From NCBI GenBank assembly GCA_026397175.1, contig JAPLVK010000022.1, positions 5,689-69,688 on the forward strand: DNA of 64,000 bases, written 5' to 3'. The DNA is from Candidatus Berkelbacteria bacterium. Lineage in GTDB: Bacteria > Patescibacteriota > UBA1384 > DTJR01. Below the pieces are notes generated by a model. The model saw only the letters and a list, made by a program, of their open reading frames with translations, was not told where the DNA came from and did not search any database. Below are positions 1-64,000 of the stretch, piece by piece (the first letter of the stretch is position 1; the number at the start of each line of letters is the position of its first letter). The position numbers and the translations under genes are program-made.

Positions 1-334
1 CGCTTTTGCGACCACAGTGAAGAACTCCGATTATATTTTCCTTCTTACTAAAAAACATTACCGGGGCACAATCGGCAGAGCGAATTGACAAAGTTATATT
101 TTTGTCCGTAAACATCCCGTCAATATTTTTATGAAATCCGGACTTGGAAATAAAAGCAACTTTGTCCTTATGTACCTGTTGGCAAAATGTTATGGGCTTG
201 GGGATATTGTTTTTCTCAAAAAAGTCATTTTGGTTTTTTTTATTTTTTTCGTTATTTAAAGACATCGAGCCGTCTTTAATTTCGCTTGAAATTATCTTAA
301 CCGACTGAAAATTTGATAAAAATTTATACTTCAT
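1..334 (-). CDS. PgeF/YfiH-family (DUF152 laccase-domain) protein; C-terminal part lies beyond the window start
   Basis: Minus-strand translation gives ...QQVHKDKVAFISKSG...IDGMFTDKNITLSIRSADCAPVMFFSKKENIIGVLHCGRKS, matching the PgeF motifs QVHG and TADC-PV...HAGWRG. The ATG at 334 overlaps the comM stop (ATGA-type). Confidence 0.5.
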   Translation of the reverse strand, partial: MKYKFLSNFQSVKIISSEIKDGSMSLNNEKNKKNQNDFFEKNNIPKPITFCQQVHKDKVAFISKSGFHKNIDGMFTDKNITLSIRSADCAPVMFFSKKENIIGVLHCGRKS

Positions 335-1865
335 ATGGACTTTTATTTTGGGGACGATATTGGAGCGCTTCGGAAATGTGCGAGGGTTTAACCCTTGCAG
401 AGTCCTCTAGGTCGGCGATTGTTCGGGCAACTCTTTGGATTTTAAGAAATGATCTCATCGAAAGCCCTAATTTTTCGACCGCGTTTTCGAGCAGCAATTC
501 CGCTTCTTGCGAGAGTGGCATTATTTCGTTGATTTCTCTTTTTGATAAAGAGTTATTTAATTTTTTCTTTTTGAACTGACCAGATGATCTTGATTTTTGA
601 ATTTCACGGGCTCGAGTAACTCTTTTTCTAACTTCGGCGGATGACTCTTCTTTTTTGGCTGATTTGAGTTGTTTTAAAGGAATTTTCTCGACTGTTAAAC
701 AAAGATCAATTCGATCAAGAAGCGGGCCAGAAATTTTTTTGTTGTAAAGAATGATTTGGGATGATAAGCAAACACATTCATGATGATCGTCGCCGAGGTA
801 GCCGCAAGGACAGGGGTTTTTGGCCGCAACTAAAATAAAATCGGCGGGAAATTGAAGTGTTCCGTGAGCTCTTGAAATCGTAACGATTTTATCCTCGAGC
901 GGCTGACGCAACGACTCCAAAACAAAACGAGGAAATTCCGGAAATTCATCCAAAAATAAAACGCCTTTATGGGCAAGGGAAACCTCACCGGGCTTTGGAA
1001 AAGCGCCGCCGCCGATAATAGCGACCGCAGATGTGGTGTGATGGGGCGAGCGAAAAGGGCGCTCGGAAATAATCGGTTTTTCTTGAGATAAAAGACCGGC
1101 GACAGAATAAATTTTAGTCACCTCGAGCATTTCTTCCTCGTCTAAAAGCGGCAAAATCGAAACAATACTTTTTGAAAGAAGCGTCTTTCCTCCGCCTGGC
1201 GGGCCTTCGAGTAAAATATTGTGGCCGCCGGCGGCAGCGATTTCGAGCGCTCTCTTGGCTTGGGCAAGTCCTACGATATTTGAAAAATCGTAATCGTCAA
1301 AATCGTCGCGGGAGACAATTTTGACGCCTTTGGTTTTTTGATAGGGAATTGGATCGGAAATAATTTTTTGAACTAATTCGTGAAGATTTTTAACCGCCAA
1401 AATTTCGATACCCGACAATAAATTGGCCTCTCGTTGATTTGATTCGGGAATTACTAAAGCAAGCCCCTTTTCTTTAGCCAGAGTCGCCGCCTGAACAACC
1501 GCTCGAACCGGTTTTACCTCGCCACCAAGCGAGAGTTCGCCCATAAAAATAGCGTTTTTAATTTTTTTGGGATCAAACAAACCGGCGGCAACGAGAATTC
1601 CAATCGCGATTGGTAAATCGTAAACCGGGCCTTCTTTTTTAACATCAGCCGGGGCCAAATTTACAACGATCTTTTTTTGCGGAAAAGAAAACCCGGAATT
1701 TTTTAAGGCAAGGCGGACCCGTTCTTTTGATTCCTCGACCGCTTTGTCCGGCAAACCGACAATAGTTAAAGATGGGATTCCCGCACCAACATCAACCTCA
1801 ACTTCAACAATCTGTGCCTCGAGCCCTTGGGTTACAATCGAAAAAATTTTGGAGAGTTTTTCCAT
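324..1865 (-). CDS. comM: Mg-chelatase-like AAA+ ATPase ComM/YifB
   Basis: 513 aa with an N-terminal Lon-protease-like domain, Walker A LLEGPPGGGKTLLSKS and a C-terminal ChlI/YifB region. Confidence 0.8.
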   Translation of the reverse strand: MEKLSKIFSIVTQGLEAQIVEVEVDVGAGIPSLTIVGLPDKAVEESKERVRLALKNSGFSFPQKKIVVNLAPADVKKEGPVYDLPIAIGILVAAGLFDPKKIKNAIFMGELSLGGEVKPVRAVVQAATLAKEKGLALVIPESNQREANLLSGIEILAVKNLHELVQKIISDPIPYQKTKGVKIVSRDDFDDYDFSNIVGLAQAKRALEIAAAGGHNILLEGPPGGGKTLLSKSIVSILPLLDEEEMLEVTKIYSVAGLLSQEKPIISERPFRSPHHTTSAVAIIGGGAFPKPGEVSLAHKGVLFLDEFPEFPRFVLESLRQPLEDKIVTISRAHGTLQFPADFILVAAKNPCPCGYLGDDHHECVCLSSQIILYNKKISGPLLDRIDLCLTVEKIPLKQLKSAKKEESSAEVRKRVTRAREIQKSRSSGQFKKKKLNNSLSKREINEIMPLSQEAELLLENAVEKLGLSMRSFLKIQRVARTIADLEDSARVKPSHISEALQYRPQNKSPYEV

Positions 1866-2001
1866 TTGTGTTCATTATAGTAAAGAAGCCCTCGAAAGCA
1901 AATGGGCTATCGTCATTAAACCAAATTATTGAAAAATAAAAGAAAATAGGATACTCTCTTCTTGAGAAAGCTAGCATTCTTGACATACAGGAGACGCTGC
2001 A

Positions 2002-3636
2002 ATGATTAGGACGATTGTTGATTCGTCACGGGCGACCCTTGACGGAATCGCGGAGGAGATGGCTATCCGGCAGACAGACGAGTTGTTTATTCTCGCTCCG
2101 ATGGGTAGTCAGTTTGACCACAAGATTCTGCAAGCTATGGGTCGAATCGGTGTTTTTTGTTTGCCGTTTGACCCAAACTCTATCAGCGCAGAAGATGTAC
2201 AGCGACTCAATCCCAAGGGCATCATCATTTCGGGAGGACCGGTCTCGGTGCACGACAGCACCCGGCCGAAGTTCGACGAGAGAATCTTCGACCTTGGGAT
2301 CCCCGTTTTAGGTATCTGCCTCGGTTTTCAAATGTGGGCCCAGCATGTCGGCTGTGTCGTTTCGCCTGGGGCCAAACGGGAACTCGGCCCCCACACATTG
2401 GACATCAGGGATACTAATTCCCCGCTGTTTCAGTTCGAACAACCGAGAGAGCAGATCACTGTGATCCAGAGCCACGGCGATGCTATTCAGCCGATTTCGA
2501 GTATGAAACATCTGCTGTGGTGCGAAAACGCCCTGGCCTCCAGCAATGTCGGACATCTCTGGGGCGTTCAGTTTCACCCGGAAGTCAGTCATACCGACTG
2601 CGGTGACGAGATCTTCCGCAACTTCGCTTTCCAGATTTGCGATGCTACCAAGGTCTTTCGGGCCGGGGATGTTGCGCAGCAAGTAGTTGATGAAACACGG
2701 GAAGCAATCGGAACCAAAAGCAAGATCCTGCTTGCGCTTTCGGGCGGTTCGGATTCATCAACGGTTGCCTACATCCTCGGCAAGGCAGTTGACTATCAGC
2801 CCGGTCGAATTCGCGCCGTCTATATCAAAGGTGTGGATCGCCCGGAGGACGAGGAGCATGTACGAAAGTACTTTGGGAGTATCCCTTGGCTTGAGCTCGT
2901 TTTCGTTGATGCAACTACGGAGTTCCTAAGGGAACTCGAAGGAAAGACCACATGGAAGGATAAGCGCCTGGGGGTTCGTGTTGCCTACAAAGGAACCCTC
3001 GAACAGCAAATCGAGTTACTCCGTTCGGAGTGCTCCCTCCAAGTTGCTATCTACATTGCGCAGGGTACGCTCTACACCGACATTGTCGAGAGTGGCGGAG
3101 GACTTGCCTCCGGCGCCGTCAAGGCACGGATCAAACTTCATCACAATGTCGATCTCGGCTTCAGTGTGCCCGAGATCATGCCGCTATCAAGTCAAGTTAA
3201 GGACACGGGACGCAACATCGGTCGGGCTCTCGGAGTTCCCGAGGAACTGTTGACCCGGCATCCTTTCCCTGGCCCTGGACTCGTTGTCAGGATCGAGCCC
3301 GAAATCACCGAGCAAACCCTGCGCGATGCTCGCGTTATTGACGGGATCTTTATGGAAGAGCTCCGAAACTTTGGTCTTTACGACACCGTCTGGCAGGCCG
3401 GAACAGTGATCCTCAATTCGATTTCTACCGCAACCAAGGGCGACGACGCTGCCATCGGTTACTGTGTCGCCATCTGGGGCAAGGAATCGGTTGACGGCTT
3501 CACGGCGAGATGGTCTGATTTTACGCGGGAGTTCAAGGAGAGAGTGAGTACCCGCATCACCAATGAGGTCAGAGGTGCTGCCAGAGTACTCCATGACATC
3601 ACGAATAAGCCCCCCGGCACTATTGAGTGGGGCTAG
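2002..3636 (+). CDS. guaA: GMP synthase (glutamine-hydrolysing)
   Basis: GATase-I motif GICLGFQMWA, ATP-PPase motif LALSGGSDSS and a C-terminal ...KPPGTIEWG like GuaA. AGGAG lies 8 nt upstream of the ATG. The gene is visibly GC-richer than its neighbours. Confidence 0.85.
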   Translation: MIRTIVDSSRATLDGIAEEMAIRQTDELFILAPMGSQFDHKILQAMGRIGVFCLPFDPNSISAEDVQRLNPKGIIISGGPVSVHDSTRPKFDERIFDLGIPVLGICLGFQMWAQHVGCVVSPGAKRELGPHTLDIRDTNSPLFQFEQPREQITVIQSHGDAIQPISSMKHLLWCENALASSNVGHLWGVQFHPEVSHTDCGDEIFRNFAFQICDATKVFRAGDVAQQVVDETREAIGTKSKILLALSGGSDSSTVAYILGKAVDYQPGRIRAVYIKGVDRPEDEEHVRKYFGSIPWLELVFVDATTEFLRELEGKTTWKDKRLGVRVAYKGTLEQQIELLRSECSLQVAIYIAQGTLYTDIVESGGGLASGAVKARIKLHHNVDLGFSVPEIMPLSSQVKDTGRNIGRALGVPEELLTRHPFPGPGLVVRIEPEITEQTLRDARVIDGIFMEELRNFGLYDTVWQAGTVILNSISTATKGDDAAIGYCVAIWGKESVDGFTARWSDFTREFKERVSTRITNEVRGAARVLHDITNKPPGTIEWG

Positions 3637-3649
3637 TCCGTGCTTCTGG

Positions 3650-3702
3650 CCAGCCCCGAATTATCGCTTTTTGCGACAATTCGGGGCTGGCTTCTTTTTT
3701 TA
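3650..3702 (+). terminator. Rho-independent terminator of guaA
   Basis: Inverted repeat ccagccccgaatt...aattcggggctgg followed by cttcttttttt. Confidence 0.65.
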
Positions 3703-3723
3703 AGATGATTTTAGGAAGAAAAT

Positions 3724-4734
3724 ATGCTAAGATATTTTGAAATTATGGCAAGAAGAAAAATTATTTGTATCGTGGGGCCGACGGCGTCAGGGAAAACCGG
3801 ACTCGGGGTTTATTTGGCTAAAAAAGTCGGGGGAGAGATTGTTTCTGCCGACTCGCGACAGGTTTACAAAAAACTCGATATTGGATCTGGCAAGGACTTG
3901 GAAGAATATGGTGATATTAAATATCATTTAATTGATGTTGTGAAACCAGAAGAAAAATTTACGATGTTCGATTGGCTCGAGAAAGCAAGAATAATTATCG
4001 AGGATATTTTTGATAGGGGAAAAGTGCCGATTATAGTCGGAGGAACGGGGTTATATGTAAAAGCTCTAGTACAGGGCTTTTACATAACTCAAAAAGTAAA
4101 AATAAAAAAGTATAGCCACAATTCAAAACTTAAAAATTTTTCAAGGGAAGAATTAGACGAAAGATCATTGGGACAACTGCAAGAAATTGCGAAAAAATTG
4201 GGTTTAAATACAGAAAAATTGGACTTTCAAAACCCAAGACGGCTGATAAGGGCGATTGAGAGAAAACAAGAGGGGATAAAAATCACCAAGAAAAAGCCGG
4301 ATTTTGAGGCGTTGCAAATTGGGATTTCGACGCCGCGAGAAGATCTTTATGAAAAAATTGATAGGCGGGTGGAATCAAGGTTTAAAGATGGAATGTTGGA
4401 AGAAGTAAAAAGGTTAATTGATTCGGGGGTTAGCACAAAGTGGCTGCTTCAATTAGGTTTAGAATACAGAATAATAACGGAATATCTCCTCTGTCATCCC
4501 GCACTGGATGCGGGATCTAAAAGTATAGATTCCCGCTTTCGCGAGAATGACAACAAGAGTGGCAACAAGGATGGCGAGAATGACAAATTCGAAGAGATGA
4601 AACAAGAACTGAAGTGGAAAAGCCACGGTTATGCCAGAAGGCAGTTGACATGGTTGAGAAGATTTCCGGAGATTAAATGGGTTAAAGATAAGAAGGAAGC
4701 GGAAAAAATTGCTAAGGATTTTTTTAGAAAATAA
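3724..4734 (+). CDS. miaA: tRNA dimethylallyltransferase
   Basis: P-loop IICIVGPTASGKTGLGVYLAK...IVSADSRQVYKKLDIGSGK is typical of MiaA. Confidence 0.85.
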   Translation: MLRYFEIMARRKIICIVGPTASGKTGLGVYLAKKVGGEIVSADSRQVYKKLDIGSGKDLEEYGDIKYHLIDVVKPEEKFTMFDWLEKARIIIEDIFDRGKVPIIVGGTGLYVKALVQGFYITQKVKIKKYSHNSKLKNFSREELDERSLGQLQEIAKKLGLNTEKLDFQNPRRLIRAIERKQEGIKITKKKPDFEALQIGISTPREDLYEKIDRRVESRFKDGMLEEVKRLIDSGVSTKWLLQLGLEYRIITEYLLCHPALDAGSKSIDSRFRENDNKSGNKDGENDKFEEMKQELKWKSHGYARRQLTWLRRFPEIKWVKDKKEAEKIAKDFFRK

Positions 4735-4774
4735 AAGATTTTTTGTAGCCCTTCGGGCTACAGATACCGTTTGT

Positions 4775-4945
4775 TAAGGACAAGGGGGCCTACTTGCGAA
4801 GCGGCCCCCTATCCTTAACGATCCAACCCCTGCACGCTGTTTCAGGATCAAAAAATCAGCTTCTTCTTTCTGATAAACCTTCTCGACAAGTTTGCGAGTT
4901 TTCATCAGAAGCGAAAAAGCTGATTTTTCTTCCTGAAACGGGAAA
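4775..4945 (+). repeat. Structured intergenic repeat element, copy A
   Basis: Homologous to 35135-35300. It has a GGGGGCC-TACTTGCGAAGC-GGCCCCC hairpin, CCCTGCACGCT, internal hairpins and GAAGCGAAAA. Its arms tgtttcaggatcaaaaaatcagctt and aagctgatttttcttcctgaaacgg are inverted. Confidence 0.5.
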
Positions 4946-5018
4946 TTCAAATTCAATTGTCTAACTGTTTAATTACTTTTCTTGCATTTTTATTTTAAAA
5001 AGTGCTAGAATTAAATTA

Positions 5019-5585
5019 ATGAATAAAATACTTGCTGCACTAATTATTATTTTATCTCTGACTGTCCCATTTTCGTCTGTTTTGGCAGATGGAAAATTAA
5101 CGAATTTCCCGGTTGGATCGTGCAAAACAATAAACGGGGGAATGTGGCAGCAACTCTCCGATGGAACTTGGGCTGACCCAAACGATAAAATCAACACCTG
5201 TAAATTAGGTGGAGCGGGTGGGATTGGTAACCAAAACTACAATGCGTGGACTCAAGCGGGTTACACTCAAAACCAGCTTGGGAATATGACTTATCAGCAA
5301 TGGTTTAACATGTGTGTTTTGACTCAAAGTTTAGTGGCTAGGCCAGAATGCCAAAATTATAACGGCAGTAATTATTACGGAAATGGCGGTTATGGCGGAT
5401 ATAACAATAACAGTGGGTACAATAATGCTTTGTGGTATCCGGAAATGGGACGAGCCACGAACTCTTTCTTCTATTCGGACGATAATCTCGCAATAAGCGC
5501 GCAAATTCCGGCGGAAAACACAACTGTGAGCTCAATTTTAGCCGGTGTAGCCATGGGCTGGATGTTTAATCAGTGGACTAAATAA
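5019..5585 (+). CDS. Secreted Gly/Asn/Tyr-rich hypothetical protein
   Basis: N-terminal signal peptide MNKILAALIIILSLTVPFSSVLA followed by a low-complexity G/N/Y-rich mature part. Confidence 0.5.
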   Translation: MNKILAALIIILSLTVPFSSVLADGKLTNFPVGSCKTINGGMWQQLSDGTWADPNDKINTCKLGGAGGIGNQNYNAWTQAGYTQNQLGNMTYQQWFNMCVLTQSLVARPECQNYNGSNYYGNGGYGGYNNNSGYNNALWYPEMGRATNSFFYSDDNLAISAQIPAENTTVSSILAGVAMGWMFNQWTK

Positions 5586-5586
5586 A

Positions 5587-6429
5587 CTAGATCTTACTTT
5601 TTAAAATCGAAATGAGAGCGGTCCATTGATATTTATTGAGTTCTTCGGGGCGTTGATCTAAATTAAATCCGCATTTCTTAGCAATCCCCTCTGCTTCCTT
5701 CGGTAAAATTTTTAAATTGTTAAAAAGAGAATTTTTGATTTTTTTCCGTTTTGAAGAAAACGCCGACTTGATGATTTTCAAGGCGACTTTTGCCGGTACA
5801 CTTAATTGATTAATGTTGGAAATAACAATCACGGCCGAATCAACATGGGGTGGGGGATAAAACAGATTACGCGAAACATTGTGGAGCAATTTAGTTTCAC
5901 CGAATTGTTCGATAAAAACCGTTAGAATCCCCCGATTTGAATCGTTCGGTTTTGCTAAAATCCGATCGGCCACTTCTTTTTGAAGCATTAGAACCATTGT
6001 TTGGGGCAAGGTCTTTGAGACACTCAAAAGAGAAATTATTGATGCCGCCCCAATATTATACGGAAGGTTTGCGACAACTTTAAAAGGGGACTCAACAATC
6101 AGACCAGGGATTAGAAGCAAAGCGTCTTGGCAAATAATTTTTGTATTTTTGTTCTCGAATCGATTTAATAAATATTGATGAAGATCGCGGTCTTTTTCGA
6201 CCAAAACAATTTCTTTGGTTTTTGATTTGATAAGTTCTTGTGTCAAAACGCCAAGTCCCGGCCCAATTTCTAGAACAGAATCACTGGGGGACAGCAGTGC
6301 CGCTTCAACCATTTTTTTTGCGACGGTATCGGAAATTAAAAAATGTTGGCCTAACGACTTTTTGGCACCACCGTATAAGGAAATAAATTTTTTGATTTGA
6401 GAGAGTTTGGACGGATCAAAATCTTCCAT
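5587..6429 (-). CDS. ksgA: 16S rRNA (adenine1518/1519-N6)-dimethyltransferase RsmA/KsgA
   Basis: SLGQHFLISD...VLEIGPGLGVLTQ SAM motif. The ORF track extends to 6480, but the start is more likely Met-18 (MEDFDPS...), which also avoids overlap with the next gene. Confidence 0.8.
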   Translation of the reverse strand: MEDFDPSKLSQIKKFISLYGGAKKSLGQHFLISDTVAKKMVEAALLSPSDSVLEIGPGLGVLTQELIKSKTKEIVLVEKDRDLHQYLLNRFENKNTKIICQDALLLIPGLIVESPFKVVANLPYNIGAASIISLLSVSKTLPQTMVLMLQKEVADRILAKPNDSNRGILTVFIEQFGETKLLHNVSRNLFYPPPHVDSAVIVISNINQLSVPAKVALKIIKSAFSSKRKKIKNSLFNNLKILPKEAEGIAKKCGFNLDQRPEELNKYQWTALISILKSKI

Positions 6430-6431
6430 CT

Positions 6432-7388
6432 TTATTGTTTTAATTGCTCTACCAAAACCATCGCTCCCTTGCCAGTCCAATTATATCTTAGCTCATCCAA
6501 AACGCCATGGGATAAGTCCAGAACGACATCACCATCGTGATCGGCCGATCCCCAAGTACAGTCAACGGTTTTAATAATTTGCGCCCCATTTGCTTGATTC
6601 GTGATACGAAGGGTGGTTCCTTTTTTGTAGTTTGCGCTGATAACGGAACAATTTGAGGGATTATAAACCGTGGCGTAACCACGCTCCGAACTTAAAACAA
6701 TGACTTTGGTTCCGATCTTAATAATTTCGTCCTGCGGCTTATCAACAATTTCATTTTTTTGCAGCGTTTTTGAGACATCAATTCCGTCCTCGCGGCGAAC
6801 GAGGTAGAGGAGTCGTCTTTTTCCGGTTTTACCAATTTGCGAAGTTGTTTGTTTGCCTCGCTCTAGGGTCGGATCGTCAATTTTTTTTGTCTGATAGGGG
6901 AGTGTCTCAAAGTTCTCAATTTCAGCCAGAGAAACCCTTGTAATTTTAATTAAATTGTCTGCGGGCTCGGAGCCAAGCGCCGGAGAAACCATATCTTCTT
7001 TGGCTAATTGAATACTGGCTCCAGAGAGGATTTCCCCTACTCCCCTCTTAAAAGAATAAACGCCGTATGTTTTTTTGCCGTCTTGAATCGTATATTTTGG
7101 GGCTTTAAAAACCGCCTGGATGCCGCCGATGGCAAATTGTGGGTCCATAATAGTCACGATTTTTTGGGTTTGATCGAAAAAAATATTTTGCAAAATCCCC
7201 TCACCTGGCAGTTGATATTTGATTTCGGGCTCGACAATTTTTTCATCATTTTGAAAATTAGCCAGGGCGATTGCTCGGCCGATTATAAAATTTTTGTCCA
7301 TATTTTCACTTTGCGCATTACAAAAATTTGTGCCCCAAAATAGACCAAAGAAAACTAAAATTAATATTTTATAATTCAATGACTTCAA
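6432..7388 (-). CDS. Secreted G5-domain plus RlpA/3D-like (DPBB) cell-wall-binding protein
   Basis: Signal peptide, then a G5-like middle region. The C-terminus TTLRITNQANGAQIIKTVDCTWGSADHDGDVVLDLSHGVLDEL resembles the RlpA double-psi beta-barrel. Confidence 0.55.
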   Translation of the reverse strand: MKSLNYKILILVFFGLFWGTNFCNAQSENMDKNFIIGRAIALANFQNDEKIVEPEIKYQLPGEGILQNIFFDQTQKIVTIMDPQFAIGGIQAVFKAPKYTIQDGKKTYGVYSFKRGVGEILSGASIQLAKEDMVSPALGSEPADNLIKITRVSLAEIENFETLPYQTKKIDDPTLERGKQTTSQIGKTGKRRLLYLVRREDGIDVSKTLQKNEIVDKPQDEIIKIGTKVIVLSSERGYATVYNPSNCSVISANYKKGTTLRITNQANGAQIIKTVDCTWGSADHDGDVVLDLSHGVLDELRYNWTGKGAMVLVEQLKQ

Positions 7389-9240
7389 TTTGGTTCTCCG
7401 GTAATTCTTGCAAAAATCTAGATGGAATACAGGGCTGCAACTCGCCGTATAAAAATCTGGTTTTGGCGTGGGAAATATACAAGCGGTCCATAGCTCTGGT
7501 CATCCCAACATAAAACAATCGCCGCTCTTCTTCAAGCTCAAATTGATCTTCCATGGATTGAGAATGCGGAAAAAGTCCTTCCTCTAGCCCCGAAATAAAA
7601 ACGACGGGAAATTCCAAGCCCTTGGCGGCATGCACAGTCATTAGGGTCAGCGATTTTTCTTTTTCTTGCAATTCGTCAATATCGGAAATCAAAGCAACCG
7701 AGTCCAAAAATGTTGGTAAATTATTGTAAGCGCTTGCGGCATTTTTGAGCTCTTTTAAGTTTTCGAGCCGTGACTCCGATTCGATTGATCCATCACTTAG
7801 ATATTCTTCGTAGCCAGTGAGTTTTAAGACCTTATCTATAATTAAATCAGGTCGTTGATTTGAACTGGCAAAATCCTTGATCTTATCTAGCATGTTAGAA
7901 AATTCCTTGTACTTGGGAATTTCTTCTTTGGCTTTGTCTAGATCAATTGAAATTTTAGCCAAGGTCTTTTCGCCAATCCCCCGCGAAGGTGAGTTGACCG
8001 CACGAGAAAGCGCAATAAAATCGTTTGGATTTTGCAGAAGCATTAAATAAGCCAAAACATCTTTAATTTCCTTGCGAGCGTAAAATTTTAGTCCACCGAT
8101 TATGCGATACGGAACGCCGCGCGAGATTAACGATTCCTCAAATGCACGGGACTGCGCATTGGTGCGATACAAAACGACAAAGTCACAAAGTTCTTTTTTT
8201 TCTCCTTGAACGAGCGATTCGATCTCATCTAAAATAAACTCGACTTCTTCTTTTTTGGTAGGAGAATTCAAGACGATCACCGGCGCTCCCGCAACTTTCT
8301 CGGCCGTTAAATTTTTGTCAGATCGCATTTCGTTGTTTAAAATAACCGATTGAGCCGCTTTGATAATTGGCGGAGTCGAGCGATAATTCTTTTCTAAATA
8401 AATTACTTTTGCGTCAGGATAATCCTTTTTAAAGTCCAAAATATTTTGAAATTTTGCTCCGCGAAAAGAGTAGATTGATTGCCAGTCGTCCCCTATCGCG
8501 AAAATATTGCGATTTTTTTGCGCTAACAATTTTAGAAAAATATATTGCGCGTGGTTTGTGTCTTGATATTCGTCAACCAAAATATATTTAAATATATTTT
8601 GATAATTTTCTAAAATTTCAGGGTGTTTTTGAAATATCTCGACTGTTTTCATAATCAGATCGTCAAAATCCAGCGCGTCAGCTTTTTTTAAAATTTCTTC
8701 GTAGCGCAAATAGACCTTGGAGACAATTTTCTGGAAATGATCAAAGGCAAATGACTGGTATGCCTTGGCAGAAACCAACTCACCTTTGGCACCAGAAATA
8801 AATGAACGAATTGCTTTTGGGTTATATTTTTTTTCTTCGATTTCGAGATCCTTCATCGCCCTTTTAACTGCGCGCAGAGAATCGTCTGAATCGTAAATTG
8901 TAAAATTTTGCGAGTAGCCAAAAAGTTTGATTTCTCGGCGTAAAATTTTGACGCAAATGGAATGGAAAGTTCCAAGCCAAGGCAAGCGGGAGGGAAGCTT
9001 CCAGCTGTCAGCCGTCAGCAATTTACCGATTCGATCTGACATCTCACCCGCAGCTTTGTTGGTGAAAGTGACGGCTAGAATATTTTGGGGCGAGACCATT
9101 TTGCCGTACATCAAATAGGCGATGCGATGAGTCAAGGCCCTGGTTTTGCCGCTTCCGGCACCAGCAAGAATTAAAACAGGACCTTCGGTTTTTAAGACCG
9201 CTTCCTTCTGACTTTCGTTAAGTGAGCGCAAAACATCCAT
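7369..9240 (-). CDS. pcrA: ATP-dependent DNA helicase PcrA/UvrD
   Basis: LNESQKEAV...ILAGAGSGKTRALTHRIAYL (motif I) and downstream UvrD motifs. The ORF track starts at 9276, but Met-13 (MDVLRSLNE...) matches the canonical UvrD N-terminus. Confidence 0.85.
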   Translation of the reverse strand: MDVLRSLNESQKEAVLKTEGPVLILAGAGSGKTRALTHRIAYLMYGKMVSPQNILAVTFTNKAAGEMSDRIGKLLTADSWKLPSRLPWLGTFHSICVKILRREIKLFGYSQNFTIYDSDDSLRAVKRAMKDLEIEEKKYNPKAIRSFISGAKGELVSAKAYQSFAFDHFQKIVSKVYLRYEEILKKADALDFDDLIMKTVEIFQKHPEILENYQNIFKYILVDEYQDTNHAQYIFLKLLAQKNRNIFAIGDDWQSIYSFRGAKFQNILDFKKDYPDAKVIYLEKNYRSTPPIIKAAQSVILNNEMRSDKNLTAEKVAGAPVIVLNSPTKKEEVEFILDEIESLVQGEKKELCDFVVLYRTNAQSRAFEESLISRGVPYRIIGGLKFYARKEIKDVLAYLMLLQNPNDFIALSRAVNSPSRGIGEKTLAKISIDLDKAKEEIPKYKEFSNMLDKIKDFASSNQRPDLIIDKVLKLTGYEEYLSDGSIESESRLENLKELKNAASAYNNLPTFLDSVALISDIDELQEKEKSLTLMTVHAAKGLEFPVVFISGLEEGLFPHSQSMEDQFELEEERRLFYVGMTRAMDRLYISHAKTRFLYGELQPCIPSRFLQELPENQIEVIEL

Positions 9241-9339
9241 AAAAATAAGAGTAGCAAGTTTGGGGAGGGGATGCAATTTTAGAGGGACAAAAATTATTAT
9301 TTACAGAACTTACGCAACGAAGCCCAATTTTTTGTTGAT

Positions 9340-9419
9340 AACACACTAAAGTGTGGGCTACATTTCCCCTCGTAGGCCATGCTTTAGCATGATAATCAAC
9401 ACACTAAAGTGTGGACTAC
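9340..9419. promoter_or_regulatory. Two direct repeats, each containing the 14-bp palindrome CACACTAAAGTGTG, upstream of pcrA
   Basis: AACACACTAAAGTGTGG(G/A)CTAC occurs at 9340 and 9398; the palindromes are at 9342-9355 and 9400-9413, 58 bp apart and 100-180 bp upstream of the pcrA start. Confidence 0.4.
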
Positions 9420-9442
9420 GGCATTTTGCGTAAGCGCTGTTA

Positions 9443-9471
9443 TTGACTTTTTTGGGTGAAAGTGCTAATAT
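9443..9471 (+). promoter_or_regulatory. Sigma70-like promoter (TTGACT-17-TAATAT)
   Basis: ttgact + 17 nt + taatat, pointing into an ORF-free GC-rich segment. Confidence 0.45.
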
Positions 9472-9478
9472 CTGGGCA

Positions 9479-9912
9479 ATTCGAAGCGTGTTTTCGAAGG
9501 TGAGGCCGACTGGTTTGAGGTACGCTTTGGCTTGAGGATCGGTTAGGTCTGCTTTTTTTCGGCTTAACTTGAATCTCGCCTTGGCGAGTAGCCCAGTCGG
9601 GGTCAGCTTGGTTTGAAAGACCGTCTGCAGTCCCTGGTATCTAATGATCCAGCGGAGACGGTTTTGGTCGGCAGGAATAGCGGTCTGTTGAGGACTTCCT
9701 CCGGACCCCAAGTCCAACAAGCTGAAAAGTGACTGATTTTGAGTGGGCGCGCCAATCACCTTTTTGGTCATATAGACCTGGGTGGGCTCTGTCGCTTAAA
9801 GTCAGTGAGAACACGCAAGAAGCGATTCACATTTTTCTTGATTAGTTTCTTCAAAAGATGTGATCGCACCATGGGGGCGGCTCGGAAACGAGCCGCCCCT
9901 AAATCATTTTTC
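9479..9912 (+). ncRNA. Candidate structured non-coding RNA of unknown class (about 430 nt)
   Basis: Bounded by a plus-strand promoter and a GC hairpin with GAAA loop plus T-run (9874-9912). No plus-strand ORF with an RBS. Long-range complementarity (CCGACTGG...CCAGTCGG) and local hairpins (ttcgaa..ttcgaa, CTCGCC-tt-GGCGAG). GC-richer than the flanks. Confidence 0.3.
9874..9912 (+). terminator. GC-rich hairpin (GNRA loop) plus T-run
   Basis: ggggcggctcg-gaaa-cgagccgcccc followed by taaatcattttt. Confidence 0.5.
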
Positions 9913-9926
9913 AGGTTACAAATTTG

Positions 9927-9964
9927 CGCATTTTGTCCGATCGGACAAAATGCGCAAATCATAA
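9927..9964. repeat. 38-bp perfect palindrome, CGATCG-core family
   Basis: atttgcgcattttgtccgatcggacaaaatgcgcaaat. Confidence 0.6.
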
Positions 9965-10090
9965 TCTATCGACAAATATTAATCTCGCATTCGCGAAGGA
10001 TTCTTCCCCCGAACTAGATCCGAGATCAATGACTAAAATTGGAGTATGCAAAGATTAAACCCTTACAAAGAGAATCATTTTAATAATTAG

Positions 10091-10146
10091 ATCAATATCA
10101 TAAATATTGATATATTGCACTTTTAGTACGATCGTACTAAAAGTGC
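10091..10146. repeat. Two adjacent palindromes upstream of the 10298 gene, including a 30-bp CGATCG-core palindrome
   Basis: atcaatat-cataa-atattgat (10091-10111) and gcacttttagtacgatcgtactaaaagtgc (10117-10146). Confidence 0.6.
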
Positions 10147-10297
10147 ATAAGATCTAGGAGAGGATACATTAAAAAATGTTAATTTACGGAAATTTTAAAA
10201 TTTGATTTGAAACAAAAATTCTGTAGCTTGAAGTTGAAATTAAGAAGAGTAAGATATTAGATAATTAAGCAATCAACAAAGTCCTTTAGGAGGGATC

Positions 10298-12034
10298 ATG
10301 GATTTGGATAAAAAACATCACGATGCGCCGAGAGTTGTGAATATTGGAATTTGGTCTATGGCCGTTGTAGGGGCACTCGCGTTTGCAATTTCGTTGGGCG
10401 GATGGTTTTATTCGTCTGTTGAATCGCCGATTTCGGCAAGTACCTCGGCCGGGTCGGGCACATGTCCGTCTGATAAACAAATTGCGATTAATAACTATCC
10501 CGGGACCAGCAAAGAATACCATGCCCTTTTGAGCAATTCGCGCGATCAAAATTGGCGATGCTCGCTTGTCTGTAATACTTCCGGAAAATCACCCGATGAG
10601 TTTATCAAAGGGTTAACAATTGGTGGAAAACCAGTAATTATTTATAGCACAGGCGATGAATTTAAAAGTAAGGGCAGTAACATCGGTAAGGATGATTTTG
10701 ACCGAGTCGTTGTTAGCGGCGCAACAAAAGGAAAATGTGAAGGCGCGAAAACCGGATCGACAAACGGCGCAAGCATTGACTATGTAGACATAAAATATAA
10801 CGACAAAGCAGTTGAACCACTTTCGAAGAATGAAACAATAAAGGAACTTTCGCAGGCAGCCAACGCCGACACAAGCAGCAATGAGCTACCAGCACCGATT
10901 GATAATCCAGGATCATCGCCAAGCGGGACAGACAGCACGACGACACCTGGACAAAAAGATGGTGTTCCAAAAATAAAGATTGTGAAACCAGGAACGCTAG
11001 ATCCCGATGCTCCGTCGTATACAATCCAAATTTCTGGAATTGAAAAATATTCCGACAGTACAAGAAAACCCGGAGATATTAGTATAACTGCAGCATTAAG
11101 CGACACTGACAGTAAGAGTGCAAAATTTCGTAATTCTCCAATTTGCGCTAGTGCTATGACACAAGGACCGGATGGTCATTATAATATGGAGTTTACGGTT
11201 GACGGAATATGGTATAGAGCAAATAGGAGTGCAAAGATATATTATTATGCTCTCGAAGAAACGGATGGGGCTATCCCTGAACAAAATAAAAGAAAACGAT
11301 CTTCATCGGATTCACTAAATAATCCAAGATATGTCCATTATGACGGCTCCACAATCCAAATAAAATATAACGAGGAATCCCTTTATGGTGTACAAGGTAG
11401 CGAAAATCCTGTTTTAACTTCAGCACAAGAATTGCAACAACAATGGGAATCTTTCGCAAGTGCGACAAAGTTAAATAGTTCACAGATGAATCAATGCGGG
11501 GGCTTGTCTTCGGGACCAACGCAAACAACGCAGGAAGTAGCGCAACAAACAATGCAGCAGATTACAAATCGAAATGGAACAGTTACATTTAAAATTTCCG
11601 GAAAAGTGTGGTGGAATTTTGCCGGAGGGTTAGAAAGTAAAAAAGCGGTTATTTGCGCAGCAATGTGGAATACTACTGACCCAGACGATCCTAAAAAAAG
11701 AAGTAAGATACCAAGCGAAGAATTCCAAAAGGTCAAGGCAAATACCAATGGAACATTTAGTATTGATTTGCCTGTAGCCATAAGGAATCTAAGGGGGCTA
11801 AGCATTGTTGCATTTGATCCCGGAGGAATTTATAGACCAAAATATTATTATTTCGGTCAAACTGCACTTGCTATGAAAAGCTATGTTATAAATGCAGTTG
11901 ACTTAACCACAAATAATTCTGCGTATGATGTCCCCTTCAACATAGGAAATCAGCTAGATCTTCAACAGGGTTATGGTGATTCAAAAAGGTGGCGAAACGA
12001 GTTCTATTATGCAACTGGTCACTACTGCGAATAG
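10298..12034 (+). CDS. Membrane-anchored large surface protein (hypothetical)
   Basis: 578 aa with an N-terminal transmembrane helix and a Ser/Thr/Asn-rich extracytoplasmic region. GGAGGGA RBS. No recognisable catalytic motif. Confidence 0.55.
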   Translation: MDLDKKHHDAPRVVNIGIWSMAVVGALAFAISLGGWFYSSVESPISASTSAGSGTCPSDKQIAINNYPGTSKEYHALLSNSRDQNWRCSLVCNTSGKSPDEFIKGLTIGGKPVIIYSTGDEFKSKGSNIGKDDFDRVVVSGATKGKCEGAKTGSTNGASIDYVDIKYNDKAVEPLSKNETIKELSQAANADTSSNELPAPIDNPGSSPSGTDSTTTPGQKDGVPKIKIVKPGTLDPDAPSYTIQISGIEKYSDSTRKPGDISITAALSDTDSKSAKFRNSPICASAMTQGPDGHYNMEFTVDGIWYRANRSAKIYYYALEETDGAIPEQNKRKRSSSDSLNNPRYVHYDGSTIQIKYNEESLYGVQGSENPVLTSAQELQQQWESFASATKLNSSQMNQCGGLSSGPTQTTQEVAQQTMQQITNRNGTVTFKISGKVWWNFAGGLESKKAVICAAMWNTTDPDDPKKRSKIPSEEFQKVKANTNGTFSIDLPVAIRNLRGLSIVAFDPGGIYRPKYYYFGQTALAMKSYVINAVDLTTNNSAYDVPFNIGNQLDLQQGYGDSKRWRNEFYYATGHYCE

Positions 12035-12048
12035 AACACTTCGACTTG

Positions 12049-13833
12049 TTAGATTATCTTCTCGAGTTCGTCGTGTTCGATGGTTTCTTTTTTGAGCAAG
12101 AGCTCGGCTAATTTTTTGAGTTTAGTTTTGTCGTGAGTCAAAATATTCTTGGCTTTCTTCTCTGATTCCAGAATAACTTTTTCGACTTCGCTATCAATCA
12201 AAGCCGCCATTTTCTCCGAATGAACTTTATGCTCGCCTAATTCGCGACCCAAAAACACGAGCTCGTCGCGCTGGGCCACAACAACCGGCCCGATGGCCTC
12301 GCTCATACCATAAACCTGAACCATATCTTTGGCAATTTTTGTGGCGCGTTCCAGATCGTTTGAAGCGCCGGTGGTCAATTTATTAAAAATCATTTTTTCG
12401 GCAACGCGTCCGGCCAAAAGTTGGGCAATATCGTTTTCGAAGTCCTCTTGCGATCTCATATAACGGTCTTCGTTTGGCATACTCCAAGTGTAGCCAAGCG
12501 CCATACCTCGGGAAATAATCGAGACCTTTTGCAGCGATTCATCGAGTTTTAAGGCCTTACCGACAATAGCGTGGCCGGACTCGTGGTAAGCGGCAATTTT
12601 CTTTTCTTCATTTGACATAACCTTACTTCTTCGCTCGGGGCCGAGAGTTACCTTCTCGACGGACTCCATAAAATTGAGCTCTGTGATGGTTTTTTGACCT
12701 TTTCTGGCCGCTAAAATAGCCGCTTCATTGACAACATTTTTTAAATCGGCGCCGCTCATACCCACAGTGTTTGAGGCAACTCGGGAAATATCAACTGATT
12801 TTTCGACCGGTTTGTTGCGCATGTGAATCTGCAAAATTTCTACCCGTTCTTTTTTGTCGGGCAGCGATAAAACCACTCGGCGGTCAAATCTACCCGGACG
12901 AAGCAGCGCCGGATCTAAAACATCCGGGCGGTTGGTGGCGGCAAGTATAATCACCCTTGTGTCGGTCTCAAAGCCATCCATCTCTACCAAAATCTGGTTT
13001 AGGGTCTGCTCGCGCTCGTCGTGGCTTCCGCCTAACCCCGCGCCTCTCTGGCGGCCAATAGCATCAAGTTCATCAATAAAAATAACGCACGGGGCGTTTC
13101 GTTTGGCTTTGTTGAACATGTCTCGGACTCTGCTTGCGCCCACACCGACAAACATTTCTACAAATTCAGAGGCGGAAATAGAAAAAAACGGGACTCCAGC
13201 TTCACCAGCCACTGCCCTAGCCAAAAGTGTTTTTCCAACACCCGGCGCTCCAACCAGCAAAACACCTTTTGGAATCTCGGCCCCAATTAATTTAAATTTG
13301 CCCGGGCTTTTTAAAAACTCGACGACTTCCATCAGTTCTTCTTTTGGCTCTTTTAATCCGGCAACATCGTTAAAAGTCGTTTTATTTTTTAATCCGGCAA
13401 GTCGTGCGGTTGATTTACCAAAACTCATGGCCTTAACATTTGCACCTTGGGCTTGGCGAAGCATAAAGTAGATAAATCCGCCGATTAGCAAAAACGGCAA
13501 AATAACAGATAAAAATGTCGGCCAGAAAGCCCCGCTATCAGGATTTTTGACATTAATATCAACTTTGTCCGGTGTGATACCATATTTTACCAGTGAGATC
13601 CCCTGCTCCTTATAGGCCTTTAATTTTGTGCCGTCTTTGAGGGTGGCAAGAATTTCGTCGTTATTGAGATTGATTTTATCAATTGTGCCATCTTGGTAGT
13701 CCTTGGCAATTTCGGAAATAGAAACATCTTTCGGGGGTTTAGAAAAAAGCGGTCCGAAAAAATTATAAAGCGCACTCGCCAGAAGCAAGGAGATAATAAT
13801 TGTAACAATTGTTCTAATTTGATTTGGTTTCAT
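12049..13833 (-). CDS. ftsH: ATP-dependent zinc metalloprotease FtsH
   Basis: N-terminal transmembrane helices, AAA Walker [24 protein letters not shown], the SRH region and the zinc motif HESGHAIVG. Confidence 0.9.
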
Positions 13834-13871
13834 AAATCTAAAACAGATCCTGCAATATGAATTTTAAAATT

Positions 13872-13948
<77 letters not shown>

Positions 13949-14079
13949 TCATATTTAGAAGAATAGCAAATTTCCTCGAATTAGTCAATTTACAGATTAA
14001 CAAATTTTGCGAAATAGTAAAGAGCTCTTTACATTTATGGTTTTTTTTATAAAATAGAAATGTGTTAAAAGTATAAAGT

Positions 14080-14156
14080 GACAGTGTAGCTCAGATGGTT
14101 AGAGCGAGGGAATCATAACCCCTAGGTCGCTGGTTCGATTCCAGCCACTGTCACCA
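14080..14156 (+). tRNA. tRNA(CAU): elongator Met or Ile2 (lysidine) type
   Basis: GACAGTG-TA-GCTC...anticodon loop AUCAUAA...T-arm GGUCGCUGGUUCGAUUCCAGC (resembles ileX-type T-arm), with encoded CCA. Confidence 0.75.
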
Positions 14157-14232
14157 CACTTCGCCCTTCGGGCTTCGCGTGGCACAGCCACCTTCTTATT
14201 TCTGGGCTACGGGTGGCAAGCAGCCATTTTTT

Positions 14233-14643
14233 TTATAAAGTGTCGAGGGCGTGGTTGACGAGAGAGTCCGCTTCTTTGTTATCCTCTCGTCTGATATGAG
14301 AAAAATTTATCGTCCCGCCGTGTTCGGATAACTTCTGCTTAATATCTAAATAAATAACTTTTAAATTTTGATCCTTCACCTTGTATTGGCCATTTAGCTG
14401 GCGGCAAACTAATTCGGAATCCAAAAGAAAATCAATATTGGCTTCTTTTTCGTTCTCCAAAACCCACTCGAGGGCTTTTTCTATGGCCGTGTATTCTGCA
14501 ACATTATTAGTTTCGACTCCGATACACTCGCTTATTTTGTGGATAATCTTACCCGATTCAAAATCAACAATTACAATCCCGATTGCGCAAGGACCGGGAT
14601 TTCCTCTTGATCCCCCGTCTGTAAAAATTTTTAACTTCTTCAT
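14233..14643 (-). CDS. rnhA: Ribonuclease HI
   Basis: FTDGGSRGNPGPCAIGIV...NNVAEYTAIEKAL...REDNKEADSL catalytic DEDD signature. Confidence 0.85.
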   Translation of the reverse strand: MKKLKIFTDGGSRGNPGPCAIGIVIVDFESGKIIHKISECIGVETNNVAEYTAIEKALEWVLENEKEANIDFLLDSELVCRQLNGQYKVKDQNLKVIYLDIKQKLSEHGGTINFSHIRREDNKEADSLVNHALDTL

Positions 14644-15677
14644 GGAGTTGCAGTTGGGTTAATGTTTGGCATCTGGCAATTTTTGCCGCAGAAAACGCCG
14701 AAATCCGCAAGCCCGACATACGCGCCGGTTGACGCATCAATTTTAGCCTGTAATTTTCTTCGCGCTTCGCCGGCCTTGCCGACTGACTCAATAATAATTG
14801 TCCCGGGTTTGTCCAAAGTCGGAGGAATTATATCAGTTACATGTTTTGCGCTGATCTTGAAAAAGATATATTTAGGATTATCACCACTAATACCACTGAC
14901 CCCGTTGGCGCTTAATCGGCCAGCAGCAGTATGGGCATCGGAAATAATTTGCGCCGCTTGTGGCTTGATTTTGAGATGACATTCCGAAAGTGCTGTACAC
15001 TTATCCAGACCATTGATAGTCATTGCGTGCGAGCTTATAATATTATTTGTTTTTTCGTCCAAAAGTTGTTCTTCTCCGGTTTTACTTAAATCAACCAGTT
15101 GATAGTTGACCGCTGAAAAGACGACATCGGAATCAAAAAATTTATGATACAAGCCGTCTGTAACCGTAAAATAAAATGGTTTTGAAAAATAAATTGTTAA
15201 ATTATCGAGCGGCGTGCTGGAATTATTAATTAAATAGGATAAATCAATATCCAAGGTGTCGTCGCAAAGCAGCCGCAAGGCCTTTTGTGTAATTGCTTGC
15301 TTGGGGGCCTCTTGCCAATTATTAAAATTCCCGTCTTCGAGGTTATTCCCGACCGATAACGCCTCCATCTTGACCGAAAGATCGTAAGAAACTTTAGGTG
15401 AATCAACTGTTTTATTCGCAATCACTTGACTCGGAAGTGTTCTAAAAACAAGCGATTCCTTGCCTTGCGATCGAGCATATTTGTAGCGCAGAAGACCGTC
15501 TTCGATGCCGCTTAAAGCCGCGCGATAAGCCATCTGGCCTTCTCTGTCTTGGCCTGATTGCTTGGTCTGCTGCGAAATCATCAAAACCGCACCGGTCAAT
15601 AAAGCCGATAAGATAATACCCATGGCAATCGCGATAAGCAACGCGGATGATTTAAATTTTAATTTTGTTTTTTTCAT
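14640..15677 (-). CDS. Pilus-associated protein with PilX-like N-terminal hydrophobic segment
   Basis: N-terminal SSALLIAIAMGIILSALLTGAVLMIS. Last protein-coding gene of the pilus operon, 4-bp overlap with rnhA. Confidence 0.45.
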   Translation of the reverse strand: MKKTKLKFKSSALLIAIAMGIILSALLTGAVLMISQQTKQSGQDREGQMAYRAALSGIEDGLLRYKYARSQGKESLVFRTLPSQVIANKTVDSPKVSYDLSVKMEALSVGNNLEDGNFNNWQEAPKQAITQKALRLLCDDTLDIDLSYLINNSSTPLDNLTIYFSKPFYFTVTDGLYHKFFDSDVVFSAVNYQLVDLSKTGEEQLLDEKTNNIISSHAMTINGLDKCTALSECHLKIKPQAAQIISDAHTAAGRLSANGVSGISGDNPKYIFFKISAKHVTDIIPPTLDKPGTIIIESVGKAGEARRKLQAKIDASTGAYVGLADFGVFCGKNCQMPNINPTATP

Positions 15678-16459
15678 CAGATCGGCCTCAAATTATTAAC
15701 GGCACTGACAAAAACCCTGGTCATCGCTTTGTTTTGATCTTGGGTCGCTAATGAATTATAGAAAAGGTCTTTAAGAGCAACGGAGTAAATTTGCGTTCCG
15801 ATTTGTCCCGATGGTCCGCCACCGTAAGAGCCGTTACCGCGAATGGTAAAAAATTTTGTAACATTTTTGTAGGCATCGCTTGGTGGGGTCTTGGCAGGAT
15901 CTATTGCAGCGCAATCGTTTGAATGAATTTTTTGGGGCGGATTGGCCGGATCGTTTATGGCGTCGGTTAAAATTGTTGCTGCTACTCCGCCAACCAAATA
16001 AGTATCGTCAATCGTACCTTCGATATCTTTTGCCAAATACATTTCCTTTCTTAAAGAAAAATAACCGTATTGTCCCGTAGCATCCTTTTTCTTAAAAACC
16101 ATATTGACCCAAACCATATATTTTCCATTGTCCAAAGTGGTATTGTCTGATTTTTCAAATGTTGCAAAACCAACGGACTGGCTGATATTTTTATCAATGT
16201 TGATAAACGAATATTTTGGATCCGCAAAATCAATCGCCACAATTCTGGAAGTGCCGAAATTGGCAGATCGAACCATCAAGTTGATATAATTCTCGGTTTG
16301 TTTGGCACACTCATTGGTTTTGGAAATGTCGGTGGTGAGTTCATTTGATTTTTTAATCATGGCAAAAGAAGCCGTCGCCATCACAATAACCATCATAAAA
16401 ATAAACGACGCAACCAGAATCTCAATAAGTGTAAAGGCCTTTGTTTTCATCTTTCCCAA
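15677..16459 (-). CDS. Prepilin-type pseudopilin (minor pilin)
   Basis: KAFTLIEILVASFIFMMVIV class-III signal, with Phe+1 and Glu+5. Confidence 0.6.
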   Translation of the reverse strand: MGKMKTKAFTLIEILVASFIFMMVIVMATASFAMIKKSNELTTDISKTNECAKQTENYINLMVRSANFGTSRIVAIDFADPKYSFINIDKNISQSVGFATFEKSDNTTLDNGKYMVWVNMVFKKKDATGQYGYFSLRKEMYLAKDIEGTIDDTYLVGGVAATILTDAINDPANPPQKIHSNDCAAIDPAKTPPSDAYKNVTKFFTIRGNGSYGGGPSGQIGTQIYSVALKDLFYNSLATQDQNKAMTRVFVSAVNNLRPI

Positions 16460-17046
16460 TCCGTAAAAATTTGCACGAGTTTAAAGTGTCTGACACCGGT
16501 TGCTTCTTCCCATTTGACATCAATAGTTGCTTGGCGACATTTGGCTGGAGGAACTGTTTGAGTGTCGACTGAAATCGGGTTGGGACACACTTTTACAGCG
16601 ACATTAAAAGCAAAATAGCCGTCCGAAAATGACGGGTCGTCCAGTTCGTTTGATTTTATTGGGACATAATTATCGTCGGGGACTGTCGTTGCATCCAACC
16701 CCTTATAAATAAATCGGCTTAAAGGATATAGTGTAAAATCCGCTTTGTTGCAATCATTTGTTGTTTTGGTTTTATAAGTGTTTGTGTCGAAGCATCTGAT
16801 ATTGATAATGTTCGGGCTTGAGACCTTGTCGTCAAAGGAAACTCGGCCGGATGATTTTATTAAATTGATCGTTTCGAAAAGATTATTGGAAATGTGCTCG
16901 GCTTGGGTATAGGCGGAATCGGCCGAGGCGGTACGGCTGGTTGAGGAAGAAAGCGCAACCGCCGCCGTTAAAACCAAAATAACAATAATTGACGCAACAA
17001 TCGCTTCAGTTATGCCAAATGATTTTAACTTTTTACTGCGTAACAT
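16447..17046 (-). CDS. Prepilin-like pseudopilin
   Basis: N-terminal KSFGITEAIVASIIVILVL hydrophobic helix of the pilin type; operon context. Confidence 0.5.
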   Translation of the reverse strand: MLRSKKLKSFGITEAIVASIIVILVLTAAVALSSSTSRTASADSAYTQAEHISNNLFETINLIKSSGRVSFDDKVSSPNIINIRCFDTNTYKTKTTNDCNKADFTLYPLSRFIYKGLDATTVPDDNYVPIKSNELDDPSFSDGYFAFNVAVKVCPNPISVDTQTVPPAKCRQATIDVKWEEATGVRHFKLVQIFTDWER

Positions 17047-17515
17047 TTACACTCCCATTGGGTGAAATTGTAACGATATCTTTAATAGTGTTGTCCTTTT
17101 TGGATACGACTTGAAGAATAAGATTAGCAACATTTTGCGCCTTTCCGGACTGGGCGGAAAAAATAATTTTTGCCGCGCTCGGCGAAACGGTCGAAGAAGT
17201 TAAATTCAAGGAATCAATCGGATTGTTTTGGGGATCATCCATATTGTCGGAGCCACCAACATTTGTACTTTTAATGAGCCGTTTCAACTCCAAAACCCCG
17301 CTATCTCCCTTTGAAACATCAACTTTATATGCGGTTGCTTCGGGGCTGTCGGGATGATAGGCGTAATTTTGCGCCCTAACAATAAAAGACGAAACCAGCC
17401 CTGCTTCGCTGGCTACGGAATTTTTTTGGCTCGTGGCATGGCTAAATATTGGGATACTTACAACCAGAAGCAGCATCGCAATTGAAATTGCCACGATCAG
17501 CTCGATGAGGGTCAT
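17033..17515 (-). CDS. Prepilin-like pseudopilin
   Basis: Begins MTLIELIVAISIAMLLLV; the true start may lie upstream. Confidence 0.5.
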   Translation of the reverse strand: MTLIELIVAISIAMLLLVVSIPIFSHATSQKNSVASEAGLVSSFIVRAQNYAYHPDSPEATAYKVDVSKGDSGVLELKRLIKSTNVGGSDNMDDPQNNPIDSLNLTSSTVSPSAAKIIFSAQSGKAQNVANLILQVVSKKDNTIKDIVTISPNGSVNVTQ

Positions 17516-17557
17516 AGATTTTATCTTGATCGTTTTCTCCTTATTATTTGGCTATGC

Positions 17558-18034
17558 TTATTTGGCGACAAAATAACAGGCGGTGGGATTCTGGGTTTTG
17601 TAAAACTGAACGATTGGGGGCGAAGAAGCAGTAATATTACACGGGGCTGTCCCTTGCTCTGCTGTCTCCATTTTATCAACGATCACGGCTGCTTTTCTGC
17701 CATCACAACTAGAAACATAAGTGTAATGCACAGTGTTGTCTGCCGGATCCACAGGAAAAGGATTTAAATACTGGCTAAGTGCGGTGAGTATTTCTGTATC
17801 ATTAGCCACAACATAAGCTGTACAGGCACCTGCCCCAACGGGATAAGTGCGGGTATTGTTTAGATAATATTGATCGAGAGCGCTGGAGATAATGTTGGCG
17901 TCGCTGATGCGGCGATTGTCGCGGGAGCGTTTTCTGGCCGGACCAAGACCCAAGACAACCAGAGTCGCTAAAATTCCGATAATTACAATAACCACCATAA
18001 GTTCAACTAGAGTAAAAGCGCGAACTTTTTTCAT
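17558..18034 (-). CDS. Type IV pilin / GspG-like pseudopilin
   Basis: MKKVRAFTLVELMVVIVIIGILATLVV. The start was taken at Met-14 of the ORF-track ORF. Confidence 0.7.
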   Translation of the reverse strand: MKKVRAFTLVELMVVIVIIGILATLVVLGLGPARKRSRDNRRISDANIISSALDQYYLNNTRTYPVGAGACTAYVVANDTEILTALSQYLNPFPVDPADNTVHYTYVSSCDGRKAAVIVDKMETAEQGTAPCNITASSPPIVQFYKTQNPTACYFVAK

Positions 18035-18062
18035 ATCCCTCCTTTTCCGCCTAAGGCGGAAT

Positions 18063-18836
18063 TTATAAACCAAATATTTTTAAATATAAATTAATAATTT
18101 TTTCGCCCCAAAACAGACCGATCATTCCTCCGATTGCCAAAAATGGACCGAATGCGATTTGCGATTTCGACCTCTTTTGTGAACTAATAGACATTTTTAT
18201 TATACCAAATATCGCGCCCAACATAAAAGCGGAAAAAACGGAAACAACGGCGGCCGGAAAGCCCGATAAAATTGCTATCCAAGCGGCAAAAAAACTATCT
18301 CCCAGTCCCATCCATTTCTCGCGACTGATAAGATAAAGCAAAAAAGGAATAACGACTGCAGCCGAAATAGCGTAAAGTAAGGAAATCAAATGAGTCAGAC
18401 CGGTTGAGCGTAAAAAATACCAAATTAATGCCAAAATGATACCAACAATTAAAACCGGCAGTTCAACTTCTTGATTTTCGGCGTCAAGCCAACACGCAAC
18501 TAATAGCGCGGATAGCGACAAAAACAAGACGAACGAGGAAAATGATAGACCAAATTTAAGATAAACCGCCAAAGCCAAAATGGCCGAGATGATTTCGAAA
18601 ATCGGATATTGCCAGCTGATTTTTTTTGCACAATACCGACAACGGCCGCGCAAAAACAAAAAACTAAAAAGCGGGATTAAAACCCAAAACCCAAGTTTGT
18701 GATGGCACTTTGGGCATTGACTTCGGCCGATAATAATTGATTTGGGATCTTCAAGACGATTTTTGTCAACAGATAAAAATGAACCGAAAATTAACCCGAA
18801 GATTATAATAAATAATATTATAAGATTAATTGGCAT
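18063..18836 (-). CDS. pilD: Prepilin peptidase (A24 family)
   Basis: N-terminal zinc-finger-like CPKCHHKLGFW...CRYCAKKISWQYP plus polytopic membrane domains. Confidence 0.85.
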   Translation of the reverse strand: MPINLIILFIIIFGLIFGSFLSVDKNRLEDPKSIIIGRSQCPKCHHKLGFWVLIPLFSFLFLRGRCRYCAKKISWQYPIFEIISAILALAVYLKFGLSFSSFVLFLSLSALLVACWLDAENQEVELPVLIVGIILALIWYFLRSTGLTHLISLLYAISAAVVIPFLLYLISREKWMGLGDSFFAAWIAILSGFPAAVVSVFSAFMLGAIFGIIKMSISSQKRSKSQIAFGPFLAIGGMIGLFWGEKIINLYLKIFGL

Positions 18837-18865
18837 GATTTTATACGACAGATACAGTAACTGGT

Positions 18866-19360
18866 TTATAGACAGGCTGCGTTTGGGTCTTTTAAATTCG
18901 AGTCGTCAGTGTCAGTAGTTCCATAACACCCCGCTATTGCTGATTTGCCGGTAATACTAAAGCCACTTGTTGTAAGTTGTATCTTTATCGGGTTTCCCAA
19001 ACCATCAACAGGAGCAGCACTAAACGGCCCAGCTATTCCTTCAATTGCGGTCTTGCAAACACCGTCTACTGGAATTTTTGAAGTTCCACATTTTACCGCT
19101 GGAGTAAGTGCCGATAGATCTGCAGCATCAGAGTTGGTCATAACCAGCTGAAGTGCTGTTTTGACTTGACTAATGGCAGTTTTTGTTTTTGCATCTTTGG
19201 AGGTTTTGATAGCTTTTTGAAGTCCCAAAACCACCAAAGTCGCTAGGATACCAATGATAACCACAACCACCAAAAGCTCTACCAATGTAAACGCTTTCAG
19301 TTTTTTTCCGCCAGAGGCGCCTGCCTGTCGGTCAGACAGGGATTTCGCTACGCTCAACAT
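18866..19360 (-). CDS. Major type IV pilin
   Basis: KLKAFTLVELLVVVVIIGILATLVVLG plus a C-terminal Cys pair (disulfide loop). Confidence 0.75.
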   Translation of the reverse strand: MLSVAKSLSDRQAGASGGKKLKAFTLVELLVVVVIIGILATLVVLGLQKAIKTSKDAKTKTAISQVKTALQLVMTNSDAADLSALTPAVKCGTSKIPVDGVCKTAIEGIAGPFSAAPVDGLGNPIKIQLTTSGFSITGKSAIAGCYGTTDTDDSNLKDPNAACL

Positions 19361-19422
19361 AAACCCTCCTTATTTTTTATCTTTTAGTTAATTTTAAAGC
19401 AAAATTTATAACAATGCAAGAT

Positions 19423-20484
19423 CTATTTTATGGTACTTGAAATCTGGTACAACGGTACGATAATGGCAAAGACAATTGTCCCGACACCTCCTCCCACTAA
19501 AATTAATAAAATTGGTTCAAGCAAAGAAGTAATCATAGTAACATTGCGTGACGACTCTTCTTCGAAAAAATCAGAGAGTGAAGCCATAACTTCGTCTAGC
19601 TTACCGGTCTGCTCCCCTACTGCAATCATTTGCGAGACAATCGGCGGAAACTCCGTGGCCGCGGCCAAAGGCGCCGACATCGGCACACCGCGCTCGAGCT
19701 GATGGGAAACATTTTTTAAGATATTTTCGTAAACAATATTATCTAAAACCTCGCCCGAAAGCTGCACCGCCTGAATAATCGGCACGCCGGATTTGACCAA
19801 CATTCCAAATGTCTTGGTAAATCGCGCCATAAAAACATTGACATAAAACTCTTTGACGATCGGAGTGTGAATTACAAATTTCGAAGCCACCATTTTGCCG
19901 CTGTCGGTTTTTAAATAATATCTGACCCAAGCAATAATCCCGACAACAATAATAATTAACAAATACCAATAATTGATGACGAAGCCCGCCGTTCCCATCA
20001 AAATCCGAGTCGCCAAAGGCAAAGTTGTTCCGGACTCGGTAAAAACACTTTCGATTTTTGGCACAACCACCACCAAAAGAATAACCGCGGCAATCGCCAT
20101 CGCAAAAACGATAAAAAGAGGATAGGCGATTGCGCCTTTGATCGAGGACTCAAGCTTATATTCATTTTCTTGGCGATCCGACAATTCCTTTAAAACCTCA
20201 TCAAATTTACCCGAAATTTCGGCCGAAGAAATCGAAGCGATAAAAACCGCATCAAAGACATTTGGATAGTTCGACAGCGCGGATGAAAATTTTTCTCCTT
20301 CTTCGAGCCGTTTAATAATATCTTTTATGATTGAGGCAAAAAACTTGTTATCGGTTTGACGCATTAGAAGATCAAGGGCGCGAACTATCGGCAAACCTGC
20401 GGAAATAGTGGCGGAAAGCGCTCTGGTAAAAAGCACTTTTTCTTTGCCACGAACTCGATTTAGAAATTTTAAGTTTATATCCAT
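19423..20484 (-). CDS. pilC: Type IV pilus platform protein PilC (GspF family)
   Basis: Two GspF repeats with three transmembrane segments; position between pilB/pilT and the pilin gene. Confidence 0.85.
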   Translation of the reverse strand: MDINLKFLNRVRGKEKVLFTRALSATISAGLPIVRALDLLMRQTDNKFFASIIKDIIKRLEEGEKFSSALSNYPNVFDAVFIASISSAEISGKFDEVLKELSDRQENEYKLESSIKGAIAYPLFIVFAMAIAAVILLVVVVPKIESVFTESGTTLPLATRILMGTAGFVINYWYLLIIIVVGIIAWVRYYLKTDSGKMVASKFVIHTPIVKEFYVNVFMARFTKTFGMLVKSGVPIIQAVQLSGEVLDNIVYENILKNVSHQLERGVPMSAPLAAATEFPPIVSQMIAVGEQTGKLDEVMASLSDFFEEESSRNVTMITSLLEPILLILVGGGVGTIVFAIIVPLYQISSTIK

Positions 20485-20487
20485 AAC

Positions 20488-21549
20488 TTAAAATACCATC
20501 TGCTTAAATTGTTTTGGGTCGTCCGACCACTTTAAGGCCTCTTCGAGCGTAATCTCCCCACGGGAGACAAAATCGGCCAAGACCTTATCGAGCGTAATCA
20601 TACCTTCGGACGCGCTGGTTTGGATGGTTGACTGGATCTGATGAATTTTGTCTTCGCGAATTAGATTTCTGACTGCGGAGTTGGCTACCAAAATTTCACA
20701 GGCCAAAACCCTCCCCTTACCCGAGGCCTTCGGAATAAGTCGTTGCGAAATAACACCCGAAATAACATTTGAGAGCTGTTGGCGAACTTGGTCTTGTTGG
20801 GATTTAGGAAAAACATCAATAATTCTTTTCGGGGTCTGCGCCGCCGAATTTGTGTGAAGTGTAGTAAAAATCAAATGCCCCGTTTCGGCAATGGTCAAAA
20901 CCGCCTCAAATGTTTCGAGATCGCGCATTTCCCCGACAAAAACAACATCGGGATCTTCGCGAAGCGCACTTCGAAGCGCGCGGGTAAAACTTAGTGTATC
21001 GGTTCCGAATTCTCGCTGCGAGATAATGCTCTTTGAGTTTTTAAAAATATATTCAGTCGGATCTTCGATTGTAACAATATGCTTCATTTTGCTCTGATTA
21101 ATGTATTCGATCAGAGCGGCAATCGTGGTTGACTTACCGTGACCGGTCGGGCCGGTAATAATAAGAAGGCCCTGCTCTCGGTTTGCGAATTCCTGCATAA
21201 TTGGCGGCAAGCCCAGATCTTCAAATGACAAAATATCAGCCGGAATAAACCGATATGATCCGGCAACGGCGCCGCTTTCAAAATAAACATTCGCTCTAAC
21301 TCTTGCGCTTTCGAAGTTGAAAGAGAAATCAACTTCTTTTTCTACCTTTAACCGTTCAATATATTCCGGACGCAAAGTTAGCGAAATTAAGTCCTCTGAC
21401 TCTTTAGCGCTTAAAACCCCTCCGTCATGTTTACTCAATTTTCCGTCAATTCTAAAAACCGGTGCTTCATTCGCTAAAATATGGACATCGCTGGCCTTGA
21501 GCTCAACGGCCTTTTGAAAAATCTCTTTGAGTCGCGAAATATTTTCCAT
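20488..21549 (-). CDS. pilT: Twitching-motility retraction ATPase PilT
   Basis: Walker A ITGPTGHGKSTT, Asp box and His box of PilT/GspE ATPases; 353 aa. Confidence 0.85.
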   Translation of the reverse strand: MENISRLKEIFQKAVELKASDVHILANEAPVFRIDGKLSKHDGGVLSAKESEDLISLTLRPEYIERLKVEKEVDFSFNFESARVRANVYFESGAVAGSYRFIPADILSFEDLGLPPIMQEFANREQGLLIITGPTGHGKSTTIAALIEYINQSKMKHIVTIEDPTEYIFKNSKSIISQREFGTDTLSFTRALRSALREDPDVVFVGEMRDLETFEAVLTIAETGHLIFTTLHTNSAAQTPKRIIDVFPKSQQDQVRQQLSNVISGVISQRLIPKASGKGRVLACEILVANSAVRNLIREDKIHQIQSTIQTSASEGMITLDKVLADFVSRGEITLEEALKWSDDPKQFKQMVF

Positions 21550-23813
21550 TACCCTCCTTCACTTATTCCCTTTGAAACACCGCTAACCCTTAAAACCTCG
21601 TCAACGGTTGTTAAGCCCTTAATCGCTTTGATAAATCCATCTTGTCTCATAGTTATCATACCTTCTTTTGTCGCTTGTGAGAAGATTTCGTCTGACGATT
21701 TCTTGGCTAAGACAAGATTTTCGATAGCTGAAGACATTGTCAAAACCTCATAGATGCCAATTCTTCCCGAAAAACCATCCTTACAATCAGGACACCCCTT
21801 GCCCTTAAAAAATTTCATCGGGATATTAAGATTTAATTTTTCCAGTTCCTTTTTGACCGCAAATTGAACCGATTGAGGAACACTAATTTCCACTCTGCAT
21901 TTTTGACAAATTCTTCTGACTAGCCGCTGCCCCATAATGGCGTTGATGGCGGAAGTTAAAAGAAACGGCTCGACTCCCAAGTTGTAAAGTCGAGGCAAAG
22001 CGCCCGAAGCGTCGTTGGTGTGTAAAGTTGATAAAACCAAGTGTCCGGTTAGGGCGGCGTGAGTAACCAGCTCCGCCGTTTCGCTGTCTCTGATTTCGCC
22101 GACCATTATGATGTTCGGGTCTTGGCGCAAAACGCTGCGCAGTCCTTCGGCAAAACTAAAGCCGATTTGGGGTTTGACCTGAACTTGATTGATACCGGGA
22201 AGTTCGTACTCGACCGGATCCTCAAGCGTTATGATATTTACTTCGGGGCGGTTAAGCCGGCTCAAAATTGAATATAAAGTGGTCGTCTTGCCGGATCCGG
22301 TCGGACCCGTTGATAAAATCACACCGTATGGTTTGGCGATGGCCTCAATCACCCTGTCGTAGCCCAACCCGTCAATGCCCAGATCTTCCAGCTTATCCAT
22401 ATTATGCGTCTTTGATAAAAGCCGCATGACGATTTTTTCACCAAATACGGTTGGCAGCGTCGAGACCCTGATATCAACCACTTCCTTGCCAACTGAAACA
22501 TCAAATCGTCCGTCTTGCGGGACTCTTTGTTCGTCGAGTTTTAGCTTGGAAAGGATTTTGACGCGGGCGACAATACTGGAAATCAAATTGGCCGGAAGCA
22601 ATGAAACATCACTTAGTTCCCCGTCAATTCGATATCTGACTCTGACTGTTTTTTCGAACGGCTCGATATGAACATCGCTGGCGCGATCCCTTGTTGCCAG
22701 CATTAAAATTGCCGCCACAAGCTTGGGGATTTGATCTGAATTTGCGTATTGTTTTATGTCGTCTGTGTCAACTTTGTCTCTACCTAAAAAAGCAATTAGA
22801 TCAGGATTTTCGAGTTCTTTTTGCTGCTTTGTAGCTTCGGCTTGTTTTTTTTCTTCTTGCTTAGAGTCCTCGGATTGCGCTTCCTCGGGTTTTTCTTCCT
22901 CGCCAGCTAATGGGCTTTCTTTCTTAACTTCTTCGATATCTTCTTTTTGTTCGGTCTTGGGTTCTTCTTCTTTTTGGGTCTTATCCTCTTTTGTAGATAA
23001 CTCTACTTCTTTTTTCTTGTTGTGCAGATCTTCGTATTTTTTTAAGACCTGATTTATTTGCTCGCCAGAGACCTGGAATAAATTGAGTTTAATATTCCCT
23101 TTGCTTTGAACAAAATCAATAATTTCGGCAAGTTTGGGATCATTTGGGTTTTCCGAGGCAATATCGAATGTGCCGTCTTTATTTTGCTTAAAAATTATTG
23201 CCCTAAATTTTTCGGCTAAATCGTACGGCATTTTCCGCAAAATATCTTCGGGGATTTCAATTTTACTTAAATCAATAATTTCAATTTTGTTTTCCGGTTT
23301 GTCCGTTGGTTTATCTTCCGGTTTTTTTTCTTCTTCTTTTTTGCTCGGATTTAAAAGCTCATTAGCCAAGTCGCGAGAGGCCATAAACAGCTCTATTTGC
23401 AAGGAAAGTTTTTCCTCTAATTTTTCTATCGCCTGCTTGTTCAAATTTTTAAATTTCTCGGGCTCTAAAATTGCTACTTGAAGAACCCTGTTTTTTAAAT
23501 CGAGTGAAAACGGAACAAAACCAAATCTTAAGGACAGGGCTTTGTCAATTAGTTTTTGGGCCTCCGGATCAACTTCTTCAATTATAATATAAGGAATAGA
23601 CAAAAATTTGGCATAAATTTCCGTCAGTTTAATATTGGAATACATCTTCGAAGAATCAAGCGCTTCAAAGACCTCTTCGGGCGACTTATATTTTTCTTTG
23701 AGATGGGAAATATCACCTTGCAAAATTACGCCACTTTTAAAAAGAAGGTCGGCGAACTCGGCCACTTTATCGTTTGAGCTAACTTTGAATTGAGTTGCGC
23801 TTTGATCTTCCAC
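21549..23813 (-). CDS. pilB: Type IV pilus assembly ATPase PilB/GspE with Lys/Glu-rich insertion
   Basis: LSTGPTGSGKTTTLYS Walker A and a C-terminal tetra-Cys CxxC...CxxC. About 70 aa of K/E low-complexity linker. Confidence 0.85.
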   Translation of the reverse strand: MEDQSATQFKVSSNDKVAEFADLLFKSGVILQGDISHLKEKYKSPEEVFEALDSSKMYSNIKLTEIYAKFLSIPYIIIEEVDPEAQKLIDKALSLRFGFVPFSLDLKNRVLQVAILEPEKFKNLNKQAIEKLEEKLSLQIELFMASRDLANELLNPSKKEEEKKPEDKPTDKPENKIEIIDLSKIEIPEDILRKMPYDLAEKFRAIIFKQNKDGTFDIASENPNDPKLAEIIDFVQSKGNIKLNLFQVSGEQINQVLKKYEDLHNKKKEVELSTKEDKTQKEEEPKTEQKEDIEEVKKESPLAGEEEKPEEAQSEDSKQEEKKQAEATKQQKELENPDLIAFLGRDKVDTDDIKQYANSDQIPKLVAAILMLATRDRASDVHIEPFEKTVRVRYRIDGELSDVSLLPANLISSIVARVKILSKLKLDEQRVPQDGRFDVSVGKEVVDIRVSTLPTVFGEKIVMRLLSKTHNMDKLEDLGIDGLGYDRVIEAIAKPYGVILSTGPTGSGKTTTLYSILSRLNRPEVNIITLEDPVEYELPGINQVQVKPQIGFSFAEGLRSVLRQDPNIIMVGEIRDSETAELVTHAALTGHLVLSTLHTNDASGALPRLYNLGVEPFLLTSAINAIMGQRLVRRICQKCRVEISVPQSVQFAVKKELEKLNLNIPMKFFKGKGCPDCKDGFSGRIGIYEVLTMSSAIENLVLAKKSSDEIFSQATKEGMITMRQDGFIKAIKGLTTVDEVLRVSGVSKGISEGG

Positions 23814-23825
23814 AGCTATTATCCG

Positions 23826-24074
23826 CTATTTGTATCCATCAAACGGATTGGTTCTTCCTATTTGATCTCCAGTAACAACCAAAGGCAAATTTCCAAAGTT
23901 CTCAAGACCGGTCGTTTGTTTGCTAACATCTTTGAGGTCTTCGGAAGAGAGTACTTTTTGCGCCGGAGGTGGGCTCGGTTTTGTCGGACTTCCTAAATAA
24001 AATATGATACCGAGCAAGACCCCAAAAACAATTACCAGTCCCGCCGCAAAAGAAATAATTTTGTTATTGTCCAT
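23826..24074 (-). CDS. Small single-pass membrane protein (possibly PilP-like)
   Basis: MDNNKIISFAAGLVIVFGVLLGIIFYLGSP... followed by a Pro-rich segment. Operon position between pilO and pilB. Confidence 0.35.
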   Translation of the reverse strand: MDNNKIISFAAGLVIVFGVLLGIIFYLGSPTKPSPPPAQKVLSSEDLKDVSKQTTGLENFGNLPLVVTGDQIGRTNPFDGYK

Positions 24075-24681
24075 TGGTTGTCTCCGTTTGAGTTGCTGAT
24101 TGATCGGTTGCGGTCTGGGCCGCTGCTGCAGCTTTCGCCTTGGATTCATCAATAATATACGGGAGAGTCAGATTAAAGGTTGCGCTCAAATCACCGCTAT
24201 TTTCTGAATTTGAAATTGCATAGTCCTTAATTACAATCGGTCTTAGCCCTTTTTCCAAATTGTCAAAAAGAGCGAGGGTGCTGTCGAAATTTCCGAGTGT
24301 CGAAAAAGTAAGACCCAACGAAGAGCCCTTGGTAGAATCACTTTGCGCTATGGCGATAGAGGAGAGTTTAAGGCCCGCTTTGCCCGAAGCAGCTGAAATC
24401 TGAACCAGCGCATCCTCCGGATCGGGTTGATTGGGAATAGCCACTCCCAAAAGATCAAGGTCGCGTTTTGCCGCACTCATGGTTTGAATCGCTTTTTTGG
24501 TGGCAGCAACTTTGTTTTGGCCGGCTTCAAGCTCTTGTTTTTTGGCCTCAACATTGCTGGCGACGGTCTTAAGCTCTTGGACTTTTGGCACAATTACAAA
24601 AATCACGAGCAAGACACCAACCATAAGCGCAAAAACGCTCGAAAGAAGAATAATTTGTGATGGTTTTTTTTGTTGTTCCAT
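24064..24681 (-). CDS. PilO-like pilus assembly protein
   Basis: Transmembrane helix, then coiled coil, then a periplasmic domain; 205 aa. Confidence 0.55.
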   Translation of the reverse strand: MEQQKKPSQIILLSSVFALMVGVLLVIFVIVPKVQELKTVASNVEAKKQELEAGQNKVAATKKAIQTMSAAKRDLDLLGVAIPNQPDPEDALVQISAASGKAGLKLSSIAIAQSDSTKGSSLGLTFSTLGNFDSTLALFDNLEKGLRPIVIKDYAISNSENSGDLSATFNLTLPYIIDESKAKAAAAAQTATDQSATQTETTNGQ

Positions 24682-25322
24682 TATATTTGCCCCGTTGAAG
24701 TTGTTACGCTAGCGGCAGGAGTTACGGAAGTTGTGGGACTCGCAGAGGCCTTGGGTAGGATGGTTTTGTACAAATCCATATTGAGAGTAACCTCGAGAGC
24801 GAACTCCACCTTTTGGGTCTCGGCATTGATATTGACCGAAATCAACTTTACATCCGTTACCGATTTGGTTTGCCTAATAGCCACAACTGATTTGCTGACA
24901 CCCTCGAAACTATCACTATTGCCGGAAATTGAAATTTTGCCGTTATTAAAACTAAATGATGTCCATTGGGAATTTTTATATTGATTATCACGCAAGTCCT
25001 TAATCGCTTGCGCGTATTTTACCTTTTTTGAAACAGCCAAAGTGAGCGCGTCAATCTGGGCCAAAACCTGATCTGATTGTTTGCTTTCTTTCTCCATGGT
25101 CTTAAGAGGAGCGGTAACATCCGATGCAATTTGCTGATCAAGTGAGGTTATTTTGGCTTTCTTGGAAGAAATATTTGCTAAAACAAAAACCGTTCCGGCG
25201 ACAACCGCAACCGCAAGTCCAATGATAAAAAATGCCGTCATCTCCTCGGATTTCTTTTGTGGCGAAGCAGTTATATCATCTTTAACACTATCGAGCAGAC
25301 GATTTTGTTCTTCCGAGCTCAC
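24681..25322 (-). CDS. PilN-like pilus assembly protein
   Basis: Short cytoplasmic N-terminus, transmembrane helix, coiled coil and a periplasmic domain. Confidence 0.55.
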   Translation of the reverse strand: MSSEEQNRLLDSVKDDITASPQKKSEEMTAFFIIGLAVAVVAGTVFVLANISSKKAKITSLDQQIASDVTAPLKTMEKESKQSDQVLAQIDALTLAVSKKVKYAQAIKDLRDNQYKNSQWTSFSFNNGKISISGNSDSFEGVSKSVVAIRQTKSVTDVKLISVNINAETQKVEFALEVTLNMDLYKTILPKASASPTTSVTPAASVTTSTGQI

Positions 25323-25386
25323 TTCCCTCCTTTTTTTGCTCTAATTTAATTATACTTTTTAAAAAATCAAATGCAACAACAGCGCG

Positions 25387-28278
25387 TCAAGGATTGCCGA
25401 TTAATGTTTGCATCAATTGCTCGAAGCCCGGTAGGCGGGTGTTTAGGATTTTAGAATCGGTGTAAATTCTGACGGCATAGCCCTGCGTCCCTTTTATCCG
25501 AGAGTTGAATTCAACCTTGTCCGAAATAATTGAGCCATTAATTTCAATCGCTTTGCCGCCTTCTTCAAAAATGATCGTACCTCCGTCTGACTCTGTAGCG
25601 CTAACTGTCGCATCGGCTGTATTGGTTATGCCTTCCCTCGTAACGGTTACCATCGGATGATAGGTTCCTTTTGCATTGTATTGACAAGGATTGGCGGTGG
25701 TTGCGCTTTTGTAGTTAACGGATATCGTTTCTTGAGGCGTTGGGGGTGTTTGGTCGTCGCGGCAATTAAATACATAAGTGGCCGGACCTACTGCCGTGCT
25801 CTGTGTCATATCAATAGTTGCCGTTAATTTAACATTTCCCAACGGAGCACCACCGCTGCTTGGATTGGCCTTAAGCGAAACAACTAGGGTCGGCGGCTGG
25901 CTTGGCTGACTGACAACAGTAACACCGGTTTTGGCCTGCGACGGCGGTGACTTTGTGCTGGTAATAATGACTTTAGCCGTATAAGATCCGACGCTAGGAT
26001 ATTTGCAAAGTTTATCCGCAATCTTGGTGGACTCCGAAAGTTTTTCGAAACTCGCATCAGGATTTCCGATATTAGTGGAATCATCAGCACGATTACAGTA
26101 GAAATAATAACTAAAAACCTGTCCGGGAACGCTCTGCGTGGCCTTTGCGGTTAAGGAAACATCGTTTAGCGGCACGACGCCGGAATCTGGATCGGCTGAT
26201 AATGATATCGAACTTACAATGACAGATTTTTCGGCCTGTGCAGTTTTTCCACTCTGGCTACTTGCAATCACCTTTATCTTTCCTGTATTTAAAAATGTAC
26301 AGACATTATTTGCTTGATCGGTCTTTGTAGATATATTTTCGTGTTTTACACTTTGCTTATCATTACAATAATAAGTGTATGTGTACGGCCCGGTTTCCGT
26401 GCTAGAAACCGTCGCCTTAGCCCAAGGCGTCACCGGCCCATAGGCAATGTCATATTGAGCGGCAAGGGCGACAGACAGGGATGCTACTTGTGTATAATTG
26501 ACTTTTAGCGACTTAAGCTCGGGAGAAAGATATTGCGAGCCGTTTAGATTAATTTTGAGATATAGATCGCTGCTTTCGGGAACCTGACTGATGTCTGTTG
26601 TCCCTTGGTTCGCGTCAGCGATCGGCTGATTGGAGTAGTTGATAGTGACCGACGAGTCGGTGTTATATTTGGATTTGGTGATTGTGCTACCCTGCGATGA
26701 CCAGAAAACACTTGCATCCCTATATATGTCATTTGAAATGTCGCTTGATACGGCATTATATCCTCCGGGGAAAGCGGTCGGATTATCGATCGAACTGCCA
26801 CTGCTGTCCCACTTTATTATGCAGTTGTATGATGGCATCGTATCTATCCCGACCCACCTTCCAAGTCGCATTGATGTCCATATATTTCCATTATTATCAA
26901 AATCGGCAATCGAATTATTCAGTCCATAAGCAGCGTCAGAATCTTCATTTATAGTGTAGCAATTACGCAAATTTGAATGATCGTACGATCTTGATTCAAC
27001 CAGCTGAATCGATCCCAACACAGGGTTTTCAGTATCATTTGCTGTGAGTTGAGTCCAAAGTATAGCGCCTTGAGAGCCTGATGCAATCAATCTGTTCTGG
27101 TCATCAACAAGATATGTTCCATCTAAAATATTATGTGGATCGCTTAATGTGAAAAATTTTCTTTCGTGTGTTTTGTAGCTTATCCTAACAACATTGTTCT
27201 GTTTGTAGCTACTTGATCCGATCCATATATTATTGTATTTGTCTCGGACGATATCTGACGCGATGATTCCACTTAGCTGGTAGTTATCGATCGGATCATA
27301 ATCGACGGTATCAAGATTATTAATTTTTATCCTTGCGACATTAGTGTGAGAATCGGGACTGATTACTCCATTCACGATCGTGACATTATATCTCAAAATA
27401 TATAAATTATCACAGTCCATGTCGTCAAAAACCATCTTAGAATGTCCGAGAAAGCTATTGTTTTCGGTAGGCAAAGCGATTATTTTAATAACATTTAATG
27501 ATCCGGAGCCGTCAAAACTATCGCCCTCTATTATATAAAGCAAGTCGCTTTCGGTTATCCACAACCTATTCAGTTTATCGACTACTATTCTTGAACCGGC
27601 ATCGGTTTGTAATCCGGAGGGAAGGGGTTTGGTAACTACGCTGTCTGTGTCCGGCACGACATGTGAGATAGTATTGTCAAATGTTGTATGGCGAGGGTCA
27701 AATGACGGCCCACCGCCCGATTGATTTTGCGCTGCTGTCTCCGGATCCATATTTAAAACCCAATAATCATTTTTGATACCCTTTGCCCCATTCCACGCGA
27801 GATCCCCCACTTGCCATTTATTTTGTTTTGATCCGTCAAGATTAAACTCGAACAAACCCGTGTCTATAACCCTATAATTATTGTAATTGACAGTATTGGC
27901 CACGGACTCTTGCCCAAGACCCCATATTTTATCCTGTTCACTATGATCGGGTTCGAGTTTGTCAACATCAGCCGAGGTCCATTTGACTGTTTTGCCGGCA
28001 GAATATTTATAGTTTAATGAACCGGTTGAATTGTAATCGACACCATTATCGGTTTTGGTAAGCATCGTAGAATCGCGTGGGTCGTTAAAATCAACATTTT
28101 GCTTTGTCCAATTGGCATTGTCATCTAATCCCGAAGAAGAAATGAGTGTTTTGCTTTCGATCAGCGAATCCGCATTCACACTTTTAGGATTTGCAGAAAC
28201 CGCAAAACTCGAAACAAGCAATGCTATTAAGGCAAATTGTATGAATACCGGTTTATTTGATCTCATCATTTGCATCAA
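25387..28278 (-). CDS. Large secreted adhesin-like protein (beta-propeller-like region plus PKD/Ig-like repeats)
   Basis: Signal peptide. Central repeats of the form ...NNIWIGS.../...NRLWITE... and C-terminal repeated modules with a conserved Y.F.C.../...Y..V pattern. Embedded in the pilus operon. Confidence 0.45.
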   Translation of the reverse strand: MMQMMRSNKPVFIQFALIALLVSSFAVSANPKSVNADSLIESKTLISSSGLDDNANWTKQNVDFNDPRDSTMLTKTDNGVDYNSTGSLNYKYSAGKTVKWTSADVDKLEPDHSEQDKIWGLGQESVANTVNYNNYRVIDTGLFEFNLDGSKQNKWQVGDLAWNGAKGIKNDYWVLNMDPETAAQNQSGGGPSFDPRHTTFDNTISHVVPDTDSVVTKPLPSGLQTDAGSRIVVDKLNRLWITESDLLYIIEGDSFDGSGSLNVIKIIALPTENNSFLGHSKMVFDDMDCDNLYILRYNVTIVNGVISPDSHTNVARIKINNLDTVDYDPIDNYQLSGIIASDIVRDKYNNIWIGSSSYKQNNVVRISYKTHERKFFTLSDPHNILDGTYLVDDQNRLIASGSQGAILWTQLTANDTENPVLGSIQLVESRSYDHSNLRNCYTINEDSDAAYGLNNSIADFDNNGNIWTSMRLGRWVGIDTMPSYNCIIKWDSSGSSIDNPTAFPGGYNAVSSDISNDIYRDASVFWSSQGSTITKSKYNTDSSVTINYSNQPIADANQGTTDISQVPESSDLYLKINLNGSQYLSPELKSLKVNYTQVASLSVALAAQYDIAYGPVTPWAKATVSSTETGPYTYTYYCNDKQSVKHENISTKTDQANNVCTFLNTGKIKVIASSQSGKTAQAEKSVIVSSISLSADPDSGVVPLNDVSLTAKATQSVPGQVFSYYFYCNRADDSTNIGNPDASFEKLSESTKIADKLCKYPSVGSYTAKVIITSTKSPPSQAKTGVTVVSQPSQPPTLVVSLKANPSSGGAPLGNVKLTATIDMTQSTAVGPATYVFNCRDDQTPPTPQETISVNYKSATTANPCQYNAKGTYHPMVTVTREGITNTADATVSATESDGGTIIFEEGGKAIEINGSIISDKVEFNSRIKGTQGYAVRIYTDSKILNTRLPGFEQLMQTLIGNP

Positions 28279-29030
28279 ATTTTTTCCTTCGATAAATCTA
28301 TTATCATTTCCCCGTTATACGGGATAAAAATATGCAACAAATTGCACCTGCTGACATCAACATCTAGCATCGCTTTTTTGTTGTCTTCGGATTTCATTGA
28401 TTGAGTAATTGTGCCGCATTTGTCTCCCTTATCATTCAAGAAATAGCCAAAATATTTGAGGTTCTGTACTTTGCGATTCGAACTCACGGTAATTTCGTAA
28501 TAAGGAATCTTGTTCATGTCGGTCAGAGCGGGGCTGACGGGCGAAGGACTAACGGTAGGCGCTGGTGTTGCACTTCCGGCAGGAACTTTTATTTGAGTTG
28601 ACTGCGGTGTCAAATCGATCGTCTTTTTCTCGATTTTATCGACTTTGAATTCGCCTTTTTCGAATTTCGCATTTTCTCCTACTGTTGCGTTCTTTGTAGC
28701 AGGAACCGGCAAGATGTTCGAAAATGTCTCGCAGAAGCGCGGATCTATTTCTGCAATATTATTGATCTTATATTTTCCGCCTTCTTTCTTTAGTTCAAAA
28801 ACAGCGATGTCTTCAACGGTTTTCTCGCCTTTTTCGTCAAACTGCGGAACCTGCATTTCAACTTTATAATTTAAAATGCCTTTGGATAATAAGTTATAAT
28901 CAATTGTTTTTGATTTTGTATTTGATTGTTTTGCAACTTTTTTATAGTTTTCCGTAAAGTATGAATCAAAGTCCGGCGAAATTGACGAAGAATCAATTTT
29001 TTCCCTGAGCTGCAAGACATTTTCAACCAA
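28275..29030 (-). CDS. Hypothetical protein, possibly the body of an interrupted secreted protein
   Basis: TTG-start ORF. It is in frame with an upstream 23-codon signal-peptide ORF (29067-29138) across a single TAA at the head of an A16 run. Confidence 0.4.
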   Translation of the reverse strand: MVENVLQLREKIDSSSISPDFDSYFTENYKKVAKQSNTKSKTIDYNLLSKGILNYKVEMQVPQFDEKGEKTVEDIAVFELKKEGGKYKINNIAEIDPRFCETFSNILPVPATKNATVGENAKFEKGEFKVDKIEKKTIDLTPQSTQIKVPAGSATPAPTVSPSPVSPALTDMNKIPYYEITVSSNRKVQNLKYFGYFLNDKGDKCGTITQSMKSEDNKKAMLDVDVSRCNLLHIFIPYNGEMIIDLSKEKI

Positions 29031-29052
29031 TAATTTTGTGCTTTTTAATTGA

Positions 29053-29068
29053 TTTTTTTTTTTTTTTT
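29053..29068. repeat. T16 (plus strand) / A16 homopolymer tract
   Basis: gatttttttttttttttttaa; 16 consecutive T. Confidence 0.8.
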
Positions 29069-29137
29069 AAAATTTTGCACCTGCAAAGATAATGGTTGCA
29101 GCAATTGCCAAAACAAAAATAAGTAATATCTTTTTCA

Positions 29138-30622
29138 TTACTTTCCCGGGGCAAAGACGATGCCGTTAAACTTTGTGCAAGTTGGGGTAAATTTGACTTT
29201 TCCGCCATTGATGACAATTAAACCGAGATAATCGTTGTCAGTAAAACCCGTGTCCGTGGTTAAAATATTGACAATCCCGTTCGATTTTCCGTTAAAATCA
29301 ACAATTACCGTGCCCTTGCCGTAAATCGGACCATTAATATTGATTGTTTCATTATCTCCCGTAGCTTTATAATACCACACCCGTCCATTCGGCCAGAAGC
29401 TCGACTTTATGTTTTCGTGGATTTTACAATTTGCGTTATCTAAATATAAAGCACCCTTCAGCTGGCCGGTTGCAGTTATATTGCAGGTATTATCCGGCAA
29501 CACACCACTTGCATTTGGCATAAATCGTTGAATATTATCATACATAGTTTTGTTTTTGTCCTTGTTGCTATCATCCCAATAAATCACCGAATTTTTGTCG
29601 AACTGATAATTATAAAGCGCGGTAGCAGCATTGAGCTTATTGTTCGGGTCATACGCACCTTGTGTGGTGGCTTGGGACCTGGAGCCAAAATCAAGGGCAG
29701 TCGAAGATGTATTTCCCCCGCTAAATAAGTTGCCGAAAAGATAAAAAGCGGGAGAATACATAAGGTAAGAAGGATCGTAGGCCAAAACATCTGAACCGGA
29801 GCTTGTCGAAATTTTTACCGGAAGCGAAAGCATGGTTCCGCCTCGACTTTTTTGGCCTAGTCCTCGCTGAAAAAGATACGAAATGCCACGGCCTAAAGTG
29901 CTGTTATCTGTCGCGCTGGCGTTTACTTTGCCGGAAAATATGCCGTTTAGATTAAGCAATTTGTCGTCGTTTTGAAATTCTAGGGCTTTAGTAGTATCGA
30001 GCGCGCCATCCTTGGAATTAATCCACGGCACGCCCTTGACCATTAAATAACTATTAGCCGTTCCCAGGGCCTGATTTTCGTCGTTTGAGTCCAGAACTAT
30101 TGTTCTCGCGCTCACAAGTCGGTTTTGTTCGGAAAAATCATAAAGCAATTTAAACTTATAGCAATAGTATGTGTCACCTTGTGCAATTTCTTGGTTATTC
30201 CAATCAACATATCCATCCGCGTTTGGAGTTACAACTTGGTCAACAAGACGATCAGCATCCGAAAGTTTACAATCATCCTTACGCGAAGGGTTGGAGCCGA
30301 AGTTATCATAAACTGGCAAAAAATCCCTGATTTTGGCATTTACGCTTGCTGCATTGTTTGAAGTTACTTTGATCCGCGCGACTACCGTATCGCCTGTTTC
30401 AAAAGTTGAGGTCTCGTTGCCATTTAGGAAAAATTTCTTTTCAACCAAAACAGAAGTGGTACGATTGGAAAGTATTTTTTTGATTATAGATATTATCGGC
30501 CCCGCAGGAGGCATAGCAAAAGCCCGACTTGAAGTTACAAGTAACGCGCAAAAAATAAGCAAAATAAAAAAAACATTTTTTGTCTTAAACTTACTTAAAA
30601 AAAAATTCTTTACTTTCGCCAT
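29138..30622 (-). CDS. Secreted hypothetical protein
   Basis: The start was taken at MAKVKNFF... with signal peptide ...FILLIFCALLVTSSRAFA. The ORF-track N-terminal extension overlaps the upstream gene. Stop and next ATG overlap as TAATG. Confidence 0.45.
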   Translation of the reverse strand: MAKVKNFFLSKFKTKNVFFILLIFCALLVTSSRAFAMPPAGPIISIIKKILSNRTTSVLVEKKFFLNGNETSTFETGDTVVARIKVTSNNAASVNAKIRDFLPVYDNFGSNPSRKDDCKLSDADRLVDQVVTPNADGYVDWNNQEIAQGDTYYCYKFKLLYDFSEQNRLVSARTIVLDSNDENQALGTANSYLMVKGVPWINSKDGALDTTKALEFQNDDKLLNLNGIFSGKVNASATDNSTLGRGISYLFQRGLGQKSRGGTMLSLPVKISTSSGSDVLAYDPSYLMYSPAFYLFGNLFSGGNTSSTALDFGSRSQATTQGAYDPNNKLNAATALYNYQFDKNSVIYWDDSNKDKNKTMYDNIQRFMPNASGVLPDNTCNITATGQLKGALYLDNANCKIHENIKSSFWPNGRVWYYKATGDNETININGPIYGKGTVIVDFNGKSNGIVNILTTDTGFTDNDYLGLIVINGGKVKFTPTCTKFNGIVFAPGK

Positions 30623-30644
30623 CTTTTGTCTAATTTCCCTGTAT

Positions 30645-30923
30645 TCATTTTCCCGCTGCTGGATTGAAGCCGGTCTCAAAGTGATAATCGTTTTGCCCAT
30701 GCAGAATTGCCGAGGCCTGCGCGCGGGCGCGAACGGACTGGATGCTAGATGGAGGTAACTTGCCTGCAATTCGATAAAATGCTTTTGCTTTCTTATAACG
30801 CTCGACATAAACTGCGATCTTATTTTGAGGCAAAAACAATTTTACCGCGACCAAACCAACCACCACTCCCAGCACCAAACCCAATAACAATGTATAAATT
30901 TTTATTTTCTTCTTGTGTCTCAT
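30645..30923 (-). CDS. Small membrane protein
   Basis: Transmembrane helix YTLLLGLVLGVVVGLVAV; operon context. Confidence 0.35.
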   Translation of the reverse strand: MRHKKKIKIYTLLLGLVLGVVVGLVAVKLFLPQNKIAVYVERYKKAKAFYRIAGKLPPSSIQSVRARAQASAILHGQNDYHFETGFNPAAGK

Positions 30924-30930
30924 GTCTCAT

Positions 30931-31377
30931 TTAATGCACAATGCCGTCTACATGCCATTTGGTAACAGTAGCATTTTCCGCTGGGTTTACCCGACAATTT
31001 TCTGGCAAACCGTTAACAAACACAACGCCATCCCTACCGTAGCTGGTTATATAATCAGTCGTTCCGCCATTCTGCTCTTCGATGTTTTGGGCTGAAGAAA
31101 TTCTACCAAAAGTACCTGCGACACGCGGACCGGTGAAGTCAATCCAACCGCCAGGTTGTGCACAACGAGATACACCTAAAACTTCCGTTGCCGTCCAATC
31201 CTCGGCAAAACATCCGGTACCTCCGGCCGCATCCGAACATGTACCAACATCTGTCGCTTTGGCTTCTTTTGCCCCTTTATTTCCTTTTGAGATGCCGACT
31301 CCGGTCCAGACCACGGCAGCTATTATTGCAAGAACTGCCCCAATACCGATTCCAACATAAAAACTTTTTTTCTTCAC
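30931..31377 (-). CDS. Membrane-anchored hypothetical protein
   Basis: N-terminal transmembrane helix plus a Cys-containing extracellular domain. Confidence 0.4.
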   Translation of the reverse strand: MKKKSFYVGIGIGAVLAIIAAVVWTGVGISKGNKGAKEAKATDVGTCSDAAGGTGCFAEDWTATEVLGVSRCAQPGGWIDFTGPRVAGTFGRISSAQNIEEQNGGTTDYITSYGRDGVVFVNGLPENCRVNPAENATVTKWHVDGIVH

Positions 31378-31443
31378 TCTCTCCTCCTTTTTTCCGCAAC
31401 CAGCGGAATTAATTTATAATTTATGCATACACATCTTAATGAT

Positions 31444-31923
31444 CTATGGCGTCAGATTAAAAGAATAAGTAAAGGTATTTTTGCCTTTCTTGAGCTCAAT
31501 ATTCGAACCCTCCTTATTACCAACTATAGTAATTTTACCATCGGGTACAGTAAAACCCGTAATCGGTCTTGGTTCTCCGTCAGCTGGTTTAAAAGTAATT
31601 AAACCACTATCATTCAGCGCAGTAGCGGGAACAATATCTTCAATTGTGTAATCCTTTCTGGAACTACTTGGTTCATAAACCGTCAACTCAACATTTACTC
31701 TCTCCCCCGCCTCAAAAGTGGCATTTTCCTGGGTGCCTTTTAAGATTCGTTTGGTAACCAAAAGTGATCCGCTCGAAGAAGCCCCCTCTGGCAATGCCCT
31801 GGCTCTTTTTATCGGCCCTTTGCTGTAGAAGTTAAAAAAGACGCTGGCGCCAATAAAAACAATCAGTAAATACACAAAGTACTGACCGAAAAATGCCGGA
31901 AAATACCTTAATCGTTCTTTCAT
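31444..31923 (-). CDS. Membrane-anchored hypothetical protein
   Basis: N-terminal transmembrane helix, then a beta-rich domain. Confidence 0.4.
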   Translation of the reverse strand: MKERLRYFPAFFGQYFVYLLIVFIGASVFFNFYSKGPIKRARALPEGASSSGSLLVTKRILKGTQENATFEAGERVNVELTVYEPSSSRKDYTIEDIVPATALNDSGLITFKPADGEPRPITGFTVPDGKITIVGNKEGSNIELKKGKNTFTYSFNLTP

Positions 31924-31988
31924 TCCCCTCCGGAGATAAAGTTTATCTTATTTAACAATACCAAAAAATTTCAAAAATCAAAGTATTT

Positions 31989-32432
31989 TTATTCTTCCTG
32001 CTCGATTCCCCTAACAAAATCATACCATTTCTGCGGGTTTGATTTATGGATTTGAATTGAAGGATTTTGGTTGACCGGCGCAAAAACATCGGGAATCGTT
32101 TCTGCCGAGGGTTCTACTTTAACAGAAACAACCTTCTCGCCAGGCATTTTGAATCCAAGTTTTTTTCGCGCCTCAAGTTCCTGAAAAGCCCCGGTCTGAT
32201 AATACGCAATCAGTGTTTCTAGCCGCGCTTTATCCTGATTTACCTGTTTTAAATCATTTTTTAAAGAATGAATTTTCTGATTGGTTTGATAATTTATTGA
32301 AATCGCTTGGTAAAGAAGAAAAATTGCGTAGGCAATAACCAATAAAATTATAATGGATAGATAATTAAAGCCCGGTTTCCCCGCTGTGTCATTATTTGAT
32401 TCAGAATTAATTTGAGAATTATCCACGAACAA
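31989..32432 (-). CDS. FtsB/DivIC-like septum-formation-initiator family protein
   Basis: Transmembrane helix plus coiled coil, then QELEARKKLGFKMPGEKVV (the FtsB C-terminal signature). Confidence 0.5.
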   Translation of the reverse strand: MFVDNSQINSESNNDTAGKPGFNYLSIIILLVIAYAIFLLYQAISINYQTNQKIHSLKNDLKQVNQDKARLETLIAYYQTGAFQELEARKKLGFKMPGEKVVSVKVEPSAETIPDVFAPVNQNPSIQIHKSNPQKWYDFVRGIEQEE

Positions 32433-32460
32433 ATTATACCAAAATTAGCGCAGGTTAAAT

Positions 32461-34221
32461 CTACCAACGGGTTTCGCGTTTTGGAGAGTCGTCTTTTTCA
32501 GCTATTTTTGACAATTCGTCATTTGTCTTAGGACTTTTATCTTTAATATTTTTTTCAAGAACAGAAAAGGAATTTTCTTTAGGCAGATCGTCCCCTAAAC
32601 GGCTACTTCCCTTAGTCGAGTTTGAAGCCACAACCCACTCATAGCCATAGTAGCCGGCAGCCGCTAGCGCGCTGGCAAGAGCAACCATAGCCAAAATCAA
32701 TATCCAAACACTCCAATTGACGCCCAAATCCCTTGTGTCAGAAGATGAAGAAATCTGCCCTACTTTGGCGACTTCCTCCGGTTTTGGCTGTGCTGGCTGC
32801 GTTGGAGATGCCTGGATGTCTCGATAAATAATTTGTGGCTTAACATCTTGCGTTTGTTCGACATCGCTTGACTGTTGTTCGGTAACTACCGCTATTTTCG
32901 GCAGTGATTTTTGAGAAATTTCAAATGATGAAAGTTGAATTTTACTTACATTCAAGGCCTTATCGGTTACGGTCAAATAAACTACATGGCTTCCAATCGG
33001 CAGATTGGTCGAATCAATCTCCAGCCGCCAACTCCCTGTCCCATCCGCCGTAGTATTAAAAACAAGCGGATCAGAGAAAATCTCCAATTTAACATTGGCG
33101 TACGGTTCGGTTTCTCCGCTAAAAACAAGGGTTGTCCCTTGCTCAATTTTCCCAGACGGACTTTGCGTTACGCCCGCTTGAGGAGCAGTTGTGTCAACAG
33201 AAAAATTGATAATTTCGGAGGTCTTATTTAGCGCCAGGTCTGTTGCCGATAGCGTGAGAATGTGATCGCCATCAGCCAAATTTATTAAGTTAACAACAGT
33301 TGGGTCAAGGTTTGTGCCGTCAAGATTTATAACGACCGGACTTAAATCGGCAACGCTGTATGTTAAGGGAATCGTACTTTGATTATAGGCAAAGTCGTTT
33401 TGGGGCGAGGTAACGCTCACTTGCGGAGAGTTAGCATCAATTTGAAAATCAATAGGAATTTCTTTTTGATTGTAAATTTGGCAGTTATCTGCAAAATCAC
33501 ATATATCTACATTTTCAACGGTAATTTTAGCCGCCGCATCCAAGTCGCCTTCTTGGATAATATAATTCGATTGATAAAATATGTTTTTACCTGATCCTAT
33601 CTTATAGAAAGTTAATGCACGATCGTACAAATTGGCATTGATGGACTTAATATCTGTCGAGATTACAGCGGGCATGAAAATAATATTGACACTATCTCCA
33701 ACACCAAGGACTATTTTATTCTTAAGGGCAAGTGGTTTCTCTGCGCTAAAAGTTCCGGTTGGAGTAGCAAAGTCGGCGATAAAACTTAACGGAGCGGCAA
33801 GAATATTTTGGTATTCAGCGTCCTTCGTGGCTCTCGCTTTAATGTAAATTTTGTGTGAAACATTGTTGTCGGATACACCGTAGTCGAGCAGCGATTTTAA
33901 ATCAGCTAAACTGCTTGTTTTGGAGGAAAAATAATAGTCGGTTGTATTATCATAAATCCTTTCGTCAAAAGGCAAAGCCGTATTATCCAAAAAAGCCGCG
34001 ATATCATAGGGCTTTAGTTCGTCTGCTAGATTTAGATAAACCCTGAATCCGGTGTTTGATAAGTTTAAATAACCTTCCGGCGTTAATGATTTATTGGGCA
34101 AGGAAACAAATTGAGCCGTAGTAACACCTTCCGCTGCTTTGGCTTCAGATGGTTTTATTAAAAAACTAAAGGAGGAAAATATAATCGAAACCACAAGGAT
34201 AAGATTGAGAAGTTTTTTCAT
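32461..34221 (-). CDS. Large secreted Ig-like-domain surface protein with C-terminal transmembrane anchor
   Basis: Start taken at MKKLLNLILVVSIIF (signal peptide). Repeated beta-sandwich-like modules and a C-terminal WSVWILILAMVALASALAAAG helix. Confidence 0.45.
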   Translation of the reverse strand: MKKLLNLILVVSIIFSSFSFLIKPSEAKAAEGVTTAQFVSLPNKSLTPEGYLNLSNTGFRVYLNLADELKPYDIAAFLDNTALPFDERIYDNTTDYYFSSKTSSLADLKSLLDYGVSDNNVSHKIYIKARATKDAEYQNILAAPLSFIADFATPTGTFSAEKPLALKNKIVLGVGDSVNIIFMPAVISTDIKSINANLYDRALTFYKIGSGKNIFYQSNYIIQEGDLDAAAKITVENVDICDFADNCQIYNQKEIPIDFQIDANSPQVSVTSPQNDFAYNQSTIPLTYSVADLSPVVINLDGTNLDPTVVNLINLADGDHILTLSATDLALNKTSEIINFSVDTTAPQAGVTQSPSGKIEQGTTLVFSGETEPYANVKLEIFSDPLVFNTTADGTGSWRLEIDSTNLPIGSHVVYLTVTDKALNVSKIQLSSFEISQKSLPKIAVVTEQQSSDVEQTQDVKPQIIYRDIQASPTQPAQPKPEEVAKVGQISSSSDTRDLGVNWSVWILILAMVALASALAAAGYYGYEWVVASNSTKGSSRLGDDLPKENSFSVLEKNIKDKSPKTNDELSKIAEKDDSPKRETRW

Positions 34222-34374
34222 AAAATTGTTCTTGTTATTTGGGTTGGGGGCCAAAAAAAGCCCCGCATAAAATCACCTTTTGATTTGCGAGGCCATAGCT
34301 TGTATGCCATAGCTTTATCTTTTCGACTGTAGCAAAGAAAAATAGGTTGTCAAGAGTTCTTGGGCGATATAACA

Positions 34375-34405
34375 AAAGTCCCGGTCAATCACCGGGGCTT
34401 TTGTT
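34375..34405 (-). terminator. Terminator downstream of the CAP-domain gene
   Basis: aaaagtcccggt-caatc-accggggctttt flanked by T/A runs. Confidence 0.5.
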
Positions 34406-34479
34406 ATAAATTATCGGATATTTTTTGAGACCCTTCATCGAACCCTCCTTGTTATGTATTGATAAAATTTTGCTATATT

Positions 34480-34980
34480 TTATTCTTTACCAAACATTTG
34501 GACGAATACATTGGTACTCCTTCCTTCGAAATTACCTGTTAATTCGGCAAATCCAAAATCAGAGTAATTTTTTGAGGCAATGTTAGCTAAATGAGAAGGG
34601 CTGTTTAACCAAGCATCGAATGTTTGCTCTTGGGAATCAAAGTCAACACCCAAATTTTCTCCGGCAAATCTATAAGAGTAGTCCTCGGATAAAATAAAAT
34701 CCCAGGCCTTCTTGCCATCGGGCGAAGTATGATCAAAATATTGTTTATTTAAAATATCCTGCGCTTTATCGTCAGCGGCTTTAGCTAATTTATCGTTCCA
34801 CTTTAACTGGGATAAATGATTTTGAGTTCTATAATTATTGACTAAATTTAAAGAAATTTGATCGGAAGGGACAAGAGTGGAAGCAGAGGTCTTATCGGAG
34901 TTAATAATAATTAGACCGGATCCAAAAATTATAAAGGTGAAGACAGATGCGATGAGTACTGGTTTAAATATTTTTTTCAT
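34480..34980 (-). CDS. Secreted CAP/SCP (YkwD-like) domain protein
   Basis: Signal peptide, then YFDHTSPDG...GENLG...WLNSPSHLANI, the CAP motifs. Confidence 0.75.
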   Translation of the reverse strand: MKKIFKPVLIASVFTFIIFGSGLIIINSDKTSASTLVPSDQISLNLVNNYRTQNHLSQLKWNDKLAKAADDKAQDILNKQYFDHTSPDGKKAWDFILSEDYSYRFAGENLGVDFDSQEQTFDAWLNSPSHLANIASKNYSDFGFAELTGNFEGRSTNVFVQMFGKE

Positions 34981-35134
34981 TTTCCTCCTTGAGTCAACTC
35001 ACGATCGTATATTAACTATAAATAGTATAACATGTTATATAGGATATGTCAAGCTAGCACTGTATACCTTATTTTGTTCAATAAATTTTAGTAGCAAGCT
35101 TGCAGCTTGCAGGATTAATATTAAAACCAAAGGG

Positions 35135-35300
35135 GCTTCTTGCGAGGCAGCCCCTACGGTTTTAATGATTCCCTACCCTGCACGCTCAAAAGCATGATTT
35201 TCTTTCTGTGGAATATCCTTCCGGAATTCATCCTTGGGCAGGTTTGCCAAGGTATTCAGTTCCGGCTTTCCACGAAGCGAAAATCATCTTTTGTTAAAGG
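35135..35300 (+). repeat. Structured intergenic repeat element, copy B
   Basis: AGGGGCT-TCTTGCGAGGC-AGCCCCT hairpin, TTAATGATTCC, CCCTGCACGCT, internal hairpin ccttgggcaggtttgccaagg and GAAGCGAAAA; collinear with copy A. Confidence 0.5.
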
Positions 35301-35380
35301 AAAGGAATATTTTTTAAAAAAATCGCGTTTCGGTTTGCGAAGCGAACACGATATACCTGCCTACCGGCAGGCAGGCGCGA

Positions 35381-35455
35381 TGGTCGGCCCGGCAGGGTTC
35401 GAACCTGCGACATTTCGCTTATAAGACGAATGCTCTACCCCTGAGCTACGGGCCG
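35381..35455 (-). tRNA. tRNA-Ile(UAU)
   Basis: The reverse complement gives CGGCCCG-UA-GCUC-AGGGGUA-GAGC-A-UUCGU-CUUAUAA-GCGAA-AUGUC-GCAGG-UUCGAAC-CCUGC-CGGGCCG-A-CCA. The 7-bp acceptor is fully paired; the anticodon is UAU. Confidence 0.7.
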
Positions 35456-35563
35456 AAATAATGGGTTCGTAAAAGACGATTTTATTTTACCCCAATACCC
35501 CCTTGCTTTTCAAGTTTTTCGTTTGTATCATTAATATGTTGGAAAAAAAATTATCAAAATAAC

Positions 35564-36997
35564 TTGGTAACAAAAAAGGCCTTGGTTGACCATATTACCA
35601 GAAAAAGTTATGGATATTATTTCATAACTGTTTTTATGGTTTGTCTCATAATTTTAGCCCTGGCTTACGGATCATTTTTGTACTTTGGTCTAAACAAATC
35701 CCTGCCACGACTGCAACTATTTTCAGAAAATGTCGGATATAAAACAGAAGCGGAATTATCTAAAATAATTAATTCGATCAGTGAAAAACAACAGAACAAA
35801 ATTGTTCAAATTGAATTTGAGGGAGATCTTAAAGTCAAGAATTTTTCCGAACTCGGTATCTCTGTTGATAAAACCAAAACGGTTGACAAAGTCATGAAAT
35901 ATGGAAAAACAAAAAATATTTTTCCGAATTTTTCTTATTTTAAAAATACCCTGATTAACCCCGTTGATGTTAGTCCAAAAATATTATGGAAAATGGATGC
36001 CCAGAAGAATTTTTCTGATTTGTTTCAAGATAAAAAAACGGACTCAAAAAACCCTTCTTTAAATTTGGATGGAAATGAAATAAAGGTTGAGCCGGAACAA
36101 GAGGGATACGCTCCGGATTATGGCAAGATGATGAAAGAAGTGGAGAAATGTTTTATTTCTTCTTGTAAGGACAAGATTGTCGCCTCAAAGGTCTCAATAA
36201 AACCGAATGTTACCAAGGGCGATATCGAGCACTATATCCCCCAAATTTCCGACTTCATCGGCATTAAGTTCGTTTTTAAGACGGACTATAAAAATATCTA
36301 CCCGACAAAAGCCGATTTGCTTGGTTTGGTTGATATTGAGCGAACCGTTTTAAGCCAAAATGTTTCTTTTTCGGACCAGGCAATCTCCGACTATCTCGAT
36401 TCGGTTTCGTCAAAAATCAACACGAAGGGCTCTAAAAAAATAATTTCATCGGTTGATAATACGGTTATTTCTGAAGGAAAAGAAGCGCAAGAACTTGATA
36501 TTACAAAAAGCAAGGAAAGTGTAAAGAAGGCGCTTGAAAACCAAACAAGAACTATTGAATTGGCAGTCGTAACAAAGCCAATCGAGGAGGAAACATTTAC
36601 ACCCGGGAATAATCCCGGTAAATACCCCGGTAAATATATAGAAGTTAACCTTTCTGAACAGACCTTGTATCTGTTTGACGGTTCAACTCCTCAAGGAACT
36701 TTTAAGGTTTCAACCGGCAAATGGTCAATGCCTACCCCCGAAGGAGAATATTCGATTAACAACAAAGACCCGAGGGCCTATTCGCGAGAATACAATCTTT
36801 ATATGCCCTATTGGATGTCGTTCATCGGATCGCAATATGGCATCCACGAGCTCCCGGAATGGCCAGATGGGACAAAAGAGGGAGAGGGGCATCTAGGAAC
36901 ACCCGTTTCGCATGGTTGTATCCGTTTAGGTAGAGGTGCAGCCGAACAGGTTTATAATTGGGCTGATATTGGAACTACGGTTTTTATACACAGATAA
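35564..36997 (+). CDS. L,D-transpeptidase (YkuD) domain protein with N-terminal membrane anchor
   Basis: The C-terminus ...GTPVSHGCIRLGRGAAEQVYNW carries the catalytic His/Cys pair. TTG start as given in the ORF track; the start is uncertain. Confidence 0.75.
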   Translation: MVTKKALVDHITRKSYGYYFITVFMVCLIILALAYGSFLYFGLNKSLPRLQLFSENVGYKTEAELSKIINSISEKQQNKIVQIEFEGDLKVKNFSELGISVDKTKTVDKVMKYGKTKNIFPNFSYFKNTLINPVDVSPKILWKMDAQKNFSDLFQDKKTDSKNPSLNLDGNEIKVEPEQEGYAPDYGKMMKEVEKCFISSCKDKIVASKVSIKPNVTKGDIEHYIPQISDFIGIKFVFKTDYKNIYPTKADLLGLVDIERTVLSQNVSFSDQAISDYLDSVSSKINTKGSKKIISSVDNTVISEGKEAQELDITKSKESVKKALENQTRTIELAVVTKPIEEETFTPGNNPGKYPGKYIEVNLSEQTLYLFDGSTPQGTFKVSTGKWSMPTPEGEYSINNKDPRAYSREYNLYMPYWMSFIGSQYGIHELPEWPDGTKEGEGHLGTPVSHGCIRLGRGAAEQVYNWADIGTTVFIHR

Positions 36998-37062
36998 AAG
37001 CTAGTTTAAAGGTTAAAGTTAAAGAAAATTCTTTTGCAATCCTGAAACGGGGAAATACAAAT

Positions 37063-37809
37063 TTACTTTTTGGGGTCGGTTAGTTTAGTACTTGTTGGTT
37101 TGTGAGGTGTTGCTTTGATTGGGATTTTTTTGGACTTTTTTTCCTCTACCTTGGGCAATTTGATTTCAAGAATTCCATTTTCCATCTTGGCATCGGCACG
37201 ATCTGCATTCACATAATTTGGAAGTCCGATAATTCTTGAGAATGAACCAAAAGAACTCTCGAGATGGTAATAGTTCTCTTTTTTAATTTCCTCTTTGAGT
37301 TTTCTTTCCCCTCTTATAATTATCTTGTCGTTTTCAACCTCGAGCTCAATATCTTTTTCTTCGACACCGGGAAGATCGGCTTCGATAATGAGTTCTTTGT
37401 CTGTTTCGCGGATGCCAATCGTAGGATGAAAAACCACGGGATTTTTACTCATTAATGATGGTTCCTCGAAAAACCTATCCACTGTCTCCCTAAGAGACAT
37501 TATCTCCCTTAAAGGAGACCACGGAAGAAGATCTCTGTTCATAATATTCTCCTTTTTATTTTCTATTGAATTTTGTTCGTCGATATTTTCATCGTTGTTT
37601 TGTCTAAAAATAAATTCAACCGGCATACCAAATAATTCCGAAACCCTCAAGGCCAGAGCAACCGAAGGGACACATTTGCCCGATTCCAGTGAAATGATGG
37701 ATTGTCTTGAAATGCCAAGACGATCCGCCATTTCGCCTTGGGTGATTTCGGCAATTTCGCGGTATTTTTTAAGATGTGAGGCCAGTTCTTTTTTAACAAC
37801 CATAAGCAA
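37063..37809 (-). CDS. XRE-family HTH fused to an Hsp20/alpha-crystallin domain
   Basis: N-terminus EITQGEMADRLGISRQSIISLESGK (Cro/C1 HTH). C-terminus ...ELIIEADLPGVEEKDIELEVENDKIIIRGERK...GILEIKLPK (sHSP ACD). Confidence 0.7.
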   Translation of the reverse strand: MLMVVKKELASHLKKYREIAEITQGEMADRLGISRQSIISLESGKCVPSVALALRVSELFGMPVEFIFRQNNDENIDEQNSIENKKENIMNRDLLPWSPLREIMSLRETVDRFFEEPSLMSKNPVVFHPTIGIRETDKELIIEADLPGVEEKDIELEVENDKIIIRGERKLKEEIKKENYYHLESSFGSFSRIIGLPNYVNADRADAKMENGILEIKLPKVEEKKSKKIPIKATPHKPTSTKLTDPKK

Positions 37810-37851
37810 ATTGTAAAGTACACTTTACAATTTGTCAAGAGAGATCTCGTG

Positions 37852-40149
37852 CTAAGATATAACCGATGAATTCGGTGTTAGAGGTCTGGGCGGTAAATTG
37901 TTAGGTATTGGAGTCGAAGCAACATGCTCATGACCAATTTGTCTCAACTGAAGCGTAACTTGTCCCAAATCAGAGACCTTGTTAATTGTAAAGAGAGCTG
38001 AACGAGTACCTTGGTATCCGGCCTTTGAAGCATCAAAACGATACTGCCCGGGGCTTAAATTGATAGTGAATCTCCCATCGTCTCCAGTTACTAAAGTTGA
38101 TTTAATTTTCCCCGTAGCATCAAGAACACGAATCATAACAAGACCAAGAGGATTATTTTTCTCATCACGAGCTAAACCGTATGTCCTCTTTTTAAAAAGA
38201 TATAAAATTTCAACTGTCCATAAAATGACATAAAGACCAGCGATTGCAAAATCATACCATTTACCATACGAATAAACCGCGTAGCCGGCCAAAAGAGTAC
38301 CCACTATCATAATAGGAAACCGAATATTGTCAAAGACCTTTTTAGTTATTCTCAAAGCAGTTACCATCGTAAGATCGAGGGCTGCGGCCCGGCTTTGATC
38401 GAGTGGGATATTAATATGAATTGGGGCTTTGTCTGTTTGAGCAGAGGTATTAATTTCGACAACACCTCCCTTGTAAATATCGGCATACCGACCATCGGTA
38501 CTCCCTATAACAATATGTGTCGGGAAGGAATAACCGAGTTTTGATGCGGTAATTGTATATCGGCCTGGCGGGATAAGGAAGCCAAAACTTCCCTCTTCGT
38601 TTGAAGTTTGCGTTTCGCGAAGTCGAGAATCAACTTCAGAGAATATCCTCAAAGTTGCTTTAGCAATCGGTTTTTTATTGATGGCGTCATAGATAATTCC
38701 CCAGGCCGGTTTTTCTTTGGGCCACGCCGGAGGAGCAAAAAGTGAAAATAGCCAGGCAAGAATTCGAATCAAAGCAGGAATTGCAGAGATTGCAGAGATA
38801 ATTGATGAGGCGGCAATTGCGAAAACAGAACCCAAAACCAAAAGAAGATTTGTTGTGTTGGTTTGTCCTTCGTCGCCTAAAAATCCACCTATACCACCAG
38901 AGCCCCTGATTTTAAATCTATCGGAGTCGCATCTTGAAACCGTCTTACCATCTTGCTCCATCCCGAGAACTCTGATTTTAGCTTTTGAGCTTGCTTTGCT
39001 GGGTGTAAAATCATTTACACCAGAGTTGTCAGCGCCCAGGATAATTGGCTCGGGATATGTATCGCCATTATCATAAGACAAAAATATGCTAACTGTCTTG
39101 ATTGGAGGGATTTGCGTAGAGTTCCTGTCAATCCAGAGAACCTGATAAAGGGTACCGATATCCCATGTGTCAGAGTCCTTGGGTGAAATGATATCCATGA
39201 AACAATCTAAAAGAGGAGTTTGGGTTGGACTGGGTGGTGGACAAATATTTGGCGCAGTGCACAAACAACTTGGATCGGTACAGTTACAATCCGGACCAGT
39301 ACAGCCACACTTACCACCCACACATTTACATTCTTCGCCCTCACAAGGACAACTATTATCCGTACAACACTGATTGCCGTTACAAGGAGTACCGGTTGGA
39401 ACGGCAGTTGGACTTGGGCAGTTGGAACCCGTACAGATTGGAGTAGTCGTTGGACTTGGGCAGTAAACTCCAATACAAGGAGTACCGGTTGGTGTAGCAG
39501 TCGGGGTTGGACAGTTAGGACCAGTACAGGAGGTTGGTTCGGTGGTGGGTTGTGAGGTTGGAGCTGATGTAGGAGCGGAGGTTGGGGCGGAAGTCGGGCC
39601 GGATGTTGCAGTTGTGGTGGCGGTGGCTGTATTGGTCGCAGTCGCCGTTGTTGTTGCGGTAGGCGTGGCCGTAGCAGTTGCAGTCCCGGTGGCAGTGGCC
39701 GTAGTGGTCGCAGTCGCGGTAGCAGTTACAGTCCCGGTATCAGTCGCCGTAGCTGTTGGTCCTCCGGTAGTATAAACGAAATTTGCTTCATCGGAATAAT
39801 CACTCCAGACCAAATGCTGGTCTTCATATCTTACTTTCCAGTAATATGTTATTCCTTCAGAAAAAGTTGCTGCGGGAATTGTGATTGTCGTTAAATTAAC
39901 GGCGTCTGTCCCAGAATCAAAAACAGTCGTGGTAGAATTGCGCACCACCCATTGAGAGGCCACATGAGTATCTTCTGCGTCAGAATCGGAAAAAGCCGAG
40001 CCGGTCAAAGTAACATCACCGACCGCGGCAATTGTCTTTTGTTGCATCACAAAAACAGAAAAAGCCAACAGTAAAAATAGGACAACACTAAAATATTTCC
40101 CGAAGACCGATCTAGTTCGTCCCCTTCTTTTACTCATCATTAATATCAT
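37852..40149 (-). CDS. Large surface protein: FN3-like, Thr/Ala repeat, Cys-rich module, membrane segments, CarboxypepD_reg-like domains
   Basis: Signal peptide. (TA/TG)n repeats encoded by 39540-39780. The Cys-rich segment is CTGPNCP...CEGEECKCVGGKCGCTGPDC. C-terminal region GIIYDAINKKPIAKATLRIF...GRYTITASKLGY. Confidence 0.45.
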   Translation of the reverse strand: MILMMSKRRGRTRSVFGKYFSVVLFLLLAFSVFVMQQKTIAAVGDVTLTGSAFSDSDAEDTHVASQWVVRNSTTTVFDSGTDAVNLTTITIPAATFSEGITYYWKVRYEDQHLVWSDYSDEANFVYTTGGPTATATDTGTVTATATATTTATATGTATATATPTATTTATATNTATATTTATSGPTSAPTSAPTSAPTSQPTTEPTSCTGPNCPTPTATPTGTPCIGVYCPSPTTTPICTGSNCPSPTAVPTGTPCNGNQCCTDNSCPCEGEECKCVGGKCGCTGPDCNCTDPSCLCTAPNICPPPSPTQTPLLDCFMDIISPKDSDTWDIGTLYQVLWIDRNSTQIPPIKTVSIFLSYDNGDTYPEPIILGADNSGVNDFTPSKASSKAKIRVLGMEQDGKTVSRCDSDRFKIRGSGGIGGFLGDEGQTNTTNLLLVLGSVFAIAASSIISAISAIPALIRILAWLFSLFAPPAWPKEKPAWGIIYDAINKKPIAKATLRIFSEVDSRLRETQTSNEEGSFGFLIPPGRYTITASKLGYSFPTHIVIGSTDGRYADIYKGGVVEINTSAQTDKAPIHINIPLDQSRAAALDLTMVTALRITKKVFDNIRFPIMIVGTLLAGYAVYSYGKWYDFAIAGLYVILWTVEILYLFKKRTYGLARDEKNNPLGLVMIRVLDATGKIKSTLVTGDDGRFTINLSPGQYRFDASKAGYQGTRSALFTINKVSDLGQVTLQLRQIGHEHVASTPIPNNLPPRPLTPNSSVIS
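39540..39780. repeat. Degenerate tandem repeat encoding Thr-Ala low-complexity tract
   Basis: gtggc(g/c)gt(a/g)gc.. periodic units; locally GC-rich. Confidence 0.6.
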
Positions 40150-40361
40150 ATCATTTATTTTTTAAATTCAATAGTTTGCTCTTGCAAATGACAATAAAAC
40201 CTCTAACATAAAATGTGTTCGCGTTAGATAAATAGTAAGTTTAACAAGCAAATAATGCCCCACACTATGTCTTACTGCAAAACGGATTACATCCTGTTAT
40301 TGCAGTGCGACAAGTGAGGGGCTTTCGGGTCAGCAGTAACTGACTCGAAGCGGAGGAAAAA

Positions 40362-41609
40362 ATGGCATATGAAGAGATAAGAAAGTTGATCGAGAAAACA
40401 GGAAAAGATCTTGGACTAAAAGAAAGTATTATTGAAGAAATTTCCGAGCCCAAGAGGGTTGTTGATGTTTATTTTCCGGTTCAAATGGACTCCAAAGATA
40501 TAAAGATCTTTCACGGCATAAGAGTTCAGCACAACAATGCGCGGGGCCCATTTAAAGGCGGTATCAGATATCATCATGAAGTGAATATGGAAGAGGTTAA
40601 GATTTTGGCAGCTCTTATGAGTTTGAAGACGGCTGTTATTGATATCCCGTTTGGCGGAGGAAAAGGCGGTGTTGCAGTTGATGTTAAAGACCTTTCAAAA
40701 AATGAATTGAAGCGACTAACGCAGGGTTTTGCAAAAGCAATTTATGATGTAATTGGGGAGCAGAAAGATGTCCCCGCTCCTGACATCAACACAAATCCTG
40801 AAATTATGAAATGGTTTCTGGAAGAATATGAAAAAATAATCGGTAAAAAAGAGCCCGGGGTTATTACGGGCAAAGCGCTTAAAGACGGCGGGATCAAAGT
40901 CAGAGATGAGGCAACGGGCTTAGGCGGCGCAGCGGTAGTCCAAGAAATTGCAAAAATTTTGAAGAAAAAGCCCGAGCAAATAACGGTGGCCATACAGGGC
41001 TTTGGAAATGTGGGATCTCATCTTGCCCATCATTTACAACATATGGGTTTTAAGGTGATTGCGATCGCCGATATTGACGGCGGTTTTATGCATGAGGATG
41101 GACTGGACTACCACAAGACATATAAGGCCATAAAAAGTGGGCGAAAAATTATTGATCAGTGTTTTTGTCAAGTTCATGGAAAATCAAATGATTGTTGCGT
41201 AATTTCAGCCAAAGATGTTTTGGAAAGAAAATGCGACATTTTGATTCCGGCGGCAATCGGGGAACAAATAACTACCAAGAACGCCAAAAATATCAAAGCC
41301 AAAATTATAGTTGAACTCGCCAATCATCCGATCAAAGACGAGGCGGAGCAAGTCCTGAAGAAAAACAATATCTTGATCGTGCCGGACATTCTAGCCAATG
41401 CCGGAGGTGTTTTGGCCAGTTATTTTGAATGGAGGGAAAATGTTGAGGGAGTCAAAATGAGCTACGACGAGGCCAAAGAAAAGCTGATTGATAAAATGCG
41501 TTTGGCTACCCGCAAAGTTCTTGCTTTATCAAAATTGAAAAAAATCTCAATGCGCGAAGCTGCGTATCAAATTGCCATATCTCGAATTGCCCTGAAGCTC
41601 AAAAAATAA
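40362..41609 (+). CDS. gdhA: Glutamate dehydrogenase (Glu/Leu/Phe/Val DH family)
   Basis: KGGIRYHHEVNMEEVKILAALMSLKTAVIDIPFGGGKGGV and an NAD(P) Rossmann GFGNVGS. GGAGGAAAAAATG RBS. Confidence 0.8.
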   Translation: MAYEEIRKLIEKTGKDLGLKESIIEEISEPKRVVDVYFPVQMDSKDIKIFHGIRVQHNNARGPFKGGIRYHHEVNMEEVKILAALMSLKTAVIDIPFGGGKGGVAVDVKDLSKNELKRLTQGFAKAIYDVIGEQKDVPAPDINTNPEIMKWFLEEYEKIIGKKEPGVITGKALKDGGIKVRDEATGLGGAAVVQEIAKILKKKPEQITVAIQGFGNVGSHLAHHLQHMGFKVIAIADIDGGFMHEDGLDYHKTYKAIKSGRKIIDQCFCQVHGKSNDCCVISAKDVLERKCDILIPAAIGEQITTKNAKNIKAKIIVELANHPIKDEAEQVLKKNNILIVPDILANAGGVLASYFEWRENVEGVKMSYDEAKEKLIDKMRLATRKVLALSKLKKISMREAAYQIAISRIALKLKK

Positions 41610-41637
41610 GCTATAATAAGAGTTAATAAGGAGGGTA

Positions 41638-42927
41638 GTGCGTTTTTTTCTGGCTAGGTTTAAAAATCTAGAAGGATTGAAGCCAAAATTAGCCAACCCG
41701 CATCTGTTTAATTTTGGGTTTCTTTTGATGATTATGGGGCCGGGAATTATAACGGGTGTTATTGACAGCGATAGCGGCTCTATCGCTACTTATTCATCCG
41801 TTGGCGCTTCATATGGTTATGCCTTACTTTGGGTTATCGTTCTGACAACAATTCCCCTTGCGATTATCCAAGAAATGACCACAAGAATGGGGGCAGTAAC
41901 CGGTCGCGGACTCGCTTCTTTAATTCGCGAAAACTTCGGGATTAGAATAACTTTTTATAGCTTAATTGCACTGGTTCTGGTAAATATTGCAAACATCGTT
42001 GCCGACTTTGCGGGAATCGCAGCCGGCGGAGAAATATTTGGAATTTCCAGATTCATTTTGCTTCCAACGGCAGTGATCGTAATTTTGTATTTGGTTTTGG
42101 CAAAAAATTATAGGAAAATTGAAAAAATATTGCTGATTTTTTGTCTTTTTTACATTGCTTATATTGTGGCCGGAATATTGGCACATCCCAATTGGACTCA
42201 AGCGCTTCATGGAGTCATTTTACCATCAATTAACCTTAAGGATTCAATTGTCATAACCGCAGTCCTTGCTTTAATTGGCACAACGATTGCGCCTTGGATG
42301 CCGTTTTATCAGCAGTCCGCGGTCGCAGAAAAAAAGATTGCACTTTCGAACTATAAATATGAGCGCATTGATACTTATACCGGATCAGTCATGACGCAGG
42401 CCATCGCCTTTTTTATCGTTTTAGCAACCGCCGCGACACTTTTTAAAAATGGTATTGTGGTAAATTCGGCTTCCGATGCGGCTAACGCCCTGGTTCCTTT
42501 AGTCGGAAAATTTGCTGGAGCTTTATTTGCGCTTGGAATTATAAATGCAGGGTTTACAGCTGCAATCGTTTTGCCGACATCAACCGCATATTCTTTAGCT
42601 GAAGGATTTGGCTGGAATTCAGGAATGAACAAAAAATTCAAAGAGGCACCACGATTTTATGCAATTTTAATCGGAACAGTGATCGTTAGCGCTATTACTG
42701 TTTTATTTCTAAAAGTTAATCTGATAAAAATAATGATTTTTTCCCAAGCCATCAACGGATTTTTGCTTCCGGTCATTTTGATTTTAATGTTAACGATTGC
42801 CAATAATAAAAAAATTATGGGAAAACATGTAAATACAAGAGTGCAAAATATCATTGGCATCTTAACGATATGCGCGCTCGTGCTGCTTACAATATCTTTA
42901 ATTTACTTTGCAATATTTGGAAAATAA
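41638..42927 (+). CDS. mntH: NRAMP-family divalent metal transporter
   Basis: MGPGIITGVIDSDSGSIATYS...AIIQEMTTRMGAVTGRGLA with 11-12 transmembrane segments. Confidence 0.8.
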   Translation: MRFFLARFKNLEGLKPKLANPHLFNFGFLLMIMGPGIITGVIDSDSGSIATYSSVGASYGYALLWVIVLTTIPLAIIQEMTTRMGAVTGRGLASLIRENFGIRITFYSLIALVLVNIANIVADFAGIAAGGEIFGISRFILLPTAVIVILYLVLAKNYRKIEKILLIFCLFYIAYIVAGILAHPNWTQALHGVILPSINLKDSIVITAVLALIGTTIAPWMPFYQQSAVAEKKIALSNYKYERIDTYTGSVMTQAIAFFIVLATAATLFKNGIVVNSASDAANALVPLVGKFAGALFALGIINAGFTAAIVLPTSTAYSLAEGFGWNSGMNKKFKEAPRFYAILIGTVIVSAITVLFLKVNLIKIMIFSQAINGFLLPVILILMLTIANNKKIMGKHVNTRVQNIIGILTICALVLLTISLIYFAIFGK

Positions 42928-42939
42928 AAAGGGGTTAAA

Positions 42940-43638
42940 ATGAGATTTACCGAAAACATCGTTGGGATGAAAGTCATGTCGAATAAGAAGGAATTGATCG
43001 GAACAATTTCTGATCTTGTGATCTCCATACAAAGTAAATATCCGATCGTGCATGCGGTTGCTATCAAATTTAAAGAAATTCAATATATCGACAAAACACT
43101 TCTTATTGAACCCGCAAAAAATATCAAGTTGATTGTTCCTTGGGAGGAAATTAACTTTAAGGATAAACGGCTGTATTTAAAATCGGATGAAGCAGACCTA
43201 CAGGCGCAATATCTGACCGATGACGAAATATTAGTCGGTAAAAATGTTATTGATAGCATTATTACAAACGCCAAGGGAAATTCAATCGGACGAGTTAACG
43301 ATGCGGTGATCTTTGAGAGAAACGGAAAATTTGAACTTTTTGGGCTTGGAGTTGGAATTATCGGGATTGTCGCAAAACTCGGCCTCGAGATTCCTCTTGA
43401 GGTTATTGATAAGGGTTTTGGCAGAAGTTTTGCCGAAACAGTTATTGATTGGAAATATGTCAAGAAATATCATCCAAACAAAAATGAAATTGTTCTTTCG
43501 GTTGGAGAAGAATTAAAAGCAGAAAAAACAATTAATTGGAGTGAATCCAAAAAAATTGACCAAAAACAAGAACCAAAAACCCCAATCATTTTAATCCCAT
43601 GGGTTCAAATAGAAAAAATATTTAAAAAGAGAAAGTAA
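42940..43638 (+). CDS. Tandem PRC-barrel-like domain protein
   Basis: Two modules of ...VGMKVMSNKKELIGTISDLVI / LVGKNVIDSIITNAKGNSIGRVNDAVIFE. 12 bp downstream of the NRAMP gene. Confidence 0.45.
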   Translation: MRFTENIVGMKVMSNKKELIGTISDLVISIQSKYPIVHAVAIKFKEIQYIDKTLLIEPAKNIKLIVPWEEINFKDKRLYLKSDEADLQAQYLTDDEILVGKNVIDSIITNAKGNSIGRVNDAVIFERNGKFELFGLGVGIIGIVAKLGLEIPLEVIDKGFGRSFAETVIDWKYVKKYHPNKNEIVLSVGEELKAEKTINWSESKKIDQKQEPKTPIILIPWVQIEKIFKKRK

Positions 43639-43649
43639 AACGACTAAAT

Positions 43650-43817
43650 TTATGAGTGCTTTTGTGAGTTTGATATTGCGAAAGAAATAACGCCAAGAAC
43701 AATTTCGGCAATCGCAATCCACTGCACTTCGTTTGCCCAAGTCCAGTTTGGAATCAAACCGGCAATTCCCCTAATTATAATAACTACTGCCAGAATACTT
43801 AAGGTCGTCTTAACCAT
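43650..43817 (-). CDS. Small (55 aa) membrane protein, DUF378-like
   Basis: Not in the ORF track (under 60 aa). MVKTTLSILAVVIIIRGIAGLIPNWTWANEVQWIAIAEIVLGVISFAISNSQKHS. Confidence 0.3.
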   Translation of the reverse strand: MVKTTLSILAVVIIIRGIAGLIPNWTWANEVQWIAIAEIVLGVISFAISNSQKHS

Positions 43818-43832
43818 TTTGCCTCCTATTTT

Positions 43833-44429
43833 TTATTTGAGTTTAAACGATTTTATAGTATCCGCCAACTCTTTGTCTGTAAAGCCCTGCAAATCGGATG
43901 GCGGTTCATTCCATGTTTTATAAGAAAAGACATAATCGCTATTGCTGGTGATTTTCACCGATTTTTCGTTATCGGAAAGCGCATTAAAAACCGATGATTT
44001 ATAGACAAAAATAGATATGGGTGTTGCGATTTTATTCTCGTATTTTGTGTCGGTAGTCGCCAGATTAAAATCAATCTTCACTTCGAACGATCCGTTCGTA
44101 AGGTTTTCGACTAATTTATAATTTTTCCAAATATCCGAAAATGATATCTCGAAACCGTATTTTGAATTTGTGTACTTTGGCCAGATAGCCGCGACTTGGG
44201 TGGCCGATGACACGCCACTTGATTCAATCGATGAAGAGTTGGAGACGGTCTGGGACGCTGTAGCTGGAGAATTGTTTGTATCTTTTTTAATTTTTTTGGC
44301 ATAGAACAGCGAGCCAACAGCAATAATAATGGCTAGAATAAGCAATATCAGTGCAATACGATTTTTTGTTTTCATTTTCCCCTTCTTTTTAACTATATTA
44401 CCACATATTTGTAAAATGGCCCCACCCAA
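43833..44429 (-). CDS. Membrane-anchored Ser-rich hypothetical protein
   Basis: Transmembrane helix RIALILLILAIIIAVGSLFY plus a Ser-rich linker. Confidence 0.4.
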   Translation of the reverse strand: MGGAILQICGNIVKKKGKMKTKNRIALILLILAIIIAVGSLFYAKKIKKDTNNSPATASQTVSNSSSIESSGVSSATQVAAIWPKYTNSKYGFEISFSDIWKNYKLVENLTNGSFEVKIDFNLATTDTKYENKIATPISIFVYKSSVFNALSDNEKSVKITSNSDYVFSYKTWNEPPSDLQGFTDKELADTIKSFKLK

Positions 44430-44456
44430 AGCAGGACCACTCTACAAATTGAAGCT

Positions 44457-44819
44457 TTACATCCCCTTGTATTCCCATTTGATACTATCTGACGATTTTG
44501 TCTGATATTTATCGGCGGCAACACTAGGTTGAGCACCGTTAACCGAATACAACCAGAAGTCCTTATCGGTTGACTTCAGGTCGTCTATGCTATTTACCAT
44601 AACTCCAAGAGAACTATCTTGGGACTCAACCTGATGATTTGCTTTGAGAATATCGAAGGCCGTTTTCCCCTCTTCGCCTTGATACTCAATCGTTTTTTGC
44701 TCTATAGCAACAGCCGTTGGGTTTGTTGCGGCCTTTTTGTTGAAAGCGCAACCCGTTAATAACCCACCAAAAACAAGAACTGATACAAAGACAATTAATA
44801 CATTTTTCTTAAAATTCAT
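44457..44819 (-). CDS. Lipoprotein with DUF4430-like domain
   Basis: Lipobox LLTGC, then ...FWLYSVNGAQPSVAADKYQTKSSDSIKWEY. Confidence 0.5.
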   Translation of the reverse strand: MNFKKNVLIVFVSVLVFGGLLTGCAFNKKAATNPTAVAIEQKTIEYQGEEGKTAFDILKANHQVESQDSSLGVMVNSIDDLKSTDKDFWLYSVNGAQPSVAADKYQTKSSDSIKWEYKGM

Positions 44820-45144
44820 GATACTCCTCTGCTAATTATATTTTACCGAGATCTTTTCCGACAAGACAAATTTAATTTTTATGAGTAAGGCATTTTTCCT
44901 CCTCGGGATAAAGAACATGTTGGTTTTCCGACTTTACGGTAGCGGGACTGTGACGGTATTAAACCGCGCTTGCCCAAACATGTTGATTAGTTTGTATTTA
45001 CTACTTAAACAACAATAATCATAATTGTCAAACAGAGATCCTAACTCAAAGTTATACAGATTACAAAATGTTACATAACTTTTAATTAACTTACTTAACT
45101 TTGTTCGGGTACCTAATAAAACTTATATATTTTTGTTCTCTCAC

Positions 45145-45190
45145 TCATCCACAGGGTAAATTCTGGCCTGTGGAAAAGATGTGGATATAA
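45145..45190. promoter_or_regulatory. Cluster of three DnaA-box-like 9-mers (8/9 matches to TTATCCACA)
   Basis: TCATCCACA (fwd), TTTTCCACA (rev of tgtggaaaa) and ATATCCACA (rev of tgtggatat) within 45 bp, inside a 480-bp AT-rich spacer. Confidence 0.25.
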
Positions 45191-45252
45191 TTGTAAATTA
45201 AAAAATATAAAGTTATATAGGACTTTGCTTTTTTATAAAATCCGCTCAAAAT

Positions 45253-45292
45253 AAAATCTGCCCCGCTTACGCAAGGCAGATTTTATTTTTTT
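45253..45292 (-). terminator. Hairpin terminator downstream of the RRM gene (also reads as a plus-strand terminator)
   Basis: aaaatctgcc-ccgcttacgcaa-ggcagatttt plus a T-run. Confidence 0.55.
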
Positions 45293-45304
45293 GTCTAGTT
45301 TGGC

Positions 45305-45613
45305 TTAGCGATACGATCTATCGAAGTTACCGCCGCGGTCAGACCTTTTTTCTTGAGGTCTAGCTACGCTGACCGTCAGGGGTCTACCTTCAATTTCCTT
45401 ACCATTCATCGCCTCAATGGCCTTGTTGGCCATTTCTTCGCTTTCAACAGTGACAAAACCAAATCCCTTTGATCTGCCTGTGTTGAATTTGTCGGTGATG
45501 ACTTTCGCCTCGACAACAGTTACGCCTTCAACCTCTTTGAAGAGGGCTTCGAGCGCAGCATCGTCGACCGTGTAAGGAAGATTGCCCACATAGAGCTTAT
45601 TTTTATCTTCCAT
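45305..45613 (-). CDS. RRM-type RNA-binding protein
   Basis: RNP-2 LYVGNL and RNP-1 KGFGFVTV; C-terminal RGG-like tail. Confidence 0.8.
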   Translation of the reverse strand: MEDKNKLYVGNLPYTVDDAALEALFKEVEGVTVVEAKVITDKFNTGRSKGFGFVTVESEEMANKAIEAMNGKEIEGRPLTVSVARPQEKRSDRGGNFDRSYR

Positions 45614-45755
45614 CTATCTAATTCCTTAAACACATTAACTTTCGACCTAATTTCAATTTTTTACAATCGAGTTCATAAATTCAAAACTTATCAACACGAT
45701 TAAATAATTGTACCCCAAATCACTAAAAATGTCAATATCAACAAAAAATCTGGGC

Positions 45756-46283
45756 CTAAATTACCTTTGCAAGTATAAATACATCATGCGTCTTGCCCTT
45801 CTTTATGACATCTTTTTTTAAAATTCCTTCACATAAAAAACCATTTTTCTCCAAGACATGGCGAGAAGTCGGGTTTTGGATAAAAACCTTGGCCTCAACT
45901 CTTTGTAATTTCAATTTTTTAAACCCAAAATCCACAACCAGCTGGATTACTTTACTCATTATGCCCTGATTCCAGAAATCACGGGATAACCAATAGCCCA
46001 CCTCTGCTTTATGACCAGGTACTACTTGGCTCAATCCGATTGAACCTATAACTTGGGACTCTTTATCAATTGCAAACGAGTAGACCTGTCTTTTAGGATC
46101 TTTTTCTTCCTTCGCCTTTGTGTCAATCCACTTTTTTGCATCGCTAATCGTATATGGATAAGGAACTCGTGACATATTCTTCGAAATTTCTGGGTTGTTT
46201 AGGTTTTTCGCCAAAGAAAGAACATCCTCTTTTCGAAAAGGTCTTAAGATAAAATGTTCTGATTTTATTACAGGTGTTTTCAT
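45756..46283 (-). CDS. GNAT N-acetyltransferase (RimJ/RimL-like)
   Basis: 175 aa with acetyl-CoA-binding motif A around VIGSIGL...GYWLSRDFWNQGIMSKV. Confidence 0.75.
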   Translation of the reverse strand: MKTPVIKSEHFILRPFRKEDVLSLAKNLNNPEISKNMSRVPYPYTISDAKKWIDTKAKEEKDPKRQVYSFAIDKESQVIGSIGLSQVVPGHKAEVGYWLSRDFWNQGIMSKVIQLVVDFGFKKLKLQRVEAKVFIQNPTSRHVLEKNGFLCEGILKKDVIKKGKTHDVFILAKVI

Positions 46284-46288
46284 ATCCT

Positions 46289-47383
46289 CTATTCTTCCGA
46301 TAATTTAAATCTAAAAATTGAGATTGCTAGACAAACTAAAATCCATATCGAAACAATGACAATATTGACGGGATTGGCAAATGGCGAAGTACCATCGTTT
46401 GTAACCGCACGAAGCATTCTTAAAAGCGGGGCTAGGGGCAGATATTGTACAATCGAGTAAAGCCATTTCGGCAAAGTGTCAATCGGGAAGAAAACGCCAG
46501 CTAAAAACATCATTGGAATAGTAATGGCAGTTGCCATGCCTTGAGCCGCATCGGTGGTTTTTGAAAAACTTGAAACCACAAACCCCATAAGCTGAAAAAG
46601 CAAACCCCCGATTAAGGCGAGACCAAAAACTACAAAAATATTCCCGTAAATATGAACATCGAAAACATATTTCCCGATTATTACGATCGTTCCCACTTGA
46701 AACAAGTTAAGAATCAATCTAGACAATACCTCTGCCACGACGAAAATATAAGAAGGAAGCGGCGTGGTGGTGATTCTTTTTAAGATTTTGTCTTCTCGAT
46801 ATTTACTCATGCCGACAGCAATCCCTATAACCGAAGAGTTCATGAGCGCCAGCCCTAGAATTCCGGCGAAAACAAAGTCGAAATAAGTCAATGTTTTGTT
46901 TGATGTCTTTTCTTCAGAAATCTGAAAGATCGGCTTAGCGTTTTGAATCTGATAATTAGCTTGAGTCAAAAATTGGTTAACAAAACTGGAAATCACGGAG
47001 CTTGTTTGGGCATTAGCTTGGTCGGAAATAATGGTGATTGTTTTTGGTGCTTCTGGTGTGAGTAACCCAAAATTATTCGGTATGTAAACTATCGCAGCAA
47101 TTTTACTTTTTGCAATTTCGTCTTTAGCTACATTTACATCTTTTTCTTTTTGGATTTTAAAAATAGTGGCGTTTTGCAATGTACTGGAGAGATCTGTAGA
47201 AAGTTGAGTGTTTGAGTCATTAATTAACGCAACGGTCCCAACTGATGTGTTTTTGCCGAAGAATAACCCAAAAATAAAAGTAAATATAAGTGGAAACATA
47301 AAGGCCCAAAACAGCGCTTGCCTGTTTCTCGCCATCATCTTTAAATCAGCAATAAATAATTTTCTAAACATCTTACTCCGCAA
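46289..47383 (-). CDS. ABC-2 type transporter permease
   Basis: Six transmembrane segments; overlaps the ATPase gene by 11 bp. Confidence 0.75.
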   Translation of the reverse strand: MRSKMFRKLFIADLKMMARNRQALFWAFMFPLIFTFIFGLFFGKNTSVGTVALINDSNTQLSTDLSSTLQNATIFKIQKEKDVNVAKDEIAKSKIAAIVYIPNNFGLLTPEAPKTITIISDQANAQTSSVISSFVNQFLTQANYQIQNAKPIFQISEEKTSNKTLTYFDFVFAGILGLALMNSSVIGIAVGMSKYREDKILKRITTTPLPSYIFVVAEVLSRLILNLFQVGTIVIIGKYVFDVHIYGNIFVVFGLALIGGLLFQLMGFVVSSFSKTTDAAQGMATAITIPMMFLAGVFFPIDTLPKWLYSIVQYLPLAPLLRMLRAVTNDGTSPFANPVNIVIVSIWILVCLAISIFRFKLSEE

Positions 47384-48290
47384 TTGTTTTTCCGGTTAAC
47401 TCTATAAATACATCCTCTAGCGTGGCTCGACCAACCGTTAATAGTTCCGGATTGAATTTTTGAACAAGATTCACGACCGTATTTAGATCTTTTTGATTTT
47501 TAAGGCGCAAGTCGAACTGATTTTCTTTGCCAAAAGTGTTCTGAACCCTGGCGCAACACTTAACAATTTTAGCAAATATTTTTTTATCAATCTTGCTGGC
47601 CACAAAATTAACCGAAAACGGTTCTTTTACATTCTCTATTAATTTATGCGTTTCTCCCATCGCCAAAATTTTTCCTTTGTCCATAATCGCAATTCGATCA
47701 CATAGTAACTCCGCCTCTTCCATATAATGCGTAGTCAGAACAACTGTTTTGCCTTTGCTTTTAATCTGCGATACAAGACCCCAAAGATTTCTTCGTGCAA
47801 TCGGGTCAAGTCCGGTTGTCGGTTCGTCCAAAAATACAATTTCGGGATCATTAACTAAACTCGCGACAATCGAAAACCTCTGCCGTTGACCCCCGGAAAG
47901 CTTGCCTACAAACTGTTTTTTCTTTTCGGAAAGATCGACCATATTTAACAAATCGTCGGGATTGACCGATTTTTTGTAAAAAGAGCAAAAAAGATTTAAT
48001 ATTTCACTTAATGTTAGAAAATGAAAATAGGCAGACGACTGGAGCTGTACGCCAATTTTTTCTTTAATCGCGTTTACACTTTTTTCAACATGATGACCCA
48101 AGACCACGATACTGCCAGATGTGCCCTTCCTTAAGCCCTCGATAATCTCAAGTGTTGTGGTTTTGCCCGCACCGTTTTCGCCTAAAAGCCCGAAAACCTC
48201 GCCCTTTTTTACTTCAAATGAAATATCATTGACAGCATTAAGTGTCCCGTATTTTTTGACTAAGTTTTTGACTTCAATGACATTTTTCAT
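47373..48290 (-). CDS. ABC transporter ATP-binding protein
   Basis: Walker A GLLGENGAGKTTT, signature LSGGQRQR, Walker B VFLDEPT. Confidence 0.85.
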   Translation of the reverse strand: MKNVIEVKNLVKKYGTLNAVNDISFEVKKGEVFGLLGENGAGKTTTLEIIEGLRKGTSGSIVVLGHHVEKSVNAIKEKIGVQLQSSAYFHFLTLSEILNLFCSFYKKSVNPDDLLNMVDLSEKKKQFVGKLSGGQRQRFSIVASLVNDPEIVFLDEPTTGLDPIARRNLWGLVSQIKSKGKTVVLTTHYMEEAELLCDRIAIMDKGKILAMGETHKLIENVKEPFSVNFVASKIDKKIFAKIVKCCARVQNTFGKENQFDLRLKNQKDLNTVVNLVQKFNPELLTVGRATLEDVFIELTGKTIAE

Positions 48291-48365
48291 AACTTAAATT
48301 AGTATACCAGATTTATTATTATTTTCAATGATTTACATAGTATAAAATAAGTTTATCATTATAAT

Positions 48366-49418
48366 ATGGGTGATTTTTCAACTTATTTATCATTATTTTT
48401 ATTCCTGTTTGCGGGATTGATTATTTGGATTGCCGGAATTGAACTCGCCAAGACAACAGACACGCTTGATTCCCGGTTTAAACTCGGGGACGCACTGGGT
48501 GGATTAATACTGTTGGGAATCGCGACGACTTTGCCAGAGATTGCAATTTTAATTGCGGCATCTTTATCGGGACAATACACAATTATATTGGGAAATTTAA
48601 TCGGCGGAATTTCTGTTCAGACCCTGGCCATTGTTATTTTTGATTTCACGCTCAAAGGGAAAAGACCGCTTTCGTATTTGGCCGGTTCTAAAATTCTTTG
48701 TTTTGAGGCGATTTTTGTCATCTTTATGACACTCGTGAGTATATTTGGAATGCGCTTGCCGAGAAATTTGAATTTTCACTATTTTAGTCCAATATCAGTA
48801 ATCTTAATTGTTGCCTGGGTTGGCGGACTTTACCTTCTGAACCGCGCCAGAAAACGCTCCGAGTTATATCAAGCGGAAAAAGATGCGCAGCCGGGAAGAA
48901 TGCACCACGAAAGACGCTCACAAGAAAATCATGTTTTTTATGCCAAGAAAAAAACGAGCTATGTAATTTGGATTTTTGCGCTTGCGTCGCTTGCGACACT
49001 GATTGCCGGTGTTATGTTAGAAAAAACCGGCTCATCGGTTGCGAATCATTTTGGAATCGGAGCGGGGTTATTTGCCGGAACCATCATGGCGCTCGTTACG
49101 GCTTTGCCGGAAATCAGCACGGGAATTGAATCAATTTTAATCAAAGATAACCAACTGGCGATTTCTGATATTTTCGGCGGAAACTCTTTAATGCCGGCTC
49201 TTTTTATAGTTGCCGATCTTATATCAAAAAAACCAATTTTGCCAATATCGCAAAAATCAGATATTGTTTTTGCAGTTCTTGGCGTAGCGCTAACTTTGGT
49301 TTATGCAATTTCTCTAGTCGTTAAACCCAAAAAACGATATTTCCGCCTCGGCGCCGACTCGATCGTCGTAATTATAATTTACGCCATAGGGCTATTTGTT
49401 TTGAGCAGGATCGGCTAA
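48366..49418 (+). CDS. CaCA-family sodium/calcium exchanger-like membrane protein
   Basis: Two alpha-repeat regions, GDALGGLILLGIATTLPEIAI and GLFAGTIMALVTALPEISTGI. Confidence 0.7.
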   Translation: MGDFSTYLSLFLFLFAGLIIWIAGIELAKTTDTLDSRFKLGDALGGLILLGIATTLPEIAILIAASLSGQYTIILGNLIGGISVQTLAIVIFDFTLKGKRPLSYLAGSKILCFEAIFVIFMTLVSIFGMRLPRNLNFHYFSPISVILIVAWVGGLYLLNRARKRSELYQAEKDAQPGRMHHERRSQENHVFYAKKKTSYVIWIFALASLATLIAGVMLEKTGSSVANHFGIGAGLFAGTIMALVTALPEISTGIESILIKDNQLAISDIFGGNSLMPALFIVADLISKKPILPISQKSDIVFAVLGVALTLVYAISLVVKPKKRYFRLGADSIVVIIIYAIGLFVLSRIG

Positions 49419-49488
49419 AAGTTGATCACCACTATGACACCTCGTAGGTGTCATTTAAGAGGTCGGGTTTTTATTTGTGCCAATTTTA

Positions 49489-51435
49489 TCAAATGCCCAG
49501 ATCATATTCGTCATTTTCCCAGTACATTATTACGCCATAATTACCGCTCTCGGGATCATCTTCCATGTAATTTTCTTTTATTCGCGCAATTTTAAGTCCT
49601 CGTCCGGTGTAGAATCTGATGTCGGGATCGGCCAAATTATCCCCATCTTTTTGATTTACAAATTGCTCTATTGTCAGGCTCGGGTTATCATCTTTGGCTT
49701 TTTTGAAACCAGGTACCCTCGATCCGAGAAACAGATATTTCAAGTTCTTCTGTTTTACCAATTCTTTCTGTGCTTCGATTAAGGCTACCCCTATTCTGTT
49801 ACCTTTATATTGCGCTCTAACGCCTAGCGATACAACATAAAGTGAGTTGCCGTCTTTGTTATGTCCGCCCGTAATAGTTCCGTCCTCTGAATGTACAGGA
49901 CTAATGAACCCGTTATTCGTAATTTTCTCCCAGGATTCTACATCATCTGTTGGCTCAAAATTTGAAATTTCGGAAGTGCTGACTCCTGCAATAATTCCGA
50001 ACTCATAACCCAAAAAGAATCCTTCAGGAAAAACTTTCATTCGAGATTCAAATTTTTCTCTTGGCGCTCGAACTTCTTCGGGCCATGCCTCCTCCTCTGT
50101 TCGCATGACGCCTTCGAGTTGTTCGTTCGTTATAACCTCGTCTTTTGTGTTGATTGTTTCAATGCAAATTTGCTTCAGCTGCTGTAGCCAGTCTTTATAA
50201 CAATGACACTCCTTGTTTGTTGGGTCATTTTCCCAGCTTAAAAGCTCGTTATAGTCTCGCAAGAATGATTGCTGGTCCATATCGTGATTAAAGCTACTTA
50301 AAATTTCAATAACTTTTTCATTGCAATATTTACTGCCGGTGTCTGGATTCCCCCCTGTTACAATTGAGATTCCCTCTCCGCTCAAACCGACATGTAGACC
50401 CAAATAATCAAATACATTACTCTCGCCGTCTAAGATTCTGCCACAGAGTTGTTTGATCGTTTCTGCAATACTCCAGTACATCGGTGCTTTGTAGCTTCTG
50501 AACATATGAAGCAGTGAGTCTCTATATGTTCTCGTTGGTCCGAGAGAAACATGAGGTTTTAATTCGGGTTTCAAGTTAAGATCTTTTGATATTTGGGCTA
50601 CTTGTACCGCTGATTCAATAGCCGATTTTATCGCGAAGTTTTCGCTCATTAGTCCTGGCTTAAGCAGGATGTAGAAAAATGATCTGACATTTCTTTTGGC
50701 AAGATCATCTATTATTCCGCGCAGAGCCTCTTCGCTTATGCTTTTTCTTAATTGTTCTCCAATAATCTGGTCGGTGGTTTCAAGTCCGAAGGCAATCTCG
50801 AGTCGTCTTGTACCGCCATCGCTATTTAGCCACGCAAGAACTTCATCGACCTTATCTTGCGATTGAACAATGTCAGCAAATTTTGCTTCGACAGTCAGGA
50901 CAATATTTTTGGGTGAATTTTCTCTCACAACATCAATTATTCTTTTCCTTCCGTCAGCAGAAATCTCTTCGTCGCTAAAAAATGAGCCCGAGTTAAAAAT
51001 TTCGATAATATCAATATGCTCACTCTCGAATTGAAATGAGGGACGCACTGTATTCATAGCATCTACCATCTGCTGCTCATACTGTTCTGGTGTAACGGGG
51101 TTTCCTCCAGTTGAGTAATTTTCGCTAAATACGCAAAATGCACAATTTGGGTATTCGTTAGATTCTGCGTGTGAACGACGCTTGGAACAACCGGGTGATT
51201 TTAATAAAATCGATGCTCGTCTGGCGGGTTGTCCATCGAGTGTTGTTAGGCCCCCAGTGTCAACGAAAAATGGTTTCGACACCTCTCGGGCATACATTTC
51301 AGGATTTTCTCTCGCATCTCTGGCAAGTTTAGCCGCGTCGCCCTTGTGTTCATAAACCTGCGCTATCTTTTCAGGAGCCCGAAAATCGATCCCTACATCT
51401 CCATACTCATTTTGACTTTCGACATCTGAACCCAT
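49489..51435 (-). CDS. Elp3-like radical-SAM plus GNAT (KAT) domain protein
   Basis: C-x14-C-x2-C (CSKRR...PNCAFCVF) then NYSTGGNP. IEIFNSGSFFSDEEI parallels the Elp3 'IELIIMGGTFPARDIE' motif, and ...FFYILLKPGLMSE parallels 'HLMPGMPG'. The C-terminus YKGNRIGVALIEAQK...FYTGRGLKIARIKENYMED is a GNAT motif A like the Elp3 KAT tail. Confidence 0.5.
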   Translation of the reverse strand: MGSDVESQNEYGDVGIDFRAPEKIAQVYEHKGDAAKLARDARENPEMYAREVSKPFFVDTGGLTTLDGQPARRASILLKSPGCSKRRSHAESNEYPNCAFCVFSENYSTGGNPVTPEQYEQQMVDAMNTVRPSFQFESEHIDIIEIFNSGSFFSDEEISADGRKRIIDVVRENSPKNIVLTVEAKFADIVQSQDKVDEVLAWLNSDGGTRRLEIAFGLETTDQIIGEQLRKSISEEALRGIIDDLAKRNVRSFFYILLKPGLMSENFAIKSAIESAVQVAQISKDLNLKPELKPHVSLGPTRTYRDSLLHMFRSYKAPMYWSIAETIKQLCGRILDGESNVFDYLGLHVGLSGEGISIVTGGNPDTGSKYCNEKVIEILSSFNHDMDQQSFLRDYNELLSWENDPTNKECHCYKDWLQQLKQICIETINTKDEVITNEQLEGVMRTEEEAWPEEVRAPREKFESRMKVFPEGFFLGYEFGIIAGVSTSEISNFEPTDDVESWEKITNNGFISPVHSEDGTITGGHNKDGNSLYVVSLGVRAQYKGNRIGVALIEAQKELVKQKNLKYLFLGSRVPGFKKAKDDNPSLTIEQFVNQKDGDNLADPDIRFYTGRGLKIARIKENYMEDDPESGNYGVIMYWENDEYDLGI

Positions 51436-51447
51436 TTTTCTGCTCCG

Positions 51448-52290
51448 TTATCTTTCCTTAATCATTTGTTTACCTCTAATCCTTGGCGAAAAGTTTTTGC
51501 CGGTAACTACGCTTTTCCCAGTTTTGTTTTCGAGGGCTTTTCTTGCGTCTTTCGCAATTTTACCACCTTTTTTGGCTGGAATCTTATTTTCTTCCAATCC
51601 TTTTGTTTTGTCTGTCTCGGCGATTCGTCTTGTTGAAAGTTCGGCAAGCGCGGTGAAGATCAATTCTTCTTCGCTCATATGATCTCGCAGATTTTGCGTT
51701 TTTAAGCCCTTCAAATTCTTGTGATCTTTGACGGATAAATCGCTCCATTCTTTGTGAATAATATTCGTCAATATTGCAAATTCTTCGCCCTCTTTTACTT
51801 CGTGATCAGCCCAATAATCAGTCAATTTGTTTCTGGTCTCATGCCCAGTCATCCGTTGCTGAATCCACTTTTGGCTTCGGCCCATTTTCTGCCAATAACT
51901 CCTTGATCTATCTAGTGCTTTTTCCGGATCTGCCATTTCTTGTATTCTCTCGTAACCAGTTTTCGCTAGCCACAATTTAAATGGCTCGGCTTTTTTACTC
52001 GGGACTGACTGAATGATTCTAAATATTTGTTCTGTACTGCCTGCCAAAGTTTTTCTTTTTTTCCCTGTCTCTGTGACCATTTCTACCTGGGGACAATTTG
52101 TCCCTATGTAATGCCCGACCTCGAAGTCCCTTTTGCGAAGCTTTTTGAGATAGTCGGTTGGATTTATACTATCGGTAAGTGCTGCGATAATATCAATTAC
52201 CGAAAAATACCATGTTTCGGTTTTTTCGTCATAATACCGACGAATTTTGAAGCTTTCGAAAATAGCTAATGAATTTTGTTTAATTTTCAT
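51448..52290 (-). CDS. DinD-like (DNA-damage-inducible protein D family) protein
   Basis: ...HETRNKLTDYWADHEV...NLRDHMSEEELIFTALAE resembles the E. coli DinD conserved core. Confidence 0.6.
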   Translation of the reverse strand: MKIKQNSLAIFESFKIRRYYDEKTETWYFSVIDIIAALTDSINPTDYLKKLRKRDFEVGHYIGTNCPQVEMVTETGKKRKTLAGSTEQIFRIIQSVPSKKAEPFKLWLAKTGYERIQEMADPEKALDRSRSYWQKMGRSQKWIQQRMTGHETRNKLTDYWADHEVKEGEEFAILTNIIHKEWSDLSVKDHKNLKGLKTQNLRDHMSEEELIFTALAELSTRRIAETDKTKGLEENKIPAKKGGKIAKDARKALENKTGKSVVTGKNFSPRIRGKQMIKER

Positions 52291-52294
52291 ATTT

Positions 52295-53245
52295 TCAATT
52301 CTTCAATTTTTTTAAATTAAATTTTGTGATTTCTTTGCGCACGATTTTTTCCATTTCTTTGTGTGATATTTTACCTTTACTCGATAATATTTCCAATTTA
52401 TTTGCCTTAAGCATATTGTCAAGATAAGAATCCCAGTCCTTCATATACATAACATTTTGGCGCTCAATCTGAAATTCAGCATAAGAAAGAAATTGCTCAA
52501 CCAGTAAATAAAGTTGGCGAAGCTCTGTTTCAAGCATATAATTTTTGGCGATCTCTGCTTCTTGTCTCGTTACGGAAACTTTTTTGTAATTGGTCATACC
52601 AAGATTTTCTTTTCTGCTGTCAATCCGATTAACAACTAATTCGGCGGCAGTTTTGCCTGTTATGGCATGGTGAAATTTATTCTGCATAGCAGCATAAAAC
52701 TTTTTTGTATAATCGGCTTTAGTATCATAGTCCGCACTGGTTGAAAAAATATCTTTGACTTTTTCGTATAAATTTCTTTCCGAAGCGCGAATCTTTCGGA
52801 CGCGCTCCAGCATCTCACCAAAATATCCTCGTTTGTAGCCGCCGTTTGCTAGCCGCTCATCGTCCATAACAAATCCTTTGACAATATATTCTCGCAGGGT
52901 CTTTGTCGCCCAAATACGGAATTGCGTACCCCGAAAAGATTTTACCCGATAGCCAACGGAAATAATTACATCGAGATTATATTGCTCGATTTCACGAATT
53001 ATTTCCCTTGGTCCCTCTTTTTGAACTATCCGGAATTTCCGGACAGTTGGAACCCTACTTAGTTCTCCTTCACTAAAAATATTTTTAATGTGTTCGTTTA
53101 CAGTTTTAACATCTTTCTCGAATAGTTCAGCCATCTGTTTCTGGGATAACCAAACTGTCTCGCCGGTCATCCGAACTTCAATTTGAGTTGAACCGTCTTC
53201 AGTTTTATAAATAATGACTTGGTTTTTCTTGCTAGATTCTTTCAT
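52295..53245 (-). CDS. RhuM-family protein
   Basis: VRKFRIVQKEGPREIIREIEQYNLDVIISVGYRVKSFRGTQFRIWATKTLREYIVKGFVMDDERLANGG is a close match to the RhuM signature. Confidence 0.75.
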   Translation of the reverse strand: MKESSKKNQVIIYKTEDGSTQIEVRMTGETVWLSQKQMAELFEKDVKTVNEHIKNIFSEGELSRVPTVRKFRIVQKEGPREIIREIEQYNLDVIISVGYRVKSFRGTQFRIWATKTLREYIVKGFVMDDERLANGGYKRGYFGEMLERVRKIRASERNLYEKVKDIFSTSADYDTKADYTKKFYAAMQNKFHHAITGKTAAELVVNRIDSRKENLGMTNYKKVSVTRQEAEIAKNYMLETELRQLYLLVEQFLSYAEFQIERQNVMYMKDWDSYLDNMLKANKLEILSSKGKISHKEMEKIVRKEITKFNLKKLKN

Positions 53246-53404
53246 TTACACTCTCTCTGCGCGCCATCCGTGATTTTAATGTAAGATGGATGATTTTTAT
53301 TATAAAAATTCCTTATCGCCCGTCTGCAAAAGCTTTGCTTTAGCTAATGCGGGCAGGCTAATTATTAGGGTAAAAGCGTAGCATCCCCCTCCCAAAAACT
53401 GCCA

Positions 53405-53737
53405 TCAAGTTCCCTTTCTTGCTAAATAATTAAATGCATAAAAATAATTTTGCCATGATTTGTCGGTGGATTGATATTGGTTTTCGAAAAACCAATCGGC
53501 TAAAACCTCGCGCATTCGGCAGAGTTCACGCAATTGTTTTTTATTTTTCGGATCGAGCCGTGTTATGTCAATCAGCTCCAAAGCGCGCTCGAAAGCAAGC
53601 TGCGAATATTCTAAATCATTTTTATTTTTCCAGATAATCGTTCGCTCCACTTCACTGCCGATATTGGCCATTTGCTCGGCTAACGATTTAGAAAACCATT
53701 TTTTTTCTGTTAAGTCCTTATGATAAAAAAGATTCAT
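53405..53737 (-). CDS. Hypothetical helical protein (partner of a DUF protein)
   Basis: 110 aa; start overlaps the stop of the upstream gene (ATGA). Confidence 0.35.
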   Translation of the reverse strand: MNLFYHKDLTEKKWFSKSLAEQMANIGSEVERTIIWKNKNDLEYSQLAFERALELIDITRLDPKNKKQLRELCRMREVLADWFFENQYQSTDKSWQNYFYAFNYLARKGT

Positions 53738-54075
53738 TTTTGAACTATTTTGTTAACAACTATAATTATCTTTTCGCGAATTTTTGGATCGTCAACCGAT
53801 CTTGTTCGATTGCCTTGTGAGGGGCGCAAGTTAACCATCGAATCAAATTCGATAAATTCCTCGCCGGTTTTTTCGGGATACAAATTTATTCCCCAAAGAT
53901 TTTGTTGTTTCGAACCATTTTGAAGCAGTAATTCTTCTTCGTCACTATGCATTCCCGCGTCAACAGCCATAACCTCTTTCTCAATATCAACAACCGCCTT
54001 AATCAAAGTGCCAAACATATCCTCGGCCATCTTTTTTAATTCGCTAAGTGATATATTATCTTCAATTATTTTCAT
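53734..54075 (-). CDS. Conserved small protein of unknown function
   Basis: MKIIEDNISLSELKKMAEDMFGTLIKAVVDIEKEVMAVDAGMHSDEEELLLQNGSKQQNLWGINLYPEK... Confidence 0.4.
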   Translation of the reverse strand: MKIIEDNISLSELKKMAEDMFGTLIKAVVDIEKEVMAVDAGMHSDEEELLLQNGSKQQNLWGINLYPEKTGEEFIEFDSMVNLRPSQGNRTRSVDDPKIREKIIIVVNKIVQK

Positions 54076-54189
54076 AAATTAATATTTACCTCACCTTAAG
54101 CTTCCCATAAATCAAGAAAAAAATAAAGTCCAAGCATCGGTTCTAATTTTGCAACTTTAAAAATTCACTCATTTTCCCTTTCTCCCCTG

Positions 54190-54217
54190 CACTTTTGAGA
54201 CGATCGTCTCAAAAGTG
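54190..54217. repeat. 28-bp perfect palindrome (CGATCG-core family), left bracket of the PaaX-like gene
   Basis: cacttttgagacgatcgtctcaaaagtg. Confidence 0.7.
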
Positions 54218-54262
54218 TATGCCTCAAACCTGTATTTACTTGCTAGTTTTTATAATATGAGA

Positions 54263-54841
54263 TTAAAGATCGAATTTATTTTTAAGATATTCTTCACAAT
54301 CAATCTTGGAAAGTTCTCCGTAATTAACAAATTTTTCAACTTCAAAGACCGAACTAATAAAAGATATCTCATCCTCGCACTTATAGGGGCAAACCCAAAC
54401 ACTTTTTTGCAATTTGACAAAACCGATTTCTATCAATTTACTTCTCAAAATATTTCTAGCAAATCGGAGTTTTTCGGGAATATCAAAAAATACTATTCTC
54501 CATTTGCCATCCCATTTATGTTTATTAATCGAAATAGCATCAATGTCATAATCCACTAACCTTACCTTACCTTTTTGTGTAATTTTAATAATTGTTTTGC
54601 CTTTTCGATAGGTAATCTGAACAAATCGGTCCTTAATTATTTTCTCGAGTGATTTATCAACTGCTTCATCGCCGTGTTTCTTGCGCAGCTTGTTCAGTTT
54701 GGGAATAAATTTTGAAAGCCCATAAGGAGAAGTCAAGGCAACACCGATTACCAAACCAATCAGCACCACTTCCAATACCAATTTTGCTACCTCAACGAAA
54801 ACTTCTTTTTCATATTTGGTAAGCCGAACCTTTGAACTCAT
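54263..54841 (-). CDS. PaaX-C/Cas2-fold domain protein with N-terminal transmembrane helix
   Basis: WDGKWRIVFFDIPEKLRFARNILRSKLIEIGFVKLQKSVWVCPY resembles the PaaX C-terminal (Cas2/VapD-like) domain. ATG at Met-13 of the ORF-track ORF; the track's GTG start would sit inside the palindrome. Confidence 0.5.
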   Translation of the reverse strand: MSSKVRLTKYEKEVFVEVAKLVLEVVLIGLVIGVALTSPYGLSKFIPKLNKLRKKHGDEAVDKSLEKIIKDRFVQITYRKGKTIIKITQKGKVRLVDYDIDAISINKHKWDGKWRIVFFDIPEKLRFARNILRSKLIEIGFVKLQKSVWVCPYKCEDEISFISSVFEVEKFVNYGELSKIDCEEYLKNKFDL

Positions 54842-54872
54842 ATACTTAACATTATCACTAATTTGAATCCTC

Positions 54873-54906
54873 TGCACTTTTGAGACGATCGTCTCAAAAG
54901 TGCAGG
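54873..54906. repeat. 34-bp perfect palindrome (extends to about 40 bp imperfect), right bracket of the PaaX-like gene
   Basis: ctgcacttttgagacgatcgtctcaaaagtgcag. Confidence 0.7.
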
Positions 54907-55232
54907 CAGAGGGTGTATCTTTATTACGCTGAATCTCGGAAAAATAAATTTAGAGAACTGATTTTTGATAACCCCGAGCCAAAGGATTCCCCTTGGGGAA
55001 GAGGACCCTTGGGGCATTTTTATGGTTCGCTCCGCCGGCTGGCGGATTTAGGATGAAAAAAAATTTATCCTATGATTCGTTGATAATATTTTTCGCCCAT
55101 TCGACTCGCTTCGCTCGTTCAGGATGAAAGTTGTCTTTATAATACCGATTTCTGGTAGCAACTTTCGCCCTTCGACAAGCTCCCTCCTTCGCTAAAGCTA
55201 CGGAAGGGCAAGCAGAGTGAATCTTGCTCGTG

Positions 55233-56954
55233 TTATATCACTTCTTTTTGGTAGCAAGATTCACAGTAAACTTTTTCCGGTCTTTCGGGTGCATAGGTGG
55301 TTTCGAATTCGTTGGGGCAGTGGCCAGAATGATCGTGGCCAGGCAGATCGCACATGCATTGGCGGTGATACAAAACCCGCGGATTGCGCAGTTTAAATAA
55401 TTCTTTGTATCTCACCTCGGAATGTTTAGTTGGCACGGGAATTCTCTGTCTTATATAAAACGCCAACTCTTGCGGCATGATTTTGAACGGTTTTCCCGAC
55501 TTTTCACATTTCAAAACTCCCGCCAGCAATTTTTTAACTTCTTCGTCTGAATTTATGTAATCATCAATTGAATCTTTTGGCTCGTAGGCTTCGCCTTTAT
55601 AATCAGGATTGTATTCTTTGTCCTGCCACTTGCCGCCAATTTTCTCGGCTTCTGCCTTGGTTTTGGGATGATAAATATTAGCCATTGTTTCGTTGTAACC
55701 AAACAAAGACATTTTCATCGGGCAAAACTCTCCCCACTCGCCGTCTTTTTGCATTCGCTCAATTATTTTTGGCACCAATTTATCATATTCTTCCTTGGTA
55801 TACTGTTTATTCAAAATACAATGCTGCTTGTGATTAATCCCGATACAGCCAAAACAATTTGAGCAGTAATCAATAAAGTTACAATACAAATTACTGTCTC
55901 CGTAGGCGGTCCAGACACTAAAACGGTTTTTGTAACCAGCGTTGCTTGTCCCGTCGTAACAGAGTTCCGCTTCGGTAATATAATCGAGGTCGCGGCAATC
56001 CTTGCTATCAGCATCAATATTGGTGATCCTGACACAATTTTGGCTTTTATAGGCGTTAAAACACTTTTTGCAGTCTTTACATTCAATTAAATAATCACCT
56101 GTGCAGTTTTCTGTTTTGACATTGTTGTTTTCTTTGTGAATCGCCTTGAGCATGCCTTCGCCGGATCTCTTTTTGTATTCTTCGACCACCGATCTTCTGC
56201 CAAAATCAATTTCCTTTAATTTCTTTTTGTATTCTTCTTCGGAGTACTCTTTGTTTTCAATGCAATATTGCTTATTGTGTAAACCCGCACAAAGCAAAAC
56301 ATTGTTGCACCCTCGGCAGTCGTAAGAAAAATAAGATTCGGAGCAATTCTCACAATGCTCTAAATACATTGAATTATGGCAATGATCGCAGTCAAAACAA
56401 TGGTAGCAATATTCACAATTTCTAATATCAAAACAATCAATGCAGTCCTTAGTATAAAAAGTTTCGGTGCAGTAATAGCATCTTTCCGCATAGCCAGCAT
56501 TAAAACAAAGATACGAATCCTTCGTCTGCCAAGTTTGATTGCAAAAATTACTGTTCTCAACGATGGTAGTATTGTTGGCCTGACGCGGAACGGCTAGTAA
56601 AAGTTCATTAAACTGCTCAAAAAATGACTGGTTGAAATCGAATTCACGGCCGAAGCTCATTGGATCCCAGTCGTCGGATCTCCAGACAGAATTTTTATAA
56701 ACCTTGTAGGGCTTGTCCGGAGAATAAACCGAGACAATTTCCTCGCCTGTTTTATCACATTTTCTTTTATAAAGTGAGCGCTCGTTTCTCCAGCAGAGTC
56801 GCCTGATTTGTCGGCAGGTGTAGCAAAGTTTTGGGGCATCAATTTTATAAACCCGCCCATTCAAAACCGGACTAATTTTTTCCAGAAACGCCAAATCATC
56901 ATCGCTAACGACAAATTCTTGTCCACATTGTTTGCAAGTTTTATTTTCTGCCAT
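55233..56954 (-). CDS. Cys-rich repeat protein with duplicated terminal zinc-ribbon-like domains
   Basis: N-terminus CKQCGQEF...ELAFLEKISP...CYTCRQIRRLCWRNERSLYKRKCDKTG...VY. The C-terminus repeats this pattern (KCEKSGKPFKI...ELAFYIRQRIPVP...CESCY). The middle has more than 12 C-x2-C units about 12-13 aa apart. Confidence 0.45.
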   Translation of the reverse strand: MAENKTCKQCGQEFVVSDDDLAFLEKISPVLNGRVYKIDAPKLCYTCRQIRRLCWRNERSLYKRKCDKTGEEIVSVYSPDKPYKVYKNSVWRSDDWDPMSFGREFDFNQSFFEQFNELLLAVPRQANNTTIVENSNFCNQTWQTKDSYLCFNAGYAERCYYCTETFYTKDCIDCFDIRNCEYCYHCFDCDHCHNSMYLEHCENCSESYFSYDCRGCNNVLLCAGLHNKQYCIENKEYSEEEYKKKLKEIDFGRRSVVEEYKKRSGEGMLKAIHKENNNVKTENCTGDYLIECKDCKKCFNAYKSQNCVRITNIDADSKDCRDLDYITEAELCYDGTSNAGYKNRFSVWTAYGDSNLYCNFIDYCSNCFGCIGINHKQHCILNKQYTKEEYDKLVPKIIERMQKDGEWGEFCPMKMSLFGYNETMANIYHPKTKAEAEKIGGKWQDKEYNPDYKGEAYEPKDSIDDYINSDEEVKKLLAGVLKCEKSGKPFKIMPQELAFYIRQRIPVPTKHSEVRYKELFKLRNPRVLYHRQCMCDLPGHDHSGHCPNEFETTYAPERPEKVYCESCYQKEVI

Positions 56955-57508
56955 TATATTCTTTTATACTCTTTTTCTAATCCAAGTTTTTTTACCCATT
57001 CGTTTATATAATCGTTATCCACTTTCGAAATCTCTAAAATTGATTTAATATCATCCGCGTGTCGGCTGGAATTGTCTTTTTGCATCCACTGAAGTTTGGA
57101 AATTATTAAATCCTCCGGGGAAATAAATCTAACTTCGCGGCCAATATCTTTTTTAATTGATCTTCTTAGTCGCAGTTTATCATAATCTTTGTTATAGACA
57201 ATCCAAAAATCAATTTTCATTCCGATATTTGGTTCTATAATATTGAACTCACCATTATTTTTTAGAGCATCTCTCATTTGAAGAGGATCTATATACGCAT
57301 CTGGAAATTCACTTTTTAATTTGCCGGCGAGCTGATCGATATTTTTTTCTTCGAGATGAATAACTAAATCAATATCTGCTGTAAACCGAGGTTTTCCCCA
57401 AACAGATACTGCAAAACCTCCGCTAACAAAAAAATCGATTCTTAAATTATTTAAGATTTCTGCGATTTTATTTAAGAGGTCTGTTGGGGTTTTGGGTTGT
57501 TTTTGCAT
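56954..57508 (-). CDS. Minimal nucleotidyltransferase (Pol-beta-like NTase fold) protein
   Basis: GGFAVSVWGKPRFTADIDLVIH matches the hG[GS]x9-13Dh[DE]h motif. Its stop overlaps the next ATG as TAATG. Confidence 0.6.
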   Translation of the reverse strand: MQKQPKTPTDLLNKIAEILNNLRIDFFVSGGFAVSVWGKPRFTADIDLVIHLEEKNIDQLAGKLKSEFPDAYIDPLQMRDALKNNGEFNIIEPNIGMKIDFWIVYNKDYDKLRLRRSIKKDIGREVRFISPEDLIISKLQWMQKDNSSRHADDIKSILEISKVDNDYINEWVKKLGLEKEYKRI

Positions 57509-57645
57509 TTGAAAAATTTGGGGTTAACTTTTTTTGCGTACGCAAAAAAACCGTTTAGCATTTCGAGTTTTTCAGTAGCCGTTTTTCCCTTGATTACCGA
57601 CATATAAAATTTATCGGCTTTAGAGGTTGCGCTTTTTTTCTTCAT
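57472..57645 (-). CDS. Small basic protein overlapping the NTase start
   Basis: MKKKSATSKADKFYMSVIKGKTATEKLEMLNGFFAYAKKVNPKFFKCKNNPKPQQTS; 37-bp overlap with the NTase start. Confidence 0.3.
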   Translation of the reverse strand: MKKKSATSKADKFYMSVIKGKTATEKLEMLNGFFAYAKKVNPKFFKCKNNPKPQQTS

Positions 57646-57754
57646 ATTGTTTAAAGTTTCCCACAAACCACTTGAAAAATAAAGCATAACCAAACTCCAC
57701 CCGCCGGGTGGAGTTTTAAGGGTTTTGATTGATCTGTTTAAAATTTAAATTTAT

Positions 57755-58840
57755 TTATAGCACACTTTTAATAATCTCCAGGGCTTTTTTGAGCTTGATC
57801 TTATCTGATATCAAACTAATTCTGAAATAATCTTTTCGAGAAGAAAAAATACTTCCGGGCATCACAAGCACGCCTTTTTTCGCTAGTTCGGCAACGAATA
57901 TTTTCTCTTCTGATGGGCATTTTATAAAAAAATAAAAACCGCCGTCAGGAATCACAAATTTGAAATTACCACCTAGCTCTTTTATTACCATATCTCGATT
58001 TTTCTTATATATCTTTGAAGCTTTTTGGGAAATATCAAGGTTATCCACAAATAATTCTTGAATAAAATCCGCGACACAGACCTGCTCTAGAAACAAAAGT
58101 TTATTGGCGGCTTCGATCACTTCGACCGGCCCGCACAAGTAGCCGATTCTCAATCCGGTTGCGGCGTGGGATTTAGAAAAACTGTTGACAACAATGGTTT
58201 TATAGTAAAACTCTGCCGGGCTTAAGAATTTATTGTCATAATCGAAATCCTTATATACCTCGTCGGAGATTATAAACAAATCATGTTTCTTGGCTAGCTT
58301 GACGACCTCAAGCAAAAATTCTTTGGTATAAATCCGGCCGGTAGGGTTGCTTGGGGAATTGAGTAAGATTGCTTTGGTCTTTGTTGAGATTTTTTTGCTG
58401 ATTTGTGATAACTCGGGAATGAATGTTGGAAAGGTTGGGATGACCTTCGGTTTAGCCCCAACAATTTTGGCAAGCTCAATGTACGGAGGAAAATAGGGCT
58501 CAAAAATAATAATCTCGTCATCACGATCAAAAAGCGTTTGATAAGCAAGAAACAAAGAATACGAACTGCCAGTAGTGATTAGAATATTATCTTTGGTGTA
58601 TTGAGTTTTGTTCTGATTGTTGATGTGATCCGCGATTTGTTCTCGAAGTATAGTGTTTCCTTTGGAAGATGAGTATTTAAATCGAGAATTTGAACAGTTG
58701 AGAAGTTTTTGTTTAACCTTTTTGTGCACATCAAAATCGGGTTCCCCGATCGTAAGGTTAATCAAATCGTTTGATTGGGATTTGAAATAACCTTCGAGGT
58801 TAGGCAGGATGATCCTATTAATTGTTTTTGACAGTTTCAT
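57755..58840 (-). CDS. Class I/II pyridoxal-phosphate aminotransferase
   Basis: NLTIGEPDF, ...SFSKSHAATGLRIGY (PLP lysine). Start taken at Met-19 (MKLSKTIN...). Confidence 0.8.
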   Translation of the reverse strand: MKLSKTINRIILPNLEGYFKSQSNDLINLTIGEPDFDVHKKVKQKLLNCSNSRFKYSSSKGNTILREQIADHINNQNKTQYTKDNILITTGSSYSLFLAYQTLFDRDDEIIIFEPYFPPYIELAKIVGAKPKVIPTFPTFIPELSQISKKISTKTKAILLNSPSNPTGRIYTKEFLLEVVKLAKKHDLFIISDEVYKDFDYDNKFLSPAEFYYKTIVVNSFSKSHAATGLRIGYLCGPVEVIEAANKLLFLEQVCVADFIQELFVDNLDISQKASKIYKKNRDMVIKELGGNFKFVIPDGGFYFFIKCPSEEKIFVAELAKKGVLVMPGSIFSSRKDYFRISLISDKIKLKKALEIIKSVL

Positions 58841-59913
58841 TGGATTTGTTTTGCTTCGCTTTCTCAACTTTCTCTTTAGCAATTTGGTAAGCAATCATCA
58901 TCGGAGGAACATTTTTTTCTTTCGATAGCGCAAATACCTGCTTCAAAAGGCCCGGAATTAAGTCGGTTTTCTTGAGCGCATTATTGACATCTTCGCCTCT
59001 CACTTCGCACATACCATGGCAAACTCCTCCTGCATTGATTACAAAGTCAGGAGCATGAAGGATGCCCTTTGCGTACAAAATCCGGCTGTGTTTTACTTCG
59101 TCCTTTAGCTGATTATTCGCTCCACCAGCGATTATTTTGCAATTTAACTCATCAATCGAATCATCATTAATTATTTCTCCGATTGCATTGGGAGAGAAGA
59201 TATCACATTTTACTTTGTGAATTTCTTTTGGATCAACTATCTCAACACTATATTCTTTTTCGTATTTTTTGGTCAGCGCTTCATCAAGATCAGAACCGTA
59301 AATCTTAACATTATGCGAAGAAAGCAGCTCAACAAGCGTCCCACCAACATATCCGAGCCCTTGCACTGCTATAGTTAAGCCGTCAAGATTCTCGTTATTG
59401 AGAAATTCTTTTGCGCATTCCTTAATCCCTTTATAAACGCCGTGTCCGGTTGTTACGCCCGAGCATCCTTTGGAGTTAAAGATGTACTTCGTTTTTTCGC
59501 GAATGATTTTGGCGTCATCGAGGCTAAGTCCCATATCAACTCCGGTTAGAAATGCTCCGCCCAAGGATTCTATGAAATTGCCGATTGCATGCAAAAATTC
59601 TTTGCTTTTTGGTTTACTGGGATCACCGATCACTACCGCTTTTGATCCGCCAAAGGGCTCGTTTATAATTGCATTTTTATATGTCATAGCATAAGAAAGA
59701 CGCAGCGCTTCTTCGATCGCCTTGGCTTCCGAAACATCCACCATTCTGGTTCCGCCCGTGCTTGGCCCCAGTGTGGTATCATGAATCGCTACAACCATTT
59801 TTAATCCGGTCTCCTGGTTGTACCCGAAAATGATTTTCTCGTGCTCGTTGGTTTCCATAATGTCGAAGACATTTGTCTTGATGTCTGGTTCGATATAGGT
59901 GAGTTTTTTCATG
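58818..59913 (-). CDS. Leucine/phenylalanine dehydrogenase-like (Glu/Leu/Phe/Val DH family)
   Basis: VAIHDTTLGPSTGGTRM... and a Rossmann GLGYVGG. Start taken at MKKLTYIE, preceded by GGAGGAA at a 5-nt spacing; the ORF-track N-terminal extension is unsupported. Confidence 0.8.
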
Positions 59914-59932
59914 AATTCCTCCATAAGTTTAT

Positions 59933-60117
59933 TTAATAAAAAAATCTTTCGCTTAAAAGGACGAAAGATTTCTTCCGTGGTGCCACCTTTTTTGCCTGCT
60001 GTTGCAGGCCCCTTAGACACTCCGGTATTACCCGACATGTCTTAGCTCGATTACGGGAGCTCCCGGCGTTGGCTACTATTAGTTCACCAAGCGTCTCGCA
60101 GGCCCATTCTCCTGGTC
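59933..60117 (-). promoter_or_regulatory. Roughly 185-nt 5' leader with terminator/anti-terminator features; possible T-box-like attenuator
   Basis: Minus-strand ...GGGGCCUGCAACAGCAGGC-AAAAAAGGUGGCACCACGGAAG-AAAUCUUUCG-uccuuuuaag-CGAAAGAUUU-UUUUUAUU, then the SD. GGUGGCACCACGG is close to the T-box consensus AGGGUGGNACCGCG. Confidence 0.35.
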
Positions 60118-60125
60118 ATCAACTT

Positions 60126-60154
60126 TCTTAAATTTAATATACAACTAAATATTT
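60126..60154 (-). promoter_or_regulatory. Sigma70-like promoter TTGACA-17-TATATT (minus strand)
   Basis: Reverse complement of tgtcaa (60149-60154) and aatata (60126-60131), with a 17-nt spacer. Confidence 0.55.
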
Positions 60155-60224
60155 ATTTTGTCAAATAAATAAACAAACATGGCGCCGTCAGAGACGGCGC
60201 CATGGGACGATGCACAAGCAATCG

Positions 60225-61196
60225 CTAGATGATCGCGCGAATTGCTTCGAGCGTTGAGAGTTGCTCGTCGGGGATGACATTGCCGAACACATTGTTCAGC
60301 ACTGTTACCACCCCAGTCGGAGCAACTCCATTGCGGGAGATACAGTAGAGGAAACCCTTCGGGAAGGTCTTCACTTGGACGAAATATTCGGTCGGCGGGA
60401 AAACCATCCCAACCAAACGGTTCAGACCAACCTGGTCAAACCAGTTGGAGAGGAAAAAACCTCCTTGATCTTTACGAACACCGACGACCTGCAGACCAAT
60501 GATGTCTGGCCTCTGGACTAGTTGTCTTGCGGTGCAAGATATCAGTTCTAACTTGAACTCCTCCAGCGCGACCGAATCCAAGTCCGCGCTAAGTTCCATG
60601 CCGGTCTCGATTCGGGAGATCTCCTGGCCGTTGAAAGTCAGGTAGTCGAACCAGAAGTTGTCGCCAAGAATCTCGCGGTTGGCAATGTACTCGTCGAACC
60701 CAGCATTCGGGTAGCCGTGATCAGGGTTCGGGAGGAAGAAGGCCTTAACATCATACACACCCATAATCAGAGTGCGATTGGCGGGTGGAACACCGCCGGC
60801 GATATCGAGGATCGCTCCGGGATGGTAGCTGATATCAGCGCCACATTCCTGACACTTGGCCAGAGTATGGCTCTTGGCCGTTGCGAGCAGATTCGGCGAC
60901 AGGTCGTTGAAGAAAACATTGACCAATCCTCTGTTCGGCGGCTTGCAGGGATCACATCCGGAGCAGATGGCCTGCTTAAAGATCATCAGCGGATCTCGGC
61001 AACCAACCGCTCCACCAAATGTTACAACATTCGAGATACCAGGGATTCTCCTGCAAATCTCGATTACAGCGTCCATCTCACCTGCGTTGTCGACCGTCAT
61101 GTCGGCGGTCTCGTAGATATCAAACTGCCGATCCCAAAACTTGAGTTGGCCCGCCCTATCAAGGGCGGGCTTTCGCCAGGAACACGGGTTTGCCAT
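60225..61196 (-). CDS. Hypothetical GC-rich protein with Cys cluster (possible class-I methyltransferase-like fold)
   Basis: ...VVTFGGAVGCRDPLMI... is Gly-rich and SAM-loop-like; CSGCDPCKPP...CQECGAD. Start at MANPCSW; the ORF-track start abuts the tRNA. Function not recognised. Confidence 0.4.
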   Translation of the reverse strand: MANPCSWRKPALDRAGQLKFWDRQFDIYETADMTVDNAGEMDAVIEICRRIPGISNVVTFGGAVGCRDPLMIFKQAICSGCDPCKPPNRGLVNVFFNDLSPNLLATAKSHTLAKCQECGADISYHPGAILDIAGGVPPANRTLIMGVYDVKAFFLPNPDHGYPNAGFDEYIANREILGDNFWFDYLTFNGQEISRIETGMELSADLDSVALEEFKLELISCTARQLVQRPDIIGLQVVGVRKDQGGFFLSNWFDQVGLNRLVGMVFPPTEYFVQVKTFPKGFLYCISRNGVAPTGVVTVLNNVFGNVIPDEQLSTLEAIRAII

Positions 61197-61227
61197 AGTG
61201 AACGCCTCCTTGGATTGGTGGAACATT

Positions 61228-61303
61228 TGGCACGCCGGCGGGGACTTGAACCCCGAACCTTCGGTTTTGGAGACCGCTACTCTGCCAATTGAGCTACCGG
61301 CGT
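61228..61303 (-). tRNA. tRNA-Trp(CCA), copy 1
   Basis: ACGCCGG-UA-GCUC-AAUUGGCA-GAGU-A-GCGGU-CUCCAAA-ACCGA-AGGUU-CGGGG-UUCAAGU-CCCCG-CCGGCGU-G-CCA; discriminator G73. Confidence 0.8.
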
Positions 61304-61309
61304 GTTTTC

Positions 61310-61777
61310 CTACGCTGATAAGTCACTGATGATTGGGTCAGCGACAAGTAGCAGGTCAGAGAACTTAATCTTCAAGCTCGATGTCCTTTGTCCGAGGCCG
61401 CAGTAAACGGTTTCGGAATCTATCGAAGAGTCGAATGCGGTTACGAGTTGAAGCCCAAACGGCGGGATTGCTCCGATTTCCACATTCAGACGGTCTTGTA
61501 CCTCTTGGGTCGTGGCCAGATCAACCTGGGATCTCGATAGTCCGAAAGCTTTTGCTGCTTTGGATCGTGAGATTCGTTTGTCGCCTGGCAATACAGCTAA
61601 CAGCAAATTGCCGGATCGCTTGTCCTTGAGAATGATGGCCTTAACCATCTGGACATATTCTATGCCCAGCACTCGAAAAACATCATCCGTTGTTATGACC
61701 GCTTCGTGATCAATAACCTCAAACGGCAGGTTACGGTCAGTGAGGATTGCTATCAGTTTGTTTTTCATGATGATCAC
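61310..61777 (-). CDS. YbaK/ProX-family aminoacyl-tRNA deacylase-like protein
   Basis: 155 aa. ...VKAIILKDKRSGNLLLAVLPGDKRISRSKAAKAFGL...EIGAIPPFGL is typical of the YbaK/ProX trans-editing fold. Confidence 0.65.
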   Translation of the reverse strand: MIIMKNKLIAILTDRNLPFEVIDHEAVITTDDVFRVLGIEYVQMVKAIILKDKRSGNLLLAVLPGDKRISRSKAAKAFGLSRSQVDLATTQEVQDRLNVEIGAIPPFGLQLVTAFDSSIDSETVYCGLGQRTSSLKIKFSDLLLVADPIISDLSA

Positions 61778-61786
61778 AGGTTAAAA

Positions 61787-61862
61787 TTGGCACGCCGGCG
61801 GGGACTTGAACCCCGAACCTTCGGTTTTGGAGACCGCTACTCTGCCAATTGAGCTACCGGCG
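61787..61862 (-). tRNA. tRNA-Trp(CCA), copy 2
   Basis: Identical to copy 1 except for acceptor position 1 (G1·U72 rather than A1-U72). Confidence 0.8.
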
Positions 61863-61873
61863 CGCAATTCTAC

Positions 61874-62872
61874 CTAGAACCGTATCAGTCCGACTTTGGT
61901 CCGGACTTCCTCGAGTGTTTCTGTGGCACTTTCGCGCGCCGTGATTCCTCCTTGGTGCAGAACATCGCGCACGAGGTTCTTTTGTCGCGCGAGTACTTGT
62001 CGCCTTTCTTGCATCGGTGCCAGCATGCTAATGACCGCGCTAGCAAAGCAGTCCTTGCACTCAACACAGCCAATTTGGGCATTCTCACAAACCGGTATGA
62101 TGTCTTGGGCGGCTTTATCGGCTCCCAAGACATGCTCCTGTAGTACATAGAGATTACACTCCCAGGGATGTCCCGAGTCGGTGCGTCTCTCACGCTTGGG
62201 GTCTGTGAGGGCATTGCGGCACTTCTGTCTGATAATCTCCTCTGAATCAGTCAGGGCGATTGTCGCACCCGAGGACTTACTCATCTTGCCTTCGCCCCCT
62301 AAGCTCGGGACACGGATGTCCTTGCCGGAAAGCTTCTTGGGGATGGGAAAGGTCAAACCGAATTTGGCGTTGAAGCTCCGGGCCAGATCGCGAGCTATCT
62401 CGAGATGAGGCAGTTGATCTTCACCGACAGGAACGACATTGGCCTTCTGGATGAGAATATCGGCCGCCATAAGTATCGGGTAGGTCAGAAGACCCGTGTT
62501 GATGTTGTCCGGTTGAGACGCCGCTTTTTCCTTGTAGGTAGGGCAACGCTCGAGCACAGAAACCATCATGAGGTTGGACAAAATCCAACTCAATTCAGGG
62601 ATCTGCGGGACAGACGACTGGGCGAAGATGACCGCCTTTTCCGGATCAAGTCCAGCAGCAAGATAGTCCAGTACAAGTTCTCCAAGGTTGTCGCGTAGCT
62701 CGGCCGGGTTAGTTAGCGTCGTCAACGAATGCCAATCAGCCACAAAGAAGTGGCAGTTGTATTCGTCTTGCATCTGGACGAAGTTTCGGATTGCGCCCAG
62801 ATAGTTCCCGAGATGCACATTGCCGGTGGCGCGGATACCCGACACCACAATTGGTTTCAAACTGGTCTCCAT
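61874..62872 (-). CDS. trpS: Tryptophanyl-tRNA synthetase with C-x22-C-x6-C-x2-C motif
   Basis: GNVHLGNYLGAIRNF (HIGH-type) and KMSKS. The insert CNLYVLQEHVLGADKAAQDIIPVCENAQIGCVECKDC has the same Cys spacing as the [4Fe-4S]-binding TrpRS of Thermotoga. Confidence 0.9.
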   Translation of the reverse strand: METSLKPIVVSGIRATGNVHLGNYLGAIRNFVQMQDEYNCHFFVADWHSLTTLTNPAELRDNLGELVLDYLAAGLDPEKAVIFAQSSVPQIPELSWILSNLMMVSVLERCPTYKEKAASQPDNINTGLLTYPILMAADILIQKANVVPVGEDQLPHLEIARDLARSFNAKFGLTFPIPKKLSGKDIRVPSLGGEGKMSKSSGATIALTDSEEIIRQKCRNALTDPKRERRTDSGHPWECNLYVLQEHVLGADKAAQDIIPVCENAQIGCVECKDCFASAVISMLAPMQERRQVLARQKNLVRDVLHQGGITARESATETLEEVRTKVGLIRF

Positions 62873-62925
62873 TTAGATTCTCCATTCTATCAAAAATGCA
62901 TCGCGTTAGACACGATCTTGTACTC

Positions 62926-62952
62926 TTTATAACAGATAAATTAATATTGTCA
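62926..62952 (-). promoter_or_regulatory. Sigma70-like promoter upstream of trpS (TTGACA-15/16-TTATAA)
   Basis: Minus-strand gagtgTTGACAatattaatttatctgTTATAAagag, then GGAG 7 nt before the ATG. Confidence 0.45.
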
Positions 62953-63069
62953 ACACTCCTGTTAATTTAGTTTTAACTTAAACTATTCAGGATCTATTGC
63001 TCGAAAAAACCTGTTTATTCTCATCTGGCTAATGAGATAATAGTACTTCTTCACAAAAGTTACATGGCC

Positions 63070-64000
63070 CTACAAGATTGGTGCCGAGAAGTTTTCGTCT
63101 TTGAGTTTGTCGAGGACTTCCAGCTCTTTAGATTTTTCGCGTGAAATTTCCCGCTCGGCCTCGGCTTTATTGATACAATAATTCGCGCGCGAGTTTGCGA
63201 CAATTTGTTCTTTAAATGAAGTTGTAACTTCGGGAACGGTCAGTGTTTTGGCGGAGAAGGCCTCTTTGACCTCTTCGTCAATTGAAAGTTTGAGATAAAT
63301 TTCGCGAACACCCAAATTTGTAATATCAATGGCTTTAAATCGCGGCTCAAATTCTTGCTCCAAAAGCGCGGCATCCTCCGGCCCGATTCTAAAGGAGATG
63401 ATCGAGCCGACATTTCCAAAAACCGTTTTGCGAATAACTTCTGAAAGCTGCGAAACATATTGATGAGACATGGTCAGCGATAATTTATATTTCCTTGATT
63501 CTGACAAGATGTTTGAAAATGATTCGGTGGCAAAGTTTTGAAACTCATCAACATTAAGATAAAACGGCACGCGTTGATTTTCAGCAACATCGGCGCGAGC
63601 GAGCGCGGTTTGATAAATTCTGGTGATCAACATCGCGCCCAAAAGAGAAACATTTTCTTCGCCCAAAATCCCCTTCGGCAATTTAACCAGAAGGATCTTT
63701 TTGTTATCCATAATATCTTTGAGCACAACTTTATTTTCTTCTTGACCGACAATATTTCGAATCAGAGCGTTTGAAACAAACTGGCCGATTTTATTTAAAA
63801 TCGGCATAATCGCTTCGGAGTCAAACTTTTCCGACCAGCCGGCAAATTCGTTGGTCCAGAAATTTTTAACAACTTGATCTTCGATCGTTTTGATAATTTC
63901 TTGACGATATTCTCGGTCGGTTAAAATAAGCAAAATTGACATAACCGAGGCCTTGGGCGCGTCAAGCAAAGCCAAAAGCGTCATTCTTAAAACATGCTCG
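63070..64000 (-). CDS. C-terminal part of a HerA/TraG/VirD4-like (DUF87/AAA-like) ATPase; N-terminus beyond the window
   Basis: ...VPFYLNVDEFQNFATESF... resembles the Walker-B/DEFHxL region of DUF87/coupling-protein ATPases. The ORF is still open at 64000. Confidence 0.35.
   Translation of the reverse strand, partial: EHVLRMTLLALLDAPKASVMSILLILTDREYRQEIIKTIEDQVVKNFWTNEFAGWSEKFDSEAIMPILNKIGQFVSNALIRNIVGQEENKVVLKDIMDNKKILLVKLPKGILGEENVSLLGAMLITRIYQTALARADVAENQRVPFYLNVDEFQNFATESFSNILSESRKYKLSLTMSHQYVSQLSEVIRKTVFGNVGSIISFRIGPEDAALLEQEFEPRFKAIDITNLGVREIYLKLSIDEEVKEAFSAKTLTVPEVTTSFKEQIVANSRANYCINKAEAEREISREKSKELEVLDKLKDENFSAPIL

Follow-up and report, generated by a model that had tools for sequence, protein, structure and literature searches.

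A probable mosaic of independent transcription units, one with mobile-element-type genes, in an apparently variable region of a Candidatus Berkelbacteria chromosome

When genes that resemble stress and defence genes lie side by side on one strand, do they form a single system, or a mosaic of units that are independent of each other? This question is raised by a stretch of about 8 kb in a MAG of Candidatus Berkelbacteria, a member of the candidate phyla radiation (CPR). The stretch is part of the 64,000 nucleotides of DNA that were analysed (the window) and contains nine minus-strand open reading frames (ORFs) between positions 49489 and 57693. A preliminary description had listed an Elp3-like, a DinD-like and a RhuM-like gene, a gene pair, a PaaX/Cas2-fold gene and a nucleotidyltransferase module, and ORF and domain scans found all of these features at the coordinates given for them. 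It had also described them as an island and suggested that the combination could be a novel system. On this point, the evidence leads elsewhere: in co-occurrence tests, the block fell apart into independent modules, and three of its components (a Cys-rich protein family, a DUF5674 pair and a PaaX_M gene) represent large families that are spread across the CPR and have housekeeping genes as neighbours. The stretch is probably a mosaic in which four transcription units, here called A to D, are independent of each other; it lies in an apparently variable region of the Berkelbacteria chromosome.

The units are separated by intergenic gaps of 355, 187 and 159 bp, and no conserved linkage is found between the modules. 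That all nine ORFs share a strand is correct but unremarkable, since almost all genes between 43.8 and 64 kb, and between 5.6 and 35 kb, lie on the minus strand. The composition of the block is ordinary as well. Gene GC stays within about 1 sd throughout, except in two AT-rich genes, the nucleotidyltransferase (z = -2.0), whose AT content is the highest of any gene in the window, and the PaaX-like gene (z = -1.7). The biochemical activities described below, and any anti-phage effect, are those that we infer for these genes.

Unit A would extend from 57.69 to 55.23 kb and comprise a small ORF, an AbiEii/DUF6036-type nucleotidyltransferase (NTase) and a single copy of a Cys-rich family whose members are mostly found in tandem arrays. 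Its upstream edge is marked by a terminator-like hairpin with an 11-bp stem (57692..57716, minus strand), just 3' of an aminotransferase gene. The small ORF (5' end at 57643..57693) could encode 73 aa from a TTG at 57693, but more likely encodes 57 aa from an ATG at 57645; it ends at 57472, overlapping the start of the NTase, and has no family match in Pfam and PADLOC scans. It also precedes the NTase in Logan contig L006, and might conceivably be an antitoxin-like partner.

The NTase itself (56954..57508) is a minimal protein of 184 aa that matches Pfam AbiEii (PF08843, 4.2e-09; 37.1 bits against a cutoff of 22.5) and DUF6036 (3.8e-06) with an intact GG...DID motif. Its matches above the Pfam cutoffs, its GG...DxD motif and the small ORF upstream are all reminiscent of AbiE, the type IV toxin-antitoxin system made up of AbiEi and AbiEii, and of DUF6036 proteins. 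However, there is no adjacent AbiEi antitoxin, since the upstream ORF has no match, and neither the NTase nor its neighbours match the PADLOC AbiE models or any other PADLOC model. The NTase is also short in comparison with a profile of 238 positions, and its downstream partner is a Cys-rich CPR protein.

This protein, Cys573 (573 aa, 55233..56954), is encoded by a gene that overlaps the NTase gene by 1 bp. Both of its ends carry zinc ribbons, there are two Cys-rich β-helix-like repeats, and the protein is a member of a very large family of CPR paralogues with more than 6,900 homologues, including a second copy elsewhere in the same genome. Members form tandem arrays in contigs L058, L059 and L060, and some arrays adjoin gatCAB; in L059, the array is likewise preceded by an NTase, with 50% identity to the present one. 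Cys573 has no match in Pfam, NCBIfam or PADLOC, and its AlphaFold2 model (pLDDT 84, pTM 0.84) has no significant fold match in the PDB.

Unit B consists of a single gene (54263..54841) for a protein with a PaaX_M domain of Cas2-like fold (4.9e-22), 192 aa long from an ATG or 204 aa from a GTG at 54877. A membrane helix is predicted at its N-terminus, together with a putative winged-helix segment. The central Cas2-like PaaX_M domain is what it shares with the PaaX repressor and with Cas2. In contrast to PaaX, it lacks the N- and C-terminal domains, only PaaX_M is matched (TIGR02277 gives 27.6 bits against a cutoff of 264), and there are no paa genes nearby. Both Cas2 models also stay below their cutoffs (PF09827, 18.9 against 23.8; TIGR01573, 22.9 against 24.5), and the N-terminal membrane helix sets the protein apart from either family. 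No CRISPR array is present between 43 and 64 kb, and there are no cas genes among the ORFs scanned with Pfam and PADLOC.

The PaaX_M gene is bracketed by two identical copies of the palindrome CTGCACTTTTGAGACGATCGTCTCAAAAGTGCAG, a perfect 34-nt, zero-loop palindrome centred on CGATCG, at 54872..54905 and 54186..54219; shuffled sequence gave no matches. Palindromes of this CGATCG-centred type occur four times in 64 kb, with lengths of 32-44 nt and variable arms, while CGATCG itself is not enriched. The arms vary symmetrically between copies, although these had been selected for being palindromic. REP elements with their RAYT genes and the cyanobacterial HIP1 (GCGATCGC) come to mind, since here too palindromes with a CGATCG core are scattered between genes and one gene has a palindrome copy on either side. 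Unlike in those cases, the flanked gene here is not a transposase and the palindrome is present in only four copies per 64 kb. Between the upstream palindrome and the Cys573 gene lies an intergenic region of 327 nt (54906..55232, minus strand), for which an Rfam search returned nothing at E<=1. The fold of 54830-55235, which spans this region, the adjoining palindrome and the very start of the PaaX-like gene, is more stable than that of shuffled sequences (z = -5.85).

A PaaX_M homologue in contig L090 (30% identity) is also bracketed, by its own, different palindrome pair. Long CGATCG-centred palindromes thus flank both of the PaaX_M genes examined (n = 2), an observation that is still unexplained.

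Most simply, unit B would encode a membrane-anchored winged-helix/PaaX_M regulator with its own operator-like sites. A more specific version, in which a dimer binds both palindromes and controls its own gene as well as the DUF5674 operon downstream, is possible but rather doubtful. The position of the two palindromes would suit it, one being 31 nt upstream of the PaaX_M ATG and the other following the stop after 44 nt and preceding DUF5674 by about 110 nt. So would the palindrome pair of the L090 gene, the sole other PaaX_M gene available, a palindrome with near-identical outer arms that precedes another gene, at 10298, by about 150 nt, and a related palindrome between divergent promoters in contig L051. 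However, two PaaX_M genes make a small sample, and the downstream palindrome in L090 lies in a convergent intergenic region instead of a promoter. The symmetric arm changes fit selection for a hairpin or cruciform as well as they fit operator co-evolution, and the predicted membrane helix also speaks against this role. Local regulation of this kind concerns unit B only and is compatible with the mosaic.

Unit C is a pair of genes that overlap by 4 bp. The first encodes a DUF5674 protein of 113 aa (53734..54075; PF18924, 3.5e-37), and the second p110, a predicted four-helix bundle of 110 aa (53405..53737; AlphaFold2 pLDDT 95) whose structural matches are generic helical bundles or FliS-like proteins only. 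DUF5674 is found directly upstream of p110 in all five distinct contexts, where the neighbours include ribosomal proteins, aminoacyl-tRNA synthetases, NUDIX and ClpB. There are 3,576 homologues of p110 at 60-85% identity, spread over the CPR lineages. The overlapping pair was considered as a type II toxin-antitoxin system and rejected: there is no PADLOC or Pfam toxin match, p110 is a generic bundle, and the pair is highly conserved in housekeeping contexts. It appears to be a strongly conserved CPR gene pair that would have a cellular rather than a defence role. A Cys573 homologue lies directly upstream of DUF5674-p110 in contigs L060 and L087; with the NTase-Cys573 arrangement that recurs in L059, this suggests that the linkage of units A and C may not be mere coincidence.

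Unit D begins with a full-length RhuM-family protein of 316 aa (52295..53245), which matches positions 2-248 of the 252 in PF13310 (3.3e-97; 325 bits, cutoff 33.7) and the PADLOC candidate family PDC-S05 (2.2e-128). It is followed after 4 bp by a Bro-N/DinD-like protein of 280 aa (51448..52290), which matches Bro-N above cutoff (9.2e-08; 33 bits, cutoff 25.6), PDC-S13 (1.7e-115, positions 3-273 of 286) and phrog_15286 (7e-97), but has no match in NCBIfam. The association of these two families with defence is borne out by their PADLOC matches. The statement that the block holds no recognised defence system is consequently not quite right, as both are PADLOC single-gene candidates, and they are the only candidate anti-phage families among the nine genes.

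RhuM genes are known to be embedded in restriction-modification (R-M) loci (PMC3710099, PMC9881135), and one PDC-S05 gene, the sole further member with reported activity, on its own lowered plating efficiency 10-1000-fold in E. coli B (bioRxiv 10.1101/2024.09.26.614923). The present RhuM resembles PDC-S05 in its full-length match, to several PDC-S05 models, and in its layout, with a DNA-binding-type region at the N-terminus and the RhuM domain at the C-terminus. It differs in its host, a CPR bacterium, and in lying outside the R-M, BREX and DISARM contexts that nominated the family, which are not required for a PADLOC call; no components of these systems were found in the ORFs scanned with Pfam and/or PADLOC from 43.8 to 64 kb. 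The DinD-like protein matches 271 of the 286 positions of the PDC-S13 model and, like other members of this phage antirepressor-like group, has a Bro-N domain above cutoff, but its location between RhuM and a radical-SAM enzyme is not seen elsewhere. Its homologues are part of the structural module of a phage, of a ParAB-RepA-TraG backbone and of a type I-B cas operon.

That radical-SAM enzyme, 12 bp downstream, is a fusion protein of 648 aa (rSAM-GNAT, 49489..51435) with a TIGR01210/RaSEA-like radical-SAM domain (residues 66-329; invariant C83, C98 and C101 in a Cx14CxxC motif) and a C-terminal GNAT acetyltransferase domain (about 440-645). It had been called Elp3-like, which is accurate for the architecture, a radical-SAM and then a GNAT domain in one polypeptide, but not for the sequence, as no Elp3 family model, such as NCBIfam ELP3 or Pfam Radical_SAM_C, matches at E<=0.01 in Pfam or NCBIfam. 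Its N-terminal half aligns to 234 of the 313 positions of the RaSEA model, with the three invariant cysteines kept. Identity as RaSEA, an enzyme of archaeosine synthesis, was rejected, since the TIGR01210 match (6e-23, 81.5 bits) is far under the cutoff of 212.15; the ArcS partner is also absent here. The GNAT half differs from Elp3 and RaSEA, resembling stand-alone GNATs of 200 aa and, weakly, the GNATs of CurA/GphF loading modules. The protein is rare, with only eight homologues, and among 1.84 billion representatives, only a handful of clusters are full-length fusions.

The 4- and 12-bp gaps indicate that RhuM, the DinD-like gene and rSAM-GNAT are almost certainly co-transcribed, which is compatible with a joint function. 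Could they then be a new multi-gene defence system, for example one in which a sensor binds DNA, a toxin acts as effector and an enzyme modifies nucleic acid for self-protection or signalling? Besides the tight spacing on one strand and the PADLOC candidacy of both RhuM and the DinD-like gene, there is a precedent, since a type I R-M locus is reported to include a single coding sequence in which dinD and RhuM domains are combined (PMC9881135). RhuM and DinD-like genes also lie within 6 kb of each other on a Haliscomenobacter plasmid, and this pairing and the domain fusion show that the two families keep company. The rSAM-GNAT homologues are cargo of elements bearing recombinase or conjugation genes, beside DUF4365, KAP NTPase and HD genes; two of the four available contexts include large serine recombinases, one of them also TraG-like and KAP NTPase genes. 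However, none of these four contexts, the only ones available, includes RhuM or a DinD-like gene. Neither the adjacent partner nor rSAM-GNAT was found in any of 29 RhuM or DinD-like contexts (22 RhuM loci, three viral and one CPR DinD-like loci, and three plasmid loci), although in roughly half of the 22 viral RhuM loci the downstream sequence is shorter than 1.4 kb, so that adjacency could be missed. Tight spacing is usual in such a compact genome, PADLOC treats both families as single-gene candidates, and one RhuM gene protected alone (bioRxiv 10.1101/2024.09.26.614923). A three-gene system is therefore very unlikely.

Nor does the block as a whole look like one flexible island acquired as a whole at a hot spot that the Na/Ca exchanger and aminotransferase genes enclose, which we consider unlikely, or like conserved housekeeping synteny with no accessory character, which is scarcely credible. 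Both flanks differ in relatives: in contig L009 (aminotransferase 64% identical), the aminotransferase is followed by ProRS, a DinD-like gene and a high-GC gene, and in L093 (exchanger 52% identical), the exchanger is followed by a cold-shock gene and a serine-recombinase fragment. The block is thus not conserved synteny in the comparison with relatives that the preliminary description had suggested, and the region appears variable, as judged from distant relatives. At 52-64% identity of the flank genes, however, these closest relatives found cannot date gain or loss of the block, nor tell an island from ordinary loss of synteny. The differing flanks and the AT-rich NTase and PaaX-like genes would fit a single acquisition. 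Against it stand the ordinary composition of most genes, with GC and GC3 of the unit D genes less than 1 sd from the window mean, and the lack of a tRNA flank or direct repeats bounding the block. The preliminary description had found no integrase or transposase, and this holds: there is no Pfam recombinase or transposase domain in the ORFs scanned from 43.8 to 62.9 kb, where 46289-47383 and 47373-48290, like 63070-63984 beyond, were scanned with PADLOC only. PADLOC gave nothing in the flanks beyond generic ABC ATPase cross-matches. Moreover, Cys573 and DUF5674-p110 are typical of the lineage, lie next to each other in other Berkelbacteria-like contigs as well, and look resident rather than imported. 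Their wide conservation in CPR near translation genes is also what housekeeping synteny would predict, but none of the five other neighbourhoods of DUF5674-p110 or Cys573 contains RhuM, the DinD-like gene or rSAM-GNAT. These three genes are typical mobile-element cargo, which contradicts that reading for unit D.

Among Logan assemblies from seven runs, L001 independently reproduces the segment from DUF5674 through the exchanger and L006 reproduces NTase-Cys573, so that neither segment is a MAG chimera. Contigs L001-L004 start within the palindrome copy at 54186-54219, and L006 and L007 stop at about 55194; the PaaX segment, 54216-55193, lies outside the coverage of the contigs that reproduce its neighbouring parts.

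In the mosaic of four units that we favour, unit D (53.25 to 49.49 kb) would be the only truly accessory, mobile-element-type segment, and its RhuM, Bro-N/DinD-like and rare rSAM-GNAT genes would each most likely act alone. By its family, RhuM would be a single-gene, toxin-type anti-phage effector. The Bro-N protein is probably a DNA-binding regulator or effector derived from a mobile element, and rSAM-GNAT may be an Elp3-style radical acyl-transfer enzyme that acts on nucleic acid or a small molecule.

The segment at 49489-57693 of the window contains nine minus-strand ORFs. The genes and spacing in the preliminary description hold, because ORFs, spacing, families, palindromes and Logan contigs (independent assemblies of sequencing runs) all agree. 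The 648-aa product of the leftmost gene (49489-51435) combines a radical-SAM region resembling TIGR01210/RaSEA (6e-23, far under the cutoff) with a C-terminal GNAT domain and is called rSAM-GNAT here. It is preceded by a DinD-like gene (51448-52290), encoding 280 aa with a Bro-N domain (PADLOC PDC-S13, 1.7e-115; phrog_15286, 7e-97), and a RhuM gene (52295-53245; 316 aa; PF13310, 3e-97; PDC-S05, 2e-128), both full-length. Further upstream are p110 (53405-53737), a 110-aa protein without a family match; a 113-aa DUF5674 protein (53734-54075; 3.5e-37); and a PaaX_M protein of 192 or 204 aa (54263-54841/54877; 5e-22), for which Cas2 models fall under cutoff. An exact look-up of the 192-aa product returned no record, possibly with another start having been called. 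The series is completed by Cys573 (55233-56954), a Cys-rich 573-aa protein without a family match, a 184-aa nucleotidyltransferase (NTase; 56954-57508; AbiEii, 4e-09; DUF6036, 4e-06) and a 57/73-aa ORF, also without a family match. Three window proteins are identical to NTZ65_04475, NTZ65_04490 and NTZ65_04505 on a 126-kb NCBI contig of a metagenome-assembled Candidatus Berkelbacteria genome, and both the DUF5674-to-exchanger and the NTase-Cys573 stretches recur in Logan contigs assembled from seven independent runs.

The block probably consists of four independent units, separated by gaps of 355, 187 and 159 bp, with a terminator-like hairpin at the upstream edge: the small ORF, NTase and Cys573; the PaaX_M gene with its palindromes; DUF5674 and p110; and RhuM, the DinD-like gene and rSAM-GNAT. 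Only the last of these would be accessory and defence-flavoured; its genes are probably co-transcribed, and the preferred reading is of single-gene cargo stacked together. Judging from family membership, RhuM would act as an effector of the toxin type, and the Bro-N protein would bind DNA and derive from a mobile element; rSAM-GNAT would transfer acyl groups by Elp3-style radical chemistry, and the NTase would be an AbiEii-like enzyme without antitoxin.

That the whole block is a single island is quite unlikely. Its shared strand, taken earlier as the mark of an island, was rejected as a signal, since nearly all genes of the window lie on the minus strand. GC content was likewise rejected: by GC and GC3 per gene, RhuM, the DinD-like gene, rSAM-GNAT, Cys573 and the DUF5674 pair all lie within ~1 sd of the window mean, the AT-rich exceptions being the NTase (z -2.0) and the PaaX-like gene (z -1.7). 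The true compositional outliers lie outside the block, at 2.0-3.6 kb and 60.2-62.9 kb. As the preliminary description had stated, the block is without integrase or transposase: a Pfam scan of ORFs from 43.8 to 62.9 kb showed no recombinase or transposase domain. The 43-64 kb stretch also contained no CRISPR or tandem arrays. Housekeeping synteny is a still more remote reading and can be considered extremely improbable. The nearest relatives retrieved are distant: a query with the flanking aminotransferase over genome contigs gave two 64% matches, and one with the exchanger at the other flank over metagenome data gave a single 52% match, on a 2.7-kb contig. In one of the former (L009), ProRS, a DinD-like gene (58% identical) and a high-GC gene come after the dehydrogenase-aminotransferase pair; in the latter (L093), what comes after the exchanger is a cold-shock gene and then a fragment of a serine recombinase. 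Since these flanks carry other genes, the block is not conserved synteny, the outcome that the preliminary description had set against its island, as judged in relatives only 52-64% identical. The neighbourhood attracts accessory genes; at such divergence, ordinary synteny decay may also account for the difference. The high-GC gene of L009 (6495-10466) is a 1,323-aa ORF, FGAM-synthase-like judging by its sequence, inserted beside the DinD-like gene in a low-GC member of the CPR.

It had also been proposed that the combination could be a novel defence system. This was not borne out: when homologue neighbourhoods were fetched and searched with all nine block proteins, no linkage across the whole block emerged. 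That RhuM, the DinD-like gene and rSAM-GNAT, adjacent as they are in the window, form a true three-gene system is very unlikely. At 22 viral-contig RhuM loci, about half of which have little downstream sequence, no DinD-like gene was found. No adjacent RhuM gene was found in three viral DinD-like loci, in L009 or in three annotated plasmid loci, in one of which RhuM lies ~5.7 kb from the DinD-like gene. Other DinD-like homologues sit between cas4 and cas1 in a type I-B locus, between phage portal and capsid genes, and in a ParA-ParB-RepA-TraG backbone. RhuM and the DinD-like protein are not duplicated domains, an idea that was rejected since no similarity between them is detectable. One CDS combining dinD and RhuM domains has been reported from within an invertible type I R-M locus, and RhuM genes are enriched alongside such loci (PMC9881135). 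RhuM has been proposed as a toxin domain that takes the place of DOC toxins within R-M/PrrC loci (PMC3710099). The PDC sets comprise 145 "guilt-by-embedding" candidates (bioRxiv 10.1101/2024.01.29.577857), and one PDC-S05 gene lowered the plating of T7 and T5 about 1,000-fold in E. coli B (bioRxiv 10.1101/2024.09.26.614923). The earlier statement that no recognised complete defence system is present needs qualifying, since RhuM and the DinD-like gene are already candidates, as PDC-S05 and PDC-S13. PADLOC itself would most likely list them as two single-gene candidates; no further PADLOC matches occur at 43-64 kb.

The rSAM-GNAT gene is independent mobile-element cargo. Only 8 homologues were found among 5.8 billion clusters, and a HMMER scan of 1.84 billion representatives gave a handful of full-length fusions; among the matches listed, most are stand-alone GNATs of ~200 aa or radical-SAM proteins of ~330 aa. 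A sequence search of the PDB gave only a weak match to the CurA/GphF GNAT. RhuM and DinD-like genes are absent from the four other rSAM-GNAT contexts (L051; L054-56; L057), and large serine recombinases adjoin two of these, one also with TraG-like and KAP NTPase genes and the other with DUF4365 and HD genes. On the CPR contig L054 (4460-21968), the homologue lies near large serine recombinases and abuts a B12-binding radical-SAM gene with no intergenic gap, followed by KAP NTPase and TraG/TraC-like genes. On L057 (4980-17855), also CPR, it likewise lies near large serine recombinases, followed by Peptidase_S51, HhH-GPD, DUF4365 and HD genes.

DUF5674 and p110 adjoin in fixed order in all five distinct contexts (the window, L060, L087, L090 and L092), with neighbours such as ribosomal proteins L19 and L27, AspRS, NUDIX and ClpB; RhuM, the DinD-like gene and rSAM-GNAT are absent from the contexts examined outside the window. 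The p110 family has 3,576 members in Berkelbacteria, Levybacteria, Moranbacteria, Falkowbacteria and others, and because it is kept at 60-85% identity across the CPR, a cellular function would fit it better than that of an arms-race gene. Its predicted structure is a plain four-helix bundle (pLDDT 95) with only generic or FliS-like fold matches. Cys573 has >6,900 homologues, with several paralogues per genome and a second copy in the present one. It is predicted to have a zinc ribbon at each end and Cys-rich, β-helix-like repeats (pLDDT 84); a sequence search of the PDB gave nothing, and the predicted structure had no significant match there. Tandem arrays contain two copies in L059, five in L058 (beside gatCAB) and seven in L060. 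Cys573 directly adjoins DUF5674-p110 in L060 and L087, and a 50%-identical NTase stands before the array in L059; hence, the NTase-Cys573 and DUF5674-p110 units look like resident, lineage-typical genes. The arrays consist of up to seven 570-aa paralogues (L060, 8192-21725; L058, 518-15146; L087, 5180-10330). Those in L060 and L087 lie downstream of genes for a two-component system and of a VirD4/TraG-like gene, with DUF5674-p110 next to them, a recurrent CPR arrangement. As a weaker possibility, arrays and pair may make up a CPR-specific functional unit.

The palindrome-bracketed PaaX/Cas2-fold gene was found as described, with two copies of a perfect 34-nt palindrome (54186-54219 and 54872-54905). 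Zero-loop palindromes of 32-44 nt with variable arms around an invariant CGATCG centre occupy several intergenic sites: two more in the window (9922-9959 and 10116-10147), one that separates tRNA-Glu from a gene transcribed divergently (L051, 351-394), one overlapping the p110 stop codon (L090, 10327-10362) and a matching pair around a second PaaX_M gene (L090, 15240-15284 and 15845-15890). The arms vary symmetrically between copies, which were ascertained as palindromes, and the outer arms at 10116-10147 are identical to those of the copies flanking the PaaX_M gene. Neither HIP1-like enrichment nor R-M avoidance of CGATCG was upheld, with 21 sites observed versus 16±4 expected. Both PaaX_M genes examined have their own palindrome pair, which is suggestive in a sample far too small. 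That the protein regulates through the palindromes is a tentative possibility, compatible with four units. It is unlikely that the CPR PaaX_M protein is the cognate partner of the palindromes in a mobile regulator-and-operator cassette or a REP/RAYT-like element; if so, every such gene would have a palindrome pair of its own around it and a self-contained cassette would move between genomes, or, in the REP/RAYT-like version, a Cas2-fold protein would act on hairpin DNA. Neither the protein nor the palindrome pattern had a match in viral contigs, and tblastn gave only fragments of actinobacterial true PaaX in plasmids and nothing in phages. The 327-nt intergenic region towards the Cys-rich gene (54906-55232), folded with the palindrome as 54830-55235, is far more stable than shuffled sequence (z -5.85), and Logan contigs from two runs stop inside it, at ~55194. 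Rfam gave nothing at E<=1 for 53.2-55.3 kb.

Several features lie elsewhere in the window. The region at 60225-62872 (~53% GC versus 41% for the window; gene GC3 z about +3) holds a 333-aa ORF without a Pfam or PADLOC match, tRNA-Trp(CCA), a YbaK-type tRNA_edit gene, a second, near-identical tRNA-Trp (87-nt direct repeat, 94%) and TrpRS, and resembles a TrpRS/tRNA-Trp block gained by horizontal transfer. The second compositional outlier is a plus-strand 544-aa gene at 2002-3636 (54% GC; GC3 z +3.1). A 46% GC stretch at 9300-9900, with a doubtful 137-aa ORF and a strong GC-rich hairpin at its end (9872-9901), could be an RNA gene that has escaped recognition; for 9.2-10.35 kb, the Rfam matches at E<=1 amounted to noise. 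A tRNA-Ile with a UAU anticodon, uncommon among bacteria, is found at 35381-35455. An AdoCbl-II riboswitch at 44914-44984 (40.3 bits, over the gathering score) lies upstream of a DUF4430 gene (44457-44819), a locus probably involved in cobalamin-related uptake.

The block is, in sum, an ordinary patchwork, in which two of the genes are known defence candidates and one is a rare enzyme fusion, not a new system. The earlier interpretation is partly supported: the defence candidates remain, and the region differs in distant relatives; a single system or island is not supported. The main value is negative: in a compact genome, neighbouring genes with defence-flavoured annotations and a shared strand are not enough to make a system. 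Among the flagged families, the Cys-rich 573-aa protein, DUF5674 with its partner and PaaX_M are CPR-typical, and three by-products are possibly worth surveying: the very rare rSAM-GNAT fusion as mobile-element cargo, two uncharacterised CPR families of very large size, and the PaaX_M genes with their bracketing palindromes. That a Berkelbacteria chromosome has RhuM (PDC-S05) and Bro-N (PDC-S13) genes, both intact, is a modest addition to the picture of defence in the CPR, a group thought to be poor in defence systems.

Follow-up and report, generated by a model that had tools for sequence, protein, structure and literature searches.

Introduction

To our knowledge, Elp3 is the textbook and essentially unique case in which a radical SAM domain is paired with a GNAT-fold CoA domain. 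The cysteines of its cluster are spaced as C-x4-C-x2-C or C-x9-C-x2-C. For the bacterial members of another radical SAM family, RaSEA, we know of no function. The way in which the two sites of Elp3 communicate was clarified only in 2026, and it is the KAT domain that supplies acetate to the radical SAM site (PMC13315578). RaSEA is active only when complexed with ArcS (PMC11298593). A different GNAT-like domain is found in CurA, where R387 binds the 3'-phosphate of CoA and the decarboxylase dyad is formed by H389 and T355; the position of this His is taken by the general-acid Tyr in canonical GNAT acyltransferases (PMC3701320). The Mom protein of phage Mu also has a GNAT fold and binds acetyl-CoA, belongs to a mobile element and is proposed to modify a nucleobase with a two-carbon unit by iron-dependent radical chemistry (PMC7261163).

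Here we describe a gene from Candidatus Berkelbacteria (contig JAPLVK010000022.1), situated in a stretch of 64,000 nucleotides that was analysed as a whole and is called the window below. Its product is like Elp3 in design, yet it is not a bacterial Elp3.

Results

The gene and its surroundings in the window

The features of the locus are collected in Table 1. All that the earlier note had read directly from the letters, namely an ORF of 648 residues, a series of motifs and the spacing C-x14-C-x2-C, is present in the sequence (numbering of alignment A1). The ORF starts with ATG and has a Shine-Dalgarno-like GGAG 8 nt 5' of the start, and NCBI lists its product, at 100% identity, as the hypothetical protein NTZ65_04475 from a Candidatus Berkelbacteria MAG. 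C83, C98 and C101 are invariant in 8 of 8 full-length homologues, which share 44–65% identity, so the ORF is a conserved gene rather than a chance occurrence. The encoded protein is strongly acidic, with a pI of 4.85, and a net charge of about -30 is found in most family members.

The gene directly upstream, which encodes a Bro-N domain, is probably co-transcribed with the target. An AbiEii-like gene is also seen close to the target in the window. When the models of PADLOC-DB 2.0 were applied to the target protein, 0 families matched, and a known defence system was rejected on these grounds.

Table 1. Position of the gene, its domains and motifs, and the two upstream genes, in window coordinates
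Feature	Coordinates	Strand	Basis or remark
Whole gene, 648-aa radical SAM and GNAT-like fusion protein	49489..51435	minus	ORF list, homologue search, alignment
N-terminal extension, aa 1-55, three short helices	51271..51435	minus	Structure model, alignment; low to moderate confidence
Radical SAM domain, aa 46-425, RaSEA/queuine-lyase (TIGR01210-like) branch	50161..51300	minus	
Predicted [4Fe-4S] cluster motif C83-x14-C98-x2-C101, family-invariant	51133..51189	minus	Alignments
C-terminal Cys site of radical SAM domain, C371, C410, C412	50200..50325	minus	Alignments
GNAT-like acyl-CoA-binding domain (predicted), aa 423-645, CurA/GphF/SxtA type	49501..50169	minus	
R607-F608-Y609 motif	49609..49617	minus	Aligns with CurA R387, F388, H389
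Bro-N domain gene, matches PADLOC candidate defence family PDC-S13	51448..52290	minus	12 nt upstream of target
RhuM family gene, matches PADLOC candidate defence family PDC-S05	52295..53245	minus	4 nt upstream of Bro-N gene

The radical SAM module

The curated family that scores best against the N-terminal domain is TIGR01210, which matches 8 of 8 family members (best E 1.8e-32). For the target itself the match has an E-value of 6e-23 and 81.5 bits, below the curated cutoff of 212.15 bits, which is exceeded by two divergent fusions (P0013 and P0016). A search with the family profile found queuine lyase (PDB ID: 6p78) at E 3.8e-14, the match spanning just the first ~160 profile positions, and archaeal Elp3 at 2e-6. 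The model for Elp3, TIGR01211 (cutoff 350 bits), gave no match to the target at E<=10 or to any of the 8 family members at E<=0.01, and in Pfam there was no match of the family to a Radical_SAM or Elp3-type domain, PF00583 alone appearing below threshold. The earlier note had taken the protein for an Elp3, an identity that these searches contradict.

The cysteine motif is followed by ENYSTGGNP (residues 105–113), IEIFNSGSFFSDEE (143–156), ETTDQ (219–223) and KPG (259–261; alignment A1). Across 21 sequences (alignment A3) the invariant positions are G82, C83, C98, C101, Q122, G150, S151, G217, E219, K231 and K259, and the target shares with RaSEA both the motif GC-x(8-14)-C-x2-C and the core motifs GS, GxE, K and KP. 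The wide spacing of the cysteines had been called non-canonical, but it is not peculiar to this protein. GC-x8..14-C-x2-C is found throughout the TIGR01210-type relatives and, since it extends across the RaSEA/queuine-lyase branch, the spacing is a family trait. Of an additional N-terminal segment of ~80 residues, also proposed previously, about 45–55 are indeed extra with respect to stand-alone relatives, while residues 57–82 form a beta-hairpin of the family core. The extension is specific to the target family and its nearest relatives. At the other end of the domain, most of the superfamily has a Cys tetrad of the form NCxxC...CxC, the first Cys of which is missing in the subclade of the target (P0001–3) and kept in P0004–8. 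Judging from the alignments, the remaining site, C371/C410/C412, could bind Zn or an auxiliary cluster.

The GNAT-like module

The model and the domain analysis bear out the Elp3 layout, with the radical SAM domain ahead of a domain of GNAT fold, and structure comparison confirms that the C-terminal domain folds as a GNAT. Thus of the two observations on which the Elp3 assignment had been staked, the Elp3 or radical SAM HMM match is absent, and the GNAT fold is there. However, it is not the GNAT half of Elp3. The closest structures and sequences are those of GNAT-like decarboxylases, with the extended GNAT fold kept, and in Foldseek human Elp3 is found at rank 31. A profile search with this domain retrieved SxtA, CurA and GphF at 4e-20 to 6e-16 and ordinary GNATs at 2e-6 or weaker, and Elp3 chains were absent at E<=0.01. 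The only match to PHROGs was a weak one to a generic acetyltransferase.

Within the C-terminal motif FYTGRGLKIARIKENYM (residues 608–624; alignment A1) lies Y609, which is at the position of CurA H389 and is invariant in 8 members; stand-alone GNAT-like relatives have either Tyr or Phe. At position 572, the counterpart of CurA T355, the residue is Ser or Ala, so that the His-Thr/Ser dyad is not conserved. In the classical CoA loop, Q/R-x-x-G-x-G/A, the first Gly is replaced by Arg in the target. As far as alignment shows, then, the domain keeps the predicted CoA-binding Arg and has the Tyr of acyltransferases instead of the decarboxylase His. Given the Phe in some stand-alone relatives, Y609 may not be catalytic.

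Association of the two modules

Among the relatives retrieved, 14 fusions run from radical SAM to GNAT and 5 from GNAT to radical SAM. A similar picture emerges at one locus (L020), where the halves are encoded separately: the gene for the closest radical SAM relative that stands alone shares 4 nt with a gene for the GNAT-like half (37% identity, E 2e-38). Because the modules are fused in both orders and also occur as overlapping split genes, we consider that they work together. The same GNAT-like clade is joined in another protein (P0111) to a B12-radical SAM domain. The full-length structure model of the target has a pTM of 0.71.

Distribution and genomic context

Close homologues make up only 8 clusters among 5.8 billion, while a profile search gave 1,935 hits. 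A scan of GTDB genomes found stand-alone C-domain genes only, in housekeeping-like contexts, and a metagenome scan found already-known loci only (L014 being the same as L008). Phage origin was rejected, as viral contigs scanned once with C-domain patterns and once with N-domain patterns yielded no relative. In the literature on TIGR01210 and on radical SAM-GNAT fusions in defence islands, we found no description of the target family.

An all-against-all comparison of the flanks identified a serine recombinase as the sole recurring neighbour, at 3 of 5 loci; related large serine recombinases abut tRNA genes at L001 and L004, and another is found at L008. No partner gene conserved at all loci was found by this comparison, and the small upstream genes have no detectable homology across loci except between L001 and L004. 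Other neighbours at homologue loci include a KAP NTPase, Dam methylases, OLD/AAA_15, PLD, DUF4365 and an HhH-GPD glycosylase, though some family members are placed in polysaccharide or transporter loci and not in defence islands. We infer that integrative or defence-type islands of CPR bacteria carry the gene as accessory cargo that is complete in itself.

Homologous B12-radical SAM genes adjoin only two distant members, L001 and L019 (E 2e-36), the latter as part of an operon with an ABC transporter. These neighbours are not close to the B12-radical SAM part of P0111, and such a partner is found neither in the window nor at most loci. The window flanks and the examined homologue loci contain no 7-deazaguanine, TGT, ArcS, preQ0 or QueC/D/E-type genes, and there are no ACP, KS or other PKS genes in the target protein or the examined flanks. 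The RNA elements upstream of homologues are just LOOT RNAs and tRNAs, and thus give no riboswitch clue.

Discussion

We put forward, at about even chances of being right, that the target is an independently assembled two-module enzyme with Elp3-like logic, which couples an acyl-CoA-derived group to radical chemistry. In such an enzyme the three cysteines would hold a [4Fe-4S] cluster at which SAM would be cleaved to give the 5'-deoxyadenosyl radical, and the GNAT-like module would bind an acyl-CoA, most probably a short one such as acetyl-CoA. The latter module would then either transfer the acyl moiety (or the acid set free from it) to the radical SAM site or start by acylating the substrate, and the radical module would carry out a difficult step on the acyl-derived group. 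This would be the same logic as in Elp3, where a KAT and a radical SAM domain are combined, and in ArcS-RaSEA, where the partner installs a group that RaSEA processes. As every characterised relative of the radical module works on modified nucleosides, and in view of the protein's acidity, the substrate would most likely be a nucleoside or nucleotide, or else a base that some other factor presents, and not naked tRNA. A counterpoint to coupling is that those relatives, RaSEA and queuine lyase, are C-N lyases and do not form C-C bonds.

That last fact is the starting point for an alternative which we think possible, if on the unlikely side, namely that the two halves carry out classical activities one after the other on a nucleoside or nucleotide, of the 7-deazaguanine type or another, with a RaSEA/queuine-lyase-like radical C-N lyase step before or after an ordinary GNAT N-acetylation, and that the acyl group takes part in no radical chemistry. 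The nearest characterised relatives perform their lyase reactions on 7-deazaguanine nucleosides (PMC11298593), the Tyr at the general-acid position suits ordinary acyl transfer, small basic substrates would suit an acidic protein, and the RaSEA cutoff is passed by the two divergent fusions. However, the target is far under that cutoff, genes of the queuosine and archaeosine pathways occur in no examined flank, and the close fusion of the modules, repeated and in either order, points to a stronger bond than a shared pathway alone, though without excluding the latter.

Less probable again is a conflict effector of mobile elements, for defence or anti-defence, that modifies bases of DNA or tRNA by means of acyl-CoA and radical chemistry in the manner of Mom or of a redirected Elp3. 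The patchy distribution, the serine-recombinase islands at tRNA genes with their KAP NTPase, Dam, OLD, PLD, DUF4365 and HhH-GPD neighbours, and the genes of the PDC-S13 and PDC-S05 families upstream on the same strand with gaps of 4–12 nt are all consistent with such a role, as is the proposed radical chemistry of Mom on DNA adenine, which uses a GNAT fold and acetyl-CoA (PMC7261163). On the other hand, neither the PADLOC models nor the viral contigs gave a match, an acidic surface is poorly suited to direct binding of nucleic acid, several relatives are in non-defence surroundings, and the PDC families are candidates only, guilt by association being weak at five loci. A bolder proposal is a self-contained enzyme of nucleobase hypermodification borne by a mobile element, in which the CurA-type GNAT would supply a two-carbon unit derived from acyl-CoA, and the RaSEA/queuine-lyase-type radical site would add this unit to a DNA or tRNA base, or remodel the base. 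This would be a second independent invention of the Elp3 or Mom kind, for defence or counter-defence in CPR bacteria or their elements, and we give it a slim chance.

It is very improbable that the C-terminal domain is a malonyl-CoA-type decarboxylase as in the loading modules of CurA, GphF and SxtA, placing the target in a small-molecule pathway (polyketide-like or for a cofactor), sometimes with a B12-radical SAM methylase. Though its nearest structures and sequences are decarboxylases, and the B12-radical SAM genes beside L001 and L019 and the transporter operon at the latter would agree with such a pathway, this function was downgraded since Tyr609 (in some relatives Phe) stands in for the catalytic His, and Ser or Ala at 572 for the Thr (PMC3701320); moreover PKS genes are lacking in the examined flanks and the B12-radical SAM partner is missing from the window and most loci. 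Finally, a genuine bacterial Elp3 orthologue making cm5U at the tRNA wobble U34 has next to no chance of being correct, for despite the identical domain order, the remote profile similarity to archaeal Elp3 and the human Elp3 in the Foldseek list, it is largely refuted by the HMM evidence. The identity of the C-domain, the much closer relation of the N-domain to RaSEA and queuine lyase, a charge ill-suited to a stand-alone tRNA binder and an occurrence as sporadic island cargo rather than as a housekeeping tRNA gene also speak against it, and formation of cm5U by the target cannot be inferred.

If the target does couple the two chemistries, an Elp3-like design would have been rebuilt from other parents, a radical SAM domain of RaSEA/queuine-lyase type and a GNAT-like domain of CurA type, and would offer an independent case in which to ask how general it is, as a strategy, to supply a radical site with an acyl group or acid. 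The target also extends the RaSEA family, and it contains a GNAT-like domain of PKS type that lies outside any polyketide synthase and whose active site resembles that of acyltransferases. Because the gene travels on integrative islands beside defence-like genes in CPR bacteria, it is a candidate source of new chemistry, on nucleic acids or metabolites, in microbial conflicts.

Comparison with known systems

The likeness to Mom is by analogy only, Mom being a small basic DNA-binding protein that has no radical SAM domain. CurA, GphF, SxtA and malonyl-CoA decarboxylase have a His-Thr/Ser dyad where the target has Tyr (or Phe in relatives) and Ser or Ala, and in the first three the domain is part of a PKS loading module with a methyltransferase or ACP, whereas in the target it is fused to radical SAM, with no PKS. 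Queuine lyase (PDB ID: 6p78) is a single domain of about 230–250 residues with neither a GNAT partner nor the C-terminal Cys subdomain. RaSEA has in common with the target the long GC-x8..14-C-x2-C motif and, in part, the C-terminal Cys site, and its need for ArcS (PMC11298593) resembles the tie of the target's radical module to a second catalytic module. However, that partner is ArcS in an archaeal enzyme and a fused GNAT-like domain in the protein of a CPR bacterium, which moreover is without one Cys of the C-terminal tetrad. From Elp3 the target differs in its cysteine spacing (x14 in the family against x4 or x9), in having a GNAT half from the CurA-type clade instead of a KAT-type one, and in being a sporadic, acidic, island-borne protein where Elp3 is the product of a conserved tRNA modification gene; what the two have in common is a radical SAM domain and a GNAT-fold acetyl-CoA domain, joined in the same order in one polypeptide.

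Results

The 648-residue protein, whose start lies 8 nt 3′ of a Shine-Dalgarno-like GGAG, matches the hypothetical protein NTZ65_04475, from a Candidatus Berkelbacteria MAG, at 100% identity. When 5.8 billion clusters were searched by word index, full-length homologues turned up in only 8, its own included, at 44–65% identity. The earlier note had read it as a bacterial Elp3-like protein with an unusual C-x14-C-x2-C motif and about 80 extra N-terminal residues. All the sequence strings it quoted are found in the protein, with many residues of those blocks invariant family-wide, and C83-x14-C98-x2-C101 shows no variation in the family alignment. The spacing is nevertheless not unusual, GC-x8..14-C-x2-C being typical of the domain's whole superfamily, and the N-terminal extension is real but shorter, some 45–55 residues relative to stand-alone relatives, since residues 57–82 are part of the conserved core, where they make up a beta-hairpin. 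Acidity is strong in most family members (pI about 4.85, net charge about -30); it speaks against unaided binding of tRNA or DNA and favours a nucleoside, nucleotide, or other small or partner-presented substrate.

The Elp3 identity itself did not survive the HMM searches. The sole Pfam match of the target is below threshold (PF00583, residues 506–573), with no Radical_SAM or Elp3-type match, and in NCBIfam it matches TIGR01210, the archaeosine radical SAM enzyme RaSEA (E 6e-23; 81.5 bits, where the curated cutoff is 212), with no match to TIGR01211 (Elp3), a pattern repeated in 8/8 family members. Run against PDB sequences, a profile of the domain family matches queuine lyase (6p78) with an E-value of 3.8e-14; for Elp3 the values are 2e-6 (archaeal) and about 0.1 (eukaryotic). 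As the TIGR01210 and queuine lyase matches are the stronger, we assign the N-terminal domain to the RaSEA/queuine-lyase branch of radical SAM domains; on these profile scores Elp3 is a distant cousin only. Together with the C-terminal domain profile, the Pfam and TIGR01211 results essentially exclude a true Elp3 orthologue. A Cys tetrad (NCxxC...CxC) at the C-terminal end is common to the superfamily of this domain, and the subclade of the window retains three of its Cys (C371, C410 and C412).

For the GNAT-like half the comparison is with CurA, where R387 contacts the CoA 3′-phosphate and the decarboxylase dyad consists of H389 and T355; canonical GNAT acyltransferases carry a general-acid Tyr at the position of this His (PMC3701320). 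CurA R387-F388-H389 aligns with R607-F608-Y609 of the target, and the counterpart of T355, position 572, is Ser or Ala in the target family. The kept Arg, the His-to-Tyr change and the Ser or Ala for Thr favour acyl transfer or hydrolysis over decarboxylation, and the domain thus looks, from its sequence, like a CoA-binding GNAT of that type on a CurA-like scaffold, with the caveat that a few stand-alone GNAT-like relatives have Phe at the position of Y609. At locus L009 (9959–12912, +), a stand-alone GNAT-like relative (226 aa) is followed by genes that look, by eye, succinyl-CoA synthetase beta/alpha-like and citrate-synthase-like, a context that fits acyl-CoA use.

Searching 1.84 billion representatives exhaustively with a profile gave 1,935 matches, and domain architecture was assigned with local domain HMMs in 163 retrieved sequences. 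The radical SAM domain precedes the GNAT-like domain in 14/163 (two with inserts in the radical SAM domain, one with a duplicated GNAT-like domain) and follows it in 5/163; the others are GNAT-like only (104/163) or radical SAM only (40/163). One reverse-order fusion (P0016) and one divergent fusion (P0013) pass the RaSEA cutoff. Behind P0010, the nearest of the radical SAM relatives that stand alone, comes a separate GNAT-like gene that overlaps it by 4 nt and whose product is 37% identical to the target C-terminal domain (E 2e-38). Fusions in both orders, with a split, translationally coupled pair, are classical evidence of one functional unit. In another relative, P0111, the same GNAT-like clade is joined to a B12-radical SAM domain.

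The target is the third and last gene of a close-packed same-strand trio (RhuM, a 4-nt gap, Bro-N, a 12-nt gap, target), the first two matching candidate defence families of PADLOC, in an accessory patch bordered by housekeeping genes (see table). The cobalamin riboswitch precedes a 120-aa lipoprotein-like ORF (44457–44819) and a 198-aa ORF (43833–44429); the host organism probably senses or scavenges B12. A YbaK-type tRNA_edit gene (61310–61777) sits between the two tRNA-Trp genes, and a class I Trp/Tyr-type aminoacyl-tRNA synthetase gene (PF00579; 61874–62872) adjoins the group. A tRNA-Ile(TAT) is uncommon in bacteria, AUA usually being decoded by a lysidine-modified CAU tRNA. Two 2-kb bins (2001–4000 and 60001–62000) have GC of about 0.517 against about 0.40 elsewhere in the window; Rfam detected no rRNA in either, and within the second lie the tRNA-Trp genes, as well as an ORF of 333 aa that has no Pfam match.

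Features of the target region and of the rest of the window
Feature	Position	Strand	Evidence
Target ORF, 648 aa, ATG start	49489..51435	-	ORF call
Bro-N and RhuM genes upstream of target	51448-53245	-	PADLOC PDC-S13 E 2e-115; PDC-S05 E 2e-128
Accessory gene run farther upstream	53405-57508	-	ORF calls, Pfam/PADLOC search
DUF5674 protein and small overlapping partner	within 53405-57508	-	
PaaX/Cas2-like protein	54263-54877	-	
573-aa Cys-rich protein	55233-56954	-	no Pfam or PADLOC match
AbiEii-like nucleotidyltransferase	56954-57508	-	
AdoCbl-II (cobalamin) riboswitch	44914-44984	-	40.3 bits, above gathering score
Two tRNA-Trp(CCA) genes	61228-61303, 61788-61863	-	
tRNA-Ile, anticodon TAT	35381-35455	-	ARAGORN
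Two tRNA-Met(CAT) genes, divergent, about 130 nt apart	13872-14156		

At the homologue loci L001 and L004, large serine recombinase genes, related to one another and adjoining tRNA genes, are found a few kb from the homologue, and within the elements so delimited a LOOT RNA (RF03000, about 72 bits each; L001 7284–7405, L004 6501–6627, both +) is followed just 3′ by a small DUF3761 membrane-protein gene and then by the rSAM-GNAT gene. Genes 3′ in L004 include Peptidase_S51, an HhH-GPD glycosylase, DUF4365 and a YfbR-like HD protein, and at L008 the neighbours are Dam methylases, T5orf172, OLD/AAA_15, PD-(D/E)XK, PLD and a third related recombinase. A structured-looking, GC-rich intergenic region of 900 nt (7078–8001) lies immediately 5′ of the L004 homologue, part of it (7765–7998) resembling L001 12322–12585, 3′ of a B12-radical SAM gene; Rfam has no family for these regions. 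That gene (605 aa; 9969–11786, +) begins directly 3′ of the L001 homologue and has a B12-binding homologue at L019 (2376–4013, +; 26% identity over 575 aa, E 2e-36), in one operon with P0013 and an NMT1-type ABC transporter. The rSAM-GNAT genes beside these two are a distantly related pair, and neither the window nor the remaining loci compared have such a neighbour. TrmB regulator and polysaccharide genes surround the L005 and L015 homologues. Small proteins directly 5′ of the homologue in L005 (7422–7898, +) and L008 (7514–7912, +) look CheY-receiver-like by eye from their N-terminal sequences, with no significant mutual similarity by BLASTP. Since no neighbour is universal across the loci compared, the flanks examined, of the target and of its homologues, showed no 7-deazaguanine genes, no PADLOC model matches the target and no viral contig scanned has a relative, the gene has the character of a self-contained accessory module, in many cases on islands of the integrative or defence type.

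Discussion

We hold with considerable confidence to the structural and evolutionary statements on the target, that is, the domain identities, the three-Cys motif, the Arg, the His-to-Tyr change and the evolutionary coupling of the modules; chemical coupling of the two activities is more tentative, at even chances or slightly under. C83, C98 and C101 would hold a [4Fe-4S] cluster, SAM would be cleaved to a 5′-dA radical, and the GNAT-like domain would bind a short acyl-CoA. The acyl unit or its acid might then be passed to the radical site, for which Elp3 is the precedent (PMC13315578), or the GNAT-like domain might acylate a substrate whose adduct the radical module then processes, as ArcS and then RaSEA do with lysine (PMC11298593).

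A lyase and an ordinary N-acetyltransferase acting sequentially is a serious alternative, if a less likely one. Less probable still is a base-modifying role in defence or anti-defence, analogous to that of phage Mu Mom (PMC7261163), which fits the island settings but is without direct support; it concerns biology more than chemistry, and so may overlap with chemical coupling. That the C-terminal domain is a malonyl-CoA decarboxylase is very improbable, as the dyad is missing.

We found no description of this radical SAM–GNAT-like fusion in the searchable literature, and the target, its function being a prediction only, gives radical SAM enzymology, and possibly the biology of conflict systems, a clear lead that can be tested. 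Elp3 has a similar working outline, but the target falls outside it in the membership searches. RaSEA and queuine lyase are nearest to the radical SAM half, though the RaSEA score is under the cutoff for strict membership, and CurA-type GNAT-like domains are nearest to the other half, from which they are set apart by the catalytic dyad.

Follow-up and report, generated by a model that had tools for sequence, protein, structure and literature searches.

A putative MenAT1-like toxin-antitoxin cassette and a cysteine-rich, zinc-capped beta-solenoid gene adjoin in a Berkelbacteria gene island, probably as two independent units

Introduction

When three genes of a CPR bacterium overlap one after the other, do their products form one functional system? 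This question is raised by a locus in a 64,000-nucleotide stretch of Candidatus Berkelbacteria DNA (hereafter the window). The locus was initially presented as a single three-gene functional module, composed of a small ORF, a nucleotidyltransferase (NTase) and a cysteine-rich protein. The analysis reported here favors a different answer. The locus probably consists of two independent units, a MenAT1-like toxin-antitoxin cassette and the last intact Cys-rich copy of a decayed array, that adjoin in an accessory-gene island downstream of a gene for a VirD4-like ATPase.

Results and Discussion

According to the ORF listing, all three genes are carried on the minus strand. The small basic ORF, a putative antitoxin gene (57472..57693), encodes 73 residues if translation starts from the TTG at 57693, and 57 residues if it starts from the ATG at 57645. 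This ORF shares 37 nt with the start of the gene for the NTase (56954..57508, 184 aa), a putative toxin of the MenT1/AbiEii type (DUF1814/DUF6036; Pfam PF08843, PF19502). The gene for the 573-residue Cys-rich protein (55233..56954) follows without a gap, with base 56954 being part of the NTase stop as well as of the Cys-rich start (TAATG). The three ORFs, their two overlaps and the paralogy between the N- and C-terminal regions of the 573-residue protein were thus described correctly at the outset. The preliminary description also held that the locus is separate from the neighboring LeuDH/aminotransferase genes. This view is supported by a terminator-like hairpin with an 11-bp stem (57692..57716, minus strand), located between the end of the aminotransferase gene and the small ORF. 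Since the same hairpin overlaps the TTG start, the 57-residue ATG version of the small ORF is the more plausible one. Rfam and tRNA scans of positions 53000-59000 found nothing.

Judged by its sequence, the NTase is a known kind of enzyme, and its nearest characterized solved relative is the tRNA-nucleotidyltransferase toxin MenT1 from Mycobacterium tuberculosis. The protein scores 37.1 bits against PF08843 (AbiEii, cutoff 22.5) and 27.2 bits against PF19502 (DUF6036, cutoff 23.6). A profile of the NTase family matches MenT1 8an4 at E 3e-8 and 5uvd at E 4e-10, and the alignment with 8an4 runs across GGFAVS..PRFTxDxD. Eight residues (G30, G31, T43, D45, D47, D100, K138 and D153) are invariant among 51 homologues. 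The nucleotidyltransferase motif, first given as GG-x10-DIDL, actually reads GG-x13-DID (G30 G31 ... D45 I D47).

In 66 of 66 usable non-redundant loci, this NTase is preceded by a member of one and the same small-ORF family, and the genes on its 3' side are highly variable. This pattern suggests that the small ORF and the NTase constitute a conserved two-gene cassette, putatively a toxin-antitoxin pair of the MenAT1 kind. The small protein in the window is basic (pI 9.96) and has no Pfam or NCBIfam match above threshold in its 57-73 residues. It is also very divergent (13-29% identical to other members of the family), and a leave-out HMM of the small-ORF family, built without the window sequence, did not detect it directly. 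The connection to the family runs through the small ORF of another locus (L008), which is 41% identical to the window protein and matches the leave-out HMM with E 6e-7.

The divergence of the window copy could also mean that the small ORF is spurious, and that the NTase, instead of being a toxin, works by itself as a resistance or housekeeping enzyme similar to Lnu or ANT. Weak NCBIfam matches to Lnu(E) and Lnu(AN2) with E values of 0.005-0.07 point in this direction. We consider this explanation highly unlikely, because the Lnu scores of 17 bits compare with cutoffs of 340-350, because every one of the 66 loci contains an overlapping upstream ORF of the same family, and because the best characterized solved relative of the NTase is a toxin.

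The MenAT1 system (PDB 8AN4/8AN5/8RR5) is similar to the putative cassette in several respects. Its NTase is likewise short (about 185-196 aa) and of the DUF1814/AbiEii type, the MenT1 core GG...PRFT-x-D-x-D is also found in the window NTase, and in both systems a very small partner is encoded immediately upstream (57-73 aa here, 68 aa for MenA1). The function of MenT1 and the roles of its residues T39, D41, K137 and D152 have been described (PMC10435456, PMC11375011). T43, D45, K138 and D153 of the window NTase match these residues, the last two by position only, since the HMM alignment with MenT1 spans residues 7-65. The two systems differ in that a profile of the small-ORF family reveals no detectable sequence similarity between the window small protein and MenA1, and in that the window cassette belongs to a CPR bacterium instead of M. 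tuberculosis. By analogy, the NTase would add nucleotides to the 3' ends of tRNA and thereby block translation, and the basic, probably helical protein of ~57 residues would neutralize this activity by binding to the enzyme. A further possibility is that the small protein induces the NTase to phosphorylate itself at the conserved Thr43, in the way that MenA1 acts on MenT1.

The NTase had also been likened to MntA- and AbiEii-type enzymes. The AbiEii part of this comparison is correct inasmuch as the window NTase passes the gathering threshold of the Pfam AbiEii family. Nevertheless, the locus differs from AbiE systems. The AbiEi/COG5340 wHTH antitoxin is absent, and the upstream gene codes for the small basic protein without a Pfam match. 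In addition, the AbiEii profile has 238 positions compared to 184 residues in the window NTase, and PADLOC AbiEii models score this protein at 12-13 bits (E 0.015-0.027). The MntA part of the comparison does not hold. A small Pol-beta-fold NTase and a bicistronic, toxin-antitoxin-like arrangement are common to both systems, but the window NTase has no match to NTP_transf_2 (PF01909), and its partner is not a HEPN protein. This last point agrees with the original reading, as no HEPN match was found in the three proteins or their neighbors. Whereas the antitoxin of MNT-HEPN systems is their NTase, the window NTase is most likely the toxin of its pair. No defense model in PADLOC-DB 2.0 is significantly matched by any of the three proteins; the Cys-rich protein returned no match, and the small ORF returned a chance-level match to an RT model.

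The third gene encodes a protein with 42 cysteines among its 573 residues (7.3%). Comparison by hhalign using a 94-sequence alignment revealed that residues 5-93 are paralogous to residues 481-570 (probability 99%, E 9e-18), and that the central blocks 128-249 and 277-397 are paralogous to each other (probability 99.9%, E 5.7e-35). The N-terminal zinc domain (residues 1-112; 56619..56954, minus strand) has retained site A (C7, C10, C44, C47) and continues with an Arg-rich helix. The paralogous C-terminal zinc domain (residues 471-573; 55236..55544, minus strand) keeps site B (C533, C546, C564, C567). All four cysteines of either site are invariant. Hence, the terminal domains are indeed paralogous, as first proposed, but the merged C4 pattern ascribed to both is not, as each copy retains a different one of two ancestral, predicted Zn(Cys)4 sites. 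Between these domains lie beta-solenoid block 1 (residues 125-250; 56205..56582, minus strand), where Cys or Ser recurs with a period of 3 and NKQY..EEY serves as a capping motif, and the paralogous beta-solenoid block 2 (residues 276-400; 55755..56129, minus strand). In sum, the 573-residue protein comprises a pair of paralogous beta-solenoids with Cys/Ser ladders, and a paralogous pair of zinc domains as caps. The protein is cytoplasmic, and no signal peptide was found.

The cysteines had first been read as more than 12 tandem C-x2-C units. A hand count gives 15 overlapping pairs, 12 of which are central, and these central pairs are rungs of the beta-solenoids. Independent zinc knuckles in the central region are made improbable by the substitution of Cys by Ser and by the period-3 spacing. 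A related proposal would be that the protein is a metal-storage protein, a metallochaperone or a multi-cluster Fe-S protein in which each C-x2-C unit binds metal. The high cysteine content, the number of C-x2-C pairs and the invariant terminal sites are consistent with this idea. It is nonetheless very improbable, because the solenoid cysteines are 34-95% conserved with Ser as a common replacement, and because they occur strictly at period-3 positions, as is typical for inward-facing rungs of a beta-helix. Furthermore, the protein contains no ferredoxin-type CxxCxxCxxxC spacing and matches no metal-binding family in Pfam.

The initial impression that this architecture belongs to no characterized family proved accurate, as no curated family matches. 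Searches of Pfam, NCBIfam and PADLOC returned no match at E <= 1, and the sole profile match is a weak one to a PHROGs family of unknown function (E 7e-4). A search of PDB sequences with the full-length protein returned nothing, a profile of the N-terminal domain matched only the Tfb3/MAT1 RING with a non-significant E of 0.07, and Foldseek found nothing in the PDB at E <= 1e-3. The fold is confident, yet without a structural match. We compared the protein with known beta-solenoids, including left-handed beta-helix (hexapeptide) enzymes, the antifreeze or ice-binding proteins from spruce budworm and ryegrass, and the curli protein CsgA. Unlike the hexapeptide proteins, it has no match to the Hexapep family in Pfam. 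The treble-clef zinc finger zf_Tbcl_2 (PF23477) is not matched by the window protein either; one homologue alone (P0080) matches this family, in its C-terminal region (residues 560-595).

The Cys-rich protein is a member of a family with at least 6,948 homologues, which form 5,573 clusters at 50% identity and are all annotated as hypothetical. The 78 genome loci analyzed hold approximately 260 copies. Same-strand tandem copies are present in 59 of these loci, the largest array contains eight copies in 13.7 kb, and 63% of consecutive array pairs are separated by 150 nt or less. For 89% of the copies, the nearest relative belongs to another species and not to the copy's own array (median identities 54.6% vs 43.8%), and array-mates are uniformly old (39-52% identical). 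These relationships argue against a diversifying "immune-sensor" expansion as an explanation for the arrays. A tblastn search of phage and plasmid collections gave no match to the family, and 2.9 million viral contigs contained one marginal fragment; there is thus no obvious sign that mobile elements or viruses carry the family. In the literature on Berkelbacteria, Patescibacteria and CPR (search terms: cysteine-rich, zinc ribbon, VirD4, CXXC, DUF6036), we found no description of the family. The "cysteine-rich proteins" reported from Peribacteria are different, as those are large, secreted and pappalysin-like (PMC4736985). Taken together, the Cys-rich proteins constitute a very large, undescribed and CPR-wide family with operon-like arrays.

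Paralogs of the Cys-rich gene, along with genes for a VirD4-like ATPase and a TrmB-like regulator, are its usual companions. A homologue of the ATPase occurs in 21 of the 78 loci (by clustering, 21 of 83), and the regulator gene occurs in 29 of the 83 clustered loci. Together with the Cys-rich family itself, these are the only three families that recur in more than 4 of the 83 loci, and it follows that no other T4SS component is a recurrent neighbor. The ATPase resembles type IV coupling proteins (VirD4/TraD/TrwB) and HerA/FtsK in that it passes the Pfam thresholds for TrwB_AAD_bind, T4SS-DNA_transf, TraG-D_C and DUF87. In contrast to canonical type IV coupling proteins, which have an N-terminal membrane anchor, no N-terminal hydrophobic segment was found in the array ATPase. 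Its scores against NCBIfam equivalogs are 30-50 bits with cutoffs of 250-650, and a comparison with PDB sequences gave no match.

The surroundings of the window gene are consistent with an array of this family that has decayed to a single intact copy. A 3'-terminal relic of a second, lost Cys-rich gene was detected by blastn at 55064..55166 (minus strand); it is 77-91% identical to the corresponding ends of Cys-rich genes in six other loci (L099, L140, L002, L105, L004 and L162). At 55137-55166 this relic reads ..ESCYQKSVL followed by a stop. Translation revealed a second relic of such a 3' end at 54950-54973 (..GYQKSVL and stop). The 3' part of a gene for a VirD4/TraD/HerA-like ATPase, recognized by tblastn and Pfam, is located 6 kb upstream of the Cys-rich/NTase locus (63070..64000, minus strand). 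The gene is cut by the window end; tblastn gives 81% identity to residues 442-750 of the ATPase from L008.

We now turn to the question as to whether the Cys-rich protein is part of the NTase system. If all three components did form one system, the Cys-rich protein would be a functional partner of the NTase cassette, for example as a sensor, a target, a nucleotidylylation substrate or a chaperone-like third component of the type found in tripartite TA systems, and the coupling of the genes would be functional. Several observations speak for this possibility. The TAATG overlap has an equivalent in L008, where the same stop and start overlap. The same gene order is found in L008/L010, L011, L006 and L007. 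A Cys-rich gene lies directly 3' of the NTase in all three of the closest NTase relatives (>=55% identity). Adjacency also occurs with distant NTases, in L073 and in the Peregrinibacteria locus L127. The NTases that adjoin Cys-rich genes fall at no fewer than four separate places in a rough NJ tree (window/L008/L011, L006/L007, L073 and L127), which indicates that this juxtaposition arose or persisted more than once.

Even so, a three-component system is unlikely. A Cys-rich gene is found 3' of the NTase in 5 of 62 NTase loci, and the other 57 have unrelated downstream genes. Beyond the three closest relatives, it follows in 1 of 19 and in 1 of 40 of the more distant ones. Conversely, an NTase is present in just 2 of the 78 Cys-rich loci. 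In L006, L007, L073 and L127, the cassette lies within or beside an existing array, which fits insertion into dispensable intergenic space. Since the arrays make up a sizeable share of small genomes, some adjacency is to be expected by chance. Conservation of the NTase/Cys-rich adjacency had been set beforehand as a check on the proposed three-gene module; this conservation is low outside of the closest relatives, and the module is not supported, with the small ORF and the NTase being the two genes that always stay together. The TAATG overlap probably does provide co-transcription and coupling of the NTase and Cys-rich genes in this lineage, but its origin lies in genome compaction and common ancestry rather than in a mechanism with three components.

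Of the two probably independent units, the toxin-antitoxin half is a routine find that adds CPR bacteria to the range of MenT1-type tRNA-NTase toxins and of a new putative family of small antitoxins. The Cys-rich half carries more weight, as it concerns thousands of proteins with no entry in Pfam or NCBIfam and no description that we could find in the literature. Genome-reduced CPR bacteria retain arrays of up to eight of these 1.7-kb genes. Genomes of about one megabase seldom carry so much DNA without strong selection. Most genomes appear to contain several old, diverged paralogs head-to-tail in one operon, often accompanied by the soluble VirD4/HerA-like ATPase and the TrmB-like regulator. 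Gene neighborhood and fold suggest that the paralogs may act jointly, as subunits or clients of the ATPase. In this view, the conserved zinc ends would be modules for docking or for binding nucleic acids, and specificity would come from the variable faces of the solenoids. As a tentative idea, the arrays may encode an undescribed, CPR-specific multi-subunit machine made of the zinc-capped double beta-solenoid paralogs, the ATPase and the regulator. The machine could, for instance, take the form of a hetero-polymeric solenoid filament or scaffold whose subunits join head-to-tail by their terminal zinc domains, with the ATPase driving or translocating it. If true, such a machine might serve the transfer of DNA or protein between episymbiont and host, and could more generally bear on episymbiont-host interaction or DNA handling. 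The recurrence of the ATPase and the TrmB-like regulator in the arrays offers a testable handle on this possible new cellular machine.

The same island contains a second conserved small two-gene module (53405..54075, minus strand). It consists of a DUF5674 gene (53734-54075; PF18924, E 3.5e-37) and an overlapping gene for a 110-residue protein (53405-53737). This pair recurs in L002, L006, L023, L064 and L090, and in L069 the DUF5674 gene stands alone at a contig end. In all of these loci, the NTase, the ATPase or Cys-rich arrays are found as well.

Gene Layout

The three minus-strand genes called in this region encode the 573-aa Cys-rich protein (55233..56954), a 184-aa nucleotidyltransferase (NTase, 56954..57508), and a small protein (57472..57693). 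As the preliminary description had stated, both junctions overlap: reading of the sequence places one common base in the NTase stop and the Cys-rich start (TAATG), and the small ORF runs 37 nt into the NTase gene. An 11-bp terminator-like hairpin at 57716..57692, 3' of the aminotransferase gene, contains the small ORF's TTG start codon. The 57-aa version beginning at an ATG is therefore more likely the translated one. The position of this hairpin also indicates that the three genes are probably transcribed apart from the LeuDH/aminotransferase genes.

A Probable MenAT1-like Cassette

The NTase clears two Pfam cutoffs, AbiEii (37.1 bits vs 22.5) and DUF6036, in agreement with its initial likening to AbiEii-type NTases; profile searches against PADLOC and NCBIfam returned nothing meaningful. 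Its signature was misread as GG-x10, and the sequence gives GG-x13-DID. Residues G30, G31, T43, D45, D47, D100, K138, and D153 are invariant in 51 homologues. Among solved structures, the family profile matched 5uvd (E 4e-10), annotated as an uncharacterised "nucleotidyltransferase-like protein", and 8an4/8an5/8rr5 (E 3e-8). The latter entries are MenT1 of M. tuberculosis, a toxin that acts as a tRNA 3'-end nucleotidyltransferase, with D41, K137, and D152 as conserved core residues. The 68-aa helical antitoxin MenA1 inhibits MenT1 in two ways: it binds the toxin, and it induces auto-phosphorylation of T39 (PMC10435456, PMC11375011). The window NTase carries Thr, Asp, Lys, and Asp at the matching positions.

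The small protein is basic (pI 9.96), and its gene is a regular companion of the NTase. In 80 metagenomic loci fetched with the NTase profile, an HMM of the upstream ORFs detected this family in every one of the 66 non-redundant loci with enough upstream sequence. This first HMM included the window sequence. A second, built without the window clade, still detects (E 6e-7) the small ORF of the related locus L008, 41% identical to the window's own; the latter was not directly detected, so this copy is divergent. The small protein has no detectable sequence similarity to its MenAT1 counterpart, MenA1. From toxin homology and analogous architecture we infer with fair confidence that the small ORF and the NTase form a MenAT1-like cassette, which would belong to an already known kind of toxin–antitoxin (TA) system. 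The toxin mechanism of the window NTase would be that of MenT1.

Two Probable Juxtaposed Units

The preliminary description had read all three genes as one translationally coupled module. The pairing of small ORF and NTase stands; membership of the Cys-rich gene is not supported, since such a gene follows the NTase in only 5 of 62 NTase loci, and an NTase is present in only 2 of the 78 genome loci that the Cys-rich profile retrieved. Genes 3' of the NTase differ widely among the fetched loci. A Cys-rich gene is the immediate downstream neighbour in 3/3 loci with an NTase at least 55% identical, in 1/19 at 50–55% identity, and in 1/40 at 40–50%. The first of these counts would suit a weak functional tie between the Cys-rich protein and the NTase cassette, an explanation that the overall rarity of the pairing makes rather improbable. 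In a rough NJ tree, Cys-adjacent NTases are scattered over at least four places, which means that the juxtaposition either came about repeatedly or persisted in a patchy manner. In L006, L007, L073, and L127, all comparison loci, the NTase cassette lies within or beside an existing array of head-to-tail Cys-rich genes. We consider it probable that the locus combines two separate units placed side by side and is not a single three-part system. A mobile TA-type cassette would have lodged in dispensable array and island DNA, and the resulting arrangement would then have been inherited vertically within the window's clade.

The Cys-Rich Protein

The 573-aa protein contains 42 cysteines (7.3%). The proposed paralogy of its termini was confirmed by hhalign with sub-alignments of 94 homologues (residues 5–93 vs 481–570, probability 99%, E 9e-18). 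The same comparison revealed a second internal duplication (residues 128–249 vs 277–397, probability 99.9%, E 6e-35). The AlphaFold2 model is confident (pLDDT 85.9, pTM 0.87), and it retrieved nothing from the PDB with Foldseek. No solved structure was matched by sequence search, nor any curated Pfam, NCBIfam, or PADLOC family, which upholds the view that this architecture lacks a characterised family; PHROGs gave a single weak match.

The central cysteines recur at intervals that are multiples of three, show only 34–95% conservation, and often alternate with Ser. This pattern marks them as predicted core rungs of the two beta-solenoids and not as obligatory metal ligands. Four cysteines are invariant in each terminal copy: C7/C10/C44/C47 at the N-terminus and C533/C546/C564/C567 at the C-terminus. 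In some homologues the N-terminal copy retains the second site too, so the ancestral domain had two putative zinc sites and each copy lost a different one. A hydrophobic segment is absent (maximum KD 0.77), so the protein is probably cytoplasmic. Family variability peaks at residues 121–200 and 241–360.

Arrays and Recurrent Neighbours

The family has at least 6,948 homologues, every one annotated "hypothetical"; an identical 573-aa sequence comes from a Candidatus Berkelbacteria MAG. An exhaustive profile search gave 5,573 clusters at 50% identity, and the best 150 of these are nearly all full-length (541–625 aa). Genome matches fall in Berkelbacteria, Peregrinibacteria/Peribacteria, Gracilibacteria, Abawacabacteria, Nomurabacteria, Paceibacterota, and other Patescibacteria. 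Phage and plasmid collections contained no match and viral contigs one marginal match.

Same-strand tandem arrays occur in 59 of 78 genome loci, the largest with 8 copies in 13.7 kb. All 265 copies found share the strand of the copy by which their locus was retrieved and oriented, and 63% of consecutive pairs are at most 150 nt apart, with many overlapping. Array-mates are uniformly old (median best identity 43.8%), and 171 of 192 copies are nearer to a copy in another species than to their own mates. Both observations argue against expansion by fast turnover; judged from these identities, the copies are specialised paralogs retained together.

Unbiased clustering of neighbouring ORFs in 83 Cys-array loci yielded just two further families that recur: a TrmB-like regulator (~252 aa, 29 loci) and an ATPase (~750 aa, 21 loci). 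At L151 5146-5904 (minus) and L005 4084-4836, the regulator is encoded within or next to the array, on the strand opposite to it. The ATPase exceeds the Pfam cutoffs for TrwB/VirD4/TraG-D_C/DUF87 domains and lacks an N-terminal membrane anchor; its NCBIfam scores are far under the cutoffs, and sequence search found no solved relative. It usually adjoins the arrays directly and co-directionally, in 21/78 genome loci from several CPR phyla. The literature searched yielded no described system for the family or its ATPase-linked arrays. Tentatively, the paralogs may act together with the VirD4-like ATPase; docking on a partner or on nucleic acid would then fall to the conserved zinc ends, and specificity to the variable solenoid faces.

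Cys-rich genes often adjoin tRNA/translation genes in L001, L005, L006, L169, and the window (gatCAB, PheT, SerRS, Trp/TyrRS-type, YbaK-like, RF1, and a CsaA-like tRNA-binding protein). This proximity could simply mirror the density of such genes in CPR genomes.

Decay of the Array in the Window

A VirD4/TraD/HerA-like ATPase gene, 81% identical to that of L008, extends from 63070 to beyond 64000 and is cut by the window end. L008 has the order ATPase, small ORF, NTase, three Cys copies; L090 has ATPase, Cys, DUF5674, 110-aa gene. The window has five housekeeping-type genes in between (Trp/TyrRS-type, YbaK-like, a 333-aa ORF, LeuDH-like, aminotransferase), and a single intact Cys-rich copy is left. 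The 355-nt spacer 3' of it (54878-55232) holds relic gene ends at 55137-55166 (..ESCYQKSVL*) and 54950-54973 (..GYQKSVL*), and its DNA at 55064-55166 is 77–91% identical to Cys-rich gene 3' ends in other loci. These matches show the relics to be 3' ends of lost copies and the array in the window to have decayed. Both strands of the spacer show strong structure (z -4.1 and -4.3), and neither Rfam nor tRNA searches gave a match. The first Cys-rich copy after the NTase in L008 (5555-7279) is called as 37-aa and 525-aa genes and is aligned end to end by tblastn; it may contain an in-frame stop or be a pseudogene.

Further downstream, identical 25–29-nt palindromes (TTTTGAGACGATCGTCTCAAAA..., at 54186-54217 and 54872-54906) flank a PaaX_M/Cas2-like gene (54263-54877); these are candidates for bidirectional terminators or for the termini of a small inserted element. 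The DUF5674 gene (113 aa) and the 110-aa gene overlapping it are a conserved pair (53405-54075), which recurs beside the small-ORF/NTase cassette in L006, L023, and L064 (DUF5674 alone at the L069 contig end) and near the VirD4-like ATPase in L002, L006, L064, and L090. This pair may be another TA-like module. The RhuM-family (E 3e-97) and Bro-N-domain genes that follow (51448-53245) are usual cargo of prophages or islands; they make the whole stretch look like an accessory island. Unrelated to this locus, the window encodes a 754-aa PilB/T2SSE-type ATPase with an MshEN domain (21549-23813), probably part of type IV pilus machinery.
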